Of a stretch of 64,000 nucleotides of DNA, positions 1-64,000 are shown in pieces; within the stretch, counting starts at the first letter, position 1, and each line of letters opens with the position of its first letter. Below the pieces are notes generated by a model. The model was not told where the DNA came from, did no database searches, and saw only the letters and a list, made by a program, of their open reading frames with translations. Made by a program: the position numbers and the translations under genes. The stretch is from Enterobacteria phage vB_EcoM_IME540. Location of the stretch: the sequence record MT150133.1. One strand, given 5' to 3'.

Positions 1-364
1 CACGTTTAGCTTTAATTAGTTGCCATTCCTTTTCTTCTTTACGTAAATCATACCAGGACCATAAATTCATTAGGCCATACATTAAACCAACGGCTACCGC
101 TAGAATAAGAGCCAGTGTAACCAGTCCTAAAATAAAACCTAAACTTAAACCAACAGGAGTACTCAATACAAAGAACTGCTCCAATATACCGGCACCTGCA
201 ACAGTTAAGCCGAAAATAGTACTACCTGCAAGCACAGAACATATAAAGCACACCCAAACCATTTTCCAGAAGTAAGCACACAAAGAGTGTGGTCGAGAAT
301 GACGGTCATAAAAACGGTCATGAAGTTTAGCGTGCCAAGAGTTTGCATTGATAATCATAATCAT
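1..364 (-). CDS. membrane protein, 3' end cut by window edge
   Basis: ATG at 364 has an AAGGAA SD. My translation MIMIINANSWHAKLHDRFYDRHSRPHSLCAYFWKMVWVCFICSVLAGSTIFGLTVAGAGILEQFFVLSTPVGLSLGFILGLVTLALILAVAVGLMYGL... stays open to position 1 and has at least 2 hydrophobic helices. It is absent from the ORF track because no stop lies in the window. Confidence 0.5.
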   Translation of the reverse strand, partial: MIMIINANSWHAKLHDRFYDRHSRPHSLCAYFWKMVWVCFICSVLAGSTIFGLTVAGAGILEQFFVLSTPVGLSLGFILGLVTLALILAVAVGLMYGLMNLWSWYDLRKEEKEWQLIKAKR

Positions 365-374
365 AATATTTTCC

Positions 375-935
375 TTAAGAGTTCATAGTTGGGATAACAG
401 AGTTCAGATAAGAGACTAAAACTTTTAGTTCGTCTTTAGTAAATACCACTTCACTTTCACCATCGTGTCTTTGGGTCAAGGATAGCAAATCACGACCCTG
501 ATATTGATACACGGTTAATTCAGTATCATAATCCAGTTCTTCTTCGTCGCCTTCAAATGTTTCACTAGAGCGAATTACAGCATCTTGGCCAGGGACTTTC
601 CATTCGACTTCTGGCTTGCATTCTTCCTGGAACAGTTTGAAAATACAATCAAAGAATTTATCAGAATCGCTGATGCTCAGACATTCAATACCATTTTCCA
701 GATTAAACCCAGTTTCATTTTTATAGATATAGGCAAACACATCATCATTGATATCGATAGGAGCCCTATGTCGACCGTTAAGATAATCATGTCTATCTAA
801 AACCATTAAATCATAAAGCGGTTTAATATCAGCGATAGTCAGTACGATTTTATCGTCTTCTTGTGAAAGCTCAATTGCGTTATTAACTACTTCAGCGGAC
901 AGTTCGCCAAACAATTCAGTTGTTTCAATAATCAT
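375..935 (-). CDS. hypothetical acidic protein (186 aa)
   Basis: Track ORF. ATG with GAGGAA SD. D/E-rich product. No family recognised. Confidence 0.6.
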   Translation of the reverse strand: MIIETTELFGELSAEVVNNAIELSQEDDKIVLTIADIKPLYDLMVLDRHDYLNGRHRAPIDINDDVFAYIYKNETGFNLENGIECLSISDSDKFFDCIFKLFQEECKPEVEWKVPGQDAVIRSSETFEGDEEELDYDTELTVYQYQGRDLLSLTQRHDGESEVVFTKDELKVLVSYLNSVIPTMNS

Positions 936-945
936 TTTCTATTCC

Positions 946-1143
946 TCAACGGTTATGTTTTAAAATACTATAAAGCTCTTCGACTTGGTCTGCATTCAGA
1001 CAAATCATATCATTTTCTTGTTGGAGCGTAATTCCACCTTTTTCTTCCCAATCTTTAACAAAGACGTCATCGTCAGATTCTTCAACATCTGCTAAAAGGA
1101 CAATCACACCATCTTCAGAACAACCATTTGGGTCATATAACAT
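946..1143 (-). CDS. hypothetical small acidic protein (65 aa)
   Basis: Track ORF 946-1212 trimmed to the ATG at 1143, which has a GAGGAA SD. Product MLYDPNGCSEDGVIVLLADVEESDDD... Confidence 0.5.
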   Translation of the reverse strand: MLYDPNGCSEDGVIVLLADVEESDDDVFVKDWEEKGGITLQQENDMICLNADQVEELYSILKHNR

Positions 1144-1238
1144 TACAGTTTCCTCGCTAACCATGAAAAGAATAAACCAATTAAAACAGGCCCTACAGCC
1201 ATTGTTAACCAAGCCCAGGGTTCTAAGTAATAAATCAT
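1143..1238 (-). CDS. possible 31-aa single-helix membrane peptide
   Basis: MIYYLEPWAWLTMAVGPVLIGLFFSWLARKL. AGGAG SD 8 nt upstream; the stop overlaps the next ATG (TAATG). Below the track size cut-off. Confidence 0.3.
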   Translation of the reverse strand: MIYYLEPWAWLTMAVGPVLIGLFFSWLARKL

Positions 1239-1262
1239 CTCATACTCCTGTGCCAATAGCCA

Positions 1263-1445
1263 TTATGCTTTCAACTCATTAAGATACTCAACCAATGCCG
1301 CTTTAGAGTTATCCAAATCTCGTTTACACTGCTCTATTGCGGAATATGAATAGCCTTCACAATGTTCTACTGCACTATCATAAGAATCACGTTCAATAGC
1401 AGTAGCCAGCTTAAGGATTTGTTCAATCTGTTCAGTAGTTAACAT
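1263..1445 (-). CDS. hypothetical protein (60 aa)
   Basis: Track ORF with GGTGA SD, tightly packed behind ORF 1450-1686. Confidence 0.5.
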   Translation of the reverse strand: MLTTEQIEQILKLATAIERDSYDSAVEHCEGYSYSAIEQCKRDLDNSKAALVEYLNELKA

Positions 1446-1449
1446 ATTA

Positions 1450-1686
1450 TCACCAGTATTTGTTGATGGTAGAAATCAATTCTTGGGCTTGAGTAGTCTT
1501 CAGCTTACACCCACAACCCTTTAATGTATCTTTAAGGAGCCATGGTTCCTTGAGCTCGTCCTTTTCTAGGCGAATTCTGTATCCTCGATAATCGACAAAG
1601 ATGCTTCGGTCGTCGAATATCTTAACCTCAAGAAGGCGGTTATTAATTTCATATTCTAATGAAACCGTAGTACTTGTAAGTTTCAT
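1450..1686 (-). CDS. hypothetical protein (78 aa)
   Basis: Track ORF with GAGGAG SD. First gene behind early promoter 1715-1743. Confidence 0.6.
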   Translation of the reverse strand: MKLTSTTVSLEYEINNRLLEVKIFDDRSIFVDYRGYRIRLEKDELKEPWLLKDTLKGCGCKLKTTQAQELISTINKYW

Positions 1687-1714
1687 TTTGTTCTCCTCAT
1701 TAGTTGATAGGTCT

Positions 1715-1743
1715 ATAGTATCACGTTCCTAGAGGATGTAAAC
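1715..1743 (-). promoter_or_regulatory. sigma70-type early promoter (GTTTAC -17 nt- TGATACTAT)
   Basis: Minus strand reads GTTTACATCCTCTAGGAACGTGATACTATAGACCTATCAAC and contains the conserved 15-mer TACTATAGACCTATC. Confidence 0.7.
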
Positions 1744-1752
1744 ACCTAAACG

Positions 1753-1779
1753 AAAAAAGGTCCCACCGAAGTGAGACCT
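1753..1779 (-). terminator. rho-independent terminator
   Basis: Minus strand AGGTCTCAC-TTCG-GTGGGACCT followed by TTTTTT, directly after the stop of ORF 1784-2167. Confidence 0.75.
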
Positions 1780-1783
1780 TTGA

Positions 1784-2167
1784 TTATTCTAACGTTAGCA
1801 AATACTTAGTCTGGTAAAAGACCCCAGTGATATCGTCCAAAGTCGACTGGATGGCCTTAGGAAGGGTATCATAGATTTTATCAGATGCTTTAAGAAGCTC
1901 GTCAAGAAAATCTACCGGGTCCTTAGGCAAGTCTGAAGCAGACGGTAATGATGCTTTATATTCTTTGCCACTGAACCCGAGATATTGCTCGCTAAATTGG
2001 TCCAGCGGTCCTTGAACTTCTACATAATAGAAGTCATATGCTTTGTGTCTTGCATAGCTTTTGGTTTCTAAATGGGCTGACTTAAAATAGGCTAAAGAAA
2101 CCAGTAGCCAACCAATATAAGAATCCACTTCAGACCCTCGACCGGGTACGAAATCATTGAACTTCAT
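1784..2167 (-). CDS. hypothetical protein (127 aa)
   Basis: Track ORF overlapping the rI stop by 14 nt. Sits where T4 rI.-1 lies (synteny inference only). Confidence 0.6.
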   Translation of the reverse strand: MKFNDFVPGRGSEVDSYIGWLLVSLAYFKSAHLETKSYARHKAYDFYYVEVQGPLDQFSEQYLGFSGKEYKASLPSASDLPKDPVDFLDELLKASDKIYDTLPKAIQSTLDDITGVFYQTKYLLTLE

Positions 2168-2447
2168 CTTCCACCTTCATTAGTTTTGCATAACGCTCTC
2201 CGATGGCGCGACCTTCAATTGAGCACGCTTCTATAGTCCGACAACTTGAAATCTTCCAAGAAGCCGTAACATAGGCCCAATAGTCTTCGGAGGCTTTTAC
2301 GCTGGGTCTACTCATTTGCGCATAAACAGGCATCGCACTACTAGCAAATGCATCCATCAATTTATCGTTGGTACCATTTGCTAGTGAAACTGTAGGGCTT
2401 AAACATCCCGCCATAAGGATACAAGCCGCTGTACGGAAAATATCCAT
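2154..2447 (-). CDS. rI: lysis-inhibition antiholin RI
   Basis: 97 aa, the same length as T4 RI. Has an N-terminal signal-anchor-like segment. The C-terminal part ...SCRTIEACSIEGRAIGERYAKLMKVEDEVQ parallels recalled T4 ...CSSDFECIERGAEMAQSYARIMNIKLETE. Lies next to tk as in T4. Confidence 0.75.
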   Translation of the reverse strand: MDIFRTAACILMAGCLSPTVSLANGTNDKLMDAFASSAMPVYAQMSRPSVKASEDYWAYVTASWKISSCRTIEACSIEGRAIGERYAKLMKVEDEVQ

Positions 2448-2536
2448 ACAAAAGTCCTTTGTTGTTTTATACTATTTGCCTTTCGGCCTTAACCGATAGC
2501 GATTACCAAAAGCTAAAGCTCTACGGTTAGTATTAT

Positions 2537-2544
2537 TATTTATA
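2537..2544 (-). promoter_or_regulatory. candidate late promoter TATAAATA upstream of rI
   Basis: Exact TATAAATA on the minus strand in an ORF-poor gap, 90 nt upstream of the rI ATG. Chance occurrence is possible in AT-rich DNA. Confidence 0.35.
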
Positions 2545-2693
2545 GCTTTTTAAGCTTACGACAATAAGAATAGAACACGTCGTTAAAATTATGCTCAACC
2601 CAATTCCTCTGTATAGGCGAGGTAATGGAAAGCATATAATGCGCTTTAATTAAATCCATCCCATTTTTATTAGGACACTCTTTATTATTAGCA

Positions 2694-2819
2694 TTATACG
2701 TCGCTGCTACAACCTTCTATCTCTCTTTTGTAAGCCACATCATCCATGATAGGCGAAAGAACAATATAAGAAATAGCCACAGCGAACGCTAGAATTAAAA
2801 TCTTTGAATTTAGGTCCAT
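2694..2819 (-). CDS. possible 41-aa membrane peptide
   Basis: MDLNSKILILAFAVAISYIVLSPIMDDVAYKREIEGCSSDV. GAGGG SD lies within the last codons of tk. Has an N-terminal hydrophobic helix. Confidence 0.35.
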   Translation of the reverse strand: MDLNSKILILAFAVAISYIVLSPIMDDVAYKREIEGCSSDV

Positions 2820-2826
2820 AGTACCC

Positions 2827-3399
2827 TCAACTCGTTATTTCTATCCAGTGCTTCCTGCACAATGACACGTAAGAATCGTTGCCACCTATAGAAACTTGGG
2901 CTCCGTCCTTAATTGCGATACCATCTTGGATACGAGCCGTCATAGTAGCTTTACGGCCGCAATGGCACACACCTTTGTACTCAACGAGTTTATCTGCCGT
3001 AGCGAGTAATTCAGCAGAGCCAGGAAACAGTTTACCCTGAAAATCAGTTCTTAGCCCATAACACATAACTGGAACATTATAATTGTCTACTATCTTCGCC
3101 AGTTGTTTTATCTGTGCAGGTTCTAAGAACTGTGCTTCATCCACAAATACACAGTGGATATCTTTTTGAGATTCAGCCCAACGATAGAACTCGTATAGGT
3201 CCATATCCGGAGTCACGGCATTAGCCTCTTGACTAATCCCTATACGAGACGAAATGCTATGGCTTGATTCTCTATTGTCTACCGCGGGCTTTAAAAGGAG
3301 TACGCCCATACCACGTTCTTTGTAGTTATGAGCTGCCGTTAGCAATGAAGCGGTTTTCCCGGAATTCATCGCCGCATAGTGAAACATCAAGCTTGCCAT
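2827..3399 (-). CDS. tk: thymidine kinase
   Basis: 190 aa. P-loop MNSGKTASLL, VFVDEAQF, and a C-terminal Cys cluster CHCGRKAT...SLCRKH. Matches the T4 Tk pattern and position. Confidence 0.92.
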   Translation of the reverse strand: MASLMFHYAAMNSGKTASLLTAAHNYKERGMGVLLLKPAVDNRESSHSISSRIGISQEANAVTPDMDLYEFYRWAESQKDIHCVFVDEAQFLEPAQIKQLAKIVDNYNVPVMCYGLRTDFQGKLFPGSAELLATADKLVEYKGVCHCGRKATMTARIQDGIAIKDGAQVSIGGNDSYVSLCRKHWIEITS

Positions 3400-4124
3400 T
3401 TAAATACAACTCCTCTATAAGAGCAATTAGGATAACCTTTGCTTATAGCTATCTTTTTAAACATATATGCTGAAGGCTTATTGGATTCTTCCCATAAGAG
3501 TTTTAATTCATCGTAAAATTTCCAAGATTCGTTTCTTATAGGAGAAGGTTTTCCTGCCATAGCGCCCTTTTTACCGTACATGGGATTCTTTTTGCCCTTT
3601 TTGGCGTTACTCATATTTTCTATGGTTTCAGCGCTATGTTTAAATCCTTTTAATTTTTTAGAGGCTAATCCTATTTTAGCTTTATGCTCATCACTAAATC
3701 CTATTCTATTGGAATAATGGTTTAAACCTTTATTAGAAGTGGTGAATTTAGAAGCTTCTATTCTGGCTTTGCTCCATTTAACTCCTTTTCTAGACCTAGA
3801 CATTTTCTGTTTAGTTAAATTAGATAATTTGGTTCCTTTCTTTTTACCTCTTCCGCCATCAGCAAAATTTAAAGAATGCTTACCATATTTTAATTTAGCC
3901 TTTTCAACTAAAGGAATTTCGGCGGCATACGCCTCTTCTTCAGATTCGAAGAATTCTAATATACGAGTTTTATAAGGATGCTTTTTACAAATATTTTTAA
4001 CTACCGTACCACTTCCATAATACCCGTCTGAAAGATTATCAGTGGAGTGTTTACCTACATAGTAATAATTTGCCTTATGGGTTTTTATTACAGTCAAGTA
4101 ATTATAATGGAATTCCTTTGCCAT
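3387..4124 (-). CDS. GIY-YIG family homing endonuclease (Seg-like)
   Basis: N-terminal NYLTVIKTHKANYYYVGKHS...GYYGSG (GIY-x10-YIG type). Lys-rich NUMOD-like repeats (SDEHKAKIG..., SAETIENMSNAKKGKKNPMYGKKG). Overlaps the tk start by 13 nt. Confidence 0.75.
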   Translation of the reverse strand: MAKEFHYNYLTVIKTHKANYYYVGKHSTDNLSDGYYGSGTVVKNICKKHPYKTRILEFFESEEEAYAAEIPLVEKAKLKYGKHSLNFADGGRGKKKGTKLSNLTKQKMSRSRKGVKWSKARIEASKFTTSNKGLNHYSNRIGFSDEHKAKIGLASKKLKGFKHSAETIENMSNAKKGKKNPMYGKKGAMAGKPSPIRNESWKFYDELKLLWEESNKPSAYMFKKIAISKGYPNCSYRGVVFKWQA

Positions 4125-4133
4125 ATTACCTTC

Positions 4134-4325
4134 TTAAAGCGTATTCACATAAGCTATTAATTCGTTTTCTTTCTCATCAAATCGATTGACAAATTCTTCC
4201 TGATGTTCGGGAGATAGCGGGCCATATTCATCATAAAAAGAATTTGCTTCTGCATGCTCATCTAGAAGTTCATGGATAAGCTCAAACAATTTATCTTTCT
4301 GTTCTTTACTCAGACTCATAACCAT
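4134..4325 (-). CDS. hypothetical acidic helical protein
   Basis: Track ORF 4134-4340. The likely start is the ATG at 4325 or 4319; the latter forms an ATGA overlap with the upstream stop. Start uncertain. Confidence 0.5.
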   Translation of the reverse strand: MVMSLSKEQKDKLFELIHELLDEHAEANSFYDEYGPLSPEHQEEFVNRFDEKENELIAYVNTL

Positions 4326-4528
4326 TGTACCTTTAAGCAATATTCTTCTACATGCTGCTTACGTTTATTTTTATCTATAAAAGTATATTCAACATATTCA
4401 CCGATATACCATTTATCGGTGTTGTGTTGACTTTTTATAGGGCATTTAGTTACTCGGGTTTCGGACCAGTGTCGAATAATTTCCGCTTTATTTTTAGGGT
4501 CAAACGGATGCGGGTAATGGGCTTTCAT
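4316..4528 (-). CDS. hypothetical protein (70 aa)
   Basis: Track ORF overlapping the 3' end of the macrodomain gene by 29 nt. Confidence 0.5.
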   Translation of the reverse strand: MKAHYPHPFDPKNKAEIIRHWSETRVTKCPIKSQHNTDKWYIGEYVEYTFIDKNKRKQHVEEYCLKVQWL

Positions 4529-4967
4529 AATCTACCACCACTAAATTAATATCAGGAGTAAACAAATTAATCAATTGGTAAACCTTGTCCCAATCACCAC
4601 CAGCAATACCACAACCGATGCGAGGAATATAAATTCTTGGTTTAAACAAAAGACCTTTTGCTTGTTGATTTAATTCTATCATACAGTTTACTAAAGCACC
4701 GTAATCAAGATTAGGGCCTGGTTCGTATTGGGTGTATAAATTATAGCAAATTTGGCCCTTATTACCTGTGGCTTGAGTAAACGTGCCAAGTTTTTCCAAA
4801 TGGCCTAAATAAGTGGTTTTATCGATAGCGAGAATAGGCGGATAAGCCTTAGCCAATTGCCCAGCTACACCTGAACCCATTGTGTGGAAACAGTTACACC
4901 CGTGTGCAACATTATTACCTTGAAGAAATAGGGCGACAATATCGCCCTTAATATAATCAATAATCAT
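4500..4967 (-). CDS. macrodomain protein, TARG1/OARD1-like ADP-ribose binding/hydrolase
   Basis: 155 aa. HGCNCFHTMGSGVAGQLAKAYP and IPRIGCGIAGGDWDKV parallel the recalled human TARG1 motifs H-C-x-x-D-x-x-MGAGIA and PRIGCGLDRLQWENV. Sits where T4 tk.4 lies. Confidence 0.65.
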   Translation of the reverse strand: MIIDYIKGDIVALFLQGNNVAHGCNCFHTMGSGVAGQLAKAYPPILAIDKTTYLGHLEKLGTFTQATGNKGQICYNLYTQYEPGPNLDYGALVNCMIELNQQAKGLLFKPRIYIPRIGCGIAGGDWDKVYQLINLFTPDINLVVVDYESPLPASV

Positions 4968-5320
4968 TTAGAGTTTAATCCTCGATTGTATGAATCAACG
5001 AGTCTGTCTACCATAGACGCGCACATTTCTTTGTACTTTTTATCAGATGGAATACATTCAGTAACGTTTAGACGTTGCTCGTATCTTTTAGAAAGAGTTT
5101 TCTCTTTCATTCGACGATGCTCTACGTCGTTCTGCCCATCTTTAAAAGCAGCCGTGATTTTTGAACTGAATTCGATAATGCATTCAGTATTACTCGGATG
5201 ACAATAATCTTTTGCTGTACGGGTAGCATACTCGACAATTGAATTATTACTATCATAAACTTGTGACGCTAATACTCCCGGAGCAATCAACATAAGCGCT
5301 ATAGTCATCTGCTTAATCAT
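4964..5320 (-). CDS. secreted/periplasmic Cys-containing protein (118 aa)
   Basis: N-terminal signal peptide MIKQMTIALMLIAPGVLASQ and four Cys in the mature part. Sits where T4 vs lies, but identity was not verified. Confidence 0.55.
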   Translation of the reverse strand: MIKQMTIALMLIAPGVLASQVYDSNNSIVEYATRTAKDYCHPSNTECIIEFSSKITAAFKDGQNDVEHRRMKEKTLSKRYEQRLNVTECIPSDKKYKEMCASMVDRLVDSYNRGLNSK

Positions 5321-5884
5321 TTAATATACCGCCTCAAACATCTTTTTAGATTTTAGATAATTGGCCTTTTCTAGAACTTCAGAAGCATATTTACTGCCTG
5401 CTTCGACGTTCCAGCCCGCATTATAAGAAGCAATCGCTTTTCTCAGGTCACCTTTGTGAACATCAATCCAATAAGACAGTTCAATGTAGGCCCAAGAGGC
5501 ACTGTTCTGTCGTTTTTGGACCATACGAATTATTTCTTTGTCTGACATCTTCCAACCTACCTGTTGAACACGACTTCTTAACGTAGGCAAGTAATTTTGG
5601 AACATGCCATAAGCATGGTGCTTATCTTTATTTAAACCCTGATTAATTCCGGCAGATGATTCCTGCCATAGTAATCCGGCCATAATATATCCTAATCCTT
5701 TTTGATTAGGGGTTTCTTTGAACTTTCCCGACTTTTGGTATTGTTCACCGAAAGCATACGCATAATGTAAATTATCGAGCTGGGTTTCTGTAAATACGGG
5801 TTCTGCTGCACTTACAGAAAACGAACCACACATAATAGCCGCTATTAAAGAATATTTAAGTTTTTTTAGAAAAATCATAATCAA
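5321..5884 (-). CDS. secreted soluble lytic transglycosylase (SLT domain)
   Basis: Signal peptide ...CGSFSVSAAEP. All three SLT motifs are present: LLWQESSAG (catalytic E-S), YGMFQ and ASYNAGWN. Confidence 0.7.
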   Translation of the reverse strand: MIMIFLKKLKYSLIAAIMCGSFSVSAAEPVFTETQLDNLHYAYAFGEQYQKSGKFKETPNQKGLGYIMAGLLWQESSAGINQGLNKDKHHAYGMFQNYLPTLRSRVQQVGWKMSDKEIIRMVQKRQNSASWAYIELSYWIDVHKGDLRKAIASYNAGWNVEAGSKYASEVLEKANYLKSKKMFEAVY

Positions 5885-6590
5885 TAAGTCCTCGGTAATC
5901 TACATTAGGGAAGCCGTTCTTAATTGCGATTTTACTAAATCTTCCACACTTGAGCTTATTATTATCTACCCATAATTTATATAATTGTGAATACATCGGT
6001 TCATGCCATATAGGGGATTTACGCAAAGAGGCTTTTTTCCTTTCTATAGTTTCTTTAGAATTTTGTATGGCTTTAAATTTTTGTCTATTTTCAGGATTTT
6101 CAAAATACTTAACCCGTTTTTCAGACATTTTAGCTTTTACTTTTGGCGAATTTAAAATTTCTTTGAGCCGTTCTTTAGAGCCTTCCTTTTCAAAATACTT
6201 TATTAAAGCCATTGAATGAGCAGCCCTATTTTCCTTTTTAGAGAAAAATAAAATTTTATTAATAGATTGCAATTTTGAAAATGATTCTTTAGCCAACTTA
6301 TAATTTTCAGAATCTACAAAATAAGACCTTTGTTTTGAATTTGAAGTAGAGCTCATATTTAACCAGGCAAAATTCAACCCATAGTGGTTTGGATTAGCTT
6401 TGGCTAGATACATATGGGCCAAATAATGTTCATCAGCATAAAGCTCAACTAAATTGTCTTGAGTGTCAGGACCACCAACACAACTCGGAATTATATGATG
6501 CTTTTCTGTATAGGCGTCATTAGGTGTATCCCTAGATAAGGCCGCATTTATTATTTTATAGTAGTCATATGGATATTTTATAGTTTCCAT
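5856..6590 (-). CDS. HNH family homing endonuclease
   Basis: N-terminal EKHHIIPSCVGGPDTQDNLVELYADEHYLAHM (HNH core), a basic repeat region, and a C-terminal module shared with the GIY-YIG ORF 3387-4124. Inserted between the SLT gene and regB. Confidence 0.75.
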   Translation of the reverse strand: METIKYPYDYYKIINAALSRDTPNDAYTEKHHIIPSCVGGPDTQDNLVELYADEHYLAHMYLAKANPNHYGLNFAWLNMSSTSNSKQRSYFVDSENYKLAKESFSKLQSINKILFFSKKENRAAHSMALIKYFEKEGSKERLKEILNSPKVKAKMSEKRVKYFENPENRQKFKAIQNSKETIERKKASLRKSPIWHEPMYSQLYKLWVDNNKLKCGRFSKIAIKNGFPNVDYRGLIDYDFSKKT

Positions 6591-6597
6591 ACTGTCC

Positions 6598-7056
6598 TCA
6601 CAAGTAAATTACTTTCGTGCTGGTTTTACCTTCTAAACGTTTAGAGTTAACAAATGCCATACGACATTTAAGGGAATATCCTTTATCAGGATGTTTACGG
6701 TCTACTGTCATACCTAGCCATAAGGTTTTATCGGTAATTTCGAGACGCAATGGCCGATACACTTTACCAGGGACAATTTCGGATTCTACATCAGGCAGAG
6801 GTTCCTGGATTAAGAATTCATGGATTTCTTTAACATGGTTATGGAGTTGCTTGAATAAAGCAAAAACGTATTTTTCGTCGATTTCACGTTGGATAGCACG
6901 GTCCAACAAGTGGTTAGAGTACTTAATAAAGAAGGCTGGGACTCCGCTCTTAATGGCGGCTTTTTTGATGGACGTATTCAGTTCACGGAATTCGGTTTCG
7001 AACTGACGACGTAATTTATTGCGGCGGATGAATACTTCTGAATTAATTTCTGACAT
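6598..7056 (-). CDS. regB: RegB site-specific endoribonuclease
   Basis: 152 aa. MSEINSEVFIRRNKLRRQFETEF...LLDRAIQREIDEKYVF...YRPLRLEITDKTLWLG matches recalled T4 RegB (153 aa) throughout. Confidence 0.9.
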   Translation of the reverse strand: MSEINSEVFIRRNKLRRQFETEFRELNTSIKKAAIKSGVPAFFIKYSNHLLDRAIQREIDEKYVFALFKQLHNHVKEIHEFLIQEPLPDVESEIVPGKVYRPLRLEITDKTLWLGMTVDRKHPDKGYSLKCRMAFVNSKRLEGKTSTKVIYL

Positions 7057-7063
7057 TTTGTAA

Positions 7064-7106
7064 TCTCCTGTAGTTGATAGGTCTATAGTACCACGTCTAC
7101 AGGAGA
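7064..7106 (-). promoter_or_regulatory. 10-bp inverted repeat pairing the promoter spacer with the regB Shine-Dalgarno
   Basis: Minus strand TCTCCTGTAG (just after the -35) ... CTACAGGAGA (SD, 7 nt before the ATG). The loop holds the -10 and the start site. Confidence 0.7.
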
Positions 7107-7113
7107 TGTAAAC
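7085..7113 (-). promoter_or_regulatory. early promoter (GTTTAC -17 nt- TGGTACTAT)
   Basis: GTTTACATCTCCTGTAGACGTGGTACTATAGACCTATCAAC upstream of regB, with the conserved 15-mer. Confidence 0.75.
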
Positions 7114-7117
7114 TGCT

Positions 7118-7327
7118 TTATTCTTGGAATGGGGTAAGTTTTCCAGCAGCTGAACAAATTTCTACCAGTACAGGGTAAAACTCTTTCACTTGTTCAAGGC
7201 GTTGGGCTGCATACTGTACTTCACCTTCTTCGAGACAAGCCATTTGGTCGTCAAGCAAGTATTTGTGGTAGCCAGTACAGGCTTCACCGATGATACGCTG
7301 GAAATCTTGTAAACTTTCAATTTTCAT
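7118..7327 (-). CDS. hypothetical protein (69 aa)
   Basis: Track ORF trimmed to the ATG at 7327, which forms an ATGA overlap with the upstream stop. Confidence 0.55.
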   Translation of the reverse strand: MKIESLQDFQRIIGEACTGYHKYLLDDQMACLEEGEVQYAAQRLEQVKEFYPVLVEICSAAGKLTPFQE

Positions 7328-7605
7328 CAGTATTTTTCCTCGGGTTGGAAAACGGAACGACACGCCCACATACTTGCTTCTTTCAGACGGTCAATTGCAT
7401 TACGAATCTGGGTGATGCGTTCATGAGCCTGGTCTAGTTCTTGTTCAGAAACCTCTTCGGTATCTAAGTTCATATAATGAGTAACATGTTCTTCTTCCAG
7501 AGCTTTAAACATTAACCCAAGACGAACTTCAGCATCTTTGATAGCGTTTACTTTACCGATTTTATCGTCGGTATGCGGCTTATAACCCTTGATATCTTCA
7601 ATCAT
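7327..7605 (-). CDS. hypothetical protein (92 aa)
   Basis: Track ORF in translationally coupled packing. Confidence 0.55.
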   Translation of the reverse strand: MIEDIKGYKPHTDDKIGKVNAIKDAEVRLGLMFKALEEEHVTHYMNLDTEEVSEQELDQAHERITQIRNAIDRLKEASMWACRSVFQPEEKY

Positions 7606-7820
7606 TTCACTTCCTCGCCAGTTGCGATATCATATTCTACCAAACGAAGGCCTTCAGTCCAACCTTGCACGGAGATATAGGTAGTCGGGTAAATCATTTC
7701 TTTACCATTCCACCGACCGCCATCCCAGACTTCCAGAAAGTCTTGTTCACCTGGTCCATTAAGCCATTCAACAAATCTTTTCAGAGCTTCTTCAGAACCT
7801 TCAATTGTCAATTTAGACAT
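7602..7820 (-). CDS. hypothetical protein (72 aa)
   Basis: Track ORF with 4-nt overlaps on both sides. Confidence 0.55.
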   Translation of the reverse strand: MSKLTIEGSEEALKRFVEWLNGPGEQDFLEVWDGGRWNGKEMIYPTTYISVQGWTEGLRLVEYDIATGEEVK

Positions 7821-8109
7821 ATTTTTTCCAATCAGAAATCATATGAATCTCTTGGTCATAAGTCAAGAGACTACGAGCAATAATACCCTTACAAGGCCCT
7901 GAGATGAACTCGAGAGTGAAGTAAGGAACCTGTTTCATTAATCGGATACTAGGAGCATGACATCTAAAACGAGAGCCCTTAAAGGGCCCTGTCATGAATA
8001 CATATTCCAATGGGTAGAAATAAGCATATTCGAAATTTGCAGTAAGGTCCTCTCTTCGAACCTTACGTGAGAAATAACAGAACTCAAAAAGTTCTTCATC
8101 AGTCATCAT
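7813..8109 (-). CDS. hypothetical protein (98 aa)
   Basis: Track ORF trimmed to ATG 8109 (AGGAA SD; ATGATGA overlap with the upstream stop). Confidence 0.55.
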   Translation of the reverse strand: MMTDEELFEFCYFSRKVRREDLTANFEYAYFYPLEYVFMTGPFKGSRFRCHAPSIRLMKQVPYFTLEFISGPCKGIIARSLLTYDQEIHMISDWKKYV

Positions 8110-8633
8110 TGCATTCCTATCACAAAGAACAGAGGCAAAGGCTTGTCGCCTTGGCACATAAATTTATTAATCATTACCTGGTAAGCTTCATAGAACTTAT
8201 CCATCGCTGGAAGGCGCATTGGCTCTTCGATAATAATCAATAATCGAGTAACAGATAGTCCACGATACTTATGGAAATTGTCTTCATCAAGGAAACTGCG
8301 CACAGTATCATAGACAACAAAACCAGGACCTTCGACTTGGAGATGTGGGTGTGCCTTAGAAACCTGTTTTATTACATTACAAATTTCTCGCGAGCGATGC
8401 GAAGAACTCGACATAACAATCACATCATTACCCTTGGAAACCCAATCAGCGGCGAACTGAGCAAGGGCACTTGTTTTACCTGTTTGGCGTCCGCCATCAA
8501 GTCGAAGAGTACCAAACTCTTGCATTCTTGAAGCAGGTTCATACCATGTGTATTGGTCTGAGTCTAAACGTTCAATGGCGCGTTCAGCGAAGGCGTGCAT
8601 TAAGGTTAGATAAATGGGAGTTAAAAATTTCAT
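8106..8633 (-). CDS. P-loop NTPase-like protein (175 aa)
   Basis: Walker A GGRQTGKTS and a Walker B-like RLLIIIEEP. Confidence 0.55.
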   Translation of the reverse strand: MKFLTPIYLTLMHAFAERAIERLDSDQYTWYEPASRMQEFGTLRLDGGRQTGKTSALAQFAADWVSKGNDVIVMSSSSHRSREICNVIKQVSKAHPHLQVEGPGFVVYDTVRSFLDEDNFHKYRGLSVTRLLIIIEEPMRLPAMDKFYEAYQVMINKFMCQGDKPLPLFFVIGMQ

Positions 8634-8668
8634 AGTAGTCTCTTAGTGGTGGGGCCATTCCTTGGCAC

Positions 8669-8697
8669 ATAATTCGTCCATGTATCCGTATGTAAAC
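8669..8697 (-). promoter_or_regulatory. candidate early promoter (GTTTAC -17 nt- AATTAT)
   Basis: Minus strand GTTTACATACGGATACATGGACGAATTAT, 36 nt upstream of ATG 8633. The -10 is weak. Confidence 0.4.
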
Positions 8698-8793
8698 CCT
8701 TTACCGCACTTGGGCTCGACCTTATTACAGGTAGGGAAAGGTCCATCACTCAGAGGACGCGACGTTCATGAGGAGAGGGCCGGCTTGCCTTTA

Positions 8794-9093
8794 TTAGAAA
8801 GAACCAGAACCTCTAATTGTGTTCTGGCGACCTTTATTTTCTAATTCGGAGTGGTCGATTTCATATGCTTGTGCTACGCCAAAGGCCTTTTTAACTTTAG
8901 CTAAAGAACCTTTAGATGTAACAATATTAAAAGTATTACCTTTGGTAAAATCAACAAAATCGACTTGTACGCCCTGTTTACCGAGGCTTGCTACAATAGC
9001 ATCAACATATTCTTGGTCTAAATTGCCTTGAACTCCAATTTGAAATGCTTTAGGAGCTTTGGCTTCTGTGATAAATTCTTGATAAGTTTTCAT
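8794..9093 (-). CDS. internal head protein (IP) with capsid-targeting sequence
   Basis: The N-terminus MKTYQEFITE|A matches the T4 IP capsid-targeting sequence (MKTYQEFIAE) with the gp21 cleavage context. 99 aa. Confidence 0.75.
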   Translation of the reverse strand: MKTYQEFITEAKAPKAFQIGVQGNLDQEYVDAIVASLGKQGVQVDFVDFTKGNTFNIVTSKGSLAKVKKAFGVAQAYEIDHSELENKGRQNTIRGSGSF

Positions 9094-9118
9094 TGTTATT
9101 CCTTAAGTTGATAGAAGT

Positions 9119-9148
9119 ATTCTATCACGGATTTAATTAAGCGTAAAT
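9119..9148 (-). promoter_or_regulatory. candidate early promoter (ATTTAC -18 nt- TGATAGAAT)
   Basis: Extended -10 TGATAGAAT lies 26 nt upstream of the IP ATG. The -35 lies in the last codons of denV. Confidence 0.4.
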
Positions 9149-9553
9149 AGCCTTGCCATAATGTTTGTACCAGGTAGGACGCTGTGCAATTTTTTCATCC
9201 AAACGGGTCTGAGATATAGCAATAGAAGCTTCGTGTGGAGTATAGTCACCACGGAATTCCTGAGGAATGCCACTAATGTCCTGGACAGTAGTATCCTTGA
9301 TATTAAAACCACGTTTTAAACATTCGGCTATAAGCTCAATTTGTCGCTTACGTAAAAATTCAAGCTTATCGTAAAAGAATGTAACATGGCCTGTGCCAAG
9401 GATAAAAGTAGGACTGATTTTGAAATCACGGACACGTTTACCATTAGCAACATGCTTACGAACTGCACCGAAAACACGTGGTAATTCACGATATTCAGCC
9501 ATTAAGTGTTGGTCGGCCAATTCAGATACTAAGGTAAGGTTGATACGAGTCAT
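9137..9553 (-). CDS. denV: endonuclease V (pyrimidine-dimer DNA glycosylase)
   Basis: 138 aa, as in T4. [28 protein letters not shown]...[13 protein letters not shown] closely matches T4 DenV. Confidence 0.95.
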
Positions 9554-9559
9554 TTTTTA

Positions 9560-9602
9560 ATCTCCTGTAGTTGATAGGTCTATAGTATCATGCCTACAGG
9601 AG
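9560..9602 (-). promoter_or_regulatory. 10-bp inverted repeat pairing the promoter spacer with the denV Shine-Dalgarno
   Basis: Minus strand GTTTACA-TCTCCTGTAG-GCATGATACTATAGACCTATCAA-CTACAGGAGA-TTAAAAAATG. The arms are perfect. Confidence 0.7.
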
Positions 9603-9609
9603 ATGTAAA
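9581..9609 (-). promoter_or_regulatory. early promoter (GTTTAC -17 nt- TGATACTAT)
   Basis: Conserved 15-mer present. Drives denV. Confidence 0.75.
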
Positions 9610-9610
9610 C

Positions 9611-10009
9611 TTATTTATAGGTTTTCATCCAATTCTTGAACAAAGCTGCGACGTCTTTCTCTTTAACGTTCAGTTTAACGTCCAACATTTTACCACCGGC
9701 AGCACGTGTCTGACGAATCTTAGCAGTACCGGTTTCGCCATTCCACTCAACATAATACTGTCCGGTGTTCATTGCAATACCGTCGCCGTAGTCTTCATTT
9801 TTAGAAGTGGTGAATGCCAGCTTCATAGTCTTAGATACACGAGCCTGCATGCCTGTCTGAAGGGCATTACGAACGCGAATAACCTGAGGAGTGGCCTGGG
9901 TCAGGTTTTCATTCAGTTCTTCAGTGAACTCTTCAGATTCAAACATCGCCAAAAGTTCTTTAGATGCAGGAATTACATTCTCTGCGATAAATTCATTATA
10001 AGTTTTCAT
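9611..10009 (-). CDS. internal head protein (IP) with capsid-targeting sequence
   Basis: [10 protein letters not shown]|NV... 132 aa. Lies between e and denV, where T4 has ipIII/ipII. The body is unrelated to the other IPs in the window. Confidence 0.7.
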
Positions 10010-10490
10010 ATGCTTTCCAAGTACCTGTTTTAAATGTGGAAATCACGCGCTTAGCACGATTAGGAGTTTGTTTATACCAACGGGATTGAGCCAGGTTAAC
10101 TGCTGCATCATCCCAACGTTTTTGCTGAAGCATACGCAGAGAGTTAGTGAACCCTGCTACGCCTGCTTCACCCATTTGGAAGACCATGTTAATTAAAGCA
10201 CAACGACGAACTTCGTCCAGTACATCATAAACAGGTTTCAATTTAGGATTACGCAGAATAGCTCTACGAGCATTTTCAACCGACCGGTTAAAGAGTTGTT
10301 CGGCTTCAGCCATAGTAATACGACCATTGCAAACTCGACCCATAAGCTTATCAAGTTCAGCCCGAGCAACATCTTTAGAAGGATTCTTAGTAATCAATTG
10401 GCCAATACCAATAGTATAGTATCCCTCAGTATCCTTATATAAGTCTAATTTACAGCCTTCATCAAGGCGTAACATATCAAAAATATCCAT
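9996..10490 (-). CDS. e: endolysin (T4 lysozyme)
   Basis: 164 aa, as in T4. [30 protein letters not shown]...[27 protein letters not shown]...[20 protein letters not shown]. Confidence 0.96.
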
Positions 10491-10491
10491 A

Positions 10492-10520
10492 ATACCTCCT
10501 GAGTATAGGAGGTATTTATA
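10492..10520 (-). promoter_or_regulatory. gene e late promoter TATAAATA plus SD-sequestering hairpin
   Basis: Minus strand TATAAATACCTCCTATACTCAGGAGGTATTATG. The 9-bp stem ATACCTCCT/AGGAGGTAT buries the SD, and the late start falls inside the hairpin. Same arrangement as known for T4 e. Confidence 0.75.
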
Positions 10521-10970
10521 TCAAAAGAGCGAGTCTAAAACCTTAAACATCGACGGGCCCATGACATATTCCCATTGAGGTCGTTTAATCAAGGCGAACG
10601 CATCGAATTCAGGAATAGTACGACCCTCAGGGAATGTATGGTAAGCCGTACATTTGCAATCCTTGAACTGCTCGTGTTCCACAGGCACCGTATATAAGAA
10701 CAGATGTAGATTCTTATTGCTTGAATATTTGAACTCACCTAGGTCTTTCAGGAATGCAGGATCGTATGCTGTGAATCCAATCTCTTCTTCGGTTTCGCGC
10801 ATTGCCGCTTGAATAGGCTCTTCGCCTGGTTCGACATGACCTTTAGGAATGTCCCATTTATGACGCATATTCTCTGGATTACGAGAGCCTGTTACACGAC
10901 CCATGACCAGTTCTTTATCAACGGTCATGAATAAAATACCTGCCGATAATTCCTTAGCTTTCTTACTCAT
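10521..10970 (-). CDS. nudE: Nudix hydrolase
   Basis: Nudix box GHVEPGEEPIQAAMRETEEEIG. Track ORF trimmed to MSKKAKELSAG... (ATG 10970), giving 149 aa against about 151 in T4 NudE (e.1). Confidence 0.85.
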   Translation of the reverse strand: MSKKAKELSAGILFMTVDKELVMGRVTGSRNPENMRHKWDIPKGHVEPGEEPIQAAMRETEEEIGFTAYDPAFLKDLGEFKYSSNKNLHLFLYTVPVEHEQFKDCKCTAYHTFPEGRTIPEFDAFALIKRPQWEYVMGPSMFKVLDSLF

Positions 10971-11199
10971 CGTCTCGTTCCCATGATTGTTTAAAAATAT
11001 CTTGCATAATAATTTGAAGTCTATTTTCTGTTGATGGACTTTCACTATCAGACACTTGAAGCATATAGTCACCAATAGGACAGAACATATCCAAGTCGCT
11101 TTCTAAATCTTCTTTGATTTTCTCTTCTGACGTTCCGGTATCATAGGAATACAGATAAGAATCACATGACTCGGATTTAATATAAATCGCAATACTCAT
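10963..11199 (-). CDS. hypothetical acidic protein (78 aa)
   Basis: Track ORF with 8-nt and 4-nt overlaps to its neighbours. Confidence 0.55.
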   Translation of the reverse strand: MSIAIYIKSESCDSYLYSYDTGTSEEKIKEDLESDLDMFCPIGDYMLQVSDSESPSTENRLQIIMQDIFKQSWERDDE

Positions 11200-11789
11200 T
11201 TACGGCATTCCTCAATAAACTCATTTAAATTCCGTTTGATTTTACCTTCGTCGTAAAGACGTTGTTGACGACGTAAACGCCATGGCATTTCAATAGCCAA
11301 GCACCAAATACTTAAAGCAGCGCCAGCTGTGAAAAGGTTCATTAATCCAGCACCAATAATAGTTCGTTCTAGCGCATCATTCCAGTTAGCATCGATTAAA
11401 AATGAACTCAACACTAACATTGGAAGTAAAGTAATAAAATATGCTACAACATATCGTCTGAACGTAAGCCATTCAGTATCGATGAGCTTAGCCTTTCCAT
11501 CTTGGAGACAAATATACTTATCGTCAGTGCGGGTGATTTTCTTTACTGGTTGCCAGCCGTTTACGATATAGCCCATTTTATATTCCTCAATTAAAAGCTG
11601 TTTCATTTCGGCAGTACAACCTGACCAATCTATTGTACTGGCTGAAATTCCTTCATCACCGTCATCGATATTTCGCCAGGACTTTTTAATAATCATATGT
11701 TCACCACTTGGGATAATAATTCCAGCATTTTCCGACCGACGGATGAAGTTTGTATCAATACCCATACAACCGGGTTCATAAAGGGCCAT
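11196..11789 (-). CDS. membrane protein (197 aa), soluble N-domain plus 2 C-terminal TM helices
   Basis: Hydrophobic stretches VVAYFITLLPMLVLSSFLI and IIGAGLMNLFTAGAALSIWCLAI. C-terminal tail KRNLNEFIEECRK. Confidence 0.6.
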   Translation of the reverse strand: MALYEPGCMGIDTNFIRRSENAGIIIPSGEHMIIKKSWRNIDDGDEGISASTIDWSGCTAEMKQLLIEEYKMGYIVNGWQPVKKITRTDDKYICLQDGKAKLIDTEWLTFRRYVVAYFITLLPMLVLSSFLIDANWNDALERTIIGAGLMNLFTAGAALSIWCLAIEMPWRLRRQQRLYDEGKIKRNLNEFIEECRK

Positions 11790-12478
11790 TACCAGCCCTC
11801 CATAGGGAATTCCAGATATACTTGAGCATTAACGCGGATTTCATTAGTAATCTTTTTAACTCGGTCGGTATTACGAGACACACGACCAAACCAGCGCCAA
11901 CCGTTACTTACTGCACGAGAACCTGTATGCCATGTCTGCCAATCAAACTGGAGCAACGTGCGGTCGGGGGCATCCCACTTGGTTAATTCATTAGACTCAA
12001 TTTTTTCCAGAACTTCTTTATGCCACTGGCGATAGATAAGTTCGCCTTCAGGAATCTGACTGAATTGTGCAGTTCCGGTTGCAAAATGAGTAGGACACAC
12101 ATCAGCGTTAACAAGACCAAGAATATGTTCAGAATGGTATCGAGGATTATCATAATCAGGTTGCCCTGCGGTAATAAAGTGTTGACCCACCGGAATATCC
12201 GGGCGTGGTACATCATCATGGTGGAAGCCTGGAATTGCAGGGTACCAGCCAGGCATTAACATGTGTACACGGGAATCAAATACAATATCAGGGCCACATT
12301 GCCAATCTTCAGGCAGGTTTTCAATAAAGCTACGAGTAATAGGACCGCCATGTTTATGAGCAAAATAAGCATCGCAATTAAAGAACATAGGCTCATTTTT
12401 AATCATATCATTACTGATATCTTGAGCAAAACCACCTACTGCACGAGCTTTAGAATTAAAAATTTTTGGACCGTTCAT
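11789..12478 (-). CDS. putative 2OG-Fe(II) dioxygenase-fold protein (229 aa)
   Basis: HxD-type motif PGFHHDD, a distal His in WQTWHTG, and R-x-S (GRVSR) about 14 aa later. Motif-level call only. Confidence 0.4.
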   Translation of the reverse strand: MNGPKIFNSKARAVGGFAQDISNDMIKNEPMFFNCDAYFAHKHGGPITRSFIENLPEDWQCGPDIVFDSRVHMLMPGWYPAIPGFHHDDVPRPDIPVGQHFITAGQPDYDNPRYHSEHILGLVNADVCPTHFATGTAQFSQIPEGELIYRQWHKEVLEKIESNELTKWDAPDRTLLQFDWQTWHTGSRAVSNGWRWFGRVSRNTDRVKKITNEIRVNAQVYLEFPMEGW

Positions 12479-12492
12479 AATATTTTCCTCAC

Positions 12493-12705
12493 TTACTTTT
12501 TGTTGAAAAAGTACATTTTACCTTTAGGGGATAAGGATACACGAAGTGCGTTACCAATACCAACTGAACATTTAACCAGGTCAGCAGATTTCAATTCACC
12601 AAATGCTTGACGAAGGTCACCGTCACGAGTGTTAACCATCAGGCATTTAGCACCAGCTGCACGAACTTCGTTTAACATGTTGATTGCTTGGTTAGAAAGT
12701 TTCAT
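12493..12705 (-). CDS. hypothetical protein (70 aa)
   Basis: Track ORF 12493-12783 trimmed, because its 5' part covers promoter 12743-12771. The ATG at 12705 is preceded by GGAGAATAAA. Confidence 0.55.
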   Translation of the reverse strand: MKLSNQAINMLNEVRAAGAKCLMVNTRDGDLRQAFGELKSADLVKCSVGIGNALRVSLSPKGKMYFFNKK

Positions 12706-12742
12706 TTTATTCTCCATTTCACTCTGTTGTTTTGATAGGTCT

Positions 12743-12771
12743 ATAGTATCACACCTATAGACCTTGTACAC
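12743..12771 (-). promoter_or_regulatory. early promoter (GTGTAC -17 nt- TGATACTAT) with 10-bp palindrome
   Basis: Minus strand GTGTACA-AGGTCTATAG-GTGTGATA-CTATAGACCT-ATCAAAAC. Arms lie at 12737-12746 and 12755-12764. Confidence 0.65.
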
Positions 12772-12783
12772 TGTTTTGTGCAA

Positions 12784-13743
12784 TTATTTTTCGAAAGGAC
12801 GAATTAAATGTTGGTTACGCTTAAACCGTTCAATGTAGTCGTTTTCACCTAAAGTCTTGTACATATTAACCACAGCTTGGTAGTTTTCCCATGCATAAGT
12901 GCGGAACCAACCTGAAGTGATTGAGGTGCACACTTTCTCAAGGGCCATATAGAAACTTAATGATGGTGAAATATTGAAGTCATTAGGAACCTGTGAACGT
13001 TCTAGTGCCAGGACACAAGTTTCTTCATACACACCAGCCAGTTTAATAGCTTCAGGCAAAGCCTCGAACTTCTCACGAGAGGTCATGACTTCAGAACCTT
13101 CCTTCATATAAAAGGTATATGCAGGGCGCCCTGCCAATGCCACTGCTTCATGGATAGAGTCGTGGTCCAGAGTATAAATGGGATCATTAAAGAACGATGA
13201 TTTGTTTACATCCAATTTAGGGTGGGAATAGCTCAACGTTTCTTTTTGACGTTGCAACATAATTTCCTGGAGTTCTTCGTTAAGGGTGATACCTTTATTA
13301 CGAAGGTATTTGATGTGGGACATGGTTTTCAAGAAGAACGGATTATTCTTCAAGAAACGATGGGAGGTTTTGATAGCCAGACAGATATCAGGGGTTGCCC
13401 AATAGAAACCTGTAAGACGGTCCTTTTTAATATGATTTTCGGCATATTTCAGGAGACGATAACTTGAGGTGAAATCTTCGTCTTGAAGCTCACCGGTAAT
13501 TTCTCGTACGTTAGTCAGGGCACGAACGATATAAGCTTCAAAATAGGTTTCTTTACCATTGTACATGCATTTAAAAGCCTGGACATCAGGGTTATCCACA
13601 GGAACATGGGCACCAAACATCCGAGCTTTAAAGTGATTCCATGAGCCTTGGTCGGCAATGAAATCCCAATCAGAATTTTCGATATGCTTACTTTCAATCA
13701 GACCAGCGTGGTGCAGTGCACGAGAACCAATAACTAACATCAT
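12784..13743 (-). CDS. putative Pol-beta superfamily nucleotidyltransferase-like protein (319 aa)
   Basis: Trimmed to ATG 13743 (GAGGA SD). The N-terminus MMLVIGSRALHHAG...NSDWDFIAD resembles the hG[GS]xA...[S]DxD NTase signature, followed by a long helical C-terminal region. Motif-level call only. Confidence 0.4.
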   Translation of the reverse strand: MMLVIGSRALHHAGLIESKHIENSDWDFIADQGSWNHFKARMFGAHVPVDNPDVQAFKCMYNGKETYFEAYIVRALTNVREITGELQDEDFTSSYRLLKYAENHIKKDRLTGFYWATPDICLAIKTSHRFLKNNPFFLKTMSHIKYLRNKGITLNEELQEIMLQRQKETLSYSHPKLDVNKSSFFNDPIYTLDHDSIHEAVALAGRPAYTFYMKEGSEVMTSREKFEALPEAIKLAGVYEETCVLALERSQVPNDFNISPSLSFYMALEKVCTSITSGWFRTYAWENYQAVVNMYKTLGENDYIERFKRNQHLIRPFEK

Positions 13744-13762
13744 AATATTTTCCTCAGTAAAC

Positions 13763-14002
13763 TTAAATTTCAGCGACGTAATCGTTATGCAATTCCCACA
13801 TATCATCAGAATTATTCTTAATGATAGGAATTATCTCATTAGAGATTTCTTCAGCATAAGGGTCATTGATACAGTGGGCATCTTCAAAACGAACACCGTA
13901 ATCAGACTTCTTATAAGAGAAGCCATAAATCTTTTTAAACTTGGCGCGAGTAATGCGTACCGGTTCATTAGACTTATCGGACATCGGAGCGTAATACCAC
14001 AT
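13763..14002 (-). CDS. hypothetical protein (79 aa)
   Basis: Track ORF with a strong GAGGAG SD. First gene after candidate promoter 14030-14059. Confidence 0.55.
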   Translation of the reverse strand: MWYYAPMSDKSNEPVRITRAKFKKIYGFSYKKSDYGVRFEDAHCINDPYAEEISNEIIPIIKNNSDDMWELHNDYVAEI

Positions 14003-14029
14003 ATGTTCTCCTCATGTTTGTGTAGGGTA

Positions 14030-14059
14030 ATAGTAACATGATTTTCTAGAGTTGTACAT
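14030..14059 (-). promoter_or_regulatory. candidate early promoter (ATGTAC -18 nt- TGTTACTAT)
   Basis: Extended -10 TGTTACTAT and a degenerate -35. Overlaps the stop of ORF 14046-14375. Confidence 0.45.
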
Positions 14060-14375
14060 CACTTCTGCAATATTCTAAAAATAATTTATCATTGTCTACT
14101 GTATCCCAACGACGCCAAGACGGGTTCCAGACCAAAGCGTTGTCACCACAATCATTGAGCTTAAAATGGTCGTAGTACATAGCTATGTGTCTAGTCTCGT
14201 CACCAGAGAACCCCAGTATAGGCTCACCGTGGGTGTGATACATATGATGGTGCATTGAGAGGTCGCATTTGTAAAACATCTCACGTTTACCACGAACGAA
14301 CAAGAAGGCCTGTCCATTCATATAGAATTCTTTATTTGTTTTCAAAAGATATTTGAATACTGAATCTTTATGCAT
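14046..14375 (-). CDS. hypothetical His-rich protein (109 aa)
   Basis: Trimmed to ATG 14375 (TAGGAGG SD). Carries the cluster SMHHHMYHTHGE. Confidence 0.55.
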   Translation of the reverse strand: MHKDSVFKYLLKTNKEFYMNGQAFLFVRGKREMFYKCDLSMHHHMYHTHGEPILGFSGDETRHIAMYYDHFKLNDCGDNALVWNPSWRRWDTVDNDKLFLEYCRSDVQL

Positions 14376-14405
14376 AAGTCCTCCTACCACATCCATGTGG
14401 TTAAA

Positions 14406-14633
14406 TTATTTTCCTAACGAAATACGAGTAGGTTTTTTACCGAAATAGTCTTCATAAGAACCATCTAAACGACCTGCTTTAGACCGACAATATGAATCGT
14501 ACTTTTTGTAATAAGTCATCTCAGTATTATAACGCGGGTGTCTATCAGCCATAATAATACTTAACGGCCAACCTTTGGCATAATCGCGAAGACCATTTAT
14601 TTTACGAATGTATCTTTTCTTTAATTTTAGCAT
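14406..14633 (-). CDS. hypothetical basic protein (75 aa)
   Basis: Track ORF. Its ATG overlaps the last codons of the upstream paralogue (TCATGCTAA). No clear SD, so translational coupling is presumed. Confidence 0.45.
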   Translation of the reverse strand: MLKLKKRYIRKINGLRDYAKGWPLSIIMADRHPRYNTEMTYYKKYDSYCRSKAGRLDGSYEDYFGKKPTRISLGK

Positions 14634-14851
14634 GAGCTCGGATACCAGATTTTACCATCGGCCTGAGCAACGAAGGTGCGTCCAGCTTCTTCACCATAAC
14701 AAGAGCTATTCAGCCAATCTTCGAGACGAACTTCACCGTCATAATCGTCGAGCTCAACACCAAAACTTTGAGCAGAAGCCATATCTTTTACTTTCTTATA
14801 CAGTGCAGCCAGTTCAAGTGCGGCTTTTTCTAATTCATTAATATCAGTCAT
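14627..14851 (-). CDS. C-terminal-Cys paralogue 1 (74 aa)
   Basis: Track ORF trimmed to ATG 14851 (AAGGTGA SD). MTDINELEKAALELAALYKK...EDWLNSSCYGEE...GKIWYPSSC-stop. Confidence 0.6.
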   Translation of the reverse strand: MTDINELEKAALELAALYKKVKDMASAQSFGVELDDYDGEVRLEDWLNSSCYGEEAGRTFVAQADGKIWYPSSC

Positions 14852-14861
14852 TTTTATCACC

Positions 14862-15074
14862 TTAGCAAGACATAGAGGATGTAAACCAGAAACCTTCACC
14901 ATCTGGGATACCGTAATCATCACGGGCCCATTCATAATCATCATATTCCGGATTCTTTGGAGAAATGTATTGTCCACGACCAGAAACATGGAACTCTTCA
15001 CCCGTTTCGTCAGCCACGGCCTGGCCTTTACGTACTAATTCGCGGATTTGTTTTTCAATTTCATCAATAGTCAT
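14862..15074 (-). CDS. C-terminal-Cys paralogue 2 (70 aa)
   Basis: MTIDEIEKQIRELVRKG...GEGFWFTSSMSC-stop. Confidence 0.6.
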   Translation of the reverse strand: MTIDEIEKQIRELVRKGQAVADETGEEFHVSGRGQYISPKNPEYDDYEWARDDYGIPDGEGFWFTSSMSC

Positions 15075-15083
15075 TTTATTTCC

Positions 15084-15365
15084 TTAACATTCAGAAGAAG
15101 AGGACACCCAACCGCCATTTTCTAGGCTGGTGGTGTAATCATGCTGGTTTACAATAGCATACTGGGCTTCACCGTATTCTTCCCAGTGGGCAAGGTCGGC
15201 TTTCAAGGCGCCAGGAGAATAATAGTCACCGCCCATACCGCGAGCAGGGTATATATTAAAATGAGTCTCATATTTGTTAGCAATTTCCTCGGCACGACGA
15301 ATAGCTTTATGGATATCATTTACTGCGTCAGCCAGCTCTTTATTTTTACGGTAATCATTCATCAT
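15084..15365 (-). CDS. C-terminal-Cys paralogue 3 (93 aa)
   Basis: AAGGAA SD. ...DIHKAIRRAEEIANKY...GMGGDYYSPG...NGGWVSSSSEC-stop. Confidence 0.6.
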   Translation of the reverse strand: MMNDYRKNKELADAVNDIHKAIRRAEEIANKYETHFNIYPARGMGGDYYSPGALKADLAHWEEYGEAQYAIVNQHDYTTSLENGGWVSSSSEC

Positions 15366-15374
15366 AGCGTTTCC

Positions 15375-15665
15375 TTAGCACATTGCCGAAGAGGAGACCC
15401 AAGCACCAACTGTAACGACACCGTTTTCAACTTCACCGCCATTGTTTTCAATTTCATCTTTAAACCATTGGGAGCATTCATAACCGACAGGATAATATGT
15501 ACGGCCTGAACCATAACCACCGGTACTGAATTCAATACCATATTCATCTGCGATTTCTTCACATTTGGATTCGATGGTGCCTACTTTACCCAGCAGGTCA
15601 TAGATAGCCTTTTCTGCGGACAGCGCGCTGTTGTATTCAGGGATTTCAATTTCAATTTTATTCAT
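15375..15665 (-). CDS. C-terminal-Cys paralogue 4 (96 aa)
   Basis: ATGA overlap with the upstream gene. ...AEKAIYDLLGKV...GGYGSGRTYYPVG...VGAWVSSSAMC-stop. Confidence 0.6.
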   Translation of the reverse strand: MNKIEIEIPEYNSALSAEKAIYDLLGKVGTIESKCEEIADEYGIEFSTGGYGSGRTYYPVGYECSQWFKDEIENNGGEVENGVVTVGAWVSSSAMC

Positions 15666-16015
15666 GATTTACATTCCTTAATAAAGGTTTCAAGGTCATT
15701 ACGTTTAGTTTGTTTTACATACTCATTATAATTAACCATAGCTAAAGCATATCTCTTTTTACGCGGCTTGTTTATTTTATTAGTTTGGGCAATATCAAAG
15801 ACCCATGGGATAAAAAATCCTATTAAAGCCGGAACCCAAATCCATGCAAGGCTCATATCTTCAAACGGATGGCGAGGCATACCATTAATAATCCCACCGA
15901 CAAGAAATCCAATTATCCCTGCAGTCATACTAGTAGCAATGCCGAGGAATAAGGAAATAGCTATATCATAATCTGCTAATGCGTAACCAGGGTCGGTTTT
16001 ACTAGGCTTATGCAT
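15662..16015 (-). CDS. membrane protein (117 aa, about 3 TM helices)
   Basis: Trimmed to ATG 16015 (MHKPSKTDPG...). Hydrophobic segments IAISLFLGIATSMTAGIIGFLVGGII and LAWIWVPALIGFFIPWVF. Tail KRNDLETFIKECKS. Confidence 0.6.
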   Translation of the reverse strand: MHKPSKTDPGYALADYDIAISLFLGIATSMTAGIIGFLVGGIINGMPRHPFEDMSLAWIWVPALIGFFIPWVFDIAQTNKINKPRKKRYALAMVNYNEYVKQTKRNDLETFIKECKS

Positions 16016-16544
16016 TTTGAACCTCTTTAGCGTATTCGCGACATTCAGTAATAAAACGATTAAGTTTACGTTGTTGTTTACGAATCTCTGATGTATACTC
16101 ATTGGCTAAAATAATAAGCTCATCTTTATCGTAATTTTTAATATCCGAATAACTCGGGCGGCGGTCGACCATACCAAAGTGGTCACCATTTTCTAACATC
16201 AAATAGCATACTAAATGGTAATCATCGTCGGCATCAACAAGCTGTTTATAATCGCTTGGTTCATTTAAAGAGTATACTGAATAGCGTAGCCCAGCGAATT
16301 CCACTCGTTGAATAGCCAGATTTACGTCAATAATTTCTAAAGCATCTGCAAAAGAAAGGTCCTCAGCTAAAGCAAAGATAAAGGGTAATTTGGTAGTATG
16401 CCCACGGCTAGATGTTCTGCTTAAGAAATCGTTTGAATAACCTAGGTCTTGGCGAATTCTATAAAGAACTGCATTAGTTTCATGTGAAAGACCACTATGT
16501 TTAAACCAATCAATATTTGATATCAGGTCGTCGTATAAACTCAT
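16008..16544 (-). CDS. hypothetical protein (178 aa)
   Basis: Track ORF with GGAGGAGAGGAG SD. The C-terminal region contains RKLNRFITECREY. Confidence 0.6.
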   Translation of the reverse strand: MSLYDDLISNIDWFKHSGLSHETNAVLYRIRQDLGYSNDFLSRTSSRGHTTKLPFIFALAEDLSFADALEIIDVNLAIQRVEFAGLRYSVYSLNEPSDYKQLVDADDDYHLVCYLMLENGDHFGMVDRRPSYSDIKNYDKDELIILANEYTSEIRKQQRKLNRFITECREYAKEVQNA

Positions 16545-16567
16545 AATATTCTCCTCTCCTCCAAATA

Positions 16568-16585
16568 GGGAGACCGAAGTCTCCC
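16568..16585 (-). promoter_or_regulatory. intergenic hairpin GGGAGAC-TTCG-GTCTCCC
   Basis: Perfect 7-bp stem with a TTCG loop between ORFs 16593-17186 and 16008-16544. The same 18-mer forms the gene 23 terminator at 56603-56620. Confidence 0.55.
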
Positions 16586-16592
16586 GGTAACA

Positions 16593-17186
16593 TTACTTAA
16601 GTGAATTAATGTAGTCTTCGATATCAGCAGAAGTCGTATCCATTCCAACTTGCGGGCCTTTAAACGTTTCTACGCGCATCAGGGTGTCTTCGATATCAAT
16701 CTTGGTCAGTGCAGCAATTTCAACAACATCGTCGGCAGTAGCAATACCAAGGGCAGCCATATTACGAGTTTCACGGATGTACTCGAGCTTAACAGCCAGT
16801 TCCTGACGAGAGTCATCAAGTTCCTTAACCTTCAGTTTAATTTCATTACGCATTTCGATATAATCATCGGCTTTCTTACGAAGCTGAGTAGCTGTACGAC
16901 GATAAAGGAGACCGAGTTTAGCATGTACCTGGACATCAGAGCCTTCGGCAATCAGTTTACGAATTTCACGTTCTTTAGAAGCAGCGAGCTGGTCTTTTTC
17001 ATTAGCCAAAGCACGAATACGTTTTTCTTCATTCACAGACTTAACATGAGCAGTCTGGAGTTCAGTGATTTTATCAATCAGAGTAGAAGCAGCTTTGGTG
17101 TATTGGTCTTCGATTGACAGGTTCTGAGCCATTGCGGTGCCCAGTTTAGAACGAATGAATTCAACGATTTTCTTTAAAGTGTTCAT
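16593..17186 (-). CDS. coiled-coil protein, PspA/IM30-like (197 aa)
   Basis: Trimmed to ATG 17186 (AAGGAA SD), because the track 5' extension covers promoter 17230-17259. Long heptad-rich helices; the layout (IEDQ..., [17 protein letters not shown]..., [28 protein letters not shown]) resembles PspA. Pattern-level call only. Confidence 0.4.
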
Positions 17187-17229
17187 AGTATTTCCTTCAG
17201 TTGGTTGATATTTTGTAATCCATGAGGAC

Positions 17230-17259
17230 ATTATACCCTGTCCTCTGAGGTTTGTAAAC
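17230..17259 (-). promoter_or_regulatory. early promoter (GTTTAC -18 nt- TATAAT) with inverted repeat around the -10
   Basis: Minus strand GTTTACAAACCTCAGAGGACAGGGTATAATGTCCTC. The arms GAGGAC/GTCCTC bracket the -10. Confidence 0.7.
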
Positions 17260-17262
17260 ATT

Positions 17263-17661
17263 TTATTTCATTTTTGCGAGGCAGATTTCATTGGCTTCCC
17301 ATTGAGCTTGCTTAATAATAGCTTTGGATACAGGAGCCCTTTGCCCATAAGTTTTTGACGTTGAGAGAACAATACATTTGTTTGCTTCATTATGCCAGCC
17401 CCATGATTTTTCGCCATGAGTACCTTTAACTACAGCTGACACCTCAACAGAGCAACCGCCATCAGAAATCTTGGTTTCGACAACCCATTCATTTCTCTCA
17501 GCAGCTTCAATTTCTAATCTAGTTTTTTCTTCATACATCGCGGCCCAATCAGTTTTTGCCAAGTTGAAAGTAAGAGCTTTCTCTAATTCTTTGGCATATT
17601 TTTGTTGTTCAGGTGTTAATGAATTATACAACTCTTGCATTTCTTTATCTTCGATATTCAT
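17263..17661 (-). CDS. hypothetical protein (132 aa)
   Basis: Track ORF with GAGGAG SD, behind promoter 17687-17716. Confidence 0.6.
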
Positions 17662-17686
17662 TATGTTCTCCTCAAATTATGGGCTC

Positions 17687-17716
17687 ATAATATCTTAATC
17701 ATGAGCCCATGTAAAC
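17687..17716 (-). promoter_or_regulatory. early promoter (GTTTAC -18 nt- TATTAT) with 10-bp inverted repeat
   Basis: Minus strand GTTTAC-ATGGGCTCAT-GATTAAGATATT-ATGAGCCCAT. Arms lie at 17679-17688 and 17701-17710. Confidence 0.65.
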
Positions 17717-17719
17717 GTT

Positions 17720-17983
17720 TTATTTCATATTATTGAAATAATTTTCTGCATCAAAATCATTACCATGGTAAACTTTGGTAGACGATTTGGCGTAACCTTC
17801 AGCTGAGAACATATTAATCACAACTTTAATTGTATACCACTGTCCATCTTCATTACCCATTACTGCATAGGTTTCATACACCGGGTGTTCAGGACCGATA
17901 ACCTTAATATCGTTAACTGTGGCACCAAATTCTTCCGGAACGCATTTCATAAAGAAATTAAACACTTCACCATAATTATCCAT
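17720..17983 (-). CDS. hypothetical protein (87 aa)
   Basis: Track ORF starts at a GTG; trimmed to ATG 17983, which is preceded by GGAGAGTAAA. Confidence 0.55.
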   Translation of the reverse strand: MDNYGEVFNFFMKCVPEEFGATVNDIKVIGPEHPVYETYAVMGNEDGQWYTIKVVINMFSAEGYAKSSTKVYHGNDFDAENYFNNMK

Positions 17984-18018
17984 TTTACTCTCCTTCACTC
18001 TGTTGTTTTGATAGGTCT

Positions 18019-18047
18019 ATAGTATCATGTTTAAAGGAGGTGTAAAC
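18019..18047 (-). promoter_or_regulatory. early promoter (GTTTAC -17 nt- TGATACTAT)
   Basis: Conserved 15-mer present. The spacer CCTCCTT is complementary to the downstream SD AAGGAG. Confidence 0.7.
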
Positions 18048-18068
18048 ATCTTTTTTAAACTTTTAGAA

Positions 18069-18098
18069 ACAAAAAAGGCCCAACCTTTCGGAAGGGCC
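18069..18098 (-). terminator. rho-independent terminator (copy 1 of a 30-nt direct repeat)
   Basis: Minus strand GGCCCTTCC-GAAA-GGTTGGGCC followed by TTTTTTG, after the stop of ORF 18104-18658. Identical 30-mer at 18692-18721. Confidence 0.75.
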
Positions 18099-18103
18099 GT
18101 GAA

Positions 18104-18658
18104 TCAGTTCTTGTAGAACCGGAACGGGTTTATGTGGAAGGCTAACATAGCCTTAGGGATTTTACGAGACAAAAGACTCTTAAGTTTCCAACCACAGTAC
18201 ACGCGAAGGTAAAAGGTAATTCCACCTACTTTAAGATACGGAACCGAAGCAAAGACTCCCCATGCTTCATCATTCCACATCCATAACCAACCATGGTGAG
18301 CTTTATCAGGAGAACCAGATTCTACATCAGGATTACCGCGATAATGGAATTCTGAACTACAATCACGTCCTAGTTTATGATAAGCAAAGTTATAAGCTTT
18401 ATTTCGCCATAGCCAAGCTACTCTCTGGAGGTAAACACCACCAGGCATTTTCCTGATTTTAGCCCAACGTTTAATATGACCTTTGTCGCCATCAATTGGA
18501 TTATCGTATGTCATCATCCAATCAAAGCCATAAGGCAATTTACCGGTCTTTTTATTGTAGAAAGGAACTACAAAAGGCGCAAGGATAACGGCTAGAACCA
18601 TAGAGATAAAATCCAGCGGGACCAACAGAATCCAACTCAAATATTTTAAAAGTTTCAT
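18104..18658 (-). CDS. membrane-anchored protein (184 aa), apparently late-expressed
   Basis: N-terminal TM helix LSWILLVPLDFISMVLAVILAPFVVPF and a Trp/aromatic-rich body. Preceded by TATAAATA and flanked by identical terminators. Confidence 0.6.
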   Translation of the reverse strand: MKLLKYLSWILLVPLDFISMVLAVILAPFVVPFYNKKTGKLPYGFDWMMTYDNPIDGDKGHIKRWAKIRKMPGGVYLQRVAWLWRNKAYNFAYHKLGRDCSSEFHYRGNPDVESGSPDKAHHGWLWMWNDEAWGVFASVPYLKVGGITFYLRVYCGWKLKSLLSRKIPKAMLAFHINPFRFYKN

Positions 18659-18684
18659 ATTATTTCCTAAGTTAGTTTACTACA

Positions 18685-18692
18685 TATTTATA
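18685..18692 (-). promoter_or_regulatory. late promoter TATAAATA
   Basis: Exact motif on the minus strand, intergenic, 27 nt upstream of ATG 18658. Confidence 0.55.
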
Positions 18693-18721
18693 CAAAAAAG
18701 GCCCAACCTTTCGGAAGGGCC
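18692..18721 (-). terminator. rho-independent terminator (copy 2 of a 30-nt direct repeat)
   Basis: Same 30-mer acaaaaaaggcccaacctttcggaagggcc (plus-strand text). Ends the tRNA-Arg/noncoding transcript. Confidence 0.75.
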
Positions 18722-18952
18722 TTTAACCTAGGGTAACCTTGTCGGGGTTCCACCTGCTAGGCAAGTGTTCGGTGCGCCGTTTCAGCTGTGATAGTAAAGA
18801 GCCAGAACACAGTAAAACTGTGGGAGGAACTATACTCCAGGGAACATCAGTCCGACGACTTACCGGTAGCGACCCGGTTTCTTGTTTGGTGCGCCGGTGA
18901 ATGCTGGTAATCAGTCTTCATACGACGGCTTGACTATATAATAGTCTTCATT
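18722..18952 (-). ncRNA. candidate stable small RNA(s) downstream of tRNA-Arg (positional analogue of T4 rnaC/rnaD)
   Basis: 231 nt with no credible ORF, relatively GC-rich, between the tRNA-Arg 3' end and a strong terminator. Carries the duplicated motif CGGCGCACC(A/G)AAC, a duplicated ATGAAGACT and several hairpins. Homology not verified. Confidence 0.4.
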
Positions 18953-19027
18953 TGGTATCCCGCCCTGGGATCGAACCAGGACCGCAAACTTAGAAGGATC
19001 GTATGCTATCCATTACACCAGCGGGAC
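18953..19027 (-). tRNA. tRNA-Arg (anticodon UCU), CCA encoded
   Basis: GTCCCGCTGGTGTAATGGATAGCATACGATCCTTCTAAGTTTGCGGTCCTGGTTCGATCCCAGGGCGGGATACCA. The cloverleaf folds by hand: 7-bp acceptor stem, T arm CCTGG-TTCGATC-CCAGG, anticodon loop CTTCTAA. Confidence 0.9.
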
Positions 19028-19032
19028 GTAAT

Positions 19033-19698
19033 TCAAAATTTTATTTTACGGCCTTTATTCCAACCTTCAGGAATAATATCCGTTTTGTTAATACGTTTAG
19101 AAACTTTTTCTTCTAAAGAATGAATCCACATTTTTCCATATCCGGAATTATTTTCACCTTGTTGGTGTTTATTTCTGGCGTGAGATTCTTTCATTTTATT
19201 TTTGGTTTCATCTGAATGGGTCTTACCCAAGAAAGATTTAGTATTTGAAAATTTCTCTCTATACTTAGGATTATCCCAAAGTTGTTTAAACCTTTCCGAA
19301 CCCATTTTACGATATTTTTCTTTAAGGTCTGGGTCGTTCTCAAATCTGGTTTTAAAAGCGGCAACTCCTTTTAAGGAAGCTTCTTTCTTTTTATCTAAAT
19401 ATTCTTCAGTGTTTAAATGGTCCCAACCACCTTCACCACCTAATTTCAAATTATAAACATCAGGGCGCTTTAAAAACTCTTCAGTCACAATATTCTTTTC
19501 TGACTCAAACATAGAGGTTTTATCGTCAAAGAACTCTAATATTTCTTTAGAGAAATTTTCTATACCGTATTTGACCTGGGCCCTTTTTAAGAGTTTACCA
19601 GAACCAAAATATGCATCATTCAAATTTTCGGTTGAATGGGCGCCTATATAGATTTTATTATTAATTTTGTTTGTTATTTTATAAGTGTAATGGAACAT
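19033..19698 (-). CDS. segB: GIY-YIG homing endonuclease, SegB-like
   Basis: 221 aa. MFHYTYKITNKINNKIYIGAHST...FGSGK (GIY-YIG) plus NUMOD-like basic repeats. Sits between tRNA genes, as T4 segB does. Confidence 0.75.
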   Translation of the reverse strand: MFHYTYKITNKINNKIYIGAHSTENLNDAYFGSGKLLKRAQVKYGIENFSKEILEFFDDKTSMFESEKNIVTEEFLKRPDVYNLKLGGEGGWDHLNTEEYLDKKKEASLKGVAAFKTRFENDPDLKEKYRKMGSERFKQLWDNPKYREKFSNTKSFLGKTHSDETKNKMKESHARNKHQQGENNSGYGKMWIHSLEEKVSKRINKTDIIPEGWNKGRKIKF

Positions 19699-19739
19699 AA
19701 ATATCTCCTATTTCTAAGAGTATTTATGTTCTCAAAATA

Positions 19740-19810
19740 TGGCCCTGGGTGGAATCGAACCACCATCCAGCGATTATGAGTCGCTCGCTTGACCGTCCAG
19801 CTACAGGGCC
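19740..19810 (-). tRNA. tRNA with anticodon CAU (elongator Met, or Ile if lysidine-modified)
   Basis: GGCCCTGTAGCTGGACGGTCAAGCGAGCGACTCATAATCGCTGGATGGTGGTTCGATTCCACCCAGGGCC(A). 7-bp acceptor stem, anticodon stem AGCGA/TCGCT with loop CTCATAA, T arm GGTGG-TTCGATT-CCACC. CCA not encoded. Confidence 0.85.
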
Positions 19811-19815
19811 TTAAA

Positions 19816-20082
19816 TCAAACTACAAATCCAGCAGGAGCATTATCATCTTTAGCCATGTGCTGAATTGTATGATAAGTCATTTCTTCAGGAGCAACCAGA
19901 TAAGCCGCAGCGTTAACTAGTGGAATTATTTTTGGTTTAGCGAATGTGCTATCGGCAATTGCCATAAAGGGCTCGCCATCAGTCTCAACTTCGCCAAATT
20001 GACATTCATATGAAATAGAACAACGTTTGGTAGTTGTTGTCTTGGTTTCTGGGTCGTAAAAAGCTAATTTTAATACTAACAT
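19816..20082 (-). CDS. hypothetical protein (88 aa)
   Basis: Track ORF starts at a GTG; trimmed to ATG 20082 (GAGG SD). Ends 5 nt before the tRNA. Confidence 0.55.
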   Translation of the reverse strand: MLVLKLAFYDPETKTTTTKRCSISYECQFGEVETDGEPFMAIADSTFAKPKIIPLVNAAAYLVAPEEMTYHTIQHMAKDDNAPAGFVV

Positions 20083-20194
20083 AAACACCTCAAATAAAAT
20101 TAAGTAAAGTAAGTTTGATTAATAGACCTTGTCTATTATGAAAGGTTCTTTGAGGGAAGAACCTTTGGTAATAGAGGGTATTAATGATAGAGTA

Positions 20195-20219
20195 ATAATA
20201 ACACATTACTCTTAAAGCA
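20195..20219 (-). promoter_or_regulatory. middle (MotA-dependent) promoter: MotA box TGCTTTA -12 nt- TATTAT
   Basis: Minus strand ATATGCTTTAAGAGTAATGTGTTATTAT in the intergenic gap upstream of ORF 19816-20082 and the tRNA cluster. Confidence 0.6.
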
Positions 20220-20256
20220 TATTACTATTTTTAGGAATAGTCTGGTCAAATTTGAT

Positions 20257-20547
20257 TCATTGTGGCCACATATTAATGTAATCAAGTTTAATAGAAGCAA
20301 TCTTCAAAGGATTTTTAAAGATGTCGTATTCGATCAATCCGTTTTCAGTTGCGGTGTAGAAAGTAAAGTTAACAGAATTATAACGGCGACCATTAACTTT
20401 TAGTTTAACGTCGCTTGAACTACGACCAATATTAACCTGTTGGACATCAAGCACAGCACCTTTGCCAAAGTTGCGAATCAGTAGCTCTGCTGCAACCTGG
20501 TCTGAATTATAGCCATTCTCTGGATTAGTAACCTTAACGTATAGCAT
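20257..20547 (-). CDS. hypothetical protein (96 aa)
   Basis: Track ORF, abutting ORF 20548-20955. Confidence 0.55.
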   Translation of the reverse strand: MLYVKVTNPENGYNSDQVAAELLIRNFGKGAVLDVQQVNIGRSSSDVKLKVNGRRYNSVNFTFYTATENGLIEYDIFKNPLKIASIKLDYINMWPQ

Positions 20548-20955
20548 TTAACCCTCGTCTACAATAGTATGGGTATTAGCATTAACAATCTGCCACCAGT
20601 CACAGTCAAAACGATTAGAACCGTAACGAGGCTTTTTCTCATTTTCGTTAATAATATCACGTAGTTCGTCTTCAGAAAATGCTTTAGCGATTAAATCGGT
20701 ATAGCCGCCACGTGGATAATAGTTATCACCTGCGAACAGAAGGAAATTTACTTTACCAGAAGGAACATATGCTTCCTTAGGATACTTGTTTCCTGCTTGG
20801 TCTACCACTTCAATATAACGGTAAGGAATATCGGTACTTTCAACCCATTGCCAAGCTGCAGCAGGGGATTCAAAAGCATCTACACCTAAACGGTTATCTT
20901 CATCTTTAGACGGATTATTTTCATAATCCGCATATACATAATATTCAATGTTCAT
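20548..20955 (-). CDS. hypothetical protein (135 aa)
   Basis: Track ORF. No family recognised. Confidence 0.55.
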   Translation of the reverse strand: MNIEYYVYADYENNPSKDEDNRLGVDAFESPAAAWQWVESTDIPYRYIEVVDQAGNKYPKEAYVPSGKVNFLLFAGDNYYPRGGYTDLIAKAFSEDELRDIINENEKKPRYGSNRFDCDWWQIVNANTHTIVDEG

Positions 20956-21140
20956 TATTCACCTTTAGAGATTTTATCCATAACGAAAGAAATTGAACCA
21001 ATTAAGAATGCCACTACTAAAGAGATTATATTCTCGGAAGTTGAAAGCATATCGAGCATGAATCCTGCAAACATACTAAAGCCAAAAGCAGTAACAGCGG
21101 CCAGTGCAGTAACATTTCTAATTAATTCACAAGGTTTCAT
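20955..21140 (-). CDS. small membrane protein (61 aa)
   Basis: Trimmed to ATG 21140 (GGAGAATAAA leader identical to the one at 12705). Two hydrophobic helices. Confidence 0.55.
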   Translation of the reverse strand: MKPCELIRNVTALAAVTAFGFSMFAGFMLDMLSTSENIISLVVAFLIGSISFVMDKISKGE

Positions 21141-21176
21141 TTTATTCTCCAATCACTCATTTGTTTTGATAGGGCT

Positions 21177-21206
21177 ATAGTACCATCACTAAAGCCCGTT
21201 GTAAAC
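21177..21206 (-). promoter_or_regulatory. early promoter (GTTTAC -18 nt- TGGTACTAT), variant 15-mer
   Basis: Minus strand GTTTACAACGGGCTTTAGTGATGGTACTATAGCCCTATCAAAAC. Short inverted repeat GGGCT/AGCCC. Confidence 0.6.
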
Positions 21207-21208
21207 AA

Positions 21209-21481
21209 TTATTTTAAATAAATTGCATATTTTTTATAACCAGCCGTCTCGTGGCGCAGCCCTTTTTCATTAGCAAAACGTTCAATATTGTTAATTTGAT
21301 TCTGGTCGAGTTCTGAAGTATCAAATACAAAAAAGTTTCGCTTATTGCCTAAAGTTACGTGATTAGTCAAATCGATGTTATAGAGATGATTTATATTATC
21401 AATCATGGTCTTAACAGATTTGTTAATTTTTACTTCTTCATTAAGAATAGATTCAGCGATAAATTCTTGGTATGATTTCAT
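21209..21481 (-). CDS. internal head protein (IP) with capsid-targeting sequence
   Basis: MKSYQEFIAE|SIL... 90 aa. Starts 1 nt after the stop of the upstream IP gene. Confidence 0.7.
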   Translation of the reverse strand: MKSYQEFIAESILNEEVKINKSVKTMIDNINHLYNIDLTNHVTLGNKRNFFVFDTSELDQNQINNIERFANEKGLRHETAGYKKYAIYLK

Positions 21482-21482
21482 T

Positions 21483-21707
21483 TTATTCAGCGCCAGCAGC
21501 TTTCAAAAGTTTTTTAAGATTGGCTATGCCGCCAGCAGAAAACGTGACCTTGCCACCTTTTTCATTGATAGAGCCAGTCAATTTAGCAAGCTTATCACTA
21601 GGGACTTTTTTAAAATCAGCCAGTGTGCCATCAAAGGTTTTTGTAACAATTGGCAGTTCATCTTCATGTCTTTTAGCTTCGGTGATAAATTCTTGATAAG
21701 TTTTCAT
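21483..21707 (-). CDS. internal head protein (IP) with capsid-targeting sequence
   Basis: MKTYQEFITE|AKRHEDE... 74 aa. Sits where T4 ipI lies, next to 57B. Confidence 0.7.
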   Translation of the reverse strand: MKTYQEFITEAKRHEDELPIVTKTFDGTLADFKKVPSDKLAKLTGSINEKGGKVTFSAGGIANLKKLLKAAGAE

Positions 21708-21744
21708 TTTGATTTCCGTTTGGTTAGTTTGTTTTGATAGGTCT

Positions 21745-21773
21745 ATAGTATCATGCCTATAGACCTTGTAAAC
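21745..21773 (-). promoter_or_regulatory. early promoter (GTTTAC -17 nt- TGATACTAT) with 10-bp palindrome
   Basis: Minus strand GTTTACA-AGGTCTATAG-GCATGATA-CTATAGACCT-ATCAAAAC. Arms lie at 21739-21748 and 21757-21766. Confidence 0.7.
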
Positions 21774-21784
21774 AACTTTTTAAA

Positions 21785-22477
<693 letters not shown>

Positions 22478-22485
<8 letters not shown>

Positions 22486-23239
22486 TTTTATTTCCTAATA
22501 ATTTATCAATAGTGGTGTATAGTTCAGAAAGAGTGCCGTTATTTTCAACAACAACGTCACCAGGTAAAATTGGTAGACCCGCTTCAGTGATGTGCGAGTC
22601 TTGTACTTGACCGGTTTCAGCGCGAACTACATGAATAATCGTAGCACCCATCGCTCTGAGCGAATCAATTTCGTGTGTTTGACGAACATCAGGTACGACA
22701 TAGTATTTCGCATCAGAGTATATTTTATCAAAATAGTCTAAAGCGAACAACTTAACCCAATACATCTTATCAAATTGGTTAACAATAATATCAGTCCCAA
22801 GGGTCTGCATGAGACGACGTACTGACCAATTGTTATTTTTATTTATTACTTCAAACAGTTGGTCTTTTGTTTCTTCAGACAGATACTGGACTGCGGTAAG
22901 ACCATAATGATATGCGGTACGAACATCCATTCCTGGAATAGGAAGGATATTATTCAGTTTGACAATAGCATTTTCAAAGATATCAATCACATCATATGGT
23001 TTTAAAGGAATGATTTCTTCACGGTCGTAACCGATACCTTCAAAACAGTTAAAATCTAGTTTAGGCATGTAACTACGGTCGAATACAGGGTCATCAGAGA
23101 TGTATTCATAGGCTTCAGCCAGATACTTTTTAATAGGACCTGCGAGCTGAAATTTTACCGAATCCATATTTTCGATTACATAGTTAGCAACGGTATCCTT
23201 ACCGCTACGTTTGATTCCTACAATTGATATTAGTTTCAT
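22478..23239 (-). CDS. 1: deoxynucleoside monophosphate kinase (gp1)
   Basis: P-loop GIKRSGKDT. WSVRRLMQTLGTDIIVNQFDKMYWVKLFALDY and HITEAGLPI match T4 gp1. Confidence 0.92.
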
Positions 23240-23829
23240 TATTTTCTCATAGATGGATGCATAGACATACGAGCCACTCGTTGTTCGGCATACGAATCAA
23301 TTTGTGGACGACCTGTAACTATTGTACCATCTATTTCTACAGCAAACGATTTGAAGTTGAATGTTGCTGTAGCGATTATCGCTGGGTCAGAATCCTCTTT
23401 ATAAGAGTACTGGATTTCCGAGAGGTCAGATGGCCAACCACCGTAGTAATGAATGCTCATTACGATTTTTTGTTTGTTGTTATCAAGGATGTGGAGGGTG
23501 ATAGCTTCCGGTTGTCCTTTAGGGTGCCAGGCTTCTGAATCATGGGTTACATAGTTGTTTAATGACAACATCCACTTATAAACACCAAGCCATGATTTCA
23601 ATTCACGGTCTACAAGAAAGTTCACAATCAATGGATCGAATTCTACCGTAGAACCTGGCAGCTTAGCACGATGTATGCCCTGGGTCGATCCCGGGACGTC
23701 TGAGACCGGAATATGGATACCCGGTAGTGTTACATCTTGTACGTTCAATTTGAATGCCTGCGTCATTCCTGCGTCACTAACCTCTAAGATAAAGTTAGTA
23801 GTGTTAGTTTGGTTAAATAAACCGTTCAT
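23239..23829 (-). CDS. 3: gp3 tail completion / tube terminator protein
   Basis: Synteny (1-3-2-4). Track ORF trimmed to ATG 23829 (MNGLFNQTNTTNFILEVSDAG..., AGGAA SD). The longer form would cover the whole intergenic region. Start uncertain. Confidence 0.7.
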   Translation of the reverse strand: MNGLFNQTNTTNFILEVSDAGMTQAFKLNVQDVTLPGIHIPVSDVPGSTQGIHRAKLPGSTVEFDPLIVNFLVDRELKSWLGVYKWMLSLNNYVTHDSEAWHPKGQPEAITLHILDNNKQKIVMSIHYYGGWPSDLSEIQYSYKEDSDPAIIATATFNFKSFAVEIDGTIVTGRPQIDSYAEQRVARMSMHPSMRK

Positions 23830-23911
23830 AGGGTTCCTATATTGCTTAAGTCCCAGACAGTGTATAATGGTCCTAGGTCTGTTCCATTCAATAACTGGCT
23901 GGGATAATAGA

Positions 23912-24739
23912 TTAAGAATTCTTCCATACTTTCTGAGCTGAGTAACGCTTACCTTTCGATACAAATTGCTGAAGCGGTAATCCTATTACATTAGCCCAAT
24001 CAGACGGTTTTATCTCTACTAAAGGTCCCTTGATATTTCCAGGGATATAAGCTTTAATCATCACGTCGGCGCCAGCGAATCCTTTTACCTTACTCCAATC
24101 GATTTTTAATTTAGTCGAGTTCGTAATGGTAGGCGTACTCGCGTATTGCTTCAGCAATTCTTCCAGAAATTGTTGACGTGCTTTAGGTGGAATATAGTGT
24201 AAGTTCAGTCCGTACATTAAATTATGCTTACCTAACCCAAGATAAATTATTAAAGGATATTTGTCCCAGTATGGTAGGGTATCCTTATGTTTGGCATCAT
24301 AGATATAAGCATAAAGCTTACCAGGAGACGGTTTAGATACCTGGTGTCCACGAATTCCTTTCTTTAATGTTTCTGTAAACCATTTAGCTGATTTATTGTT
24401 TATGGCAGCGCCTTCGTTAGCAATCTTATCGCGAATACTCTTTCTAAAACTATTCACCAAAATTAATTGACGTTCTGCTTTGGTTAATTTATTGCCAGGT
24501 TTCTTCTGAAGTTTTTCAACCTGTACAGCAGTTTTAATTCGACTCGAGTATCGAGACATCGCAGATGTAAAGCTAGAATACTTGATGCCTTTATCTTCAG
24601 CGAATTTCTTAGCCGAAACACCTTTAGCCTTAGCGTTGGCATATTCAACGCCTAAAGTTATCCATTGTTGTTCTGAACGAGTAGGCTTGGAACCTTTTGT
24701 AGTTTCAGTAGCCTCGTTGATGTAAGAAAATATACTCAT
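23912..24739 (-). CDS. 2: gp2 DNA-end protector protein
   Basis: Trimmed to ATG 24739 (GGAAAGG SD, ATGA overlap with the gene 4 stop). 275 aa against 274 in T4. Synteny. Confidence 0.8.
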
Positions 24740-25185
24740 CCTTTCCATCCTAATTTTTTCAGTGAGTTTTCGGTAATCAATCTGAAATTAATTCCCATTT
24801 TATCTGCTGTAGCTTTAGCAGCTTTCCATTTATCTTTATTTACACTCCATGTATAATGTTCGTTGATATATCTCTTTTTAGCAGCTGTAGTCATTTTAGC
24901 AGGCGCCGCTGGAGGATGGGTCTCTTTAAAAGGTTTGACTTCGAAAAAGAATTGTTGACCATTGTCGAACTTCACCCAGAAGTCCATAAAATACCGACGT
25001 TTCTTTCCATCAGCGTTACTAAAATATGGAATCACAACCTCTTCCGAGTTCCACTGGACGACATTAGGATGGTTATCAAGCCAACGCATAAGCCATGCTT
25101 CCCAAGAGGAACGATATTGGATTTTCTTCCAATCACCTTTATATTTTTGTAAGTTTGTAGGTTTAAATTTCCCTGAGTAGGCCAT
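24736..25185 (-). CDS. 4: gp4 head completion protein
   Basis: 149 aa. [18 protein letters not shown]...SSWE... Diverges from gene 53 across a late-promoter pair, as in T4. Confidence 0.85.
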
Positions 25186-25195
25186 AGTGCCTCCT

Positions 25196-25203
25196 TATAA
25201 ATA
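25196..25203 (+). promoter_or_regulatory. late promoter TATAAATA (gene 53 rightward)
   Basis: Exact motif, intergenic, 28 nt before ATG 25231. Confidence 0.75.
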
Positions 25204-25210
25204 TTAATAT

Positions 25211-25218
25211 TATTTATA
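25211..25218 (-). promoter_or_regulatory. late promoter TATAAATA (genes 4-2-3 leftward)
   Basis: Exact motif on the minus strand, 26 nt before ATG 25185. Back-to-back with the plus-strand promoter. Confidence 0.75.
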
Positions 25219-25230
25219 CTCGGAGGCACT

Positions 25231-25833
25231 ATGCTCTTCTCATTTTTCGATCCCATCGATTACGAATCAAAAACAGTCAAGCCAGATTCCGGCTCATTAA
25301 CTGATGCCGATGTACTGAGCGTACCGATGACTGATATATTTAGAAACTATAAAGAATATTTTGATAAAGTGGCTAAAAATTATACACTTAAAACATATTA
25401 TATCAGTGGGGCCCCTCGTCCAGAAGAATTAGCCCATCAACTTTATGGTAACGTGCAATTATATTGGGTCCTTTTAATGTGTAACAATATCTATGACCCT
25501 TATTACGGCTGGATTACAGGCCAAGAATCTGCGTATCAAGCAGCTATTCAACGTTATGCTACTGCAGGCGGAAACCAAGTCCTTTATCATGTCAATGAAA
25601 AGGGTGAGAAATTCTGGAATCTAGTAAATACTCCGGAAAATCCTTATACTTGGTACGATAAAGGTGATACAGAAAAACGTTATCCTCAATATGAAGGTCC
25701 TTTGGCTGCAGTAGATATTTACGAGGACGCCATTCGTAAAAATGAATATAAGCGCGAAATAAAGATTATAGACCCTAATGACATCGAGTCCTTTGTTTCC
25801 GCTTTAATTAGAGAAATGGAGAAGTCACTCTAA
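25231..25833 (+). CDS. 53: gp53 baseplate wedge protein
   Basis: 200 aa. MLFSFFDPIDYE..., PMTDIFRNYKEYF, LYWVLLMCNNIYDPYYGWIT and YPQYEGPLAAVD match T4 gp53. Confidence 0.92.
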   Translation: MLFSFFDPIDYESKTVKPDSGSLTDADVLSVPMTDIFRNYKEYFDKVAKNYTLKTYYISGAPRPEELAHQLYGNVQLYWVLLMCNNIYDPYYGWITGQESAYQAAIQRYATAGGNQVLYHVNEKGEKFWNLVNTPENPYTWYDKGDTEKRYPQYEGPLAAVDIYEDAIRKNEYKREIKIIDPNDIESFVSALIREMEKSL

Positions 25834-26468
25834 TGTTTTATTACGTCTATAAAATAACCAATATAATTAATGGTAAATTTTATATCGGTGCTCATAGTAC
25901 ATCAAATATGGATGACGGTTATATGGGCTCAGGTAAATTAATTAAACGCGCTATACTAAAATATGGCATTGAAAATTTCAAAAAAGAAATATTAAAATTT
26001 GTTGATTCTAAAAAAGAAATGTATGAACTCGAAAAAGAACTTGTTGTCCTTACTGAAAATTCATACAATTTAAAACCGGGCGGTTCCGGTGGGTTTTTAA
26101 AACATGATAACTTTAAAGGCAGGTCCCATAGTCAGAAAACCAAAGATATTATGAGCGCTAATAACTCAGGCAAAAACAATCCTATGTATGGTAGAAAACG
26201 AGACCAACACGGAGAAAAAGCACCTAATTATGGTAAAAAGTGCTCTGAGGCTAAAAGAAAATTACTTTCTGAAAAATCTAAATCCTATTTTGAAAACCTT
26301 CAAACCATAACTAAAAATCTCGGCTTTGGTCCTACATCGGTTGAAACTAGATATGTATCAAGACATATTAAAAAGCTAGGATTAGATTTTTATAAATTTA
26401 ATCGTGATATAACAGAAACTAATGTTTCCATAGTTAGAAATATTTTAGAACAAAGGAAAGCGCTATGA
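25833..26468 (+). CDS. GIY-YIG homing endonuclease (Seg-like) inserted between genes 53 and 5
   Basis: MFYYVYKITNIINGKFYIGAHST...MGSGK. The N-domain is paralogous to SegB at 19033-19698, with NUMOD-like repeats. Its start overlaps the 53 stop (TAATG) and its stop overlaps the gene 5 start (ATGA). Confidence 0.8.
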   Translation: MFYYVYKITNIINGKFYIGAHSTSNMDDGYMGSGKLIKRAILKYGIENFKKEILKFVDSKKEMYELEKELVVLTENSYNLKPGGSGGFLKHDNFKGRSHSQKTKDIMSANNSGKNNPMYGRKRDQHGEKAPNYGKKCSEAKRKLLSEKSKSYFENLQTITKNLGFGPTSVETRYVSRHIKKLGLDFYKFNRDITETNVSIVRNILEQRKAL

Positions 26469-28207
26469 TTAACATGTCTGATAATGTAAGTTGGTTCGTC
26501 GGTGTGGTTGAAGACCGTATGGACCCACTCCAACAAGGACGCGTTCGAGTTCGTGTCTGGGGCCTGCATCCTTACGAAAAGGTCCAAGGTCCTGTAAAAG
26601 GCCTTCGTACAGAGGATTTACCGTGGATGTCCGTATTAATGCCTACATCTTCTGCCTCTGTTTCTGGTATCCAAACCGCTATGACTGGTATGGTTCCAGG
26701 TACTCAGGTTTATGGGCACTTTCTTGATAAGTGGAAATTAAACGGGCTTGTCCTCGGTACATATGGTTCCGCTTCAAGACAAAAGGCTAATCCTAATGAA
26801 GGTTTTAGTGACCCGACAGGTCAATACCCACTTTATTTGGGTAATGATGCTGCAGCACTAAACCGAGGTGGTGAAGTTGGATACGATGCCACTTCTAACG
26901 TAATACAAGATGCAAACACCGATGTAGGTATTAACCCAGACGGTTTGGATTTGAGCCAAGTCAAGCCTGATGATAATCCTAATTTCACAATAGAAAACAT
27001 GCTTCATCGTGATGAAGGGCTTAGACTGAAGGTATATTGGGATACCGAAGGTTATCCTACTATAGGTATAGGCCACCTTATCACACCACAACCTATTAGA
27101 GATATGAATCGAATAAACAAAATATTATCTAATCAGGTAGGACGAGAAGTTAAAGGTAACCCTGGTGCAATATCAATGGATGAGGCTTCTAAATTATTCC
27201 AAGAAGACCTTAAAAAAGTCCAAAACGATATAGGTCGGCATAGTGTTGTAGGTCCTGTTTACAATAAAGAAAACCGTTCAAGACAAATGGCTCTTGAAAA
27301 CATGGCTTTCCAAATGGGATTAGGTGGATTGGCTAAATTCCGTGGAATGCTTAGTGCAATGCTAATAGGCGATTATAAAAAGGCATTTGAGGAAGCTCGT
27401 AATTCAGTATGGTTTAACCAAACTAAAGGTCGCGCATCAAGGGTGTCAATGATTATCCTCACAGGTAACATGGAATCATATGGTATTATGGCCCCTAAAG
27501 AAAGGTCATTTAATGGCCGTTCGTATAGAATGATTCAAACCTTTGTGGCCCCTACAAATTCAGACCCTGCCGACCCGTGGACTCCAGAAGACACAAGGAT
27601 TCTTTTTAAAGAACCTGATTCTAGTTATAAAGGCGAATATCCATATGTCCAAACCATGCAAACTGAAGGCGGGCATATCCAAGAATTCGATAATACCCCA
27701 GGGCAAGAACGATACCGTTTAATCCATCCTACCGGTAGTTATGAAGAAGTTGCTCCTGACGGACGTAAAACTTCTAAGACGGTAGCCGATGGTTATTATA
27801 TGACCCAAGGCGATTCAAATACTTATGTTGGTGGTAATAATAAGGTCAATATAGGCGGCGATGAAACCTATTATAATATGGCAAACGTTCGTCGTCAAAC
27901 TGACGGGTCTGAAAGCATCCATATTCGTGGTAATGAAACTAAAACAGTAGAAGGTGACGGAACCCTTATTGTTAAAGGAAACGTAACAATTCTTGTCGAG
28001 GGTAGTGCTGATATAACTGTTAAGGGCGATGCTAAAACATTAGTTGAAGGCAATCATGACTATACCGTAAATGGAAACGTTAAATGGTCTGTAAATGGAA
28101 ACGTTGATATGACTGTTGCAGGTAATTGGTCTGAAACTATGTCAACTATGAGTTCTATTGCATCAGGTCAATATACTATTGATGGTTCGAGGATTGACAT
28201 TGGCTAA
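26465..28207 (+). CDS. 5: gp5 baseplate hub / cell-puncturing device with lysozyme domain
   Basis: 580 aa. OB domain WFVGVVEDRMDPLQQGRVRVRV, lysozyme domain DEGLRLKVYWDTEGYPTIGIGH, and a C-terminal beta-helix with VxGxxxxx repeats ending QYTIDGSRIDIG as in T4. Confidence 0.96.
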   Translation: MINMSDNVSWFVGVVEDRMDPLQQGRVRVRVWGLHPYEKVQGPVKGLRTEDLPWMSVLMPTSSASVSGIQTAMTGMVPGTQVYGHFLDKWKLNGLVLGTYGSASRQKANPNEGFSDPTGQYPLYLGNDAAALNRGGEVGYDATSNVIQDANTDVGINPDGLDLSQVKPDDNPNFTIENMLHRDEGLRLKVYWDTEGYPTIGIGHLITPQPIRDMNRINKILSNQVGREVKGNPGAISMDEASKLFQEDLKKVQNDIGRHSVVGPVYNKENRSRQMALENMAFQMGLGGLAKFRGMLSAMLIGDYKKAFEEARNSVWFNQTKGRASRVSMIILTGNMESYGIMAPKERSFNGRSYRMIQTFVAPTNSDPADPWTPEDTRILFKEPDSSYKGEYPYVQTMQTEGGHIQEFDNTPGQERYRLIHPTGSYEEVAPDGRKTSKTVADGYYMTQGDSNTYVGGNNKVNIGGDETYYNMANVRRQTDGSESIHIRGNETKTVEGDGTLIVKGNVTILVEGSADITVKGDAKTLVEGNHDYTVNGNVKWSVNGNVDMTVAGNWSETMSTMSSIASGQYTIDGSRIDIG

Positions 28208-28217
28208 TATCCTACCG

Positions 28218-28739
28218 ATGAGCACTGATTTAGGAGATTCCATGGAAGGAAGCTCTATCGATGTTACGTTTACCGCTCAACTAGAAACAAACGAAACATT
28301 AGTCGAAATAAATATAACAGAATATGAGCCAACAGAAGGCATCACAGTTGATGGAGCTCATTTATATGGAACCTACGAATCGGTATTTGGATTCTCTGAG
28401 GATGCATTAAAATACCGATTAGGTGACGAATTTAAAACTGCTGGTTCATGGAAAGATTTACCGGAGGACGAGAGCACCCAATTATACCTCTGGAAAGCCC
28501 CTAGTAATCTCCAGAAGACTTTTTCTTATACGGTCACATTAATCTATGACTTTCAGGAAGAGACGTCAGGAGGTGATACAGGGAACTCAGGAGGTAGTAA
28601 TTCCAGAGCCGGTAACGAAACCGATCCGCCTCCTGCTCCAATAAGAAAAACCCTTACTAAGGTTTATACCAAGGTTATAGTGGGTAATTGGAGTCGCTGG
28701 GGAGACCAATTAAGAGAATATGTATATGCGAGGCCATAA
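28218..28739 (+). CDS. 5.1: gp5.1-position protein (173 aa)
   Basis: The track ORF begins at a TTG inside gene 5. The first ATG after the gene 5 stop is 28218. Has a Gly/Ser/Asn/Pro-rich segment. Synteny only; start uncertain. Confidence 0.6.
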
Positions 28740-29032
28740 TGTCGGGCTTAAGTTATAACCAATGCGTAACCGCAGGTCATGAAGCATGGCCTCCTACAGT
28801 AATAAACGCCACCCAAGGTAAAGTATTTACGGGTGGTATTCCTGTATTAGTAGATGGTGACCCTATTACAGAACACACCGAAATTAAAAAACCATATGAA
28901 ACCCATGGTGGGGTAACCCAACCTAGAACATCAAAGGTATATGTTACAGGCAAAAAGGCCGTCCAGATGGCAGACCCTATTTCGTGCGGAGATACAGTCG
29001 CACAAGCCTCATCTAAAGTATTCATAAAATAG
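28739..29032 (+). CDS. 5.4: gp5.4 PAAR-repeat spike-tip protein
   Basis: 97 aa from ATG 28739 (TAATG overlap). [33 protein letters not shown]...[16 protein letters not shown] closely matches T4 gp5.4. Confidence 0.92.
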
Positions 29033-29040
29033 GAATTAAA

Positions 29041-30999
29041 ATGGCTACTCCTACGAATTACCAATTAACAAGAACCGTTAACGCTATCCCAAAAGTATTT
29101 GTGGGAGCTACGTTTGAAGAGATTAAAAAGAATATTATCGATTGGCTTTCTAGTCAGAAAGAATTCCAGGATTATGATTTCGTAGGTTCGCGAATGAATA
29201 TCCTGATTGACATGTTAGCTTACAATACCCTGTATATGCAGCAATTTGCTAACACTGCTGTATATGAATCATTTATTGGCACAGCTAACTTGCGTTCCTC
29301 TGTAGTCCAGGCTGCACAGGATAATGGCTACCTTCCTAGTTCTAAATCAGCAGCAAAAACAAGTATCATGTTGACCTGTACCCAGGCTCTTAATGAAAAG
29401 AATATTCGTATCCCACGTGGTACTAAATTCTTGGCTTATGCCCGTGATACTTCGGCCGACCCGTATGCTTTTGTTACCACGGAAAACGTTATTGCCGTAC
29501 GTGATGTTAACAACCAATATCTTCCTATTGTATCTTTAGCACAGGGTCGTATTATCCGTACCGAACTCAAGTATGACCCTAAAACTCCTATTCTTATTCG
29601 CGACCCGGATATCGACCGTCAAGAAGTTAAGCTTTATGTTGATGGTGCAGAATGGATTAACTGGACTAATAAATCAATGGTTCACGCTGGTAGCACATCT
29701 ACCATTTATTATATGCGCGAAACCGTAGATGGTAATACAGAATTCTTCTTTGGTGAGGGTGAAGCTGAGAAATCTGTTGCTGGTGGAGTATTGGAAGCTA
29801 ATTATATTGGTGGTCTAAAACCGGTTAAAGATTCTACCATTGTTATAGAATACCTTCGAACAGATGGTGAAGTTGCAAACGGTGCAGTTGACTTTAGTTA
29901 TGCTGACTCCTTAGCATATATTACGGTAGAAAAAATTACTGAAAACTACAACAACGACCCTGATTATGTGGGTGCTGATGGTGGTGGTGACCCTGAAGAT
30001 ATTGAACGTATTCGTGAATTGGCTGTAGTTAAGCGCGAAGCCCAGATGCGTGCTGTAACTGGTACAGATTATGATACATTCGTTTCGGAACGATTTGGGT
30101 CTATTGTACAAGCAGTACAAACCTTTACCGATTCAAATAAACCAGGTTATGCTTTTGTTACTATTAAGCCTAAATCCGGATTATATTTGACGGCGGTACA
30201 ACGCGAAGATATCCAAAATTATCTTTCAGAATTTAACTTGGCACCTATTACTCCTTCGGTTATTTCTCCTGACTACTTGTTCTTGAAGCATAAAATTAAG
30301 GTTTCATATGCACTGAACAAATTACAGGAATCTGAACAGTGGTTGTCAGCCCAAATCCTTTCCCAAATAGACCGTTATTATATTAACGAAGTTGAGATAT
30401 TCAACCATGGGTTCGCTAAGTCTAAAATGTTGTCTTATATTGATAATGCCGACCATAGTATCCTTGGTTCTTCTGCTACGGTGACCATGGTTCGCGAGGT
30501 ATTGAACTTTTTCAAAACACCTGAATCAGGTATTAAATACTATAATCAATACACCAACCGTTCTGTAGCTTCTAGTGAATTTGAGTTCGTCCCAACAAAC
30601 GTATCTGATGATATTAAATCTTATAACGTGCGTATTGTTGCTACAGATAAAGACGAACGGGGCGATGGTAAAATGGTTATAGGTCCTTTCCGACCTGGTG
30701 ATGTAATTGAAAACCAATACATCCAACCTTATACCGGAGATGACTTCGATAAAATGGCAGCGCCTGCAGACCAATCAGTTTACTATGTTATTGGCGAAAT
30801 TGATTATTACTCAGACTTTATTTTCTGGGATATCGCCGCAATAGGCCTTACTTCAGATCGTTTTGAAGTCCAGTCTATTGAACTTTATGCAGGGCCAGAC
30901 CAAGACAACATCTTTACCAAAGACGGTTCTTTAATCGTATTTGAAGATGACCTTCGCCCTCAGTACACAACTATAGAGTTGGAACCCATTACAATATAA
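29041..30999 (+). CDS. 6: gp6 baseplate wedge protein
   Basis: 652 aa (T4 660). Synteny between 5.4 and 7, with recalled similarity. Confidence 0.88.
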   Translation: MATPTNYQLTRTVNAIPKVFVGATFEEIKKNIIDWLSSQKEFQDYDFVGSRMNILIDMLAYNTLYMQQFANTAVYESFIGTANLRSSVVQAAQDNGYLPSSKSAAKTSIMLTCTQALNEKNIRIPRGTKFLAYARDTSADPYAFVTTENVIAVRDVNNQYLPIVSLAQGRIIRTELKYDPKTPILIRDPDIDRQEVKLYVDGAEWINWTNKSMVHAGSTSTIYYMRETVDGNTEFFFGEGEAEKSVAGGVLEANYIGGLKPVKDSTIVIEYLRTDGEVANGAVDFSYADSLAYITVEKITENYNNDPDYVGADGGGDPEDIERIRELAVVKREAQMRAVTGTDYDTFVSERFGSIVQAVQTFTDSNKPGYAFVTIKPKSGLYLTAVQREDIQNYLSEFNLAPITPSVISPDYLFLKHKIKVSYALNKLQESEQWLSAQILSQIDRYYINEVEIFNHGFAKSKMLSYIDNADHSILGSSATVTMVREVLNFFKTPESGIKYYNQYTNRSVASSEFEFVPTNVSDDIKSYNVRIVATDKDERGDGKMVIGPFRPGDVIENQYIQPYTGDDFDKMAAPADQSVYYVIGEIDYYSDFIFWDIAAIGLTSDRFEVQSIELYAGPDQDNIFTKDGSLIVFEDDLRPQYTTIELEPITI

Positions 31000-31026
31000 G
31001 CCTCTTCGGAGGTTTAAGGAGATTTA

Positions 31027-34000
31027 ATGTCTGTACAAGCGCCTTATGTTACTAGTCTGAGAATTGATAAACTCTCGGCTAACCATGTGAGCATTCTTTG
31101 GGATGACGTAGGCGCCAACTTCTATTATTTTGTAGAACTGGCCCAAACGAAGGATGCGGGTGTAGAAATTCCCGACGATAGATTATTTTGGAGAAATTTA
31201 GGTTACACCCCTAACAACGAATGGTTTGAAGAGGCATTCATTTCTCCTAATTCGTTTTATAAAATGCGAGTTGCGGTGGCAGCCCAGGGGTTTGAGCAGT
31301 CTGAATGGGTTTATACTGAAGAATTTGAAACTTTCTCTACCAACGCATATACATTTGAGCATATGCGTGAATTCACTTTGTCTAATAAGTTTATTGAAGA
31401 AAAATTCACAAACAATAACCAGAATTATGTGAACTTTAATACTGACGCCATTATGGCTTCTTTGATGAGTGAAGATTTTAACTTTACCCCTGCATATTCG
31501 CATTTGTCATCTATATCGAATTATGTTTTAAAAGCCGATCGTTTCCATGAAATCCAAGGAAGCATCCAAGCTGTTTGTAAAGACCCTAAACGTTCTATTT
31601 TAATGGAACTTGGTGGTGTACTTTACCTTTTAGAAAGATTCCAAAGCACCGCTAAGGTTTCTAATGATAAAGGGCAGAACTGGCATTATATCCGTTTGTT
31701 TAATGACCGGGTAGGTAATCCTGTTTCACGTACGGTACATTACCAAACCGACACGACCACTTATGTTCTAGGTTATGACCAAATATTTTACGGGCGTAAA
31801 TCAAGTGATATTCGTTGGTCTGCTGATGATGTTAGATTTAGTTCCCAAGATGTAACATTTGCTAAAATCGGTAGTGATATTGACCTTCCATTTGAAATCG
31901 AGATATTTGGTTCTTATGCGAAACTTCCTTTGCCTATTTCCACTATTGCTGAAGCTATGTGTGCTTCGGACGATTTCATTTATGTTGCAGGTAGAGACAG
32001 GGTTTATAAAGCAAAAACATCTGAGGCCCCTATCGACACGGACCCTAGTTCTCCGACTTACGGGGAGAAGATATTTGAAAGCGGTTATTCAACCATCACA
32101 GGGAACCCTAAAGCTGTTTGTTATAAATTAGATTCGATTCAAGGAAATACCTTTGCTTTAATTACAGGTGAAGTTAAAGAAGAGAAAATGGACCCTACAG
32201 TCGAATCCAATGTTATTGATTCTGAATCTAAAGGTGTTTATTGGTTAGACACTTCAACCGATACATGGACCCGTGTATTTGGAAACACCGAAGAAGAACG
32301 TCGTCGTATAGAACACGGATATACTAGCATGTCTACCGACGGAGAGGAATTATTTTTCAGTTCAAGCAACTTTAGATATGAAGTAGAGGTTGATTCTGAA
32401 CTTCCTTTGGAATATCCTGAAATTGTTACCTCAGCCGTTAAATATGTTAAAGACGAACAATGGATTCATGATAAGCATTATTTGATGATGAGTTTTAGGT
32501 CCAACTCTAAATCAGATTTTAAAGAATTTAAACCAGGGCGTATGGCTTATTATGCCGAACCATTCTTTAGTTGGTCCCGTCGTGATGGAACCCGTTCGTG
32601 GATTACTACTAGCGACCATGCGATGGTTGTTTATAATGATGCTTTATATCAGAAAATTATCGACCTGAACAGTGGTTCTTCACCTGAACGTATTGTTCAT
32701 GAGATTTGGAATAAAGGTTTTTGTAAAGTCACATCTCCTAATATAGAGTTTAATGGCTTTAAGAAATATTCTTCAGGAATGATGATTCATAAATCGACAG
32801 GTGAATTGGTTGGATATTTTGAATTCGACTATCGTGTACGTGATGAAGTTCGCGTCATTTGGAAGCCTAAAGAAATTATGTTTACGGCCGAATTACAAAA
32901 CCAGGAACATGAAATCCCATGGAAACCTAAAGAGGAAGTTGGTGAGCAGGACCCAGACCTCCAGCCTTTACTGGTTAAAATGATTCCAGATAGTTATTTG
33001 CTTCAAGATTCTAACTTTGAAAAATTCTGCGAATACTATCTCCAATTTATTAGTGATGGTTCCGGTACACACTATAATAATTTGTTGAATCTTATTCGTA
33101 ACCAATACCCACGTGAAGAAGATTCATGGGAATATTTGTGGTCAGAAATCTATAAGCGTAATATCTATTTGTCGAAGGAAAAACGTGATGAAGTTGTTCG
33201 TTTTTTCCAGGCACGCCAAAGCGATTTTTGGTCTACTAAAGGTACCGAAGCTTCTTATAAGTTCCTGTTTAAATTGCTTTATAACGAAGATGTTGAAATT
33301 GATATCGAGTCCAAGAACTCTATTGAATACGATATCATCGTAGAATCTGATAATATCAGTGAAGATATTGTCGGCCAAACCATTTATACTCCTACAGGAC
33401 GTAGTAATGTTACTTATATTGAACGTAACTATAAACAAGGTAAACTGCAATGGCGTTTAACCATTCATAACCTTTTGGGTCGTTTTATAGTCGGCCAGGA
33501 AATTAAATCTGAACGTACTTCGTTCAAGGGTATGATTGTGCGTGGTGTACGTGGTAAAGAACTTTTAAGTAACAATATAGACTATATCAACCGTAACCGC
33601 TCTTATTACGTGATGACTATTAAATCTAATCTCCCTACCTCTCGTTATCGCAACGATGTTTTGAGATTTGTCCATCCGGTAGGTTTCGGCTTTGTAGGTA
33701 TAACTTTGCTTTCTATGTTTGTTAACGTTGGTTTAACGCTAAAACATACAGAAACTATTATTAATGTCCTTAAGAACTACAAATGGGACTCTGGTTTGCC
33801 ATCTGAATGGTATGATAGAGTTGCTGTAATAGGTTTTGATGGTAATATAGAACGAGACCCTCGTACAGGTGCTCCGATGTACAACGTCGGCCCTAAAGCA
33901 GGTGAACCGTTTGATATTCCTGCCGATTATGATGCAGAAAACGATTTCTCTGTATTCCAAGGTCAATTACCACACGAACGTATTAAAAAGCATAGTCCAT

Positions 34001-34122
34001 TGTTTGACCAAAGTGCTGTGACCTTTGCCAATTGGCGTGCACTGGTTGATAAACGTCTTAAAGACGATATTGGAAATCCTAGAGACCCTAAAGTTCCAAC
34101 TCAGGTAAAAATTAATGATTAA
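31027..34122 (+). CDS. 7: gp7 baseplate wedge initiator
   Basis: 1031 aa (T4 1032). AAGGAG SD. Synteny. Confidence 0.9.
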   Translation: MSVQAPYVTSLRIDKLSANHVSILWDDVGANFYYFVELAQTKDAGVEIPDDRLFWRNLGYTPNNEWFEEAFISPNSFYKMRVAVAAQGFEQSEWVYTEEFETFSTNAYTFEHMREFTLSNKFIEEKFTNNNQNYVNFNTDAIMASLMSEDFNFTPAYSHLSSISNYVLKADRFHEIQGSIQAVCKDPKRSILMELGGVLYLLERFQSTAKVSNDKGQNWHYIRLFNDRVGNPVSRTVHYQTDTTTYVLGYDQIFYGRKSSDIRWSADDVRFSSQDVTFAKIGSDIDLPFEIEIFGSYAKLPLPISTIAEAMCASDDFIYVAGRDRVYKAKTSEAPIDTDPSSPTYGEKIFESGYSTITGNPKAVCYKLDSIQGNTFALITGEVKEEKMDPTVESNVIDSESKGVYWLDTSTDTWTRVFGNTEEERRRIEHGYTSMSTDGEELFFSSSNFRYEVEVDSELPLEYPEIVTSAVKYVKDEQWIHDKHYLMMSFRSNSKSDFKEFKPGRMAYYAEPFFSWSRRDGTRSWITTSDHAMVVYNDALYQKIIDLNSGSSPERIVHEIWNKGFCKVTSPNIEFNGFKKYSSGMMIHKSTGELVGYFEFDYRVRDEVRVIWKPKEIMFTAELQNQEHEIPWKPKEEVGEQDPDLQPLLVKMIPDSYLLQDSNFEKFCEYYLQFISDGSGTHYNNLLNLIRNQYPREEDSWEYLWSEIYKRNIYLSKEKRDEVVRFFQARQSDFWSTKGTEASYKFLFKLLYNEDVEIDIESKNSIEYDIIVESDNISEDIVGQTIYTPTGRSNVTYIERNYKQGKLQWRLTIHNLLGRFIVGQEIKSERTSFKGMIVRGVRGKELLSNNIDYINRNRSYYVMTIKSNLPTSRYRNDVLRFVHPVGFGFVGITLLSMFVNVGLTLKHTETIINVLKNYKWDSGLPSEWYDRVAVIGFDGNIERDPRTGAPMYNVGPKAGEPFDIPADYDAENDFSVFQGQLPHERIKKHSPLFDQSAVTFANWRALVDKRLKDDIGNPRDPKVPTQVKIND

Positions 34123-35119
34123 TTCTACAGTAGTTTACCGTTCTATTGTTACTTCAAAATTTAGAACGGAAAAAATGTACAACTTTTACAGAACAATAGG
34201 TGATGGTGAAGATCAGAACACTATGTATGTATCTTTCGGAAGGGCCCGACCATGGGCCGATAACGAAAATGACCCAGGTTTTGCACCACCATATCCTGTA
34301 GATGATTCTGAAGGCGTAGAAGACGTCTGGACCAACATGATGGGTTGTGTTAAGGTTTATAAGAGTATGCTGGATTGTGTTGTCCCTCGCAAAGACTGGG
34401 GTGACACCTCTTATCCTAACCCGTTTACTTTCCAGATTGGTGAAATTGTAGTGGCGAACAGCCAGCCGCAAAACCGTACTGATGTCGGCGCTGGATGGAT
34501 GGTTTATCGTTGTGTAGATATTCCTGAATCGGGTACATGTTCTATTTTGTCCCTTGATAATAAAACCGAGTGTATTAAACTTGGTGGTAAATGGACTTCA
34601 AATGTACAGTCGGTTAAAGCCCCTGCAGGACAAGGCGATACGGAAGGTATGGTTGATACAGGAGATGGTTATCTCTGGGAATATTTGTATGAGATTCCAC
34701 CTGATGTAAGTATCAACCGTTGCACTAATGAATATATTGTGGTTCCATGGCCAGAAGAAATTGCTGAAGACCCAGAACGTTGGGGATACGAGAATAACCT
34801 TACTTGGCAGCAAGACGATTATGGATTGATTTATCGTATTAAAGGCAATACCATTCGTTTTAAAGCATTCTTAGATTCAGTTTACTTCCCTGAATTTAGT
34901 CTTCCCGGTAACAAAGGATTTAGACAGCTTTCGATAATTTCTAATCCATTAGAAGCTAAAGCTCACCCATCCGATCCGATCATTAAAGCCGAAAAAGAGT
35001 ACTATGATGTTATAGACCTCTCCCGCCATTCAGGTGAAATGATTTATATGGAAAACCGTCCTCCGGTTATTCGTTCCATGGACCAAACAGAAGAAATTAA
35101 CATTATCTTCGAATTCTAA
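34115..35119 (+). CDS. 8: gp8 baseplate wedge protein
   Basis: 334 aa, as in T4. VYRSIVTSKFRTEKM, GFAPPYP, YLWEYLYEIPPDVSINRCTNEYIVVPWPEE and HSGEMIYMENRPP match T4 gp8. Confidence 0.95.
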   Translation: MINSTVVYRSIVTSKFRTEKMYNFYRTIGDGEDQNTMYVSFGRARPWADNENDPGFAPPYPVDDSEGVEDVWTNMMGCVKVYKSMLDCVVPRKDWGDTSYPNPFTFQIGEIVVANSQPQNRTDVGAGWMVYRCVDIPESGTCSILSLDNKTECIKLGGKWTSNVQSVKAPAGQGDTEGMVDTGDGYLWEYLYEIPPDVSINRCTNEYIVVPWPEEIAEDPERWGYENNLTWQQDDYGLIYRIKGNTIRFKAFLDSVYFPEFSLPGNKGFRQLSIISNPLEAKAHPSDPIIKAEKEYYDVIDLSRHSGEMIYMENRPPVIRSMDQTEEINIIFEF

Positions 35120-35122
35120 TAA

Positions 35123-35140
35123 GGGCCGCAAGGCCCTTTC
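35123..35140 (+). terminator. hairpin terminator after gene 8
   Basis: GGGCC-GCAA-GGCCC followed by TTTC. Weak U tract. Confidence 0.5.
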
Positions 35141-35181
35141 GGGGTTTAATAAATACAGTATATCAATAATGAGGCATACCT

Positions 35182-36042
35182 ATGATTAAGCAAACTGGTA
35201 AAGAACTAATTGACGTCGGTGAAATTGGTAATGCCAGCACCGGCGACATTCTTTATGACGGCGGTGTTAAACTGAACACTGACTTAAACAACATCTATAA
35301 TACTTTTGGCGACCAACGTAAAACTGCTTTAACCGGCGAATTAACAGGTCAGAAATTACACGCTACAGGCTACTATCAAAAATTTGGTGATACCGACCAA
35401 GCAAGTTCAGTTGATTTAGGCTCCTTGGTAGATATCGATGCTTCTACCGGTTCTATCGTATTAACCACTGTAAAAGGTGCAGTCGGTGAAGGAATCGAGA
35501 TTATCAACTCTAATGGAAGTATTTCTTCCACTAATTATCTTGAAATCCGTATATTGGATACTTTTGCAAGCCATTCAACTTCGACTTTGCGCATCGTAAC
35601 ACCTTATACACGAGTTCTTTTATGGTGTGTATCGGATACAAACGGCGTTGCGGTATGGGATTATTCAATTGAAAGTATGTTTGGCGATAAACGAGTTCCA
35701 TTAAATAAGACATATAATATATCTTCTGTCGCTCGTGATATCCCGGTGGTTTATTCCGGCCAGTACTCATTGCTCAAACTTTTAGTTACGGCAGTGAATG
35801 CTAATGAAACCATTTACAAAGCTTCAGAATATCTTGTGTTTATCGACAACCAAGCTAAAAAGATTTATTCCACTGAATACGGTGTTATTAAACGTGGACA
35901 AACTTCAGATGATGACGAAATTTATTCTCTAGATTTTAAATTCGATACATCAAACTATATTATCGCGACCGCTTCTTCTGTCAACCCTATGAGGCTTGCA
36001 ATTAAGGTCGTAGAAACCCAAACTATTGGAGTTCCAGTATAA
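35182..36042 (+). CDS. 9: gp9 baseplate wedge / long tail fibre socket
   Basis: 286 aa (T4 288). GEIGNASTGDILYDGG, YNTFGDQRK, HATGYYQK, NSNGSIS and WDYSIESMFG match T4 gp9. Confidence 0.94.
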   Translation: MIKQTGKELIDVGEIGNASTGDILYDGGVKLNTDLNNIYNTFGDQRKTALTGELTGQKLHATGYYQKFGDTDQASSVDLGSLVDIDASTGSIVLTTVKGAVGEGIEIINSNGSISSTNYLEIRILDTFASHSTSTLRIVTPYTRVLLWCVSDTNGVAVWDYSIESMFGDKRVPLNKTYNISSVARDIPVVYSGQYSLLKLLVTAVNANETIYKASEYLVFIDNQAKKIYSTEYGVIKRGQTSDDDEIYSLDFKFDTSNYIIATASSVNPMRLAIKVVETQTIGVPV

Positions 36043-37853
36043 TGAAACAAGACTTAAAAGTAGGTTCCGCTGTTGATGACGGGTCCGGTGATTACCTGCG
36101 CGCAGGTGGTCTTAAAATTAATAACAACTTCAATGAGCTTTATTACCAATTAGGCGATGGCAATAACCCGCATGCAGCAGGTGCTTGGAAACAACATTCT
36201 ACTGAAGATGGTGCTTTGTTGAACGCCGTAATGGGTCATAGCTATACCCTGAATACCCAAGGCGGACGTATTAACGTTCAGCTTCCTAAAGGCTCCCCTG
36301 AAGAATATAACTTTGTTATCCGTGTACGTGACGTGTATTCTTCATGGCAAGCTAACCCGGTGACCCTAATCCCTGCCACAGGTGATACCATTAAGGGTTC
36401 AGCTACTCAAGTAGAAATTGCTCGCAACTTCTCTGACCTTGAATTAGTTTATTGTGCCCCAGGACGTTGGGAATATGTTGAAAATAAGCAAGTAAACCGT
36501 ATTCCAAATAACGACCTTGCTACTGTAGCAACCAAGCAGTTTATTGCCACCGAAGGTCAAACAGATTTTCTAGATGTTTTCCCAGGTCTTTCTTATAACG
36601 TAGCAAGTTTAAGCGTTTCACAACGTGGTAACAATTTGTTCTACGGTATTGATGATATTTTTGATGCGGCTACTGCAGAGTTCGGTTCCCCAGGTGCTCA
36701 ACCAGGTGAATTGGTTGCCTTGAATGGTAAGGACATCCGTTTAAAATATCCTTGTGAAGCAGGTGATACTGTTATTATCAAATCGTATAATGACGGGCTT
36801 GCTCAATGGCGTAGTTCTTATAACCGTCGTGATATAACAATCCAAAGTTCAGAATTGACTAAAAATGTTTCTGTTCCTGGTTCTTCTTTCGTCGGAGATT
36901 TGAATACTTCACATGTTATATCGGCCGCAGATTTGAATATTTCTGTTAATAGTCCTATCAACCCAAATGCTTGCCAAGTTATGCTGAATAGCACATTACT
37001 TCATCAAGCTGGTACGGCAGGACTTCCTTCGTTTTATTGTGAAGGCGCTGATGGTCGTACTGCTACCGAGTGTTTTAATGCTGGTGGCCAATGGACCCGA
37101 TCTAAATCTGATTATATTTTTAATTTGACTCCTGAAGATAAGATTGAATCCATCGAATTTGGACGTAACTTCGAACATGGCGATATTCTTACAGTAATTT
37201 GGTACAATAATGATATCGGTACTACCATGGAAATTGATGAGATTTTGGATTATACCAACAACATCTATATTTCTAAAGGTCCATCTATTGATATAACAGG
37301 CCAGGTTCGTATTACTGATGTAGATAATCCTTTTGCACCTAACGTTGAGCCGGTTGCCTCGTCTAATATTACAATAGACACAGCAGCAACATTTTTTGAT
37401 TTAATTTACCCTATAGGAACTATCTACGAGAACACCGTGAATCCTAATAACCCTAAAACTTATATGGGCTTTGGGTCATGGAAGCGTTTATCTGATGTGT
37501 TCTTGGTAGGTTGGTCTCCTGACGCGGCTTCTTTGTTTAATGCAAATAATAACGATCTGGATTCTGCTGGTATTCCACAGTCAACTGCAGGTGGTACTGG
37601 TGGTGCTCATGTGGCTAATTTGAAATATGAGAATATCCCTGAACTTAATACTGATGATAAAGTCCTTATTGCTGATAACGATGGCCCTATTTTTGTAGGT
37701 GGATGTTTAGTTGACCCTGATTCACAAGGACCGGCTTATACAAAATATCGTGAAGATAAAGCCAGTATTAATAAGGCTCAAGGAACCACTCCTATCCCGG
37801 TTAATACTCTACCACCATACTTAACTGTTCATCGCTGGATGAGGATTGCATAA
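36042..37853 (+). CDS. 10: gp10 baseplate wedge protein
   Basis: 603 aa (T4 602). DDGSGDYLRAGG, DLELVYCAPGRWEYVENKQ, IYPIGTIYENTVNPNNPKTYMGFGSWK and YTKYREDKAS match T4 gp10. Confidence 0.95.
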   Translation: MKQDLKVGSAVDDGSGDYLRAGGLKINNNFNELYYQLGDGNNPHAAGAWKQHSTEDGALLNAVMGHSYTLNTQGGRINVQLPKGSPEEYNFVIRVRDVYSSWQANPVTLIPATGDTIKGSATQVEIARNFSDLELVYCAPGRWEYVENKQVNRIPNNDLATVATKQFIATEGQTDFLDVFPGLSYNVASLSVSQRGNNLFYGIDDIFDAATAEFGSPGAQPGELVALNGKDIRLKYPCEAGDTVIIKSYNDGLAQWRSSYNRRDITIQSSELTKNVSVPGSSFVGDLNTSHVISAADLNISVNSPINPNACQVMLNSTLLHQAGTAGLPSFYCEGADGRTATECFNAGGQWTRSKSDYIFNLTPEDKIESIEFGRNFEHGDILTVIWYNNDIGTTMEIDEILDYTNNIYISKGPSIDITGQVRITDVDNPFAPNVEPVASSNITIDTAATFFDLIYPIGTIYENTVNPNNPKTYMGFGSWKRLSDVFLVGWSPDAASLFNANNNDLDSAGIPQSTAGGTGGAHVANLKYENIPELNTDDKVLIADNDGPIFVGGCLVDPDSQGPAYTKYREDKASINKAQGTTPIPVNTLPPYLTVHRWMRIA

Positions 37854-38518
37854 TGACTTTAACTGAAATGAAAAGCGGGTTAAAATCCCGCTTAGCTGAT
37901 TATTTGGAATTATCTTATACCAGTGACAAGCCTACTGCTGTCGCTGACCAACGACCTATTGGTGGCCCTTCTGCAAACCAAACCCAGAAGGGTGTTTATT
38001 TTCCTACGGTCCAAAGTGCAATAGATGATATTGCATTTAGAGCAGAGCTTCCTGTGAACTCTGTTATTGTTACTACGGAAAATAGAGCCCCCGGATTTAT
38101 TCAGCAATCTGATAAAATTACATTTACTGGTTCTATTTCTTCGGGTGGTGAACTTGGCGACCCGGTTATTATTAAAGTGTTTGGACTTCCTGTAGAGGTC
38201 TTAGTTGGTGATTCATCCGTATTGGTTGCATCTAAAGTAAATGATGTGTTTTTAGACGCTATTGCTAATAGCTATATTTTGGCCGAAACTGCTATTGATG
38301 CCTTAGACCAATCTACCTTGAATATTAAATACAATGACTATCAGAATCATATTTTTTCACCATATAAACAATCGGGTTGTACAATTTCCCATACCATAGT
38401 CCAACAGCCGAGGGCTGGATACGGCAAGTGGGAATACTTAGGTAACTCTACCCAATCGTTAGCAGGTGGTACAGTTAACGGCACGATTCCTTTATATTAC
38501 TATAAGAGATTATATTAA
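37853..38518 (+). CDS. 11: gp11 baseplate wedge / short tail fibre connector
   Basis: 221 aa (T4 219). SRLADYL, VFGLPV and GYGKWEYLG match the pattern of T4 gp11. Synteny. Confidence 0.88.
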   Translation: MTLTEMKSGLKSRLADYLELSYTSDKPTAVADQRPIGGPSANQTQKGVYFPTVQSAIDDIAFRAELPVNSVIVTTENRAPGFIQQSDKITFTGSISSGGELGDPVIIKVFGLPVEVLVGDSSVLVASKVNDVFLDAIANSYILAETAIDALDQSTLNIKYNDYQNHIFSPYKQSGCTISHTIVQQPRAGYGKWEYLGNSTQSLAGGTVNGTIPLYYYKRLY

Positions 38519-40044
38519 TGTCAACAAACACACTAAAACACATTAGTGATAAATCGGAATTCAAATCATTCGACCCTACTGGGTCGAATTTCCCACCTGA
38601 TATTACTAATGTTCAAGAAGCATTGGCAACTATTTCATTAATCGGTGTCACAGGTAATGTTCCTTCAGCCACAGAAACATCCCAAGGTATTATTCGTCTG
38701 GCCACAACACAAGAAGTAATGGATGGATTGGATGCTTATAGTGCAGTGACCCCAGCAACTTTAAAAGCCCGTTTAGATATTCCTACTCAGGCAACAGAAA
38801 CTTATGTAGGTATCACCCGTTACGCTACTAACGCTGAAGCTATAGCAGGCACAGAGCCCCAGGCTGCAATCGTAGCAACCTCTTTGAAAGCGGTAATGGA
38901 TTATACATTTGAGAACCGTTTATCAACAGAGAACGCCACAGGCGTTATCAAGATTTCAACTACACCTGCTGCATTAGCTGGTACCGATGATACCACAGCG
39001 ATGTCCCCACTTAAAGTATCGCAAGCAATTGGTGCAGCGACAGCAGCTTTACCGGTTTATTCTACGGCAACGACTACAAATGAAGGTTTAGTTCGTTTAG
39101 CGACTAATGCTGAAGTTGGTAATGGAAATCTTTCTGTAGGTATCGCTATTTCTCCAGCAGGATTAGCCACATTAACTTCCACCGAAGAACGAAGCGGTAT
39201 TATTAAACTCGCTGGTTGGGATATGGTATCTAATGGTACTGACCACACCGCCGCTGTTACACCTGCTTCTTTGTTAGCTCGTACAGGTAATACCGGACGC
39301 ATTGGATTGGTTCGATTATCTACTACCGTAGGTCAAGGCGACGGTAATACAGCACTGGCTTATAATGCTAACGTTATTTCTACTTCAGGCGGTGAAATAT
39401 GGGGTACTTTAAACGTTAATGGCGCATTACGCCGTAATGGTGTTGATGTTGTTACCCACGACCAATTATCAGATAGCGTCCCGGTAGGTACTATTTGTAT
39501 GTGGGGTGGCCATGAAGGTAATATACCTGGTAAATGGCGTGCTTGTGTAGGTGGGACTTACACCGGTGGAGCATATTTAAATGCTGTTGGTGGACGTTGG
39601 GGATGGTGGGGTGCTATTCCGGATTTCCGTGGATTATATCCTCGTGGCGCTAACATGGTTGGCGGATATTCTGAAGGCGAAGTTAACCCACATATTGCCG
39701 GTAACCGAGGAGAAGACGGTAAAGGTAAAGCCCGTTTAGGTAATGGTGTTGGTTCGTTCCCACAATCTTCCGTTCAAGCCCAAGCATTACGTTATCATAA
39801 ACATGCTGGTGGTTTTGGTGAACACGATAACTATGGCGCTTTTGGTAACACCGCTAACTCCGGATATGTTGGTACTCGTAAAGGACTTGACTGGGATAAC
39901 CGTAGTTATTTTACTAACGAAGGGTTTGAAACCACCGATCCTTGGAACCGTGATGGCCATAGCACACTGAATAGTGAAGGACTTATTGCAAATGAAACAC
40001 GTCCTTGGACAATGTCCGTTCTTTTTATTATTAAAGTAGAATAA
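38518..40044 (+). CDS. 12: gp12 short tail fibre
   Basis: 508 aa (T4 527). FDPTGSNFPPDITNVQ and the repeated (A)VTPA(T/S)L units. The C-terminal receptor domain with YHKHAGGFGEHDNYGAFGNT...GTRKGLDWDNRSYFTNEG...ETRPW matches T4 gp12. Confidence 0.95.
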   Translation: MSTNTLKHISDKSEFKSFDPTGSNFPPDITNVQEALATISLIGVTGNVPSATETSQGIIRLATTQEVMDGLDAYSAVTPATLKARLDIPTQATETYVGITRYATNAEAIAGTEPQAAIVATSLKAVMDYTFENRLSTENATGVIKISTTPAALAGTDDTTAMSPLKVSQAIGAATAALPVYSTATTTNEGLVRLATNAEVGNGNLSVGIAISPAGLATLTSTEERSGIIKLAGWDMVSNGTDHTAAVTPASLLARTGNTGRIGLVRLSTTVGQGDGNTALAYNANVISTSGGEIWGTLNVNGALRRNGVDVVTHDQLSDSVPVGTICMWGGHEGNIPGKWRACVGGTYTGGAYLNAVGGRWGWWGAIPDFRGLYPRGANMVGGYSEGEVNPHIAGNRGEDGKGKARLGNGVGSFPQSSVQAQALRYHKHAGGFGEHDNYGAFGNTANSGYVGTRKGLDWDNRSYFTNEGFETTDPWNRDGHSTLNSEGLIANETRPWTMSVLFIIKVE

Positions 40045-40053
40045 GGGTAAAAA

Positions 40054-42216
40054 ATGATTAACAAATTGGAACTTAGTGAGTTACCATTTGTTGACGGCGT
40101 ACCTGATGCTCCTCAAAAGCGTATCCAATGGATACGCGAGGGTGATTGTATGTCTGCAGCAAAAACAAAATACGGCAATGAAGGTAATTTGAACGCTGCT
40201 GCTTTAGGAGTTCAGAAAAACGTTGAAGCTCTTGATGCGAATGATTTGAAAACAGCAGATAAAGTTAACGAACTGGTAGAAAACGTTAATAATATCAATG
40301 ATGCCTTAGAAATGGCTACTGATATTTCCGTCATCCAGCAAATTGAGAAAAACCGTGTTGATATCGTGGACCTTAAAAAGGTTACTTCAGAAACAACAGG
40401 AAAATTGGATGAGTTAACCACCAATTTTGATTACTTGCGTGAAGACGTTGGTTACCATGACCCTTTACAAGACGGCCCATATTTAACTGTACGTGAAAAT
40501 ATTGTTCTTCTTAAAACCGAAATAGGTCATTATGAAAACCAGGATATAAATGGCAATCCATTGCCTCCGGGTGAAACCAATGAAGCCACTGGTATGAAAC
40601 GTCGCATCATTGATAATACCACTCAATTGGTCGACCATCGTCTTCGCATTGATACCCTTGAAAGGAATTATGAAGATTCTGACGTCGGGCAACTAGGTAT
40701 TAAATTAAATGAAATTCGTGCTGAACTTGGCCCTCATTCTGATACTGTAGGTAAACAACCGGCTTATACCCGAATTTCTGTATTAGAAACGGCTGCAATT
40801 AATTTCAATACATCTATCGACGAAATTAAGACTAATATTGATTTCTCCGGTATGCCTATAAAGGACCGAGTAACTACTTTAGAAAGCAAAACTCTTACCC
40901 TAGAAAATTCAGTCAACGTTGATTTAAAACCTCGTGTAACATCAATTGAAACCCAAATAGGATCCGAATCAACTCCTACTTCTATTAATGGGCGTTTGAG
41001 CGGTCTTCGCACCGATGTAAATGACCTTAAAACCATAGTAGGTGTTAGTTCAAGTGATGGCTTACGTTTCCAAGTTACTGATATCAACCGCCGTTTAGGT
41101 GGTGAAGTATCTCCGGCAGCTGGGACCATTAATAAGCGTTTAAATGACGTTATTATCCAAGCAAACCAATCTACTTCATCTATCCAGGATATTCAAGTAG
41201 AAATTGGAAATAACCAATCCGGTATTAAGGGTACTTTACTTAAACTCACCAATAAGGTTGACGGGACAAACCCTAACGGTGCTACTGTAGAAGAACGTGG
41301 TCTTATTAACGCGGTTACTTCTTTAGAAACCCAGATGTTAGGTAAGTTGAATGATGCCCCTTCCGATGGTAAACTTTATGCTCGTCGTAATGCTACATGG
41401 ACCGAAGTTCCTAACGTTTCTACTGAAATAGAATCTGTTAAGGATGATTTAGTTGTTACCGATGGTAAAGTGGCAGCTTTAACTTCTAGAGTCGATGGTA
41501 ATGATACCTCAATTTCTTCTCTTGATACTCGCACCGGTGCATTAAACACTTCGGTTGGTGAGATTAAAGCAGATATCGTTACTATAAAGGCTAAAGACCT
41601 TGAACAGGACAGTCGTTTAACAGCACTTGAATCTAGTGATGTTACTGTTAATGGAAAAATAACGGCACTTGAATCTAAAACCGATACCACCGATTCTGAT
41701 GTTACCGCTTTGGCCTTAGATGTGAGTTCTATAGAATCACAATTAATTCCTATTAAAGCTGATATAACTAAGAACAAAGGCGATATAGTTACTTTAACCG
41801 GACGAGTAGCTGCTAATGAAGGTGAAATTGCCGATATTAAATTAGACACCGCTAAAATAGCTCCTTTGGCTACTCGAGTCACTACTGCTGAAGGTAAAAT
41901 TACCACCTTAGAAACAGGTTTGGCAGCAGTTAAAGTTGAATCCGATAAAGTTGCAGGAATCAATACCCGTTTAGGTACGGTAGAAGGTAAAGTTGGTACT
42001 CTTGAAACAGGTTTAGCAGCGGTTAAAGTTGAATCTGATAAAGTTGCTGATTTAGGAACCCGTTTAACTGCGGCTGAAGGTAAAATCACTGCACTAGAAA
42101 CTGAGTTGGCCAAACGCCCTCCTGTTGCTCCTGTTGCTGATGGACTTCCATATGTTCTTGTTGATAATGCGTGGGTGCTATTGTCAGATTTTGTGACTTT
42201 AAACCCAGCACCATAA
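40054..42216 (+). CDS. wac: fibritin (whisker/collar fibre), extended 720-aa form
   Basis: N-terminus LSELPFVDGVPDAPQKRIQWI... and the central EIGNNQSGIKGTLLKLTNKVDGTNPNGATVEERGL match T4 Wac. C-terminal foldon-like DGLPYVLVDNAWVLLSDFV. T4 Wac is 487 aa. Confidence 0.92.
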   Translation: MINKLELSELPFVDGVPDAPQKRIQWIREGDCMSAAKTKYGNEGNLNAAALGVQKNVEALDANDLKTADKVNELVENVNNINDALEMATDISVIQQIEKNRVDIVDLKKVTSETTGKLDELTTNFDYLREDVGYHDPLQDGPYLTVRENIVLLKTEIGHYENQDINGNPLPPGETNEATGMKRRIIDNTTQLVDHRLRIDTLERNYEDSDVGQLGIKLNEIRAELGPHSDTVGKQPAYTRISVLETAAINFNTSIDEIKTNIDFSGMPIKDRVTTLESKTLTLENSVNVDLKPRVTSIETQIGSESTPTSINGRLSGLRTDVNDLKTIVGVSSSDGLRFQVTDINRRLGGEVSPAAGTINKRLNDVIIQANQSTSSIQDIQVEIGNNQSGIKGTLLKLTNKVDGTNPNGATVEERGLINAVTSLETQMLGKLNDAPSDGKLYARRNATWTEVPNVSTEIESVKDDLVVTDGKVAALTSRVDGNDTSISSLDTRTGALNTSVGEIKADIVTIKAKDLEQDSRLTALESSDVTVNGKITALESKTDTTDSDVTALALDVSSIESQLIPIKADITKNKGDIVTLTGRVAANEGEIADIKLDTAKIAPLATRVTTAEGKITTLETGLAAVKVESDKVAGINTRLGTVEGKVGTLETGLAAVKVESDKVADLGTRLTAAEGKITALETELAKRPPVAPVADGLPYVLVDNAWVLLSDFVTLNPAP
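41911..42096 (+). repeat. tandem 93-nt (31-aa) duplication inside wac
   Basis: Copies at 41911-42003 and 42004-42096. TLETGLAAVKVESDKVAGINTRLGTVEGKVG against TLETGLAAVKVESDKVADLGTRLTAAEGKIT. The first ~45 nt of each copy are near-identical. Confidence 0.85.
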
Positions 42217-42217
42217 T

Positions 42218-42240
42218 AAAAGGGCTTCGGCCCTTTTTTG
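42218..42240 (+). terminator. rho-independent terminator after wac
   Basis: AAAGGGC-TTCG-GCCCTTT followed by TTTG. Confidence 0.75.
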
Positions 42241-42241
42241 C

Positions 42242-42249
42242 TATAAATA
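42242..42249 (+). promoter_or_regulatory. late promoter TATAAATA (gene 13)
   Basis: Exact motif, intergenic, 21 nt before ATG 42271. Confidence 0.75.
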
Positions 42250-42270
42250 CGGTTATTAGAGGAATAAACC

Positions 42271-43206
42271 ATGGCAAGTGAATCATATAACCCTAAGCAA
42301 CTCAAGGACGCAATCCTGCGCCGCCTGGGTGCACCGATTACGAATATTGAAGTAACTACAGACCAAGTATACGATTGCATCCAGCGCGCCCTGGAGCTCT
42401 ACGGTGAGTATCATTATAACGGCTATAACAAAGGTTATCAGGCTTTTTATATAGGCCATGATGACGAAGAAAAATTCCGTAACGGCGTATTTGACCTTAA
42501 AGGCCGTAATATATTTGCGGTAACACAAATTTTAAGAACTAATGTAGGTTCTTTAACATCTATGGATGGCCAAGCGACTTATCCATGGTTTACTGATTTT
42601 GTATTAGGCCTAGCTGGTATTAATGGCGGTCTTGGAACTTCTTGTAACAGCTTTGGGCCTAATGCCTTTGGTGCTGACCTCGGGTATTTTACACAATTAA
42701 TGCAATATCGTTCTATGATGCAGGACCTTTTGGTTCCATTGCCTGATTATTGGTATAACGATGCCACTGAACAGTTGAAGGTAATGGGTAACTTTGTTAA
42801 AGGCGATTTTATTGTAATTGAAGTTTATACTCGCTCTTTTAATGGGGTCGATTCTATGGTAGGAAATACCGCAGGATATGGATATGCCTCTGGTGGGTGC
42901 GACGAAAATGAATGGAGCCCCGGAGCTATTTGGGATAACCCGGCTCGTCGTATTTCAGGTATGAGGGCAGGTGAAGACCTTGGTTTGCAAGATGGTTCAT
43001 ATAATAACCGTTGGGTCAAAGATTATGCGACGGCATTGGTTAAAGAAGTCAATGGTAATATTTTGGCCAAACACCAAGGCATGCAACTTGCGGGTGGAAC
43101 CACTGTAGATGGTATTCGATTGATTGAAGAAGCTCGTTTAGAAAAAGAACGCCTTCGCGAAGAATTAGATTTACTCGACCCACCAACACCTATTTTAATT
43201 GGATAA
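42271..43206 (+). CDS. 13: gp13 neck protein
   Basis: 311 aa (T4 309). Synteny wac-13-14-15. Confidence 0.85.
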
Positions 43207-43208
43207 TT

Positions 43209-43982
43209 ATGGCTACTTTCGATTCGAGTTTATTTGCCAAGCTGGAAAATAATACTGGCTATGCTAACACGAACGAAACTGAAATAATGAATCCGTTCGT
43301 CAACTTCTACAAGCATGAGAATACCCAAACATTGGCTGATGCTTTAGTTGCTGAGTCTATTCAAATGCGTGGTATTGAGCTTTATTATATACCACGTGAA
43401 TACGTTAATCCAGACCAGATATTTGGCGAAGACCTTCAGAACAAATTTACTAAAGCCTGGAAATTTGCAGGTTATTTGGATTCCTTTGAAGGTTATTCCG
43501 GTGACAATACTTATTTCAGTAAGTTCGGTATGATGGTTAATGATGAAGTAACAATCACAATTAACCCTAACCTTTTTAAACATCAATGCAATGGCACTGA
43601 ACCTGTTTCAGGTGATTTGATTTATTTCCCTATGGATAACAGCCTATTCGAAATTAACTGGGTGCAACCTTATGACCCGTTCTATCAAGTGGGTGCTAAT
43701 GTCCAGCGTCGAATCACTGCTACCAAGTTCATTTACAATGGTGAAGAACTTCGTCCTGAATTACAGAGAAATGAAGGTATTAATATTCCTGAGTTTAGTG
43801 AGCTTGATTTAATGCCTGTTAAGAATATCGACGGATTGGCTGATATCTCCGACATTCAATATGAAGAGGTCAATGAGATTAATGCTGAAGCGGCGGAATT
43901 CGTACATCCTTATGTTGTAATTAATGGACGAGGAGAAGATGCTCCTCCTACAGCATTCGATGATGCTTTTTTAGATGATTAA
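43209..43982 (+). CDS. 14: gp14 neck protein
   Basis: 257 aa (T4 256). Synteny. Confidence 0.85.
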
Positions 43983-43989
43983 ATAATAC

Positions 43990-44011
43990 ATGGCGCATGG
44001 TGCGCCATTTT
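43990..44011 (+). terminator. hairpin (weak terminator) between 14 and 15
   Basis: ATGGCGCA-TGG-TGCGCCAT followed by TTT. Abuts the gene 15 SD TAGGAGG. Confidence 0.4.
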
Positions 44012-44021
44012 AGGAGGTTTG

Positions 44022-44884
44022 ATGTTTGGACATTGGTATAATAGTTCGCTACGTCGCTATATTGTTTTGATGGGTGATTTATTTTCCCATGTTCAAGTAG
44101 CACGTCAAAGAGAAGATACAGGGCTTAAATTTATTAAAGTTCCTATTACGTATGCTTCTAAAGAAAGATTTATGGCAAATTTGGGTAAATGGACGGCAGT
44201 ACAGAATATTCCAAATCCTAATATGACAGCTAAAGAACGGGCCGAACAAAAAGCTAAAGTGGAAACAGTTCTTCCGCGTATGAACCTCCAAATGGTTGAT
44301 ATGCTTTACAACTCACAATATAAAACAGCCCTTCAAAACAGAACACAAATTCAATTTGAGAATGGCGACCCACGTAAGCGTGTCAGCCAATATTCTCCTA
44401 CTCCGGTTAAAATGATTTTCGAACTGGGTATTTACACTAGAACCCAAGATGATATGTTCCAAATTGTAGAACAGATTATGCCTTATTTCCAACCTCACTT
44501 CAATACAACTATCACTGAACTCTATACAAACGAAATTAAATTTGACCGTGATATCCGTATTGTGTTCCAATCTATAGCAATGGATGAACAATTAGAAGGT
44601 GATACCACTTCTAGACGTCGCTTAGAGTGGTCTATGATGTTTGAGGTTAATGGTTGGTTATATCCTCCTGTGAAGGAAATGGAAGGCGAAATTAAAACCA
44701 TTTATCTTGATTTCTTTGCCAACTCAAAGGAACTCGCTCCTGAAGGTAATTTCGAATCGGTTGATAGCGAAGTGGTTCCTAGAGGTGTAGAAGAAAAAGA
44801 ATGGGACGGTAAGTCCATTCAAACATATTCACAAGATATTCCAGTGCCTGTCGAGCCAGCGCCTCCAGCACCAAGGAGAAACCC

Positions 44885-44888
<4 letters not shown>
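44022..44888 (+). CDS. 15: gp15 tail sheath stabiliser / tail terminator
   Basis: The track start at 44019 is a TTG; ATG 44022 follows [61 protein letters not shown] and [11 protein letters not shown] match T4 gp15. Confidence 0.93.
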
Positions 44889-47198
<2,310 letters not shown>

Positions 47199-47227
47199 AC
47201 AATAAAGCATAACCAAGAGGATTCAAA

Positions 47228-49210
47228 ATGGCTTTATTATCACCGGGCATTGAGCTCAAAGAAACGTCCGTACAGAGTACTGTCGTTCGTAACGCAACGG
47301 GTCGTGCAGCGCTGGTTGGTAAATTCCAGTGGGGCCCTGCTTTCCAGGTAACTCAAATTACTAACGAAGTTGAACTGGTGGATTTGTTTGGAGGTCCTAA
47401 TAACGAAGTTGCTGATTACTTCATGTCGGGTATGAACTTCCTCCAGTATGGTAACGACCTTCGTACTGTTCGTGTTGTTAACCGTGAATTCGCTAAAAAC
47501 GCGTCTCCGGTAGCGGGTAACGTCCAAACCACTATTACTACTGCAGGTTCTAACTATGCGGTAGGCGATAAAATTAATATCAAATATAACCAGACTGTTG
47601 TTGAATCTGAAGGTCGTGTAACTTCGGTCGATACAGACGGTAAAATTCTATCAGTGTTTATTCCTACCGGCAAGATTATTTCTTATGCTCGTTCTGTTAA
47701 CCAGTATCCGAACCTAGGCCCTGCGTGGACTGCTGAAGTTACTTCTGCCTCTTCCGGTGTTTCTGGTACTATTACTGTCGGTAAAATTGTAACCGATTCC
47801 GGTATTCTGTTGACTGAAGCAGAGAACAGTGAAGAAGCTATTACTTCCCTGGAGTTCCAAGCATCTCTTAAACAGTTTGGTATGCCTGGTGTGGTCGCCC
47901 TTTATCCTGGTGAAATTGGTAGTACTCTAGAAGTTGAAATTGTTTCTAAAGCGGCTTATGATGCTGGTTCTACTAAAATGTTGGATATTTATCCAAACGG
48001 TGGTACTCGTGCTTCTGTAGCTAAAGCGGTATTCAACTACGGCCCTCAGTCCGATAACCAGTATGCTATTATTGTTCGTCGTGATGGTGCAATCGTAGAA
48101 TCCGTCGTACTTTCTACCAAAGAAGGCGAAAAAGACGTTTACGGTAATAACATCTATCTGGATGATTATTTCGCTAAAGGCACTTCGAACTATATCTTCG
48201 CTACCTCTCTGAACTGGCCGGCCGGTTTTAGTGGTATCATCAATCTTATGGGTGGTGTATCTGCTAACGATCAGGTTACTGCGAGTGATTTGATGCAGGG
48301 TTGGGATTTGTTTGCCGACCGTGAAGCACTCCATATTAACCTTTTGATTGCTGGTGCCGTTGCCGGTGAAGGTGATGAAGTTGCTTCTACCGTCCAGAAA
48401 CACGTTGTTAGTATTGCTGATGAACGTCAGGATTGCTTGGCATTTATTTCTCCTCCTAAAGGACTGTTGGTTAACGTTCCATTGACTCGTGCAGTAGATA
48501 ATCTTATCGACTGGCGTACCGGTGCAGGTACTTTCGATACCAACAACATGAACATTAGCACCACTTATGCTGCTATTGATGGTAACTATAAATATCAGTA
48601 TGACAAATATAATGACGTAAACCGTTGGGTGCCTCTGGCCGCTGATATGGCTGGTTTGTGTGCACGTACTGATGATGTTTCTCAGCCTTGGATGTCTCCG
48701 GCAGGTTATAACCGTGGCCAGATTCTTAACGTTCTGAAATTGGCAATTGAACCACGTCAAGCACAACGTGACCGCATGTACCAGGAAGCTATTAACCCAG
48801 TTGTTGGTTTTGCTGGCGGTGATGGTTTCGTATTGTTTGGTGATAAGACTGCAACTAAAGTTCCATCTCCGATGGACCACATTAACGTTCGCCGTCTGTT
48901 CAACATGCTTAAGAAAAATATCGGTGATGCCTCTAAATATAAACTGTTTGAATTGAACGACAACTTCACTCGTTCAAGCTTCCGTATGGAAGTTTCTCAG
49001 TACTTAGATGGTATTAAGGCACTTGGTGGGATTTATGAAGGACGCGTGGTTTGTGATACTACAGTGAACACCCCTGCGGTTATCGACCGTAATGAGTTTA
49101 TTGCTAATATCTACGTTAAACCGGCCCGTTCTATTAACTACATCACGTTGAACTTCGTTGCAACGAGCACTGGTGCTGATTTTGATGAATTGATTGGACC
49201 TTTAGTATAA
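47228..49210 (+). CDS. 18: gp18 contractile tail sheath
   Basis: 660 aa (T4 659). MALLSPGIELKETSVQSTV... Synteny. Confidence 0.95.
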   Translation: MALLSPGIELKETSVQSTVVRNATGRAALVGKFQWGPAFQVTQITNEVELVDLFGGPNNEVADYFMSGMNFLQYGNDLRTVRVVNREFAKNASPVAGNVQTTITTAGSNYAVGDKINIKYNQTVVESEGRVTSVDTDGKILSVFIPTGKIISYARSVNQYPNLGPAWTAEVTSASSGVSGTITVGKIVTDSGILLTEAENSEEAITSLEFQASLKQFGMPGVVALYPGEIGSTLEVEIVSKAAYDAGSTKMLDIYPNGGTRASVAKAVFNYGPQSDNQYAIIVRRDGAIVESVVLSTKEGEKDVYGNNIYLDDYFAKGTSNYIFATSLNWPAGFSGIINLMGGVSANDQVTASDLMQGWDLFADREALHINLLIAGAVAGEGDEVASTVQKHVVSIADERQDCLAFISPPKGLLVNVPLTRAVDNLIDWRTGAGTFDTNNMNISTTYAAIDGNYKYQYDKYNDVNRWVPLAADMAGLCARTDDVSQPWMSPAGYNRGQILNVLKLAIEPRQAQRDRMYQEAINPVVGFAGGDGFVLFGDKTATKVPSPMDHINVRRLFNMLKKNIGDASKYKLFELNDNFTRSSFRMEVSQYLDGIKALGGIYEGRVVCDTTVNTPAVIDRNEFIANIYVKPARSINYITLNFVATSTGADFDELIGPLV

Positions 49211-49216
49211 TCTATT

Positions 49217-49301
49217 ATCCCAGGCTGTAATATAAAGAACCTAAAACCATTATACCATGTGTTTGGTTACAGCGTACATCACGTAGAATTGCGCCTGGGA
49301 T
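49217..49301 (+). promoter_or_regulatory. structured intergenic element after gene 18 (function unknown)
   Basis: 9-bp long-range stem ATCCCAGGC/GCCTGGGAT (49217-49225 and 49293-49301) enclosing a second stem GCTGTAA/TTACAGC (49224-49230 and 49267-49273). Confidence 0.45.
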
Positions 49302-49347
49302 TGATTATTCTCTTGGAATATGATTTATCAACTGTATAACTAAAAAC

Positions 49348-49374
49348 GTCGCAGGCGCAATCCTGCGACTTTCT
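49348..49374 (+). terminator. rho-independent terminator after gene 18
   Basis: GTCGCAGG-CGCAAT-CCTGCGAC followed by TTTCT. Confidence 0.7.
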
Positions 49375-49378
49375 GGTA

Positions 49379-49386
49379 TATAAATA
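49379..49386 (+). promoter_or_regulatory. late promoter TATAAATA abutting the HNH ORF start
   Basis: Exact motif, intergenic, only 5 nt before ATG 49392. The expected start site therefore falls at or inside the ATG. Confidence 0.55.
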
Positions 49387-49391
49387 TAAGT

Positions 49392-50075
49392 ATGATTACT
49401 AATACTCTATTTGAAATACCTATAACAAATCGTAACGTTTCTGCTTTTAAAAATCTTGGGTATCAAGTTAAAAGTGGGAGCTCCCATTTAATAAAATTAG
49501 AAGACTGCCCTGGAAAAATTGCTGTTACGTGTAAATGTGATAAATGTGGCACTTATTATACTGTAACAAAAGGGCGACTTAATGAAACCAATTCTAAGTT
49601 CTGTAAAGAGCATCGTTGGGAAGTCTATTCAGAAACAAGAAAAGAATATTGGAATTCTGATGAAGGCATAAAAATCCGTAAAACCAAAGGGCCTAAAATT
49701 TCTAAGTCTAAAAAAGGTATAAAGATTGAAGCTTGTTCAGGACCTAAAAACGGAAGATGGAATCCTAACAAATCTGAACGTAATAAATATTATTATTCAG
49801 TGAGGTCTTTTACTAATAAGACTTTTAAAGAAGAAGTTGATAATCTACCAAATAGACATCTAAGCGGGATATGTGGTGTTAAAGGAGCTTATCAATTAGA
49901 CCATAGGGTATCTATCAAATATGGATTTGAAAATGGCGTCCCTCCCGAAATAATAGGACACATTTGCAATCTAGAAATGATTCCTTGGGAAAAGAATCGA
50001 AGTAAAGATTCTAAAAATAGTATAGATTTAGATATGCTATTCCATTTAATTGAAGAATATGATAGGAAACACTAA
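49392..50075 (+). CDS. HNH homing endonuclease between genes 18 and 19
   Basis: 227 aa. C-terminal HNH core YQLDHRVSIKYGFENGVPPEIIGHICNLEMIPWEKNRSK, an N-terminal Cys cluster CKCDKCG...FCKEH, and a basic linker. T4 has nothing at this position. Confidence 0.75.
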   Translation: MITNTLFEIPITNRNVSAFKNLGYQVKSGSSHLIKLEDCPGKIAVTCKCDKCGTYYTVTKGRLNETNSKFCKEHRWEVYSETRKEYWNSDEGIKIRKTKGPKISKSKKGIKIEACSGPKNGRWNPNKSERNKYYYSVRSFTNKTFKEEVDNLPNRHLSGICGVKGAYQLDHRVSIKYGFENGVPPEIIGHICNLEMIPWEKNRSKDSKNSIDLDMLFHLIEEYDRKH

Positions 50076-50078
50076 CTT

Positions 50079-50570
50079 ATGGAACTTACGGATATCACTA
50101 GGGCCTTCGAGTCAGGTGACTTTGCACGCCCTAACCTTTTCGAAGTGGAAATTCCATTTCTGGGTAAAAACTTTAGCTTTAAATGTAAAGCAGCACCTAT
50201 GCCGGCAGGCATTGTAGAAAAAGTACCGGTTGGCTACATGAACCGTAAAATTAACGTAGCCGGTGACCGTACGTTTGATGATTGGACCATTACCATTTAT
50301 AACGATGATGCACATGACACCCGTCAAGCAATTGTCGATTGGCAGAATCTCTGTCACGGTATGACCAATGAAATTACCGGTGCAGCACCTGCAGAATATA
50401 AGAAACAAGCAGTAGTTCGCCAGTTCCATCGTGACGGCAAGACTGTGACCAAAGAAGTTACAATTTACGGCTTATGGCCTACTAACGTTGGTGAAGTCCA
50501 GATGGACTGGGACTCGAATAACGAGGTAGAAACATTTGAAAGCACATTTGCTATTGACTGGTGGGAATAA
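50079..50570 (+). CDS. 19: gp19 tail tube protein
   Basis: 163 aa, as in T4. Synteny. FARPNLFEVEIPFLG... Confidence 0.92.
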   Translation: MELTDITRAFESGDFARPNLFEVEIPFLGKNFSFKCKAAPMPAGIVEKVPVGYMNRKINVAGDRTFDDWTITIYNDDAHDTRQAIVDWQNLCHGMTNEITGAAPAEYKKQAVVRQFHRDGKTVTKEVTIYGLWPTNVGEVQMDWDSNNEVETFESTFAIDWWE

Positions 50571-50599
50571 GTTTTTACTTTTATAGCAAATTATGATAG

Positions 50600-50607
50600 T
50601 ATAAATA
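50600..50607 (+). promoter_or_regulatory. late promoter TATAAATA
   Basis: Exact motif, intergenic, 30 nt before ATG 50638. Confidence 0.65.
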
Positions 50608-50637
50608 CATTCAAACAATGAAGTCAAGGAGTTTAGA

Positions 50638-51219
50638 ATGTATTGTACTTACTTAACCATATACACGGGGTCTAAACTACCCCGTCGTTATATTGGCTCA
50701 ACATACGTTGAAAGGATTCTCAAAGAAGGATATAATGGTTCTGTATTATCCCAAGCATATAAAAAGATTTGGAATCTAGAACGTAAAGAAAATCCGCACC
50801 TTTTCAAAACCAGAATTTTATCTTTATTTGAAACCGATAAAGAAGCTCGTATAGCTGAGAAAGAGCTTCAAATAAAGTATAATGTAGTTAAATCTAAAAA
50901 CTATATAAATATGTCATTAGCTCAGCCTGACGGGTTCTTTGGAATGTCTCGTAAAGGGATTCCAATGAGTGAACATGCCAAACAGCTACAAAGAGATTGT
51001 AGGTTAGGTAAAAAGAGGCCTGAACATTCTAAAGCTCTAAAAGGACGTAAGCGACCAGACCAAGCCAAAGCTATGTCTGGTGAAGGTAATCCGATGTTTG
51101 GTAAAGAACATCCGGCTAAAGGCAAAAAGATTAATCAGCCAAGGATGATTTGCCCTATCTGTGGTGTTGAATCAACTCGTTCGGCTATAACACGTTATCA
51201 CAAACATGAAAATGAATGA
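50638..51219 (+). CDS. GIY-YIG homing endonuclease between genes 19 and 20
   Basis: 193 aa. MYCTYLTIYTGSKLPRRYIGSTY...GYNGS (GIY-YIG type). NUMOD3-like repeats (PMSEHAKQLQ, RPEHSKALKGRKRP, GEGNPMFGKEHPAKGK). C-terminal CPICG zinc motif. Confidence 0.75.
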   Translation: MYCTYLTIYTGSKLPRRYIGSTYVERILKEGYNGSVLSQAYKKIWNLERKENPHLFKTRILSLFETDKEARIAEKELQIKYNVVKSKNYINMSLAQPDGFFGMSRKGIPMSEHAKQLQRDCRLGKKRPEHSKALKGRKRPDQAKAMSGEGNPMFGKEHPAKGKKINQPRMICPICGVESTRSAITRYHKHENE

Positions 51220-51220
51220 G

Positions 51221-51228
51221 TATAAATA
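51221..51228 (+). promoter_or_regulatory. late promoter TATAAATA (gene 20)
   Basis: Exact motif, intergenic, 48 nt before ATG 51277. Confidence 0.7.
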
Positions 51229-51236
51229 GAATTATC

Positions 51237-51254
51237 AAGGAGCTTCGGCTCCTT
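51237..51254 (+). promoter_or_regulatory. 5'-leader hairpin of the gene 20 late transcript
   Basis: AAGGAGC-TTCG-GCTCCTT, a few nt downstream of the expected late start site. Confidence 0.5.
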
Positions 51255-51276
51255 ATCCCATTCATCGGAGACTCTA

Positions 51277-52851
51277 ATGGCAAACTTTAATACAATATTA
51301 AGTTTTCTTAAGCCATGGGCTAATGAAGACGAAAAAGAATATAAACAACAAATTAATAACAATTTAGAGTCTGTCACCGCACCTAAGCTTGATGATGGCG
51401 CTCGCGAAATTGAGACACAAGAGCAAAATATTCCTTATAATGCTCTTATGCAACAGATGTTTGGTAGTAATGAGCCTGAAGTTAAAAATACCAGGGAACT
51501 TATTGATACCTACCGTAATTTAATGAACAACTATGAAGTCGACAATGCCGTACAGGAAATTGTGTCTGACGCTATTGTCTATGAGGATGATAAAGAAGTA
51601 GTTGCATTGAATTTAGACGGGACAGAATTTAGTCAAGCAATTAAAGATAAAATCTTGGCCGAATTCAGTGAAGTTTTAAACCTTTTAAATTTCCAACGTA
51701 AAGGTACTGACCATTTCCAACGCTGGTATGTAGACTCAAGAATTTTCTTTCATAAAATTATAAACCCTAAAAAAATGAAAGATGGCGTACAAGAGCTTCG
51801 TCGCTTAGACCCACGCCAAGTCCAATATATTCGTGAAATCGTTACACGTATGGAAGATGGCGTTAAAGTTGTAGACGGATATCGCGAGTTTTTCGTTTAT
51901 GATACAGGCCATGAAAGTTATTGCGCTGATGGACGCATTTATTCAGCCGGGACTAAAGTTAAAATTCCTCGTGCTGCAGTGGTTTATGCTCATTCTGGAT
52001 TATTAGATTGTTGTGGTAAAAACATCATTGGCTATTTGCAACGTGCTATTAAGCCTGCAAACCAGCTTAAATTGATGGAAGACGCAATGGTCATCTACCG
52101 TATTACACGTGCTCCTGACCGTCGTGTGTTTTATATCGATACAGGTAATATGCCTTCACGTAAGGCTGCAGCACAAATGCAACATATCATGAACACGATG
52201 AAAAACCGTGTGGTGTATGATGCTTCGACAGGTAAAATTAAAAACCAACAACACAATATGTCCATGACTGAAGACTATTGGTTGCAACGTCGTGATGGTA
52301 AAGCGGTAACAGAAGTTGATACAATGCCAGGTGCTACTGGTATGAGTGATATGGATGACGTTCTTTATTTCCGCACAGCACTTTACCGTGCGTTGCGTGT
52401 TCCTGAATCACGTATCCCTAGCGAGTCTAATTCTGGTGTTATGTTTGATGCCGGTACAGCAATCACTCGTGACGAATTAAAATTCTCTAAATGGATTCGT
52501 CAACTACAAAACAAATTTGAAGAAATTTTCCTAGACCCGTTAAAAACAAACCTCATTCTTAAAAAGATTATTACAGAAGATGAGTGGGAAAAGGAAATAA
52601 ATAATATTAAAGTTACGTTTAACCGTGATAGCTATTTCAGTGAAATGAAAGATGCTGAAATCATGGAACGCAGAATCAATATGCTAACGATGGCTGAACC
52701 ATTTATTGGTAAGTATATTTCACATCAAACGGCTATGAAAGATTTCCTCCAAATGACCGACGAAGAAATTAATCAAGAAGCTAAGCAAATTGAAGAAGAG
52801 TCTAAAGAGGCTCGTTTCCAAAACCCAGATGAAGAAGAAGAGGATTTCTAA
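51277..52851 (+). CDS. 20: gp20 portal protein
   Basis: 524 aa, as in T4. Synteny, with recalled similarity ([14 protein letters not shown]...). Confidence 0.95.
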
Positions 52852-53096
52852 TGGAAGATTTAATCGAAGCTATTAAATCAAACGACCTCGTAGCAGTTCG
52901 TAAAGCAGCAGCCCCGCTTATCGAATCTCGAGTAACCGCTTTGATTGAAGCCCGTAAAGCAGAAATTGCTCGCTCCGTTATGATTGAAGGCGAAGAAGCT
53001 GACGAAGATGACGAAGACGACGAAAAATCCGATAAAGCAGATAAGAAAGACAAAAAAGAATCTGACGATGCGGATGATGACGAGGACGACGAATAA
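52851..53096 (+). CDS. 67: gp67 prohead core protein
   Basis: 81 aa. [20 protein letters not shown]... with a poly-acidic tail, like T4 gp67 ([18 protein letters not shown]...). Confidence 0.9.
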
Positions 53097-53524
53097 TGTT
53101 CCTTATCCCTGATGATTACGAATTAACTCTAGAAAGCGTAGAGGCCAAAATTCCAGAAGCACAGGGACGTTTTGCTGCTCTTTCTGAAGCGCTCGAGAAA
53201 AGCGATATAAATAATCTTGTAGAGAACATGATTGCTGAAGGCGATATCGAATGTGCTATCGCTCTTGGTTCTTTAAATGAATCAATGGCTCTTAACGAAT
53301 TTATAGTTAAACACGTTTCCTCTAAAGGTGAGCTTACTCGTACTAAAGATATTAAAACCCGTCAACGTAATGCGTTCCAAACGACAGGTTTATCTAAAGC
53401 AAAACGCCGTCAGATTGCTCGTAAAGCATCTAAAACCAAACGTGCTAATCCGTCTACTCAAGTACGTGCCGAACGTAAGCGTAAGAAAGCCCGTTCTAAA
53501 CGTAAAGCTTTTGGACTCAACTAA
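53096..53524 (+). CDS. 68: gp68 prohead core protein
   Basis: 142 aa (T4 141). Basic C-terminus. Synteny. Confidence 0.85.
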
Positions 53525-54159
53525 TGAAACCTGAATTGCTCATCGAACATTGGGGACAACCAGGTGAAATTATCGATGGGGTTCCTATGTTGGAATCTCA
53601 TGATGGAAAAAATTCTGGGCTTGCTCCCGGCCTTTATATAGAAGGCATTTTCATGCAAGCAGAGGTAGTTAACCGTAATAAACGCCTTTACCCAAAACCT
53701 ATTTTGGAAAAAGCCGTTGCCGATTATATGGCAGAACAGGTTGCTACTAAACAAGCTTTAGGAGAATTAAACCACCCACCTCGTGCTAACGTTGACCCTA
53801 TGCAAGCTGCTATCATTATTGAAGATATGTGGTGGAAAGGTAATGATGTTTATGGACGTGCACGTATCATCGAAGGTGACCATGGCCCTGGTGATAAACT
53901 AGCTGCAAATATCCGAGCTGGCTGGGTTCCTGGTGTTAGTTCTCGCGGTCTTGGTTCTTTAACTGAAACCAATAAAGGATATAAGCGTGTAAACGAAGGT
54001 TATAAATTAACCGTCGGTGTTGATGCAGTATGGGGACCATCTGCTCCTGATGCTTATGTAACTCCGAAGCAAATTACAGAATCACAAACGGTAGAAACCG
54101 ATACCAGTGCCGATGACGCCTTTATGGCTCTCGCAGAGGCCATGAAAAAAGCGTTATAA
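53524..54159 (+). CDS. 21: gp21 prohead core protease
   Basis: 211 aa (T4 212). LGELNHP and SSRGLGS motifs. Synteny. Confidence 0.92.
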   Translation: MKPELLIEHWGQPGEIIDGVPMLESHDGKNSGLAPGLYIEGIFMQAEVVNRNKRLYPKPILEKAVADYMAEQVATKQALGELNHPPRANVDPMQAAIIIEDMWWKGNDVYGRARIIEGDHGPGDKLAANIRAGWVPGVSSRGLGSLTETNKGYKRVNEGYKLTVGVDAVWGPSAPDAYVTPKQITESQTVETDTSADDAFMALAEAMKKAL

Positions 54160-54162
54160 ATA
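54155..54162 (+). promoter_or_regulatory. late promoter TATAAATA (gene 22)
   Basis: Exact motif overlapping the gene 21 stop codon, 27 nt before ATG 54190. Confidence 0.7.
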
Positions 54163-54189
54163 TTATTATCTAAACAACAGGACTACAAA

Positions 54190-55005
54190 ATGCTTAAAGA
54201 ACAACTGATCGCCGAAGCACAGAATATTGATGCTTCCGTTGCTCTTGACAGTATTTTCGAATCAGTTAATATTTCTCCGGAAGCAAAAGAAACTTTCGGC
54301 ACTGTATTCGAAGCTACCGTCAAGCAACACGCCGTGAAACTGGCTGAATCTCACATCGCTAAAATCGCTGAAAAAGCGGAAGAAGAAGTCGAGAAAAATA
54401 AAGAAGAAGCTGAAGAAAAAGCCGATAAGAAAATCCAAGAAGCTGCCGGTCGTTTCCTTGACCACGTTGCTAAAGAATGGATGGCTGAAAACCAGCTGGC
54501 TGTTGATAAAGGTATTAAAGCCGAACTGTTCGAATCCATGTTGATGGGTATGAAAGAACTGTTTGTTGAACACAATGTGGTTGTTCCAGAAGAAGCAGTA
54601 GATGTTGTTGCTGAAATGGAAGAAGAACTCCAAGAGCAGAAAGATGAAACCGCTCGTCTGTTCGAAGAAGTTGGTAAGCGCGACGCGTATATTAATTACG
54701 TACAGCGTGAAGTTGCTGTTACGGAAGCAACTAAAGACCTGACTGAATCCCAAAAAGAAAAAGTTAGTTCTCTGGTAGAAGGCATGGATTATTCCGATGC
54801 ATTCGGTAAAAAAATTGGCGCTATTGTTGAAATGGTTAAAGGTCAATCTGACGTTGAAAACCCAATCACCGAAGCCGCTATAAATAAAAATGTAGACGAT
54901 GCTGCGGCACTGAATTACATTTCAGAAGCAGTTGAAGAAAAAGGCGCTAAGCCTACCCTGTCCTTCGCGGACCTGTCTGCAATCGCAGCATCACGAATTT
55001 CTTAA
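54190..55005 (+). CDS. 22: gp22 major prohead scaffolding core protein
   Basis: 271 aa (T4 269). Glu/Lys-rich and helical. Synteny. Confidence 0.92.
   Translation: MLKEQLIAEAQNIDASVALDSIFESVNISPEAKETFGTVFEATVKQHAVKLAESHIAKIAEKAEEEVEKNKEEAEEKADKKIQEAAGRFLDHVAKEWMAENQLAVDKGIKAELFESMLMGMKELFVEHNVVVPEEAVDVVAEMEEELQEQKDETARLFEEVGKRDAYINYVQREVAVTEATKDLTESQKEKVSSLVEGMDYSDAFGKKIGAIVEMVKGQSDVENPITEAAINKNVDDAAALNYISEAVEEKGAKPTLSFADLSAIAASRIS
54879..54886 (+). promoter_or_regulatory. candidate late promoter TATAAATA for gene 23, inside the 3' end of gene 22
   Basis: Exact motif 140 nt upstream of ATG 55027. No motif exists in the short 22-23 gap. Could be a chance occurrence. Confidence 0.4.
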
Positions 55006-55026
55006 TTTAATAAGGTTATACAACAC

Positions 55027-56586
55027 ATGAAAAAGAATGCATTAGTTCAAAAATGGTCCGCTCTGCTGGAAAACGAAGCCCTTCCTGAAATCGTGGGTGC
55101 TTCTAAACAAGCTATCATTGCTAAAATTTTCGAAAACCAGGAACAAGATATTCTGACCGCTCCTGAATACCGTGACGAAAAAATCTCCGAAGCATTTGGT
55201 TCTTTCCTGACCGAAGCTGAAATTGGCGGTGACCACGGTTATGATGCTACCAATATCGCAGCTGGCCAGACTTCTGGTGCTGTAACTCAGATTGGGCCGG
55301 CAGTAATGGGTATGGTTCGTCGTGCTATTCCTCATCTGATTGCTTTTGATATTTGTGGTGTTCAGCCTCTGAATAACCCTACCGGCCAGGTATTTGCCCT
55401 TCGTGCAGTTTATGGTAAAGACCCTATCGCTGCTGGCGCTAAAGAAGCTTTCCATCCGATGTATTCTCCGGACGCTATGTTCTCTGGTCAGGGCGCTGCT
55501 GAAACTTTCGAAGCACTGGCTGCAAGCAAAGTTCTGGAAGTTGGTAAAATTTATTCTCACTTCTTCGAAGCTACCGGTGCTGCACACTTCCAGGCTGTTG
55601 AAGCCGTAACCGTTGATGCTGCTGCTACTGATGCCGCTAAACTGGATGCTGCTATTACCGCTTTGATTGAAGCTGGTAAGTTGGCTGAATTGGCTGAAGG
55701 TATGGCTACTTCTATCGCTGAACTTCAGGAAGGCTTTAACGGTTCCCAGGACAACCCGTGGAACGAAATGGGCTTCCGCATCGACAAACAAGTTATCGAA
55801 GCTAAATCCCGTCAGCTGAAAGCAAGCTATTCTATCGAACTGGCACAGGACCTTCGTGCAGTACACGGTATGGATGCAGATGCTGAACTGTCCGGTATCC
55901 TTGCTACCGAAATTATGCTCGAAATCAACCGTGAAGTTATCGATTGGATTAACTACTCTGCACAGGTTGGTAAATCTGGTATGACCAACACCGTTGGCGC
56001 TAAAGCTGGTGTGTTTGACTTCCAGGACCCGATTGATATCCGTGGTGCTCGTTGGGCCGGTGAGAGCTTTAAAGCCCTTCTGTTCCAGATTGATAAAGAA
56101 GCAGCCGAAATCGCTCGTCAGACCGGTCGTGGTGCTGGTAACTTCATCATCGCTTCCCGTAACGTAGTTAACGTACTGGCTGCAGTTGATACTTCTGTAA
56201 GTTATGCAGCTCAAGGTCTGGGTCAAGGTTTCAACGTTGACACAACCAAAGCAGTATTTGCCGGTGTTCTTGGTGGTAAATATCGCGTTTACATCGACCA
56301 GTATGCACGTTCCGATTACTTCACCATCGGTTATAAAGGCGCTAACGAAATGGACGCAGGTATCTACTATGCTCCGTACGTTGCACTGACCCCGCTGCGT
56401 GGTTCCGATCCGAAGAACTTCCAACCGGTAATGGGCTTCAAAACTCGTTACGGTATCGGTATCAACCCGTTCGCTGACCCGTCTGCACAGGCTCCTACCA
56501 AACGTATTCAGAGCGGTATGCCTGACATCGTTAACAGCCTTGGTCTGAATGGTTACTTCCGTCGCGTATATGTTAAAGGTATCTAA
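55027..56586 (+). CDS. 23: gp23 major capsid protein precursor
   Basis: 519 aa (T4 521). Long matching stretches to recalled T4 gp23, including AIIAKIFENQE, GSFLTEAEIGGDHGY and the C-terminal FRRVYVKGI. Confidence 0.98.
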   Translation: MKKNALVQKWSALLENEALPEIVGASKQAIIAKIFENQEQDILTAPEYRDEKISEAFGSFLTEAEIGGDHGYDATNIAAGQTSGAVTQIGPAVMGMVRRAIPHLIAFDICGVQPLNNPTGQVFALRAVYGKDPIAAGAKEAFHPMYSPDAMFSGQGAAETFEALAASKVLEVGKIYSHFFEATGAAHFQAVEAVTVDAAATDAAKLDAAITALIEAGKLAELAEGMATSIAELQEGFNGSQDNPWNEMGFRIDKQVIEAKSRQLKASYSIELAQDLRAVHGMDADAELSGILATEIMLEINREVIDWINYSAQVGKSGMTNTVGAKAGVFDFQDPIDIRGARWAGESFKALLFQIDKEAAEIARQTGRGAGNFIIASRNVVNVLAAVDTSVSYAAQGLGQGFNVDTTKAVFAGVLGGKYRVYIDQYARSDYFTIGYKGANEMDAGIYYAPYVALTPLRGSDPKNFQPVMGFKTRYGIGINPFADPSAQAPTKRIQSGMPDIVNSLGLNGYFRRVYVKGI

Positions 56587-56602
56587 GATATAACCTTATT
56601 AT

Positions 56603-56632
56603 GGGAGACTTCGGTCTCCCATTCTTGTTTCT
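56603..56632 (+). terminator. rho-independent terminator after gene 23
   Basis: GGGAGAC-TTCG-GTCTCCC followed by ATTCTTGTTTCTG. Also sits just downstream of the convergent minus-strand ORF. Confidence 0.75.
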
Positions 56633-56635
56633 GTA

Positions 56636-56902
56636 TTATGCAATCTTAACTCGGCGGTTGATGATATCACGGAAGTCAATACGATTTTCTTGGATTTTCA
56701 GCCAGTTACCAGATTTGTCTTTGGTATGGGTAGAGTATTCACCGTTCCACCAGAAGTCGGTAGCATAAGCCATGGCTTCGTATTTCTTAACTAAGGCATT
56801 CACTGCATTACCATTAGGATTGTTACCGAATTTTTCTACCAGAGCTTTGATGTCTTTATCAAGAGCGGAAAGAGTAGTACGAATAAAGTTTAACTTGTTC
56901 AT
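56636..56902 (-). CDS. hypothetical early protein (88 aa) antisense to the late cluster
   Basis: Trimmed to ATG 56902 (GAGGAG SD). Has its own early promoter at 56932-56961. MNKLNFIRTTLSALDKDIKALVEKFG... No family recognised. Confidence 0.6.
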   Translation of the reverse strand: MNKLNFIRTTLSALDKDIKALVEKFGNNPNGNAVNALVKKYEAMAYATDFWWNGEYSTHTKDKSGNWLKIQENRIDFRDIINRRVKIA

Positions 56903-56931
56903 TTTTAATCTCCTCATGTTTTGATAGGTCT

Positions 56932-56961
56932 ATAGTAACATGTGAGAATCTTGCTGTAAAC
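56932..56961 (-). promoter_or_regulatory. early promoter (GTTTAC -18 nt- TGTTACTAT)
   Basis: Conserved 15-mer TACTATAGACCTATC present. Interleaved with the plus-strand late promoter of gene 24. Confidence 0.7.
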
Positions 56962-56967
56962 AACTTT

Positions 56968-56975
56968 TATAAATA
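56968..56975 (+). promoter_or_regulatory. late promoter TATAAATA (gene 24)
   Basis: Exact motif, intergenic, 28 nt before ATG 57004. Confidence 0.75.
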
Positions 56976-57003
56976 AACATATACCCTCAATAAGGAAAGC
57001 GCA

Positions 57004-58287
57004 ATGGCAAAGATTAACGAATTACTGCGCGAGTCAACAACTACTTCCAGCAACTCATTGGGTCGCCCTAATCTTGTTGCTTTGACCCGTGCTACAACCA
57101 AATTGATTTACCGTGATATTATCGCCGAACAACGTACTAGCCAGCCTATTGCTGCACTGTATGGTGTCAAATATCTTACCCCTGATAATGAATTTAGTTT
57201 CCAGACAGGTGCCTCTTATGGTGGTGAAGTTGGTTCTAAAGACCGTGAAACTATCCCAGAACTCACAGATAAGGCCCAGGCGATTGCTCAGGGTGAATAT
57301 TTCAAGTACCAGAATGTGGTTTATAAGGCTCTTAAAGCAAGCCCACTCGCGTCCACTAGCGCCACAGAATTGGCTGATGCTCTTCAAGAAGGTTTAGTGT
57401 CATTAACATGTCGTCTGGTTCCTGATGCTGCCCATACCACTAAATTTGAAGCGAGTGATGTAGAAATCTCTGATGCTGTATTCCAGGTTAATAAATGGAA
57501 TGCTCCGGTTAAGACCCGTAAATTGAAGACGGCTTTGACTGTAGAATTAGCGCAGGATATGGAATCAAATGGCTTTGACGCGCCGGCGTTCTTAGAAGAC
57601 CTCTTGGCTACAGTAATGGCAGATGAAATTAATAAAGACGTTCTGCAATCTCTAATAACCGTATCCAAACGTTATAAAGTTACTGGTGTATCTGATAACG
57701 GCATCATCGATTTGTCTTATGACAGTGCTCCTGAATCTGCACGTAAACTTTATGAACTCGTTTGTGAGATGAATTCTGAAATCCAGAAAACTACTTCTTA
57801 TTCTGGCACGTTTGTTGTGGCTTCAAGTCGTGTGGCTGCAATGCTTGCAGGTTCTGGCTGGTTAAAACATAAACCCGAAGATAATAATTGGCTTCCGGAA
57901 ACTGCATACGGATATTTGTTGAATGGTCTGCCTCTGTTTTGTGACGTTAACAGTCCATTAGATTATGTTACCGTTGGTGTTAAAGAGAATTACGGCGGTA
58001 ATGAAGTTGTCGGTTCTATTTTCTACGCTCCCTATACCGAAGGCTTAGATTTAGATGACCAAGAACACGTCGGTGCTTATAAGGTTATTGTTGACCCGGA
58101 TTCATTACAACCTTCTATTTCTCTGATGGTTCGTTATGCACTATCAGCTAACCCGTACACCGTGGCTAAAGACGATAAAGAAGCTCGTGTTATCGATGCA
58201 ACCAATATGGATTTAATGGCTGGACAGAGCAATATGTCTTATCTGGTTGGCGTTAAACTTCCGGCAATTATTTACGAGGCTGATTAA
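57004..58287 (+). CDS. 24: gp24 head vertex protein precursor
   Basis: 427 aa, as in T4. MAKINELLRESTTT..., RKLKTALTVELAQDMESNGFDAP and RYALSANPYTVAKDDKEAR match T4 gp24. Confidence 0.95.
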   Translation: MAKINELLRESTTTSSNSLGRPNLVALTRATTKLIYRDIIAEQRTSQPIAALYGVKYLTPDNEFSFQTGASYGGEVGSKDRETIPELTDKAQAIAQGEYFKYQNVVYKALKASPLASTSATELADALQEGLVSLTCRLVPDAAHTTKFEASDVEISDAVFQVNKWNAPVKTRKLKTALTVELAQDMESNGFDAPAFLEDLLATVMADEINKDVLQSLITVSKRYKVTGVSDNGIIDLSYDSAPESARKLYELVCEMNSEIQKTTSYSGTFVVASSRVAAMLAGSGWLKHKPEDNNWLPETAYGYLLNGLPLFCDVNSPLDYVTVGVKENYGGNEVVGSIFYAPYTEGLDLDDQEHVGAYKVIVDPDSLQPSISLMVRYALSANPYTVAKDDKEARVIDATNMDLMAGQSNMSYLVGVKLPAIIYEAD

Positions 58288-59567
58288 TGTCTAAGATTGT
58301 AGACCTAATTAAAGAATCCACATTGACGGCTGCCAGCTCGGTTGGCCGTCCTGCTCTTCTTTCATACACCCAAGCAACTAATAAACGAATCTTTAAAGCC
58401 CTAGTTGCTGAACAAAAAACAAATCAACCGGTTGCTGCTCTGTATGGGGTACGTGTACTGAATCCTGACGACAAAATGACTTATCTTGGTGGAGCAACAT
58501 TTGCGGGCCAGATTGGTATGACGGAACGTGAAAATATTCCAGAATTTACTGATTCATCTACAGCTTATGCGGTCGGTGATATGTTCCAGTTTGAAAGCGT
58601 AGTGTTTAAAGTTCTAGAAGCATCTCCTTTCGCCGGAACCACAGAAACCAACCTCAGCGAAGTTATTTCTGAAGCAGTGGCAGCCGGCCATATCCGTATG
58701 GCGTCGGATGCTGCTATTACTTCTAAATTTGAACAAGGCCATCCTGAAATTGCTGAAACCGGATTCCGTATCGACAAATGGCAATCTGAAGTTAAATCGC
58801 GTAAACTGAAAACTTCATTGACAGTCGAATTAGCCCAAGACCTAGAATCTAACGGGTTTAATGCTCCTAATTTCGTTGAAAATCTGCTAGGCATTCAAAT
58901 GGCAGAAGAAATTAATAAGGATGTATTACAGTCATTAATTACCGTGAGCTCTCGTTTTAAAGTCCAGGGTGTTTCTGAAAAGGGTGTATTAGACCTTACC
59001 AACCCTCGCTACGATAATGCCCAGGACCGTGCTCGCACATTATATTATTATATGTGTGAGATGAACTCTGCCGTCCAACGACAGACTTCTTTTGCCGGGA
59101 CTTATGCAGTAGCTAGTTCTCGTTGTGCTGCTATTCTCGCCGCCTCTGGTTGGGTTGAGAAAAAGGAAGACCAGGACGAATTGGCTTATGGTATATTAAA
59201 GAATGGCCTACCACTTTATGCTGATATGAATAGTCCATGTGATTATGTTATTGTTGGTGTAAATGCCCAGATGGGTGAAGGACAGACGGTCGCATCTTTA
59301 TATTATGCGCCTTATACGGAAGGTTTGAATGTGGTTGACGAAGAAGGTGATACTTCAGTTGGTGAATTTAAGGTTATTGTTGACCCGGAAAGCTTACAAC
59401 CTACAGTAGCATTGCTTGCTCGTTATGCATTGACTGCAAACCCTTATACCGTCGCTAAGGACGATAAAGAAGCCCGCATTATTGATGGTTCTGATATGGA
59501 CAAAATGGCTAATCAAAGTCAATTGAGTTCTTATCTCGGCGTAAAATTACCGCCTTTAGAAAAATAA
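58287..59567 (+). CDS. second gp24-family vertex protein paralogue
   Basis: 426 aa, collinear with the upstream gp24; roughly half the positions are identical by eye. Keeps the propeptide MSKIVDLIKE|S and RKLKTSLTVELAQDLESNGFNAP. TAATG junction. Confidence 0.85.
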   Translation: MSKIVDLIKESTLTAASSVGRPALLSYTQATNKRIFKALVAEQKTNQPVAALYGVRVLNPDDKMTYLGGATFAGQIGMTERENIPEFTDSSTAYAVGDMFQFESVVFKVLEASPFAGTTETNLSEVISEAVAAGHIRMASDAAITSKFEQGHPEIAETGFRIDKWQSEVKSRKLKTSLTVELAQDLESNGFNAPNFVENLLGIQMAEEINKDVLQSLITVSSRFKVQGVSEKGVLDLTNPRYDNAQDRARTLYYYMCEMNSAVQRQTSFAGTYAVASSRCAAILAASGWVEKKEDQDELAYGILKNGLPLYADMNSPCDYVIVGVNAQMGEGQTVASLYYAPYTEGLNVVDEEGDTSVGEFKVIVDPESLQPTVALLARYALTANPYTVAKDDKEARIIDGSDMDKMANQSQLSSYLGVKLPPLEK

Positions 59568-59590
59568 AAGGGACCTTGCGGCCCTTTATC
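59567..59590. terminator. bidirectional hairpin terminator between the convergent gene-24 paralogue and rnlB
   Basis: AAAGGGACC-TTGC-GGCCCTTT, with U-rich tracts on both strands. Confidence 0.7.
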
Positions 59591-59592
59591 AT

Positions 59593-60600
59593 TTATTTGG
59601 ATACTAGTTCAATCCATACGGCTCGTAGGGTATCTTTTACACACTCAACGAGCTGCTTTTTAACTTCAACAGGATTTTCTGCATCAGTTAATTCTAATTC
59701 TTCACGGGCAGCTTCTTCTAAGATATCTTGGACTGCCAAGCCCATTACCTTTCCAAAATCCTTCGGCGATACTTCGCCAATCTTACTGATAACGTTGTTA
59801 ATACGGTTAACAGTCACATAATCAGTGAATTGCCACATCAAATCCATATCGTCTTGGGACAAAACTACAGCCGCCTTAATAGGCTTATCAGACTTTTTCT
59901 TCTCGCTGAATTTAGAGTTCTTACATTTAATCGCCACGCGATTTCCATTAGGAAGCCAGATAGGAATATCGGGTTTAAGTACAAAGCCTTCAGCCGTGAA
60001 TACTTTACCTTCTACCTTAGGAATAAAGTCTGTAGAGTTTGCAATAGTTAGGCCTGCGTTATCAACCGCAAAATTATAATCAGGAATAACTGAATCAAAG
60101 TCATTAGGTAATTTAATAAGGTCTTCAAAGCTACCAGTAGCCAGACATGGCGCGACCTTAAACTTATGGATAATACAGAAGGCTTCCATCAATGTATCGG
60201 TTAGAACAGATTCTGAACCATCTTCTTTAGTAACTCGGATATCGAACACATAAAAGTCTTTATCGCCGTAGTCCACATTCTTCTGGATGCCTGTCCCAGC
60301 GAATTCGCCATAAATCTGGTATGACTGATAATTAATCGATTCAATTAGATGTTGAACTGATTTAATAGAATCAGCGTAGTTCTTAAGTACAATTTCATAA
60401 CCATAGAAATCTTCAGCAGGGAGGATAGGGCCAGTGCGCTTGGCGCATGTGACTGCGTCACGTTCTATGATTAAACTAAAGTTGGTTCCATGAATCTTCT
60501 CACGTGCTACCCATTCACCACCAGTCAAACCGTTAGTACGGAGTTTTTCGATAAACTTACTGTTGTAGTGGTTTTCGAGACTGCTATATTTCTTGAACAT
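59593..60600 (-). CDS. rnlB: RNA ligase 2
   Basis: 335 aa (T4 334). [20 protein letters not shown]...[16 protein letters not shown] (ligase motif I KxHGxN)...[24 protein letters not shown] matches T4 Rnl2. Confidence 0.96.
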
Positions 60601-60686
60601 AAATCACCATAATAAATATAATTAAATAGAAGAGCTAGTAGTCTTCTGTCACCAAGCCAAATGGGTTAACGGAAGGACCTAGACCC

Positions 60687-60712
60687 ATTATATCACACCT
60701 AAATTTAAAGCA
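60687..60712 (-). promoter_or_regulatory. middle (MotA-dependent) promoter: TGCTTTA -13 nt- TGATATAAT
   Basis: Minus strand ATATGCTTTAAATTTAGGTGTGATATAAT, 87 nt upstream of the rnlB ATG. Confidence 0.6.
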
Positions 60713-60714
60713 TA

Positions 60715-60924
60715 TTACTTTGAACTAGAACGCGCTTTGCGCCGAACCTTGTTGTTCAATCTTTTACGATAAACAACCTTTTCTTTCGCTTTAAATTTGG
60801 CCTTGGCTTGTTCTACATCAACCCATGCTTTGGCCATGTCCTTAGCGGTCCCACCCATTTTTTTAGCAATTTCTATAAAATTCAACCCAGATTCGTGTAA
60901 AAAATGTACTTTAACCTTATCCAT
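60715..60924 (-). CDS. hypothetical small basic protein (69 aa), T4 24.2/24.3 position
   Basis: Trimmed to ATG 60924, because the track 5' extension covers the promoter. MDKVKVHFLHESGLNFIEIAKKMGGTAKDMAKAW... looks HTH-like, with a Lys/Arg-rich tail. Confidence 0.55.
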   Translation of the reverse strand: MDKVKVHFLHESGLNFIEIAKKMGGTAKDMAKAWVDVEQAKAKFKAKEKVVYRKRLNNKVRRKARSSSK

Positions 60925-60953
60925 AACAATTCTCTCGTTGAGTTGGTAAACCC

Positions 60954-60983
60954 ATCTTAACATAGAATTTTTAACTTGTAAAC
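60954..60983 (-). promoter_or_regulatory. early promoter (GTTTAC -18 nt- TGTTAAGAT)
   Basis: Minus strand GTTTACAAGTTAAAAATTCTATGTTAAGAT, 30 nt upstream of ATG 60924. Confidence 0.5.
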
Positions 60984-61002
60984 AGGAATTTTGTACTTTA
61001 AC

Positions 61003-61025
61003 GCAAAATGGGCCTTGCGGCCCAT
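61003..61025 (-). terminator. rho-independent terminator after hoc
   Basis: Minus strand ATGGGCC-GCAA-GGCCCAT followed by TTTTG. Confidence 0.7.
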
Positions 61026-61027
61026 TA

Positions 61028-61876
61028 TTAATAAATGTAATCGTATATAATACCAGCTTCTAAAGCGGTGCGATGAATAATTCGACCATTACGAGATTCT
61101 TGTACATCAACCTCTGAATAGTCGGTAATCATTTTTTGAAGTGTATATCGGTGCAAATAATACGGGCTATCCGGGTCATCTGTTTTCCAGTCTTTGCCTT
61201 CAAGAGTCATTTTCTGGATTTCATCCATAACCCACCAACCAACCCAAATATATGCTGAATTACGAACAGGGAGTGGATGAACGTAAGGTAATTCGCCATC
61301 CGGAACCGGTGCGACTTTAGCCGTGACTGTTACATTACCGGTTTTTGTGACAGTCGCCGGGTTATAATCAGTCGCCGAAACCACAACAGAAACTTCAATA
61401 ACCTGCGAACCTTCAGTGCTTGTATCGATTGCTAGAGTATCCGTGGTGCCAACTACAGGAGAACCGTCTTTCTTCCAAGAATAGGCAAAAGTAGCACCAG
61501 CAGGAGCGCCGACCACATCCGCTTTAAAAGAAGCTGGAGTGCCTTCCGGAACATTAATCGAAGCTGGGGTTAATGTCACAGAAACACCGGAAATGGTTTT
61601 ATTCTGGATAGTTAAAGTTGTTTCAGCTTCAGCTGTTTCTGGTTCGCCGTCCGCCGGTGTAGTTGTTGCAACAACTTTAATAGTCTTGCTGCCTGCCGGG
61701 CCAACAGCAACATAATCCATTGCAGCAGTCACAGAAGATTGAGGAACGCCATCAACGGTCCAGACAAATGATTCGGTACCTTCAGCTGCAGCACCGGAAC
61801 CGGTCGCAGTGAAATTGGTTGTTGCTCCAATAACGGCCGTAGCCGCCAAAGGAGCCATATCTACGGTATAAGCCAT
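61028..61876 (-). CDS. hoc: Hoc highly immunogenic outer capsid protein, short (two Ig-like domains) form
   Basis: 282 aa. The C-terminal capsid-binding domain ELPYVHPLPVRNSAYIWVGWWVMDEIQKMTLEGKDWKTDDPDSPYYLHRYTLQKM matches T4 Hoc. The N-terminal part has two Ig-like repeats (T4: three; 376 aa). Confidence 0.9.
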   Translation of the reverse strand: MAYTVDMAPLAATAVIGATTNFTATGSGAAAEGTESFVWTVDGVPQSSVTAAMDYVAVGPAGSKTIKVVATTTPADGEPETAEAETTLTIQNKTISGVSVTLTPASINVPEGTPASFKADVVGAPAGATFAYSWKKDGSPVVGTTDTLAIDTSTEGSQVIEVSVVVSATDYNPATVTKTGNVTVTAKVAPVPDGELPYVHPLPVRNSAYIWVGWWVMDEIQKMTLEGKDWKTDDPDSPYYLHRYTLQKMITDYSEVDVQESRNGRIIHRTALEAGIIYDYIY

Positions 61877-61885
61877 AATAAACCC

Positions 61886-62557
61886 TTATTTTAAAGTGAC
61901 AAAAGATGAGTTACGAGTTTCACGTACTAATACTGAACCATTACGATTAATGTAATAAATCAGACTAAATAATGTTTGGTGGGCAGAAGGATGTTGGAAA
62001 GCAGTTGGACGTTCTTTCCAATCCGGAGTCTCAGAAATCCATTGGTAAATCCACCAAGGAACGGTGCAATAACCTGGGTTCTTACCGATAAGCAAAAGAT
62101 TAGGACTGAAGTTTTCAGGTAAAGAGAATACAGGTTTTTCAGATTCAACAACCTTGGCTATAGCCCCTTTGAATTTCTCTTCGTCAAATGGAACATCCTC
62201 TTCGATAATCTCTACCTTAGGAAGTTCGGCTACCTCAACGACTTCTACTGCAGCCTCAGGGGCATCGAACAACAGGGTGGCTTCTTCTTTAGCTGGTTCA
62301 GCACCATCAACAAATTCGTTAGCACCTGTAAGTTCGTCGGCAGCATCAATCAAATCAGAAATGGACAACCCTTCGGTTTCTGGAAGTGGTTCGTCAGCCA
62401 AGGCTTTAAAGCCTTCAGAGATATCGATAATCAAATTATCAAACGAACGGGTTTTCTTAAGTTTTAAACCGAACTGTTCGCCGTATTCGATTAACTTAGC
62501 TTTAGCTTCTTTTTTATCTTCGAGTGCACGAAGCTCTTCAATATATTGAGTATCCAT
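61886..62557 (-). CDS. inh: Inh, inhibitor of prohead protease gp21
   Basis: 223 aa (T4 about 226). Position between hoc and uvsW as in T4. Sequence identity not independently recalled. Confidence 0.7.
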   Translation of the reverse strand: MDTQYIEELRALEDKKEAKAKLIEYGEQFGLKLKKTRSFDNLIIDISEGFKALADEPLPETEGLSISDLIDAADELTGANEFVDGAEPAKEEATLLFDAPEAAVEVVEVAELPKVEIIEEDVPFDEEKFKGAIAKVVESEKPVFSLPENFSPNLLLIGKNPGYCTVPWWIYQWISETPDWKERPTAFQHPSAHQTLFSLIYYINRNGSVLVRETRNSSFVTLK

Positions 62558-62576
62558 AATTAGTCTCTTGTTGGTG

Positions 62577-62584
62577 TATAAATA
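62577..62584 (+). promoter_or_regulatory. late promoter TATAAATA (uvsW)
   Basis: Exact motif, intergenic, 28 nt before ATG 62613. Confidence 0.7.
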
Positions 62585-62590
62585 TAACTA

Positions 62591-62598
62591 TATTTATA
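62591..62598 (-). promoter_or_regulatory. late promoter TATAAATA (inh-hoc leftward)
   Basis: Exact motif on the minus strand, 34 nt before ATG 62557. Back-to-back with the uvsW promoter. Confidence 0.7.
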
Positions 62599-62612
62599 AC
62601 TGAGAATTACTT

Positions 62613-64000
62613 ATGCAAATTCAAGTACATTTTGATAATTTTAGTCATGTCCGTATTGAATGCGATGAATCTACATTCTACGAACTCAGAGACTATTTTA
62701 GCTTTGAAGCTGATGGATATAAATTCAACCCTAAATTTCGTTATGGCCAATGGGACGGACGTATTCGCCTTCTGGATTACAACCGTAAACTTCCTTATGG
62801 ATTGGTCCCTCAAATTAAAAAGTTCGCTGAACAATTTGAATACTCTCTGTGGATTGACCCACGTATTCTTGAACAGGAAGATATTTCTCGTGAAGATTTT
62901 GATTCATGGGTAGCTTCTCAAGAAATTTATTCAGGGTCTACCAAGATTGAGCCTCATTGGTATCAGAATGAAGCCGTATACAACGGCCTGACAAAACGTC
63001 GTGCAATTCTGAATTTACCTACATCCGCAGGTAAATCATTAATCCAGGCGCTCCTGAGTCGATATTACGTTGAGAACTATGAAGGTAAAATCCTCATCTT
63101 AGTTCCTACTACTGCACTTGTCGACCAGATGATTAATGACTTCATCGATTATCGATTGTTCCCTAAAGCAGCAATGCTTGGTATTCGTTCAGGTACTGCT
63201 CGTGATTCCGATGCAATGATTTATGTTTCAACTTATCAAACCGCTATCAAGCAACCTAAAGAATGGTTTGCTCAGTTCGGTATGTTTATGAACGACGAAT
63301 GCCATTTGGCTACAGGTAAATCTATTTCTACTATCATCGAAGGCCTAACCAACTGTATGTTTAAATTCGGTTTGTCGGGTTCTTTAAAAGATGGTAAAGC
63401 TAATTTAATGCAATATATGGGCTTGTTTGGTGATGTGTTTAAGCCAGTATCCACCTCCCAATTAATGGAAGAAGGACAGGTTACTGACCTTAAAATCAAC
63501 AGTATTTTCCTTCGATACCCAGACGAATTCACGGTTAAAATGAAAGGTAAAGATTACCAATCAGAAATCAAGGTCATTACTAAGGCTACTCGTCGTAATA
63601 AATGGGTTGCTAATTTAGCTGTTAAACTCGCTAAGAAAGAAGAGAACGTATTCCTGATGTTTAAAAACATCGAACACGGTAAAACTCTTTTTGAAATGGT
63701 TAAAGAGCAACATAAAGAAGTTTATTACGTATCAGGTGAAGTTAATACCGAAACGCGTAATGCTCTGAAGGTAATGGCGGAAAATGGTAAGGGTATTATT
63801 GTTGTGGCAAGTTATGGTGTGTTCTCTACAGGTATTTCCGTTAAGAACCTTCACCACGTTGTATTTGCCCATCCAGTAAAATCTAAAATCATTGTACTCC
63901 AGACAATTGGTCGTGTACTCCGTAAACATGCCTCTAAATCAACAGCACAGGTGTGGGATATCATCGACGACATGGGTGTTAAGCCTAAATCAGCTACGGC
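62613..64000 (+). CDS. uvsW: UvsW RNA-DNA / DNA-DNA helicase, 3' end cut by window edge
   Basis: My translation MQIQVHFDNFSHVRIECDESTFYELRDYFSFEADGYKFNPKFRYGQWDGRIRLLDY...LPTSAGKSLIQ...NDECH...VASYGVFSTGISVKNLHH...LQTIGRVLRKH matches T4 UvsW. Absent from the ORF track because no stop lies in the window. Confidence 0.93.
   Translation, partial: MQIQVHFDNFSHVRIECDESTFYELRDYFSFEADGYKFNPKFRYGQWDGRIRLLDYNRKLPYGLVPQIKKFAEQFEYSLWIDPRILEQEDISREDFDSWVASQEIYSGSTKIEPHWYQNEAVYNGLTKRRAILNLPTSAGKSLIQALLSRYYVENYEGKILILVPTTALVDQMINDFIDYRLFPKAAMLGIRSGTARDSDAMIYVSTYQTAIKQPKEWFAQFGMFMNDECHLATGKSISTIIEGLTNCMFKFGLSGSLKDGKANLMQYMGLFGDVFKPVSTSQLMEEGQVTDLKINSIFLRYPDEFTVKMKGKDYQSEIKVITKATRRNKWVANLAVKLAKKEENVFLMFKNIEHGKTLFEMVKEQHKEVYYVSGEVNTETRNALKVMAENGKGIIVVASYGVFSTGISVKNLHHVVFAHPVKSKIIVLQTIGRVLRKHASKSTAQVWDIIDDMGVKPKSAT

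Follow-up and report, generated by a model that had tools for sequence, protein, structure and literature searches.

Single extra genes equipped with their own promoter and terminator are known as morons, a concept due to Hendrix and Juhala that applies to temperate lambdoid prophages, where such genes typically remain active under prophage repression and often have a deviant base composition. Among the T4-type phages, another kind of element, the promoter-early stem-loop (PeSL), has been described as a mobile regulatory cassette (PMC2839356; PMC4122927). Where one phage has an ORF flanked by PeSLs, its sister phage has just one PeSL in that place; mini-circles have been detected by inverse PCR, and PeSLs have been described for the pairs RB49/phi1, PST/T4 and nt-1/KVP40 (PMC2839356; PMC4122927). 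JS98 and JS10 are not named in the 2014 PeSL paper (PMC4122927).

The present analysis deals with a window of 64,000 nucleotides, i.e., the whole stretch of DNA analysed, from Enterobacteria phage vB_EcoM_IME540 (MT150133.1), a Dhakavirus (JS98-like, T4-type) and thus a virulent phage of the Tevenvirinae. The locus under study resembles a moron in that an additional gene, with a promoter and a terminator belonging to it, lies between two backbone genes and is missing in close relatives, but it differs in residing in a virulent phage, under a predicted late lytic promoter and with an unremarkable GC content. The GC content of the cassette (0.39-0.41) is like that of its surroundings, and a foreign composition is rejected. 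The term moron-like, used in an earlier sequence-only reading of this DNA, does not fit a virulent phage; among established systems, the PeSL cassette is the analogue. With respect to its organization, the locus matches the PeSL modular-shuffling model of Arbiol, Comeau and Krisch, with a late promoter in place of the early one.

Architecture of the cassette and its terminators

The features of the locus, all located on the minus strand, are the following, from upstream to downstream:

18953-19027, minus strand: tRNA-Arg(UCU), the final tRNA of the phage cluster upstream of the cassette (ARAGORN; Rfam tRNA, 48.8 bits)
18722-18952, minus strand: rnaD/rnaC-homologous region, the unit ended by the upstream terminator copy (blastn; annotated rnaC/rnaD in RB68, RB3 and T2L)
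18692-18721, minus strand: upstream repeat copy, terminator of the tRNA/rnaC unit and orthologue of the T4-type rnaC terminator
18685-18692, minus strand: T4-type late promoter TATAAATA, abutting the terminator U-run (exact match)
18663-18668, minus strand: Shine-Dalgarno-like AGGAAA in the 26-nt leader (read from the sequence)
18104-18658, minus strand: 184-aa ORF, DUF7338/phrog_2143, with a predicted membrane helix at the N terminus and, after it, a compact alpha/beta domain rich in Trp
18069-18098, minus strand: downstream repeat copy, cassette terminator, which makes up a PeSL-like composite together with the promoter that follows
18019-18046, minus strand: sigma70-type early promoter of e.8, TTTACA-16-TACTAT, extended TG
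17720-17983, minus strand: e.8 homologue (phrog_2678), first gene past the cassette and right-hand anchor of the slot

The perfect 30-nt direct repeat ACAAAAAAGGCCCAACCTTTCGGAAGGGCC occurs in exactly two copies, as initially reported, with differing flanks; no third match was found at three mismatches or fewer, and none appeared in 100 shuffles. Each copy reads on the minus strand as a hairpin followed by a U-run, in agreement with the first description (GGCCC-uu-CC-gaaa-GG-uu-GGGCC, then U6), and the two copies fold with energies of -15.3 and -17.9 kcal/mol and z-scores of -2.1 and -3.0. Both are predicted to be intrinsic terminators, a GC-rich hairpin being placed directly 5' of the U-run. 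A generic promoter/terminator scan reported neither of them, because of the U-U internal loop, and the terminator call is based on folding and covariation. In this respect, the stem pairs are kept in 12 of 12 variants from relatives, a small sample in which 100% of the cells are paired, and compensatory double changes occur at two stem pairs (G-C to C-G and G-C to A-U) whereas the shifted-register controls collapse.

The element present in two copies corresponds to the conserved terminator of rnaC, found across hundreds of Tevenvirinae records and at 2-4 places per genome in relatives, one of them between uvsW.1 and uvsY.-2. It shares with the T4 tRNA/rnaD/rnaC terminator the same rnaC 3' flank, the stem-loop, the GAAA loop and the U-run, the variation of the stem being mainly compensatory. 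The flank of the upstream copy is homologous to rnaC/rnaD by blastn; the Rfam search assigned no family to this region and returned two tRNAs alone. The upstream terminator, which had been counted as a private part of the cassette, is thus the conserved terminator of the tRNA/rnaD/rnaC unit, which also occurs in Tequatrovirus, in that case with no gene separating it from e.8. In RB3 (Tequatrovirus), rnaC is followed by a single terminator, a spacer, the early promoter and e.8, with nothing coding in between, whereas here the terminator is duplicated around a gene with a late promoter.

The genes surrounding the cassette are driven by eight near-identical sigma70-type early promoters, of which seven lie in the first 22 kb of the window, so that the description of an otherwise early region holds; a strong stem-loop precedes two of these eight promoters. 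The gene corresponding to e.8 is annotated as such in JS98, MX01 and WG01. The downstream repeat copy (18098-18069), an A-rich segment and the e.8 promoter (18046-18019) form together a PeSL in all but name, while the upstream copy precedes TATAAATA instead.

The exact TATAAATA between the repeat copies was located correctly: it shares one base, the last of the repeat, with the upstream copy, and 26 nt separate it from the ATG at 18658. The exact octamer and its distance to the gene agree with a T4-type late promoter, for which this motif at -10, with no -35 element, is expected. The octamer occurs 20 times in the window, compared to 7.6 copies expected, and its position is kept in eight relatives from three genera (JS98, LQ5, MX01, AnYang, WG01, VR5, VR20 and a Mosigvirus copy), as is the 26-nt leader in relatives. 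A late timing of the ORF is inferred from this conserved promoter sequence and the terminator upstream.

Filled and empty sites in Dhakavirus and Mosigvirus

Two Dhakaviruses, vB_EcoM_FB and vB_SalD_ABTNLS3, possess exact empty sites, with one identical terminator and the same flanks, which align gap-free to the left flank of the window, one terminator and the right flank. The window therefore corresponds to the empty site plus one repeat unit, and the difference of exactly one repeat unit and ORF that had been sought in related phages amounts to 623 bp.

A second locus occurs in the genus Mosigvirus, where a unit made of a terminator, TATAAATA, a DUF7338 gene and a terminator is located downstream of rI and displays a presence/absence polymorphism. 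In LF82-16, rI is followed by a terminator, TATAAATA at -32, DUF7338, a terminator and an early promoter. The filled rI site is covered over at least 80% of the query by 23 of the 195 matching records, the two-piece matches spanning 623 bp less, and the empty site, queried as a synthetic 141-nt junction, is covered to the same extent (at least 80%) by at least 132 records. The unit with both terminators and the late promoter is thus found inserted at a second locus, in a different genus and in a minority of the records. The comparison with ATK48 places both ends of the difference within the one terminator that resides there. As with the PeSLs, the flanked ORF is absent from a close relative in which a single element is left, both in FB and ABTNLS3 and in ATK48 compared to LF82-16. 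The proposal that the unit is gained or lost by recombination at the terminator copies finds support in the Dhakavirus empty sites as well as in the Mosigvirus polymorphism.

Both terminators of the filled Mosigvirus site carry a GAAA loop, and the resident terminator of the empty site a TTAT loop. After a simple Campbell-type insertion by a single crossover with this resident terminator, one of the two copies would be expected to have the TTAT loop, and such an insertion is rejected as a full account. Owing to the two GAAA loops, an insertion requires either a two-ended patch, a later gene conversion or an unsampled recipient of the GAAA type.

Other relatives exhibit rearranged layouts. In JS98 and AnYang, an extra cassette consisting of a terminator and a late promoter contains a gene resembling an internal head protein. 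WG01 has a DUF7338 copy without its own late promoter, and IME341 has kept both terminators around the deleted ORF, together with a DUF7338 remnant. VR5 and VR20 have the ORF without the second terminator copy, and in these two phages, as in Karamvirus, RB43 and the Felix O1-like phages, the DUF7338 gene is associated with other terminators or with none. The sequence-only reading had named relatives carrying the ORF without the duplicated terminator, or with different junctions, as evidence against it; taken literally, some of these relatives answer to that description, but the layouts of VR5, VR20, WG01 and IME341 are read here as secondary rearrangements of a hyperplastic slot, and not as a refutation.

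Proposed shuffling of the unit and competing accounts

We consider, with a probability of about 0.75, that the 623-bp unit composed of the terminator, TATAAATA, the leader and the DUF7338 ORF is a portable regulatory and coding cassette, occupying a hyperplastic slot that extends from the tRNA/rnaD/rnaC unit to e.8. Homologous recombination of the phage between the short terminator copies would delete the unit and, by analogy with the PeSL elements, could release it as a mini-circle; the same recombination could place it at any resident terminator sharing the stem arms. The homology at disposal for such an exchange is limited to 30 nt. With respect to expression, the upstream terminator would block the read-through from the early/middle tRNA unit, TATAAATA would confer a gp55-type late transcription on the ORF, and the downstream terminator would insulate the early promoter of e.8, so that the DUF7338 gene would be timed independently of its neighbours.

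The locus shares with the PeSL systems the short repeated elements with a stem-loop terminator that flank non-essential ORFs in hyperplastic regions, the several related copies of the element in such regions (two in the window and 2-4 places in the relatives, as above), the single element at the empty site of the sister, and a proposed recombination between flanking elements with possible mini-circles. It differs from them by the repeat, which comprises only a 30-nt terminator copied from the conserved rnaC/tRNA-unit terminator, and by the promoter of the ORF, a T4 late TATAAATA instead of the sigma70 early promoter of the PeSLs. As a clean natural case of accessory-gene swapping in T4-type phages, with filled and empty alleles at two loci in two genera and breakpoints within a terminator of 30 nt, it widens the PeSL shuffling model, so far one of early-promoter elements, to include an element combining a terminator with a late promoter, which implies that late-expressed accessory genes may be moved with their timing intact. 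The gain is incremental rather than conceptual, the shuffling mechanism being already published.

Two other accounts have to be weighed against a portable cassette. The gene could be ancestral at the rnaC/e.8 slot and prone to deletion between the repeats, without ever having been inserted or being mobile. Deletion between direct repeats fully accounts for the empty sites of FB and ABTNLS3, DUF7338 shares the same slot in Dhakavirus, Gaprivervirus and apparently Gelderlandvirus, and both IME341 and VR5 show decay by deletion. However, the slot of the Tequatrovirus RB3 lacks the gene, the order of the DUF7338 and internal-protein-like genes is swapped between JS98 and WG01, and the Mosigvirus unit, at another locus and in a minority of records (approximately 23 versus at least 132), carries the rnaC-type GAAA loops and not the resident TTAT, which indicates import; a history of loss only is thus improbable. 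According to the other account, even harder to sustain, the terminators would be independent and alike through selection for termination, the indels would be illegitimate and the repeat would play no recombinational role. Composites of a terminator and TATAAATA are indeed common in this genome, e.g., at 42242 and 49379, the uvsY.-2 unit of IME281 also ends in the identical 30-mer, and the VR5 deletion took place at a GCCC microhomology and not between full repeats. This account nevertheless leaves unexplained the identity of the two copies at 30 of 30 positions, including the non-structural ACAAAAAA tail, and the fact that, at each of two loci in two genera, the indel has both its ends exactly inside the repeat, with one intact copy left.

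Beyond the portable cassette as retained here, the combination of terminator and late promoter might be an actively mobile late counterpart of the PeSLs, in which an excised circle of about 0.6 kb would re-enter at any of the terminators with matching stem arms and carry a conserved periplasm-facing effector of unseen fold across hyperplastic regions and genera, this effector supplying the missing lysis/exclusion function of the Felix O1-like phages. Such an extended scenario is speculative and, taken as a whole, unlikely.

The DUF7338 protein and its possible functions

The 184-aa product displays the N-terminal hydrophobic segment (residues ~6-34) and the Trp-rich body (10 Trp) first described for it, and has a net charge of +15. 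Its family, which had not been recognised from the sequence alone, is Pfam DUF7338 (E = 2e-63, 213.7 bits versus a cut-off of 27, model positions 1-179 of 180), and it also matches PHROG 2143 over its full length (E = 3e-80). The ORF shares with this family its length, the N-terminal helix and the motifs TxDNPxDGD, WLWRNxxYNF and GWKLK, and nothing sets it apart. DUF7338 occurs in 592 phage records and, in a profile search of 1.84 billion representatives, in 983 clusters at 50% identity; many myoviruses carry it, and the T4-like and Felix O1-like members are ~60% identical to each other. Among the 150 members listed in the profile search, nearly all consist of a single domain of ~160-220 aa, one reaches 288 aa, and no informative fusion was found.

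The AlphaFold (AF2) model of the product has a pLDDT of 95.4 and matches no PDB entry; searches by structure and by sequence found no relative of known function, and the literature search found no paper mentioning the family. Invariant polar residues of the domain include T50, D52, R85, N86, R152 and K158. The flanks of the membrane helix differ by their mean net charge, +2.1 on the N side versus -0.3 on the C side among 176 representatives, while lysine and arginine counts alone differ little (2.2 versus 1.7); these charge counts, a crude measure, weakly suggest an N-in, C-out anchor. It is tentatively proposed, with low confidence, that the gene encodes a protein anchored in the inner membrane in type II orientation (N-in, C-out), whose conserved Trp-rich domain would reside in the periplasm and act late on the envelope. 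Since natural deletions exist, the gene is dispensable. With a confident predicted fold devoid of any solved relative, a wide distribution and natural knockouts available for comparison, DUF7338 represents a tractable target.

Alternatively, the product could serve in lysis, as a holin similar to those of class III or by regulating the timing of lysis, and not be an envelope or exclusion factor. A single N-terminal membrane helix followed by a large C-terminal domain, as predicted here, is also the arrangement of the T4 holin T, homologues are labelled as holins in several records, the Mosigvirus gene adjoins the antiholin gene rI, and the ORF has a putative late promoter. In addition, all Felix O1-like phages carry DUF7338, without an identified holin (PMC3185647; PMC6486253). 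The holin labels in GenBank are nevertheless guesses from topology devoid of experimental basis, the protein is not related to Phage_holin_T by Pfam, and its fold resembles neither the solved periplasmic domain of holin T nor any other solved protein, the gene is lost or truncated in the close relatives IME341, FB and ABTNLS3, and the invariant polar residues would rather be expected where a protein binds a ligand or catalyses a reaction. A role in lysis is accordingly judged quite improbable, and a modification of the receptor or the envelope, or an exclusion function, seems more likely than the formation of holes.

For an envelope role, a functional analogy may be drawn with Llp of phage T5 and Cor of phages phi80 and N15, which are late receptor-blocking or exclusion proteins encoded beside tail-fibre genes. 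The analogy is limited to a small protein located (here by prediction) in the envelope and sometimes encoded after tail-fibre-type genes; no sequence or fold relationship exists, and Llp and Cor are lipoproteins. In a Chitinivorax prophage, the DUF7338 gene comes last, directly after the tail fibre and its chaperone, and in a metagenomic phage contig it likewise stands directly 3' of tail-fibre-type genes, two cases that provide a lead only; the neighbourhoods of three metagenomic members were mostly uninformative. In the Felix O1-like phages, the DUF7338 gene is located inside the tRNA array.

The repeated terminator and its setting

A megablast search with positions 17900-19100 matched 589 phage records, the full-length matches being Dhakavirus (JS98-like, Straboviridae, Tevenvirinae) with 92-96% identity. 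The genes near the cassette are oriented on the minus strand and follow one another in the order listed.

Gene order around the cassette, 5' to 3' on the minus strand
19810..19740, minus: tRNA-Met
19698..19033, minus: GIY-YIG/NUMOD3 homing-endonuclease ORF (seg-like), between tRNA-Met and tRNA-Arg
19027..18953, minus: tRNA-Arg
18952..18722, minus: stretch of 231 nt with homology to the rnaD/rnaC stable RNAs of T4-type phages
18692-18721, minus: upstream repeat copy, then the late-promoter octamer TATAAATA (18685-18692)
18658..18104, minus: 184-aa ORF, then the downstream repeat copy (18069-18098), between the rnaC-side repeat and the e.8 early promoter
18046-18019, minus: early promoter, then e.8 (17983..17720)

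The homing-endonuclease ORF (19033-19698) is shared by AnYang and absent in JS98, MX01 and VR5, which have a shorter distance between the tRNAs. In T4, rnaD and rnaC are the stable species 2 and 1 RNAs; no Rfam family covers 18722-18952.

The sequence-only reading had described an exact 30-nt pair forming a hairpin with a U-run on the minus strand, an exact late-promoter octamer and an ORF in an early region, and these descriptions hold. The 30-mer occurs in exactly two copies in the window, where none is expected by chance, and the identity between them ends at 30 nt. Each copy reads, on the minus strand, GGCCC-uu-CC-gaaa-GG-uu-GGGCC followed by U6, with folding energies of -15.3 and -17.9 kcal/mol. 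In an alignment of 12 terminator variants from eight phages, all stem pairs are retained in 12/12, two of them through double-sided changes (G-C to C-G, G-C to A-U), and a shifted pairing register, used as a control, loses the pairing. The octamer adjoins the terminator U-run, with the ATG 26 nt further, and is enriched in the window (20 observed, 7.6 expected). Other composites of a terminator and TATAAATA occur on the plus strand at 42242 and 49379, so the design is general; what is distinctive at the cassette is the identical terminator pair around one gene. Elsewhere, two back-to-back octamer pairs on opposite strands, 7-8 nt apart (25196-25218 and 62577-62598), have each box 25-33 nt from an ATG and appear to be divergent late promoters.

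Filled and empty sites in two genera

The upstream copy sits after the conserved rnaC 3' flank ACACTTGCCTAGCAGGTGGAACCCCGACAAGG, and in Tequatrovirus the same stem-loop occupies the same post-rnaC position, e.g., in RB3, where rnaC, GCCCCGACCGAAAGGTTGGGGC-U5, a spacer of ~130 nt, the early promoter and e.8 follow each other with no intervening gene. This flank and position identify the upstream copy as the terminator resident in the tRNA/rnaD/rnaC unit. The downstream copy forms, together with an A-rich segment and the e.8 early promoter, a composite of the type known from promoter-early stem-loop (PeSL) cassettes of T4-type phages. The terminator is found in 2-4 places per genome in relatives. 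In IME281 the exact 30-mer serves as the terminator after uvsY.-2, between uvsW.1 and uvsY.-2 (L011 1501-1530); this copy, ~43 kb from the slot, is present in some Dhakaviruses, and no third copy of the uvsY.-2 type was found in the window.

Eight slot loci were compared by blastn and junction reading.

Slot orders in relatives, 5' to 3' on the minus strand, from after rnaC to the e.8 early promoter
MX01, LQ5: as in the window
JS98, AnYang: terminator, late promoter, DUF7338, terminator, second TATAAATA, 205-aa gene, different terminator
WG01: terminator, late promoter, 154-aa homologue of the JS98 205-aa gene, another terminator, DUF7338 (without its own late promoter), terminator
IME341: WG01-like order; DUF7338 reduced to its first 17 nt joined to its last ~52 nt
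VR5: DUF7338 joined at a GCCC microhomology to the last ~25 nt and the terminator of the JS98-type second gene; e.8 deleted
VR20 (Gaprivervirus): compensated terminator variant and TATAAATA upstream, unrelated terminator downstream

The internal deletion in IME341 (L008 1755-1830) keeps both flanking terminators and provides a natural, ready-made knockout allele. The second gene sharing the slot belongs to phrog_2280 and starts with MKTYNEFL(N/T)E (JS98 orf135, L001 3208-3825; WG01 orf139, L005 2305-2769); its order relative to DUF7338 is reversed between JS98 and WG01. It weakly matches an 'internal virion protein' PHROG and may encode an internal head protein.

A synthetic empty-site query, in which a single repeat copy joins the right and left flanks of the window, matched two Dhakaviruses, vB_EcoM_FB and vB_SalD_ABTNLS3; in both, the alignment runs without a break from the rnaC flank through one identical terminator and the A-rich segment to the early promoter and e.8. 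Adding exactly one repeat unit of 623 bp to their empty site gives the arrangement of the window, so that the comparison proposed in the sequence-only reading comes out in its favour. The same reading had named, as grounds for refuting it, relatives that carry the ORF without the duplicated terminator or with different junctions; taken literally, VR5, VR20 and WG01 are such relatives.

A second locus occurs in Mosigvirus. In LF82-16, near tk, a DUF7338 gene 74% identical to that of the window lies immediately 3' of rI, which encodes the antiholin. Ahead of this DUF7338 gene stand GCCCCTTCCGAAAGGTTGGGGC-U5 and TATAAATA at -32; behind it come the same stem-loop and an early promoter. Of 195 records with matches here, 23 span the filled-site query to at least 80%, and the two-piece matches, among those listed, span 978 bp as against 1601 bp, a difference of 623 bp. 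A single terminator joins the left and right flanks in the alignment of ATK48, and a synthetic 141-nt empty-site junction is covered to at least 80% by 132 records. The resident terminator of the empty site has a TTAT loop, while both copies of the filled allele have the rnaC-type GAAA loop; the rnaC terminator of LF82-3, a close relative, is the same GCCCC...GAAA...GGGGC element. These loops point to an origin of the filled allele by import, the unit with its bounding terminators having come from a context of the rnaC type. Crossing over just once with the resident terminator would leave one TTAT copy and was rejected as a complete explanation, both copies being GAAA; insertion would need either a two-ended patch via the stem arms in common (10 and 15 nt) or a later conversion. 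In LF82-3, TATAAATA and a 208-aa late gene starting MYTFNE come directly after the rnaC terminator (L028 440-560); different genera therefore conserve the composite of terminator and late promoter at the end of the tRNA unit, the gene behind it being variable.

Sequence comparison thus shows that, at one locus in Dhakavirus and another in Mosigvirus, the presence/absence breakpoints fall within the repeated terminator, promoter and leader moving along with the ORF. Homologous recombination between terminator copies would delete the unit and could also insert it. A recombination model of this kind was proposed for PeSL elements in RB49/phi1, where inverse-PCR mini-circles back it, and was extended to PST/T4 and nt-1/KVP40 (PMC2839356; PMC4122927). 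The cassette works like a PeSL cassette: repeated stem-loop elements flank it, the empty site has just one of them, and several element copies occur in hyperplastic regions. However, the early promoter accompanies the downstream copy only, the ORF's own promoter being late; circle formation is proposed by analogy. The earlier idea of a terminator-bounded cassette moved by recombination is supported by the exact filled/empty pairs, except that the upstream terminator is the resident one of rnaC. The moron-like label gives way to the PeSL precedent, because the phage is virulent and the cassette composition ordinary, which differs from a moron in the strict sense. According to established T4 transcription biology, the rnaC terminator would halt early/middle transcripts, TATAAATA would recruit gp55-RNA polymerase late in infection, and the second terminator would shield the e.8 early promoter region; late timing of the ORF is accordingly an expectation from these signals. 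The cassette is a tidy example that carries the published PeSL mechanism over to late genes, and it draws attention to a phage membrane protein that is widespread yet uncharacterised in fold and function.

The DUF7338 protein

The family, not recognised in the sequence-only reading, is already catalogued, though uncharacterised: the 184-aa product matches Pfam DUF7338 (2e-63) and phrog_2143 (3e-80). As had been described, it is Trp-rich (10 Trp) with one N-terminal hydrophobic helix (residues ~6-34); its net charge is +15. By tblastn, DUF7338 occurs in 592 phage records, including Dhakavirus, Gaprivervirus, Gelderlandvirus, Mosigvirus, Karamvirus, Pseudotevenvirus (RB43, RB16), Klebsiella T4-like phages, Felixounavirus, and Pseudomonas and Aeromonas myoviruses. 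When 1.84 billion representatives were searched with a profile, 983 clusters emerged; of the 150 listed, nearly all are proteins with a single domain and ~160-220 aa long. T4-like and Felix O1-like members share ~60% identity, and P28, T50, D52, W82, R85, N86, Y89, G97, R152, G156, W157, K158 and P178 are invariant. The AlphaFold2 model is confident (pLDDT 95.4, pTM 0.84), with an N-terminal helix of 32 residues, several shorter ones and an antiparallel sheet at the C-terminal end. In a crude positive-inside count over 176 representatives, the net charge is +2.1 on the N-terminal side of the helix and -0.3 on the C-terminal side (156 cases versus 1), lysine/arginine counts alone differing little; this favours a predicted N-in, C-out orientation.

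Gene neighbourhoods offer leads only: DUF7338 is the last gene at the edge of a Chitinivorax prophage, after tail fibre and chaperone genes, lies 3' of a glycine-rich, tail-fibre-type gene in one metagenomic phage contig, adjoins rI in Mosigvirus, and falls within the tRNA array of Felix O1-like phages. In GEC_vB_B1, a Salmonella Felixounavirus, it lies between tRNA-Leu and tRNA-Gln (L009 4001-4558); together with the Dhakavirus position after the tRNAs and rnaC, tRNA-cluster adjacency therefore recurs in two unrelated myovirus groups.

The gene is dispensable in nature, since IME341, FB and ABTNLS3 are devoid of an intact copy. Tentatively, with a probability of about 0.3, the product could be a late protein that is anchored in the membrane, faces the periplasm and acts on the envelope, through receptor/envelope modification or exclusion. 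A role in lysis is improbable; the 'holin' labels on some DUF7338 records are guesses from topology, and according to the paper on the Felix O1 genome and subsequent announcements no holin was identified (PMC3185647; PMC6486253).

The early-promoter family

The early-region setting is confirmed by eight near-identical sigma70-type promoters (GTTTACA...TGATACTATAGACCTATCAA) on the minus strand, 7/8 of them within the first 22 kb of the window; that at 18046-18019 comes shortly after the downstream repeat.

Early-promoter cassettes (promoter and leader)
1684-1751, minus
7054-7121, minus
9551-9618, minus
12712-12779, minus
17988-18055, minus
21153-21197, minus
21714-21781, minus
56921-56937, minus

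Some of them (7054, 9551) carry an inverted repeat, CTCCTGTAG...CTACAGGAG, around the -10 element. Two are PeSL-like because strong stem-loops precede them, near 1780 and at 18098-18069. A further repeat family lies at 9058-9100, 9974-10016, 21446-21488 and 21672-21714 (plus coordinates, with the genes on the minus strand). It consists of reverse complements of ATGAAAACTTATCAAGAATTTATC.., which encodes MKTYQEFI.., and resembles the capsid-targeting signal known from T4 internal head proteins; the early region contains several such genes.

Follow-up and report, generated by a model that had tools for sequence, protein, structure and literature searches.

The 231-nt segment that follows tRNA-Arg in the window (the whole 64-kb stretch of DNA analysed here, which comes from a T-even-type phage, Tevenvirinae) is very likely the non-tRNA tail of a T-even tRNA operon: a remnant, element X, is followed by an orthologue of the stable RNA rnaD and by a 3' trailer, and rnaC is gone. 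Across phages, rnaD is a rod made of H1, a closing helix P2, a GACUGA/GAAA loop, P3a, P3b and a distal hairpin, for which phages have interchanged at least three unrelated cassettes. Both rnaC and rnaD belong to the oldest known phage non-coding RNAs, and rnaD has been known from T4 for 50 years; the window thus adds one orthologue of a known T4 stable RNA, not a new kind of element. What is new is modest: a covariation-supported structure for rnaD; a constant scaffold with a swappable distal hairpin, whose cassettes form a mosaic across genera; the placement of a published, unexplained adaptive SNP on a base pair of that hairpin; and element X and the conserved trailer as observations on the rnaD family. 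The function of rnaC and rnaD is given as unknown in reviews up to 2025, and we found no newer functional work on RNAC and RNAD in the literature. Together, the structure, the cassettes and the SNP mapping turn this "unknown function" into a testable host-dependent phenotype.

An ORF-free tail behind tRNA-Arg

The features of the locus are collected in table 1. The tRNA-Arg is identical to that of T4 (100% over 83 nt in blastn), the DNA of the GIY-YIG/NUMOD3 ORF shares 81% identity with the T4 segB region, and the closest relatives of the region are the Dhakavirus-type phages IME341, KIT01 and QL01, at about 93% identity. The tail would be co-transcribed with tRNA-Met, the segB-like ORF and tRNA-Arg, and the transcript would stop at the terminator.

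Table 1. Features of the tRNA operon and its tail in the window (positions in the 64-kb stretch; operon-strand order).
Feature	Coordinates	Strand	Remarks
tRNA-Met	19740-19810	minus	operon member 5' of segB-like ORF
221-aa GIY-YIG/NUMOD3 ORF (segB-like homing endonuclease)	19033-19698	minus	between tRNA-Met and tRNA-Arg
tRNA-Arg(TCT), T4 type	18953-19027	minus	ARAGORN; Rfam RF00005, 48.8 bits
Candidate segment	18722-18952	minus	directly 3' of tRNA-Arg, before terminator
Element X, 66 nt	18887-18952	minus	between tRNA-Arg and rnaD; without T4 counterpart
X 5' hairpin, GACUAU-UAU-AUAGUC, 6 bp	18932-18946	minus
Probable rnaD orthologue (species 2 stable RNA), class C distal arm	18771-18886	minus	blastn, covariance model
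H1, ACCGG-GUCGCUA-CCGGU, 5-bp stem, 7-nt loop	18862-18878	minus	RNAalifold
P2 5' strand, GUCGUCG	18853-18859	minus	partner 18772-18779 (CGGCG-C-AC, C bulged)
Internal-loop strand GACUGA, invariant	18847-18852	minus
P3a	5' strand 18843-18846; 3' strand 18784-18787	minus	RNAalifold
CCC bulge	18840-18842	minus	between P3a and P3b 5' strands
P3b 5' strand	18833-18839	minus	RNAalifold
Distal arm, class C cassette	18797-18832	minus	apical hairpin CACAGU-UUU-ACUGUG, 18808-18822
Internal-loop strand GAAA, invariant	18780-18783	minus
3' trailer of tRNA operon	18724-18770	minus	post-rnaC sequence in T4
Trailer hairpin T1, CACUUGC-CUA-GCAGGUG	18751-18767	minus
Trailer single strand GAACCCCGACAAGG, 14 nt	18737-18750	minus
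Trailer hairpin T2, small, optional	18724-18736	minus
Intrinsic terminator, AAGGCCCTTCCGAAAGGTTGGGCC then T6	18694-18723	minus	strong predicted hairpin
T4 late-promoter motif TATAAATA	18685-18692		past terminator
DUF7338 ORF	18104-18658	minus	after late-promoter motif

A sequence-only reading had described the segment as more GC-rich than its surroundings, structured, without a credible ORF and closed by a strong terminator, and in these respects it holds. GC content is 0.545 at 18700-18899 and 0.495 at 18800-18999, against 0.30-0.41 on either side. The hairpins and repeats that it listed are all present on the minus strand: GACTAT-TAT-ATAGTC at 18946-18932, CACAGT-TTT-ACTGTG at 18822-18808, ATGAAGACT at 18951-18943 and again at 18921-18913, and CGGCGCACC at 18896-18888 and again at 18779-18771. 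The 14-mer repeat matches itself in blastn with an E value of 0.046; the 9-mer repeat, of which about 0.1 would be expected by chance on a rough estimate, is not significant alone and is broken in phage 005. The terminator consists of a hairpin followed by U6, and was missed by a simple terminator scan, probably owing to internal stem mismatches. Against shuffled sequences, the minimum-free-energy z-score is -1.34 over the whole 231 nt; taken separately, the rnaD part has 0.03, X has -3.27, and the trailer plus terminator has -2.45. Since folding stability is thus unimpressive, the case for function rests on comparison with relatives, where homologues in 753 phage records and compensatory base changes provide the support.

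Could the segment be coding? Mechanical ORFs of 21-53 aa do occur on both strands, but no ORF of at least 60 aa overlaps 18722-18952, and the 24-aa ATG ORF at 18847-18921, which extends into X, is frameshifted by a 1-nt insertion in phage vB_EcoM_005. No conserved Shine-Dalgarno plus ATG arrangement was seen among the relatives read. In relatives, the middle of the segment is replaced by unrelated sequence, leaving rnaD lengths of 105, 106, 108, 110 or 112 nt, differences that are not multiples of three, and substitutions keep helices rather than codons. A replaced middle and such varied lengths argue that the segment is not coding, and small proteins encoded here are scarcely conceivable; a conserved small ORF, which the sequence-only reading had named as evidence against its own proposal, was not seen among the relatives read.

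Nor does the segment contain a tRNA. The sequence-only reading could not fold a cloverleaf, and ARAGORN likewise found no tRNA or tmRNA in 18722-18952; Rfam 15 gave no family besides tRNA on the segment, at the gathering threshold or at E up to 10, and RF00005 had no match within 18722-18952 even at E up to 10. Rfam searches of the corresponding loci of Cronus, TH44, T2 and KIT01 returned only tRNAs, plus weak tmRNA-like matches in Cronus. Some likeness is nevertheless present: the segment is co-transcribed with tRNAs, X ends in the window as a stem plus ACCA, and H1 of rnaD has the dimensions of a T-arm (5-bp stem, 7-nt loop). However, in our own reading the H1 loop GUCGCUA is no T-loop sequence, H1 sits 5' of the closing helix and not at the place of a T-arm, ARAGORN and Rfam find no cloverleaf, and CCA is not conserved, the rnaD 3' end being CCG, CCT, CCC, CAG, AAG or CCA depending on the phage.

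A probable rnaD orthologue without rnaC

The GenBank annotation of T4T gives the order tRNA-Arg, rnaD (species 2, 119 nt), rnaC (species 1, 139 nt), trailer and terminator. The sequence-only reading had suggested that the segment might be the counterpart of both RNAs and had proposed an alignment with them; the rnaD ends match, and rnaC does not. By blastn, window positions 18833-18890 align with the 5' part of T4 rnaD (58 nt, 94.8% identity) and positions 18771-18797 with its 3' part (27 nt, 92.6% identity). A covariance model (R1), built from an alignment of 33 distinct rnaD homologues, gives the window copy 125.6 bits (E 7.2e-35), its sole match in the 64 kb; no second rnaD copy was detected in the window by this search. 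We therefore regard membership of 18771-18886 in the T4 rnaD family as highly probable on grounds of position, sequence and structure. Its limits were set by analogy with the T4T annotation, from which the 5' and 3' ends are assumed, and the mature ends of T4 rnaD were themselves taken from GenBank annotation only.

The 33 distinct sequences represent 40 loci, collected from annotated phage records, IMG/VR and metagenomes. A scan of IMG/VR with the tRNA-Arg 3' end yielded only 3 loci. A metagenome scan with a 19-mer from H1 yielded 29, of which 18 are without the rnaD 3' block; 17 of these 18 look like chance matches in GC-rich contigs, and the remaining one is a genuine rnaD copy that ends at a contig edge (L045). 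Across Tequatrovirus, Mosigvirus, Dhakavirus and Gaprivervirus, the first ~50 nt of rnaD (AGAA-ACCGGGUCGCUACCGGUAAGUCGUCGGACUGAUGUUCCCUG) and the last ~25 nt (UCACAGC[A/U]GAAACGGCGCA) are nearly invariant. Between the window and T4, these scaffold blocks share 93-95% identity, against 70-81% in flanking coding DNA, and a single nucleotide separates the rnaD of the window from the T2 allele. In T2, Mosigvirus and Gaprivervirus an ORF lies between the tRNAs and rnaD, and rnaD still stays in place.

The window rnaD shares with its T4 counterpart the consensus fold and the position between tRNA-Arg and the operon terminator, all on one strand. It differs in several respects: the T2-type cassette of its distal arm is unrelated, which leaves an overall identity to T4 of only ~79%; its 3' end is CACCG, where T4 has CACCA; and it is preceded by X and not followed by rnaC, whereas T4 rnaD adjoins tRNA-Arg and precedes rnaC. 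To judge from the junction, rnaC (species 1) is absent through a precise deletion. In rnaC-bearing phages the sequence runs GCGCACCG-AAUUAUCGAUUCG, then rnaC, then GUAC-AAACACUUGCC; in the window and several Dhakaviruses it runs GCGCACCG-AACACUUGCC, and the junction, at which CACCG is joined to AACACTTGCC, is common to other Dhakavirus-type phages. No rnaC homology, including its T-arm-like CCGGGTTCGAATCCCGG, was found in or near the segment, and a search for the exact T-arm string CCGGGTTCGAATCCCGGCG gave nothing; the sole rnaC match in the window (23 nt, 91%, at 32134-32156 on the plus strand) lies inside coding sequence and is probably due to chance. In T4, T2, KIT01 and many others the operon tail carries rnaC; the trailer that comes after it in T4 is retained in the window.

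T4 makes a single ~1.75 kb precursor that ends after the species I RNA gene (PMC2330249), and both RNAC and RNAD are classed as late RNAs in T4, where a Northern riboprobe targeted RNAC (PMC9697503). By analogy with T4, host tRNA-processing nucleases would cut rnaD from a polycistronic precursor, and the excised RNA would accumulate late in infection as a stable species of about 115-120 nt. Because rnaC is not downstream, the rnaD 3' end in the window must arise otherwise than in T4. The sequence-only reading had treated the whole segment as candidate stable RNA; this applies to the rnaD part, but the first third is the lineage-restricted X and the last ~50 nt are trailer.

RNAalifold on the 33 distinct sequences gives four helices, H1, P2, P3a and P3b. 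A covariance analysis had also been proposed from the sequence alone; here, base pairs and their changes were counted on the predicted fold. In the consensus fold, 97.9% of cells are paired, against 27-49% with slid partners. Five pairs are changed on both sides. Cells with such double changes number 42, whereas column shuffles give 12.2 +/- 4.4, and none of the 500 shuffles reaches 42. The closing pair of H1 occurs as AU in 23 sequences, GC in 7 and GU in 3, with 100% of cells paired. Pair 44-116 passes from UA to AU in 10 sequences, although the window itself has U.U there, and pair 46-114 from UG to CG in one. In P3b, pair 54-107 is changed on both sides, GC to AU, in 13 sequences, and pairs 55-106 and 56-105 in 6 sequences each. 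P2 has 99.1% of its cells paired, but five of its seven pairs never vary and none shows a compensatory change; given this near-invariance, which extends to the internal loop, covariation neither supports nor contradicts these parts. The canonical k-turn and loop-E motifs were not matched by eye in the invariant internal loop, and these identities were set aside. So was the idea that the 5' end and the 3' CGGCGCACC make up an acceptor stem: the two strands are not complementary, and the partner of the 3' end is the internal GUCGUCG.

The distal hairpin is exchanged among phages

Between the P3b strands, several sequence classes can be told apart; no alignment is possible from one class to another, and each class folds as a hairpin of its own. 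Class A/A' is found in T4, RB32, KIT01 and the Mosigviruses; class B in AnYang, CLBP2 and SP18; and class C in T2, BW-1, IME341, TH44 and the window. Class A/A' adds four distal pairs with changes in both partners and has a largely conserved apical loop, of consensus AAUCUUUACGAU. The classes cross genera, with A', B and C in Dhakavirus, A and C in Tequatrovirus, and B and C in Gaprivervirus. Since they ignore genus boundaries, we conclude that phages have traded the cassette by recombination while the scaffold stayed constant. The class C distal arm gave no match by BLAST in 5,426 E. coli genomes, searched as a test of host capture.

A mosaic of this kind might also reflect a role of the DNA itself, for instance as a recombination site or as a target of the homing endonuclease SegB, the variation among cassettes then being an escape from cleavage. 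The segB-like gene lies ~150 bp upstream of the segment, and SegB, whose recognition core is GGTTCRANTCC, is responsible for marker exclusion in the tRNA region (PMC2330249). This core is, however, absent from rnaD and X, and the exact T-arm string was not found. To judge from compensatory changes and G.U intermediates, selection acts on RNA pairing, and recombination accounts for the movement of cassettes but not for every cassette being a hairpin. We thus consider a DNA-level role very improbable.

Evidence on the pairing of the distal hairpin comes from another phage. When BW-1 was adapted to the host ECOR34, a single convergent SNP (164264, T>C), located in rnaD, arose in 3/3 lines, and virulence on ECOR34 increased, with RBG values of 0.17 before and 0.98 after adaptation; the authors found no structural consequence of the change (PMC12685909). 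Mapped onto the BW-1 record, the SNP is A>G on the RNA strand and hits the apical hairpin of the class C arm, where it changes position 4 of ACUGUG: ACUAUG, with a C.A mismatch, becomes ACUGUG, with the C-G pair restored. The repaired hairpin is the allele of the window, of T2 and of all the other class C sequences collected, and TH44 keeps the pair beside the SNP position as G.U. This argues, indirectly and from a phage other than the one studied here, that pairing in the distal hairpin matters in a host-dependent manner.

It is possible, if doubtful, that rnaD acts in trans on a host-strain-specific factor, its scaffold being the binding platform that stays constant while the distal hairpin varies. 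Here, the scaffold would bind a conserved partner, while the distal hairpin would tune or direct contact with the host factor; it could, for instance, decoy a nuclease or a defence protein of the host. rnaD would then be dispensable in laboratory hosts and important in particular wild hosts. The basis for this functional proposal is one evolution experiment in another phage, together with our mapping of the BW-1 SNP. A bolder form, in which rnaD is a modular anti-host RNA whose distal hairpin is a host-specific decoy or specificity cassette traded by recombination, seems improbable to us. In one concrete version of it, the enzyme decoyed may be a PrrC-, RloC- or PARIS-type anticodon nuclease. 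Indeed, the class C apical hairpin can be redrawn with a 4-bp stem and a 7-nt loop, G-U-UUU-A-C, like the anticodon loop of tRNA-Lys(UUU); the likeness is weak, the IME341 loop having UUGUA.

Alternatively, the segment could be a by-product of processing, spacer and trailer RNA that aids processing, 3' protection of tRNA-Arg or termination and that has no function in trans. The tRNA region is non-essential in T4 and T2, in laboratory hosts (PMC2330249), many phages have lost rnaC, X has the look of a sequence in decay, and the thermodynamic z-score of rnaD is not significant. Given a non-essential region and the frequent loss of rnaC, selection here can be weak. Yet a mere by-product would not lead one to expect 5' and 3' blocks of ~50 and 25 nt that are essentially invariant in four genera beside flanking genes at 70-81%, helices maintained through compensatory changes, a place in the operon held despite an intervening ORF, or the convergent selection, on a wild host, of one hairpin-restoring SNP. 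On balance, we judge the by-product account unlikely.

Element X and the 3' trailer

Element X was found in only 26 phage records, at 97-100% identity, and its exact window version occurs in phage 04086 only; as the records are near-identical, there is no covariation support for X. It folds at -16.4 kcal/mol (its z-score is given above), with the 5' hairpin of table 1 and a second, closed stem-loop whose outer stem reuses the P2 sequences of rnaD (AAG-CCGUCG ... CGGCGC). The two elements share the colinear blocks AAG-(C/U)CGUCG, GACUGA, UUAC(C/U)A, UCAC and CGGCGCACC, and their gapped local alignment scores 30.85, against 14.4 +/- 2.7 in dinucleotide shuffles (0 of 1000 reach this value). X is thus most likely an internally deleted, degenerate duplicate of rnaD from which H1 and the greater part of the long arm are missing. 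The repeated CGGCGCACC(A/G)AAC, which had drawn attention in the sequence-only reading, is best explained as the common 3' end of rnaD and of its degenerate copy. The rnaD covariance model does not detect X, and for this reason we do not call X a member of the rnaD family.

The good fold of X would also suit an independent small RNA, a tRNA-like acceptor minihelix ending in ACCA and freed by tRNA-processing enzymes. In the window, a 6-bp stem with one bulge is followed by single-stranded ACCA, and the linker past X (CCA followed by AACAAGAAA) is the same as that after a second tRNA-Arg type in RB32, CLBP2 and others. The tRNA-like GCACCA end had indeed been pointed out from the sequence alone, and it is present in the window and in phage 04086; however, it reads GCAACA in 5/5 distinct relatives read, so that the CCA becomes ACA and X ends in AACA. 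X has no tRNA signal in ARAGORN or Rfam, its few near-identical records offer no covariation, and its colinearity with rnaD, broken by a large internal gap, suggests that it is a duplicate in decay. An independent minihelix is accordingly distinctly unlikely, and we retain the reading of X as a probable decayed rnaD copy.

At the other end of the segment, window positions 18690-18769 share 84% identity with the T4 sequence after rnaC (blastn). In hairpin T1 of the trailer, one pair runs G-C, G.U and A-U among relatives; the small hairpin T2 covaries between GCC/GGC and ACC/GGU and is deleted in some genera. The single strand between them, GAACCCCGACAAGG, is identical in 19/19 aligned T-even trailers and carries an indel and a substitution in Erwinia phage Cronus. 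The terminator folds into an 8-bp outer stem and an inner stem, followed by U6, and its pair 58-77 covaries between CG and GC.

In 2015, Lalaouna et al. reportedly described 3'ETS-leuZ, a functional RNA from the 3' trailer of an E. coli tRNA operon. The window resembles it in architecture, in that 18694-18770 comprises a 5' hairpin, a 14-nt single strand and a terminator with a U tail, and differs from it in that no target or sponge partner was found for the trailer; a search of the 64-kb window for sites complementary to the invariant strand gave none above chance. By this analogy, and independently of the reading of rnaD, the trailer and terminator may form a 3'ETS-type phage regulatory RNA. 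The trailer also occurs apart from rnaD: Cronus has a trailer homologue, and the covariance model finds no rnaD in this phage. The Cronus copy opens a stretch of ~300 nt between two tRNA-Met genes, with a 16-bp long-range inverted repeat.

Loss of rnaC and possible exchange of neighbouring modules

In the window, the species 1 stable RNA of T4, rnaC, is precisely missing, and the resulting junction (see table) is common to IME341, vB_EcoM_005, AnYang, CLBP2 and several metagenomic contigs. In KIT01 and QL01, X (the 66-nt element between tRNA-Arg and the species 2 orthologue rnaD), rnaD and rnaC are all present. The rnaC position is filled by approximately 520 nt in the Gapriverviruses TH44, L019 and L057, within which TH44 has a 127-aa ORF. 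Elsewhere in the window, a 23-nt stretch matches the 5' end of T4 rnaC (91%, E 0.001); this match lies within apparent coding sequence and is probably due to chance.

The segB-like homing-endonuclease ORF region is 81% identical at the DNA level to T4 segB plus tRNA-Arg. The linkage between X and segB is not strict, since KIT01 carries X but lacks the segB-like ORF. In many T-even phages, a second, distinct tRNA-Arg(TCT) (ending in GGTTCGATCCCTACTGTCTCGACCA) stands directly 5' of rnaD, as noted in loci L009, L011, L020, L023, L024, L027, L029, L030 and L034. The linker that follows it, CCA/AACAAGAAA, is the same as that following X in the window, and this common linker suggests that modules have been reshuffled at CCA-linker boundaries.

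Features of the window outside and within the operon
Feature	Position	Strand	Remarks
rnaC junction	18770/18769	minus	CACCG/AACACTTGCC
3' trailer (follows rnaD)	18724-18770	minus	
segB-like ORF	19033-19698	minus	GIY-YIG + NUMOD3; between tRNA-Met and tRNA-Arg
T4 late-promoter consensus	18685-18692	minus	TATAAATA; directly 3' of terminator U-run, upstream of DUF7338 ORF (18104-18658)
T4 middle-promoter-like motif	about 20185-20215	minus	ATGCTTTAAGAGTAATGTGTTATTAT; by eye only; upstream of 90-aa ORF (19816-20088) and tRNA genes
Extended octamer	18823-18831	minus	UUCCUCCC
H1 reverse complement, then TTTCTTGTTTG	18862-18878	plus	terminator-like
Match to rnaC 5' end	32134-32156	plus	

The 3' trailer and the Cronus locus

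The 3' trailer that follows rnaD is conserved above the level expected of spacer. It comprises, in order, a covarying hairpin (T1), a 14-nt single strand, GAACCCCGACAAGG, without any difference among the T-even loci aligned, an optional hairpin (T2) and the terminator; in layout, this resembles the kind of sRNA that arises from the trailer of a tRNA operon. A copy of the trailer is present in Erwinia phage Cronus (L018, about 697-770), even though this phage has no rnaD. There, the trailer homologue starts a stretch of approximately 300 nt (697-1005) flanked by two tRNA-Met genes. Within this stretch lies a long-range inverted repeat (TTAATTGATAACAGTG...CACTGTTATCAATTAA, 16 bp), and the stretch is closed by a T-arm-like GGGTTCGAGTCCC. 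Downstream, at 1088-1350, a tRNA-like match to the tmRNA model scores below threshold (28 bits) and another T-arm-like end occurs. Both Cronus stretches may be unannotated stable RNAs.

Motifs within rnaD and around the operon

The two distal-arm cassettes of rnaD, class B (e.g. L008) and class C (that of the window), both hold the octamer AGUUCCUC but are otherwise unrelated; in the window, the octamer extends into an anti-Shine-Dalgarno-like CCUCC motif. On the opposite strand, the reverse complement of H1, the 5' hairpin of rnaD, gives the sole terminator-like plus-strand site in the region; it might stop antisense transcription, or the score might be a coincidence. As for promoter-like motifs, the late-promoter consensus occurs once in 16500-21500, both strands considered. 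The middle-promoter-like motif, read by eye only, consists of a MotA box (TGCTTTA), 12 nt and TATTAT. After it, in the same by-eye reading, AAAGGTTCTT...AAGAACCTTT form an inverted repeat that is perfect over 10 bp.

Follow-up and report, generated by a model that had tools for sequence, protein, structure and literature searches.

Between the genes for the major capsid protein (gene 23) and the capsid vertex protein (gene 24) of Enterobacteria phage vB_EcoM_IME540 lies a minus-strand unit of 332 bp, comprising a small open reading frame (ORF), its GAGGAG Shine-Dalgarno (SD) sequence, and an early-type promoter. The window analysed here is a stretch of 64,000 nucleotides of this genome (record MT150133.1), the source of which is a JS98-like (Dhakavirus) T4-type phage that is strictly lytic. 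Positions 56300-57300 are 99.2-99.6% identical to the ten best-matching phage records (among them Escherichia phages LHE83, PSD2002, QL01, and Bp7) and 95.5% identical to JS98 (Dhakavirus, Straboviridae). The features of the locus are as follows:

55027..56586, plus strand: gene 23, major capsid protein, 519 aa; annotated as gp23 in relatives such as JS98; flanks the slot on the left
56601..56632, plus strand: intrinsic terminator of gene 23, with a 9-bp stem and UUCG loop (56601-56622) ahead of a T-rich tail; bounds the module on the left
56636..56902, minus strand: 88-aa ORF including its stop codon, starting MNKLNF; member of phrog_6003, called by homology and dN/dS
56903..56925, minus strand: predicted 5' leader of ~23 nt, with the start placed at ~56925 by the usual 7-nt rule after the -10
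56910..56915, minus strand: SD GAGGAG, 7 nt 5' of the ATG, read from the sequence; contains GGAG
56932..56961, minus strand: T4-type early (sigma-70) promoter, called by motif, repeat copies, and conservation across eight lineages
56962..56985, minus strand: UP-like region overlapping the plus-strand late promoter, called by conservation; putative function
56968..56975, plus strand: late promoter TATAAATA of gene 24, present in all lineages, empty slots included; right boundary of the module
57004..58287, plus strand: gene 24a, capsid vertex protein, 427 aa; flanks the slot on the right

An initial annotation of the window had called the ORF, its SD, the early promoter, the late promoter, and the hairpin, and each was recovered by us at the same position. 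Beyond the right flank, a second gene 24 paralogue (24b; 58287-59567) is 55% identical to that at 57004-58287 and directly abuts it, with one base serving as both the end of the 24a stop codon and the beginning of the 24b start codon; this duplication is also annotated in JS98, VR7, and IME08, and not in T4 or PhAPEC2.

The ORF matches phrog_6003 along its entire length (E = 6.8e-50, residues 1-88 against profile positions 1-88 of 90), a family annotated as hypothetical protein and comprising JS98 orf173c, VR7ORF190c, and RB69ORF188c. Searches by tblastn detected homologues in 233 phage records from at least three genera, and in every T4-type genome or contig examined, i.e., Dhakavirus, Gaprivervirus, and Mosigvirus phages, Yersinia phage P8, and three metagenomic lineages, the ORF occupies the 23-24 gap and is antisense to both genes; its earlier description as an ORFan is thus refuted. 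Identity to the counterpart in JS98, VR7, and PhAPEC2 is 98%, 64%, and 33%, respectively, with dN/dS values of 0.08-0.13 against JS98, IME08, and VR7, and of 0.29-0.34 against PhAPEC2. The initial annotation had held that the absence of coding conservation among relatives would count against its reading; the frame is instead conserved as coding in these relatives, with a dN/dS of about 0.1 that marks it as being under purifying selection, and a chance ORF was ruled out by dN/dS and synteny together. On these comparative grounds, the ORF is a real, conserved protein-coding gene with a predicted 10-kDa product, and an old resident of its lineages rather than a recent insert. It diverges much faster than its neighbours, with 33% identity to PhAPEC2 versus 84% for gp23 and 69% for gp24. 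A longer 93-aa version from an in-frame ATG at 56917 was rejected, as this start lacks an SD and the homologues, including those of the Mosigvirus type, begin at the methionine of the 88-aa form. In phages that carry segD, tblastn matched just residues 1-72 of the ORF; by direct translation, the IME08 ORF is intact to residue 88, with the penultimate residue alone changed (I87A). No paralogue of the ORF was found in the window.

The encoded protein is basic (pI 9.6), hydrophilic, and soluble by prediction. An AlphaFold2 model built from an 11-sequence alignment (mean pLDDT of 83.6) contains predicted helices at residues 3-25, 31-48, and 77-87, with residues 49-76 forming a loop or short strands. 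Among the invariant positions are W51, Q71, and an NGNA-x-N motif located in the loop that links helix 1 to helix 2, and G65 is nearly invariant. The sole match in Pfam was to DUF5380 (E = 0.1), with no GIY-YIG domain, and a PADLOC search for defence and anti-defence profiles gave no significant match. A sequence profile search of the PDB returned nothing below E = 0.15, Foldseek against the PDB returned nothing at E <= 0.001, and a BFVD fold search returned only a family member. Literature searches on the ORF by name and accession, on transcriptomes of RB69 or T4 that cover the locus, and on "anti-late RNA" gave nothing usable, and no transcript, transcription start site, or protein data for the ORF were encountered in the searchable literature. 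An exhaustive profile search of 1.84 billion cluster representatives yielded about seven true relatives. Two long repeat proteins (P0017, P0020) were discarded as spurious multi-stretch profile matches, as was a 160-aa metagenomic protein (P0021) that embeds 31 residues of the ORF and is probably the product of a chimeric assembly. One true relative is encoded by the Vequintavirinae Acinetobacter phage ABPH49 (contig L007, 4495-4761) among small hypothetical genes and between GC-rich hairpins, and another by a siphovirus-like contig (L020, 6001-6255) between tail genes and a helicase/exonuclease module. As both lie outside the Straboviridae and away from capsid genes, the family behaves as a mobile phage accessory gene.

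The promoter upstream of the ORF has a -35 element GTTTAC at 56961-56956 (or, as a sigma-70 hexamer, TTTACA at 56960-55), followed after 18 nt (17 nt from TTTACA) by the -10 hexamer TACTAT at 56937-56932, which is extended by a TG (TGn) at 56940-39. The -10 hexamer in turn opens a 17-mer cassette, TACTATAGACCTATCAA, at 56921-56937. Both motifs recur in the window far beyond expectation and exclusively on the minus strand: GTTTAC-N17-19-TAYNAT is found in 9 copies (0.46 expected) and TACTATAGACCTATCAA in 8 (0.24 expected), of which seven map to the early nrdC-tk-vs-e-tRNA region and the eighth to the 23-24 junction. All other copies of either motif fall within the first 22 kb of the window, the counterpart of which in JS98 is the early, hyperplastic nrdC-tk-vs-regB-denV-e-tRNA region. 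The nine aligned promoters and the 17-mer repeats bear out the proposal that the ORF is preceded by a full copy of the repeated early-promoter cassette of this genome. Two other minus-strand copies (7085-7113 and 9582-9610) show perfect 9-nt complementarity between the spacer CTCCTGTAG and the CTACAGGAG that holds the downstream SD, such that the SD could be masked in transcripts reading through from upstream, but not in those initiated at the promoter itself; this pairing is weak in the copy at 56932-56961.

When the interval separating the start codons of gene 24 and the ORF was aligned for eight lineages, with T4 included via the region upstream of segD, the late promoter, an AAAGTT-GTTTAC block at the -35, the TG, and the -10 (TAYTAT or CATAAT) were kept in all eight. 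GGAG-ATG is shared by the seven of these lineages that have the ORF, and spacer and leader vary freely. The element is therefore conserved as a promoter, its activity and timing being predicted from sequence. A MotA-type or late promoter for the ORF was rejected, with no TGCTT box and no minus-strand TATAAATA nearby. The plus-strand late promoter TATAAATA lies 6 bp from the -35 element of the ORF promoter; the motif has 20 copies in the window versus 7.6 expected. The predicted leader is unstructured (-0.4 kcal/mol). At the other end of the unit, the ORF stop codon starts 13 nt past the gene 23 hairpin, which folds at -17.6 kcal/mol (z = -3.7) and is preserved by compensatory changes in T4, VR7, and fPS-90. 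An Rfam scan of 56300-57300 returned no family.

Comparison of the 23-24 junction by a distant-mode search, together with inspection of individual records, revealed four states of the slot. It is (i) empty, i.e., the terminator is followed by about 17 nt and then TATAAATA, in Tequatrovirus fPS-90, many other phages of the T4 genus, Kanagawavirus ZX14, Klebsiella phages, and Edwardsiella phage PEi20; (ii) occupied by the ORF only in the IME540 window, JS98, VR7, and PhAPEC2; (iii) occupied by segD only in T4 and PST; and (iv) occupied by both the ORF and segD in IME08, UP19, LF82-x, and F2, where segD begins 3 nt past the ORF stop codon on the same strand and has no promoter of its own. Relative to ZX14, the window carries a 332-bp insert (56636-56967) placed exactly between the shared terminator tail ending in ATTCTTGTTTCTGTA and TATAAATA. 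The initial annotation had inferred an insertion between genes 23 and 24, and had pointed to segD in the same gap of T4; the empty junctions of related phages, which lack the unit precisely between terminator tail and late promoter, agree with the former, and T4 segD indeed occupies this gap in the same antisense orientation. As empty junctions are also found in more distant genera, the empty state is, by parsimony, probably ancestral, and the phages that have it show that genes 23 and 24 can be expressed without the module.

The contents of the slot have moved between lineages. The chimeric intervals 1970-3085 of LF82-7 (L010) and 1095-2215 of F2 (L017) were compared with IME08 (L002) and PhAPEC2 (L004). 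In LF82-7, genes 23 and 24 are 97-100% identical to those of Mosigvirus PhAPEC2, whereas the ORF and segD are 90-99% identical to Dhakavirus IME08, with 45-58% identity to the ORF of PhAPEC2 itself. One crossover falls exactly at the GAGGAG SD, with Mosigvirus-type sequence upstream and Dhakavirus-type sequence downstream, and the second at the gene 23 3' end and terminator. In F2, the crossover is another one, within the promoter; gene 23 and gene 24 on either side share 96-99% identity with Mosigvirus PhAPEC2, although the record is filed under Tequatrovirus. A count of three genera for the ORF-segD block was thus rejected, the Mosigvirus-like flanks of F2 leaving two backbones. Two contigs extend the pattern: one (L012, of P0013) has VR7-like capsid genes (gp23 93%, gp24 91%) around a Mosigvirus-type ORF (62% to PhAPEC2, 29% to VR7), and the other (L015, of P0005) has a gp23 90% identical to that of T4 next to a Dhakavirus-type ORF (73%). 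In both, ORF type is discordant with the capsid backbone, i.e., the slot has been reshuffled even without segD. The cassette-mediated movement suggested by the initial annotation thus finds support in LF82-7, F2, and both contigs, where the module has passed from one lineage to another by recombination within its conserved flanks, i.e., the promoter/SD and the terminator. Module swapping of this kind has been described for the promoter-early stem-loop (PeSL) cassettes of T4-type phages (Arbiol et al. 2010, PMC2839356; Comeau et al. 2014, PMC4122927), and co-conversion of flanking markers for free-standing homing endonucleases (PMC2988022).

The unit shares with PeSLs a repeated, conserved early promoter followed by an SD and ATG, ahead of a small gene of unknown function, as well as recombination in the conserved motif that swaps the flanked gene, and it marks insertion, deletion, or replacement differences between relatives. 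The ORF promoter matches the T4/PST PeSL promoter consensus, TTTACW-N17-TAYWAT (PMC4122927), and has an A/T-rich upstream region as well. The stem-loop part, however, is weak here: the arms around the -10 (13 nt) are 77% complementary, and the fold (-11.8 kcal/mol, z = -1.16) was equalled by 30 of 200 shuffles. A further difference is that the second homology arm is the gene 23 terminator, not another PeSL. A few PeSLs sit inside virion modules beside unknown genes, and the 23-24 locus of JS98-type phages is not described in the two PeSL papers, which mention JS98 for the gene 43 region only (PMC2839356, PMC4122927).

In T4, the gap between genes 23 and 24 houses segD, which encodes a free-standing homing endonuclease of the GIY-YIG type (Edgell et al. 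2010, PMC2988022). It shares with the ORF the slot, the antisense orientation, and the flanking terminator hairpin and late promoter, but the ORF has no GIY-YIG domain, is 88 aa long versus about 220 aa for SegD, and is missing from T4. No promoter for segD was found in T4 according to the same review, which lists no endonuclease-specific promoter of the early class in this phage (PMC2988022). Upstream of T4 segD (L003 7234-7326, minus strand), we find ATTTACA-N17-TATTAT with a TGn, aligned to the ORF early promoter; this is a promoter-like site, compared with the full consensus early promoter at the ORF. In IME08-type phages, segD follows immediately after the ORF and its consensus early promoter; the SegD protein of IME08 shares 56% identity with that of T4.

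The arrangement also recalls the lambdoid morons, which, as reportedly defined by Hendrix and colleagues, consist of an autonomous promoter, a small gene, and a terminator between adjacent late genes. Like these, the ORF unit lies between two late genes, is absent from close relatives, and is predicted to be independently transcribed. A typical moron is expressed in the prophage state, to the advantage of the lysogen; here, the phage is lytic, the promoter is of the T4 early class, and the terminator is borrowed from gene 23. Similarities to two aspects of T4 gene expression are more putative in nature: cleavage as in RegB-sensitive early genes may be anticipated from the GGAG within the GAGGAG SD, and a predicted early ORF transcript would oppose late genes as T4 "anti-late" RNA does. 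Next to these systems, the ORF unit is an ordinary one, a cassette with an early accessory gene that occupies a plastic slot among the late head genes.

The four slot states, together with ORF alleles that do not track the capsid backbone, point to a moron-like or PeSL-like early accessory module, and we consider it likely that 56636-56967 is a self-contained module of this type in a recombination-prone 23-24 slot. By analogy with T4, unmodified host sigma-70 RNA polymerase would transcribe the ORF from the minus strand in the first minutes of infection, and the short unstructured leader would allow efficient translation. The presumed reliance of the promoter on its -35 and UP-like region suggests that it would be silenced by Alt/Mod ADP-ribosylation and AsiA, i.e., that remodelling of the polymerase would shut the early promoter off. 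T4 RegB cleaves the GGAG motif in early mRNAs; regB is annotated in JS98, and the enzyme may also cut the GGAG of the ORF SD. Later, polymerase with gp55/gp33/gp45 would use TATAAATA, 6 bp away, for gene 24, so that the two promoters would be separated in time rather than in competition. The ORF transcript would run into the gene 23 hairpin, a non-canonical terminator in the minus direction.

This last step bears on an alternative explanation, in which the unit acts mainly at the level of RNA or transcription, with antisense pairing or interference delaying or tuning gp23 and gp24 through early read-through into gene 23 antisense and occupation of the gene 24 late promoter region. The promoters are indeed tightly interleaved, with the -35 element close to TATAAATA and the UP-like region overlapping it, and this back-to-back arrangement is kept in eight lineages, including the region upstream of T4 segD. 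In the minus direction, the hairpin lacks a U-run (its tail being AUAAUAAGG), and our scan called a plus-strand terminator only; as most lineages likewise have no minus-strand U-run, early transcripts may enter gene 23 antisense, and early "anti-late" RNA is a classical T4 observation. In VR7 alone, however, U-runs on both sides of the hairpin make a canonical bidirectional terminator, which argues that read-through is not a conserved feature. Moreover, purifying selection on the protein (dN/dS about 0.1) would be needless for a function of RNA only, numerous relatives keep this terminator and late promoter around an empty slot, and T4 early and late promoters are served by differently modified polymerases at different times. 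A primarily RNA-level role thus seems to us improbable.

Similarly little credence is given to the ORF being functionally tied to segD, whether as helper, regulator, or provider of an early promoter, with the pair forming one mobile element. This would fit the promoterless segD placed 3 nt past the ORF stop on the same strand in IME08, LF82-x, F2, and UP19, the transfer of both genes as a block into Mosigvirus backbones, and the situation in T4, where segD fills this slot and is preceded by a homologous promoter-like sequence. The ORF, though, comes without segD in most phages that carry it, the IME540 window included, T4 has segD without the ORF, ORF alleles have been exchanged without segD as well, and co-conversion of flanking markers during homing suffices to explain joint transfer (PMC2988022). 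A role of the protein in head assembly or the virion, e.g., as a chaperone or minor head protein, might be read from its constant position between genes 23 and 24 in T4-type phages, and from the two gp24 paralogues that carriers often possess. This is very improbable in our view given the opposite orientation and early-type promoter of the ORF, without late or MotA-type motifs on its strand, its presence in PhAPEC2 next to a single gene 24, homologues in unrelated phages away from capsid genes, and close relatives that have near-identical capsid genes and no ORF.

We thus return to the early accessory module. Its timing, size, charge, rapid divergence, and patchy distribution suggest that the protein may serve a dispensable early function in host interaction, i.e., host takeover or counter-defence, an assignment that we make tentatively. 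In a bolder version, which we regard as unlikely, the 10-kDa early protein would be a new host-takeover or counter-defence effector with segD as its gene drive: segD, immediately downstream, would borrow the early promoter of the ORF, and its homing would drag the Dhakavirus-type ORF into other T-even lineages, replacing the divergent resident allele. If true, early-promoter control of a Seg endonuclease would differ from the situation in T4.

In itself, the gene is of little consequence, having long been annotated as hypothetical in JS98-, VR7-, and RB69-type genomes, and its architecture agrees with published ideas on PeSL cassettes, morons, and the segD slot; what interest remains lies in well-documented modular exchange and in an uncharacterised protein. 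A small, conserved, dispensable family with predicted early expression has the typical profile of an unexplored host-interaction gene. Ultimately, the locus provides a clean natural case of modular exchange inside a core late operon, with four allelic states and crossovers that can be mapped to the terminator hairpin and the promoter/SD cassette, and in which a homing endonuclease, in crossing between genera, has taken along the cargo gene next to it.

Follow-up and report, generated by a model that had tools for sequence, protein, structure and literature searches.

The window, a stretch of 64,000 nucleotides from Enterobacteria phage vB_EcoM_IME540 (MT150133.1), carries two full-length genes of the gp24 vertex protein family arranged head to tail on the plus strand, as the earlier note had described. 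Gene 24a (57004–58287, 427 residues), orthologous to T4 gene 24, encodes the precursor of the head vertex protein. Gene 24b (58287–59567, 426 residues) encodes a second gp24-family vertex protein and appears to be an old out-paralogue. Both genes are intact, and the stop codon of the first overlaps the start codon of the second in a TAATG at 58285–58289. The gene order of this region (20-67-68-21-22-23-(orf)-24a-24b, followed by a convergent rnlB) places both genes behind gene 23 in the head gene cluster, as fits late genes of this family, and the gene of the gp21 protease is found at 53524–54159. The window is 98–100% identical to Bp7, QL01 and WG01 and is a Bp7/QL01-type Dhakavirus.

Both products match Pfam family PF07068, with scores of 330 bits for 24a and 324 bits for 24b. 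Residues 1–424 of 24a align with residues 1–425 of T4 gp24 (PDB id: 1YUE) with an E-value of 8e-198, compared to 1.4e-11 for the best gp23 chain. Residues 1–423 of 24b align with residues 1–422 of the same structure (2e-150, compared to 1e-11 for gp23) with three small indels, one of which is a three-residue insertion in the loop 348–359, and the sequence alignment covers the I domain. By homology, which is clearly stronger to gp24 than to gp23, both proteins belong to the gp24 family. The first copy is indeed close to T4 gp24, as had been noted earlier (70% identity; 56% for 24b), and T4 has a single gene 24. The initial estimate that roughly half of the residues are shared by the two copies agrees with the BLASTP alignment of 24a and 24b, which is collinear over the full length and contains 234 identities in 428 positions (55%), 77% positives and three small indels (E = 3e-176). 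The core RKLKT(A/S)LTVELAQD(M/L)ESNGF(D/N)AP is found in both products.

A terminator-like hairpin on the plus strand (56601–56622; a 9-bp stem with 5 GC pairs and a T-rich tail) follows gene 23 and precedes the gene 24 unit, and Salmonella phages NP4 and Melville have an annotated terminator at the same position. The two genes are served by only one late promoter motif of the T4 type, TATAAATA, which is located on the plus strand at 56968–56975, 29 nucleotides upstream of the 24a start. The motif occurs 20 times in the window (7.6 expected from shuffled sequences), with no further copy between positions 56976 and 62576. A promoter of its own for 24b was considered and rejected: there is no TATAAATA within 24a, and sigma-70-like matches are at chance level. 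The Shine-Dalgarno sequence of 24a, AAGGA, is at 56992–56996, and that of 24b, GAGG, lies within the 3′ end of 24a at 58276–58279 (both on the plus strand), where phage Melville has an annotated ribosome binding site at the equivalent place. The TAATG overlap is indicative of translational coupling of 24b to 24a. In the annotated records of other genera the junction is similarly tight, ranging from a 4-nt overlap to a gap of 0 or 1 nt, and in IMG/VR loci the tblastn matches of the two genes are 2–8 nt apart. 24b and the convergent rnlB are separated by a hairpin rich in GC (GGGACC-TTGC-GGCCC, 59570–59598) that has a T-rich tail on either strand, and terminators are annotated at its position in NP4 and KLB2. 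Codon adaptation differs little between the two genes (24a, 0.47; 24b, 0.415).

The earlier note had pointed out that both proteins begin with a propeptide in a gp21-type cleavage context, and these N-termini are present: MAKINELLRE in 24a (57004–57033), identical to the N-terminus of T4 gp24, and MSKIVDLIKE in 24b (58287–58316), assigned by motif conservation. Both are encoded on the plus strand, are ten residues long and have a predicted cleavage site before Ser11. The L-I-x-E|S-T context is retained in nine of nine aligned 24b orthologues, and 24a has LLRE|ST. The gp21 protease strips ten N-terminal residues off T4 gp24 (PMC9546572), and the 24a and 24b precursors are predicted to be processed in the same way. 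The T4 protein (PDB id: 1YUE; in situ 5VF3, 7VS5 and 7VRT) resembles both window proteins in its HK97-type core with an insertion domain, and its ten-residue propeptide has a predicted counterpart in each of them. The T4 gene also resembles the window genes in its late position after gene 23, but it is one gene where the window has two.

The pair itself is already known and has been annotated in GenBank since the JS98 records, routinely and by many groups. It is called 24a/24b in JS98, JS10 and IME08, 24(2) in VR7, and capsid vertex protein I/II in other records. JS98 and its relatives (JS10, IME08, Bp7, WG01, QL01 and VR7; VR5, VR20, VR25, VR26, CJ20 and dhaeg) have the same locus as the window. 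In Bp7, 24a is 100% and 24b 99.8% identical to the window proteins, and the order, the junction and the flanks (gene 23 upstream, convergent rnlB downstream) are the same. These records only name the genes, and the literature searched says nothing on the function of the second copy. A full-text search outside the JS98 genome papers (Chibani-Chennoufi 2004; Zuber 2007) found no publication that discusses two copies of gene 24, and the literature search found no proteomic, genetic or structural study of 24b. A second vertex protein is absent from the accounts of S16-like phages, F48, Kc305, STP4-a and a Jiaodavirus proteome, and there is no capsid of a two-copy phage among the PDB structures.

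The distribution of the pair was derived from a phage collection and IMG/VR. Approximately 118 of 1377 gp24-bearing phage records are in the two-copy state (1495 gp24 places in 1377 records, in agreement with 87 + 22 + 9 records bearing 24b), and these belong to five genera: Marfavirus, Kanagawavirus, Gelderlandvirus, Gaprivervirus and Dhakavirus. Both genes are present in 120 of 120 rows listed and in 16 of 16 IMG/VR loci, and neither a 24a-only nor a 24b-only record was seen among them. The subtrees of 24a and 24b are broadly congruent, and since the split the two genes appear to have been passed on as a pair in at least five genera. JS98 and LHE83 carry a 24b of the Gaprivervirus type, which was exchanged independently of 24a.

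One alternative state was seen, in which both genes are replaced by a single c-type gp24 in head modules that are otherwise 98–100% identical. The carriers are the Dhakavirus and Gaprivervirus genomes MX01, SP18, KIT01, AnYang and C6, which have the same locus as the window, but with one gene instead of the pair. Their gp21, gp22, gp23, gp68, rnlB, 24.3 and hoc are 98–100% identical to those of the window, and the flanking head genes as a whole are 95.5–100% identical. The c-type protein has canonical N-terminal residues, and its identity is 68% with 24a and 55% with 24b. The 19 records that carry it make up a separate clade, which is placed as sister to that of 24a with 88% bootstrap. The MX01 protein is not an a/b chimera formed by unequal crossing-over: given 68% identity to 24a, such a chimera would be expected to be ~87% identical to 24b and not 55%, and it belongs to the separate 19-record clade.

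The locus had initially been described as a tandem duplication of the capsid vertex gene; as an account of the event this is misleading, and 24b does not appear to be a copy of the resident gene of this phage. 24a is more similar to T4 gp24 (70%) than to 24b (55%), and a clade of 24a and 24b receives 0% bootstrap. The phylogeny and dN/dS analysis that the earlier note had proposed, once run, separated the two lineages in distance trees and found both copies to be constrained. 24a groups with gp24 of T4, Karamvirus and Kagamiyamavirus with 99–100% bootstrap, and the clade of 24a, c-type gp24 and the T4 group is supported equally (99–100%). The 24b clade (100% bootstrap) branches outside the one that unites 24a with T4, Karamvirus and Kagamiyamavirus; all these values refer to neighbour-joining trees with a simple distance, and strict counts of site patterns are low (3:0:0). 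Since 24b falls outside the 24a and T4 clade and its grouping with 24a has no bootstrap support, its split from the 24a/T4 lineage would be old, or 24b would have come from a relative that branches deeply. The deep position could still be a product of long-branch attraction following a burst of change.

Such an artefact would mean that 24a was recently duplicated in situ in the ancestor of these genera and that 24b then changed rapidly. The head-to-tail layout is a classic product of unequal crossing-over, lineage-specific fixed changes number 25 in 24b versus 7 in 24a, and there is no close donor lineage, the nearest single-copy gp24 to 24b being that of Jiaodavirus with 62% identity. However, besides the lack of a sister grouping, no site in the aligned gp24 set joins 24a and 24b against all single-copy lineages, two indel states are common to 24a and the T4 group and are absent from 24b, and the rates of the two genes after the radiation are equal. 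Within the crown group the two genes change at similar rates: identity between Marfavirus and the window is 73% for 24a and 78% for 24b. A recent duplication is doubtful, and it concerns the origin of 24b only. Gene conversion between the copies was also rejected: their nucleotide identity is 60%, the longest identical run is 21 nt, and synonymous sites are saturated (pS 0.745).

Whatever its origin, 24b is not a degenerating gene. Decay or relaxed selection of the second copy, which the earlier note had allowed for, is excluded by its dN/dS of 0.046–0.062; the range for 24a is 0.036–0.075, and the two genes are under equally strong purifying selection. In all loci examined that carry 24b the gene is intact, with no signs of pseudogenisation.

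Every one of the 134 positions without variation in the gp24 set is retained in 24b. Besides its three small indels relative to T4 gp24, 24b has nine fixed replacements that set it apart from T4 gp24 and all other single-copy gp24s in the comparison; they fall at sites invariant in 24a and in eight single-copy proteins: L27Y, T32N, L34R, Y36F, K56R, Y57V, F66Y, E335Q and F341Y. The converse, a change fixed in 24a at an otherwise invariant position, is not found in this alignment, and 24a keeps every residue that is invariant among the single-copy proteins. Seven of the nine 24b replacements lie in the N-terminal part of the protein, no further than the beginning of linker 1 of the I domain. 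In T4 gp24, residues 26–29 pair with an I-domain linker of the adjacent subunit in the same pentamer, linker 1 spans approximately residues 60–81, and the I domain protrudes on the capsid surface (PMC9546572). Projected onto this published description, the 24b-specific residues may be tied to the lock between pentamer subunits. Among the longer regions, the I domain differs most between the two copies (40% identity).

Taken together, these features suggest, with about an even chance, that 24b forms a second species of vertex capsomer and is not redundant with 24a. In such an arrangement, 24a would be the ordinary vertex protein of the T4 type and 24b a second vertex-type capsid protein. The two would be read from the one late promoter as a single message, with translation of 24b coupled to the end of 24a, and both would be made as precursors with a ten-residue propeptide for the gp21 protease. 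The precursors would enter the prohead shell as pentameric capsomers that are not interchangeable. They would most likely form separate homopentamers, because the 24b changes fall in the segment whose residues 26–29 contact the neighbouring subunit in T4, and each of the two kinds of homopentamer would occupy its own subset of the eleven non-portal vertices in the prolate head. The analysis shows the gene structure, the family membership, the expression signals at the level of sequence motifs, the selection, the phylogenetic position and the co-occurrence of the two genes; incorporation into the virion, cleavage, the separate homopentamers and the partition among vertices are what we infer from the gene sequences. 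Two observations count against two species. In T4, all eleven vertices are filled by one protein. Furthermore, phages with nearly the same gp20–gp23 head module build their heads with a single c-type gp24, and the geometry of the capsid therefore does not require a second vertex species.

Among the other roles considered, 24b could be an assembly factor that acts in the prohead (in initiation, vertex placement or length control) and is removed from the mature virion or is substoichiometric there. The 24b-specific changes are concentrated in the N-terminal region, the corresponding region of gp23 has been proposed to contact the scaffolding core (PMC9546572), and 24b keeps its propeptide. Nevertheless, the 134 retained invariant positions and the collinearity with the whole of 1YUE, including the I domain, are more than a transient factor should need, and this role is unlikely.

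Simple redundancy, in which 24b is a spare or dosage copy that does the job of 24a at the same vertices and persists only as one of two tightly linked genes of an operon that are hard to lose, fits two full-length gp24 homologues with the same signals, and a single gp24 is enough in T4, MX01 and SP18. A spare copy would be expected to be lost or to decay, but no single-copy loss is seen in the 118 database records or 16 IMG/VR loci, dN/dS is ~0.05 in both copies, and 24b has its nine changes fixed at universally invariant sites where 24a has none. Moreover, the copies appear to have been distinct since before the divergence of the five genera, without gene conversion. The sequence evidence argues against this explanation, and we give it little credence.

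The earlier note had suggested two kinds of pentameric vertex, conditional use or a decoy. If 24a and 24b were alternatives chosen by host, temperature or physiological state, each particle would contain mainly one of them. The exchange of 24b alleles independently of 24a in JS98 and LHE83 would agree with this, as would the strong divergence of the I domain, which in the T4 protein protrudes on the surface (PMC9546572). A single late promoter and translational coupling, however, leave no obvious route to differential expression, and no switch is suggested by the sequence. The data bear on conditional use only indirectly, and we consider it quite improbable. Very improbable is a decoy that titrates or masks a host sensor of the vertex protein in a capsid-sensing defence: nothing supports it directly, although a variable I domain and allele exchange would fit an arms race, and a decoy has no need for a cleavage motif, the entire fold or strict pairing with 24a, nor does a dN/dS of ~0.05 show diversifying selection at the whole-gene level. 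No defence system is known to sense gp24. Judged by the sequences, two kinds of vertex capsomer are more plausible than a decoy.

Two kinds of vertex capsomer would have a precedent in the older split between gp23 and gp24, which made the vertex protein a diverged copy of the major capsid protein and follows the same logic, as a capsid-protein paralogue is specialised there for one class of lattice positions. Unlike 24a and 24b, which are 55% identical, gp23 and gp24 are ~21% identical and have proven distinct positions. The bypass-24 mutations of T4 show that a few residues at subunit interfaces decide which paralogue fills the vertex (PMC9546572, PMC10580926). The changes fixed in 24b appear to fall where T4 vertex subunits lock to their pentamer neighbours. 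More tentatively, the 24a and 24b homopentamers might each be directed to vertices of the prolate head that are not equivalent in geometry, e.g. the apical vertex versus the ten shoulder vertices, or the portal-proximal versus the distal ring.

24b thus appears to be neither young nor decaying: it represents an old lineage under tight selection and is paired with 24a in every listed record. The question it raises is why a T4-type head has two vertex proteins when T4 needs one. MX01 and SP18, with one vertex gene and the same head module, are natural near-isogenic controls. The answer bears on the specification of vertices in prolate capsids and on the engineering of heads of therapeutic Dhakavirus and Gaprivervirus phages. 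If the sorting of 24a and 24b between vertices is true, this would be the first phage capsid with different dedicated proteins for different classes of vertices.

The first of the two gp24-family genes, 24a, occupies positions 57004–58287 of the window (plus strand, 427 aa), and the second, 24b, positions 58287–59567 (plus strand, 426 aa). They lie head-to-tail, with the 24a stop overlapping the 24b start in the sequence TAATG (58285–58289), as the earlier note described, and the sequence motifs it quoted from both proteins are accurate. Its estimate of a collinear second copy about half identical to the first is also borne out: the proteins are 55% identical (234/428; 77% positives, E = 3e-176) and align over their full length with three small indels. 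Both match Pfam PF07068, and both are gp24-type and not gp23-type because their matches to the T4 gp24 structures (1YUE, 7VS5, 5VF3; E = 8e-198 for 24a and 2e-150 for 24b) are far stronger than those to gp23 (about 1e-11). No capsid from any two-copy phage is found among the PDB matches of 24a and 24b.

The pair is already known and is not new as a discovery, since GenBank records name both genes: they are labelled '24a' and '24b' in JS98, JS10 and IME08, and 'capsid vertex protein I/II' in VR5, VR20, VR25, VR26, CJ20 and dhaeg, while the second gene is '24(2)' in VR7 and 'head vertex protein II' in ZX14. A full-text literature search, with the JS98 genome papers outside its reach, found no paper discussing the pair. 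The 5.7-kb region is 98.2–98.5% identical to the JS98-like Salmonella phage ABTNLS3 and Escherichia phages FB, E33, Bp7, LQ5, PSD2002 and WG01; Dhakavirus is the assigned genus of Bp7, QL01 and JS98.

The two proteins should be co-produced late from a single message, judging by motif-level signals. A T4-type late promoter motif, TATAAATA (56968–56975), lies 29 nt before the 24a start, and a motif scan found no further copy inside 24a or between 24a and 24b. Terminator-like hairpins follow gene 23 (56601–56622) and separate 24b from the convergent rnlB (59570–59584). 24a has the Shine-Dalgarno sequence AAGGA, and 24b has GAGG eight bases 5' of its ATG, within the end of 24a. The other genera with the pair have a junction just as tight. 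Codon adaptation relative to gp23 is similar in 24a (0.47) and 24b (0.415) and near that of the portal gene (0.44). In the whole window, exact TATAAATA motifs number 20 against 7.6 expected from shuffles, and 13 of them are on the plus strand at 42242–56975, ahead of structural genes.

The surroundings of the pair vary among relatives. A 93-aa ORF on the minus strand between gene 23 and 24a (56636–56917) has no hit in Pfam and matches PHROG 6003 (function unknown); JS98, MX01 and SP18 keep it, CLB_P2 lacks it, and its position in T4 is taken by the homing endonuclease segD. The spot between rnlB and gene 24.3 (about 60600–60715) is variable (comparison loci L018, L002 and L003), and in JS10 it holds an additional ORF of 369 nt. 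Between 24b (or 24) and rnlB, Gelderlandvirus and Jiaodavirus carry a gene that is DprA-like or hypothetical. Insertions annotated as homing endonucleases or as a tail-fibre-like gene interrupt the matches to IME08, IME341 and UP19.

A tblastn census of phage records (E <= 1e-60) located gp24-family genes at 1495 places in 1377 records and, therefore, two places in 118 records. The same number carries a 24b-type gene: 87 records at >= 80% identity to the window 24b, 22 among Marfavirus, and nine more in an 80–90% band to Marfavirus 24b, a band immediately over the 79.7–79.9% at which Kanagawavirus-type rows are listed. Two gp24 places are present in 120 of the 120 rows listed with a 24b-type gene. 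In IMG/VR, a 24a-type gene is directly upstream in all 16 loci bearing a 24b-type gene, with 2–8 nt between the two matches. Neither the rows listed from the 1377 records nor these 16 loci contain a genome that has one of the two genes and lacks the other. The pair is found in Dhakavirus, Gaprivervirus, Gelderlandvirus, Marfavirus and Kanagawavirus. Single-copy lineages include T4, as the earlier note held, and other Tequatrovirus, Karamvirus, Jiaodavirus, Tegunavirus, Kagamiyamavirus, Erwinia phage COW86c, Acinetobacter ZZ1, Aeromonas 31.2 and Krischvirus JSE. Kanagawavirus appears polymorphic, with two copies in CIP9, Kc305, ZX14 and Q7622 and one gp24 place in Edwardsiella phage PEi20.

Sequence comparison indicates that 24b is not a fresh duplicate of 24a. 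As the earlier note had it, 24a is close to T4 gp24 (70% identity); it is nearer to it than to its own neighbour, and 24b is 56% identical to T4 gp24. In trees built by neighbour joining from Kimura distances, with 300 bootstrap replicates and the root set by JSE and Aeromonas 31.2, the 24a clade has 99–100% and the 24b clade 100% support, and 24a groups with T4, Karamvirus, Kagamiyamavirus and the c-type proteins, the divergent single gp24s of MX01, SP18 and relatives, at 99–100%. Of the 'tandem duplication' first proposed, the two intact adjacent genes stand, but the copies are sisters in 0% of replicates. There are three possible origins: an old duplication after which copies were lost, gain of 24b from a relative that branches deeply, and duplication in situ with a burst of change that led long-branch attraction to misplace 24b. 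The phage collection contains no close donor lineage; among single-copy proteins Jiaodavirus gp24 comes nearest to 24b (62%) and is equally distant from 24a. The third origin is disfavoured but keeps some probability: besides the bootstrap result, no alignment column unites 24a and 24b against all single-copy lineages, and two indels common to 24a and the T4 group are absent from 24b, although the trees use a simple distance and few sites enter the strict pattern counts (3:0:0). Genus branching order is broadly alike inside the two clades, as expected if the pair has been inherited jointly from before the split of the genera. Recent gene conversion is ruled out by a nucleotide identity of 60%, a longest identical run of 21 nt and saturated synonymous sites (pS 0.745); these values, too, speak against a fresh duplicate.

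24b alleles also move independently of 24a. The 24b genes of JS98 and LHE83 cluster with Gaprivervirus 24b (99–100% bootstrap); 24a and gp23 of these phages are of the Dhakavirus type (window 58287–59567; comparison loci L001 6285–7568, L019 3386–4669, L008 and L021). Between the window and LHE83, dS is 0.046 for gp23, 0.33 for 24a and 1.11 for 24b; together these imply a recombination breakpoint near the junction.

Purifying selection on 24b is as strong as on 24a, and the decay of the second copy that the earlier note allowed for is excluded. Nei-Gojobori dN/dS in unsaturated pairs is 0.044 for 24a and 0.054 for 24b against JS10, 0.036 and 0.048 against CLB_P2, and 0.060 and 0.055 against JS98; gp23 gives 0.07–0.12 in Dhakavirus pairs.

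24a appears to have stayed the canonical vertex protein, and 24b appears to be the specialised copy. Nine sites invariant in nine 24a and eight single-copy gp24s are fixed otherwise in all nine 24b (T4 numbering: L27Y, T32N, L34R, Y36F, K56R, Y57V, F66Y, E335Q, F341Y); the same comparison has no site at which 24a alone is changed, and looser criteria give 25 lineage-specific fixed changes in 24b versus 7 in 24a. Seven of the nine lie within residues 27–66. In the expanded T4 capsid seen by cryo-EM, gp24* residues 26–29 make a parallel beta contact with an I-domain linker from the next subunit in the pentamer, and residues 11–20 extend onto the neighbouring hexamer (PMC9546572). L27Y is inside the 26–29 strand and F66Y inside linker 1, placed at about residues 60–81 from its disordered stretches (63–81 in the crystal structure, 60–68 in situ; PMC9546572). 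The three-residue insertion of 24b maps to the flexible loop 348–359 (PMC9546572). The I domain (residues 82–142) varies more than any other long region in all comparisons, those within 24a and within 24b included, so its variability is not paralogue-specific.

Chances are about even that 24a and 24b both serve as structural vertex capsomers and do not duplicate each other's role. Since most 24b-specific changes lie in the segment for which T4 contacts are published, 24a and 24b might each form homopentamers of their own, placed at different classes of vertex in the prolate head, a tentative extension by analogy with T4. A role of 24b in prohead assembly only is unlikely. Redundancy is similarly improbable, given the strict co-retention of both genes and the fixed 24b-specific changes. 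Conditional use of one or the other is quite doubtful, as one promoter and translational coupling leave no obvious regulatory means. A decoy against a capsid sensor is very improbable: it could do without the cleavage motif, the full fold and the obligatory partner, and diversifying selection leaves no sign at the level of the whole gene.

In Dhakavirus and Gaprivervirus the locus has two states, the pair or a c-type gene. The c-type gp24, found in 19 records and always single copy (among them Gaprivervirus SP18, comparison locus L025 3301–4581, KIT01, AnYang and C6), is sister to the 24a clade (88% bootstrap) and has canonical N-terminal residues; in the gp23 tree its carriers nest among two-copy phages. 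MX01, classified in Dhakavirus, has its single gp24 (comparison locus L005 4001–5281; 68% identical to 24a, 55% to 24b) amid near-identical head genes: gp68, gp21, gp22, gp23, RnlB, gp24.3 and Hoc are 98–100% identical to those of the window, and Inh and the 93-aa ORF 95.5%. Because c-type phages build the capsid with one vertex protein, a second is not a geometric necessity; wherever the pair exists, both members are retained. The gene 24 note in the T4 record (L007) bears the label 'os', which we take to denote osmotic-shock-resistance mutations; if so, a physical property of the capsid responds to changes in the vertex protein, and the same trait could be looked at in 24b mutants. Existing phages, among them MX01 and SP18 as natural near-isogenic one-gene controls, make the role of 24b easy to test.
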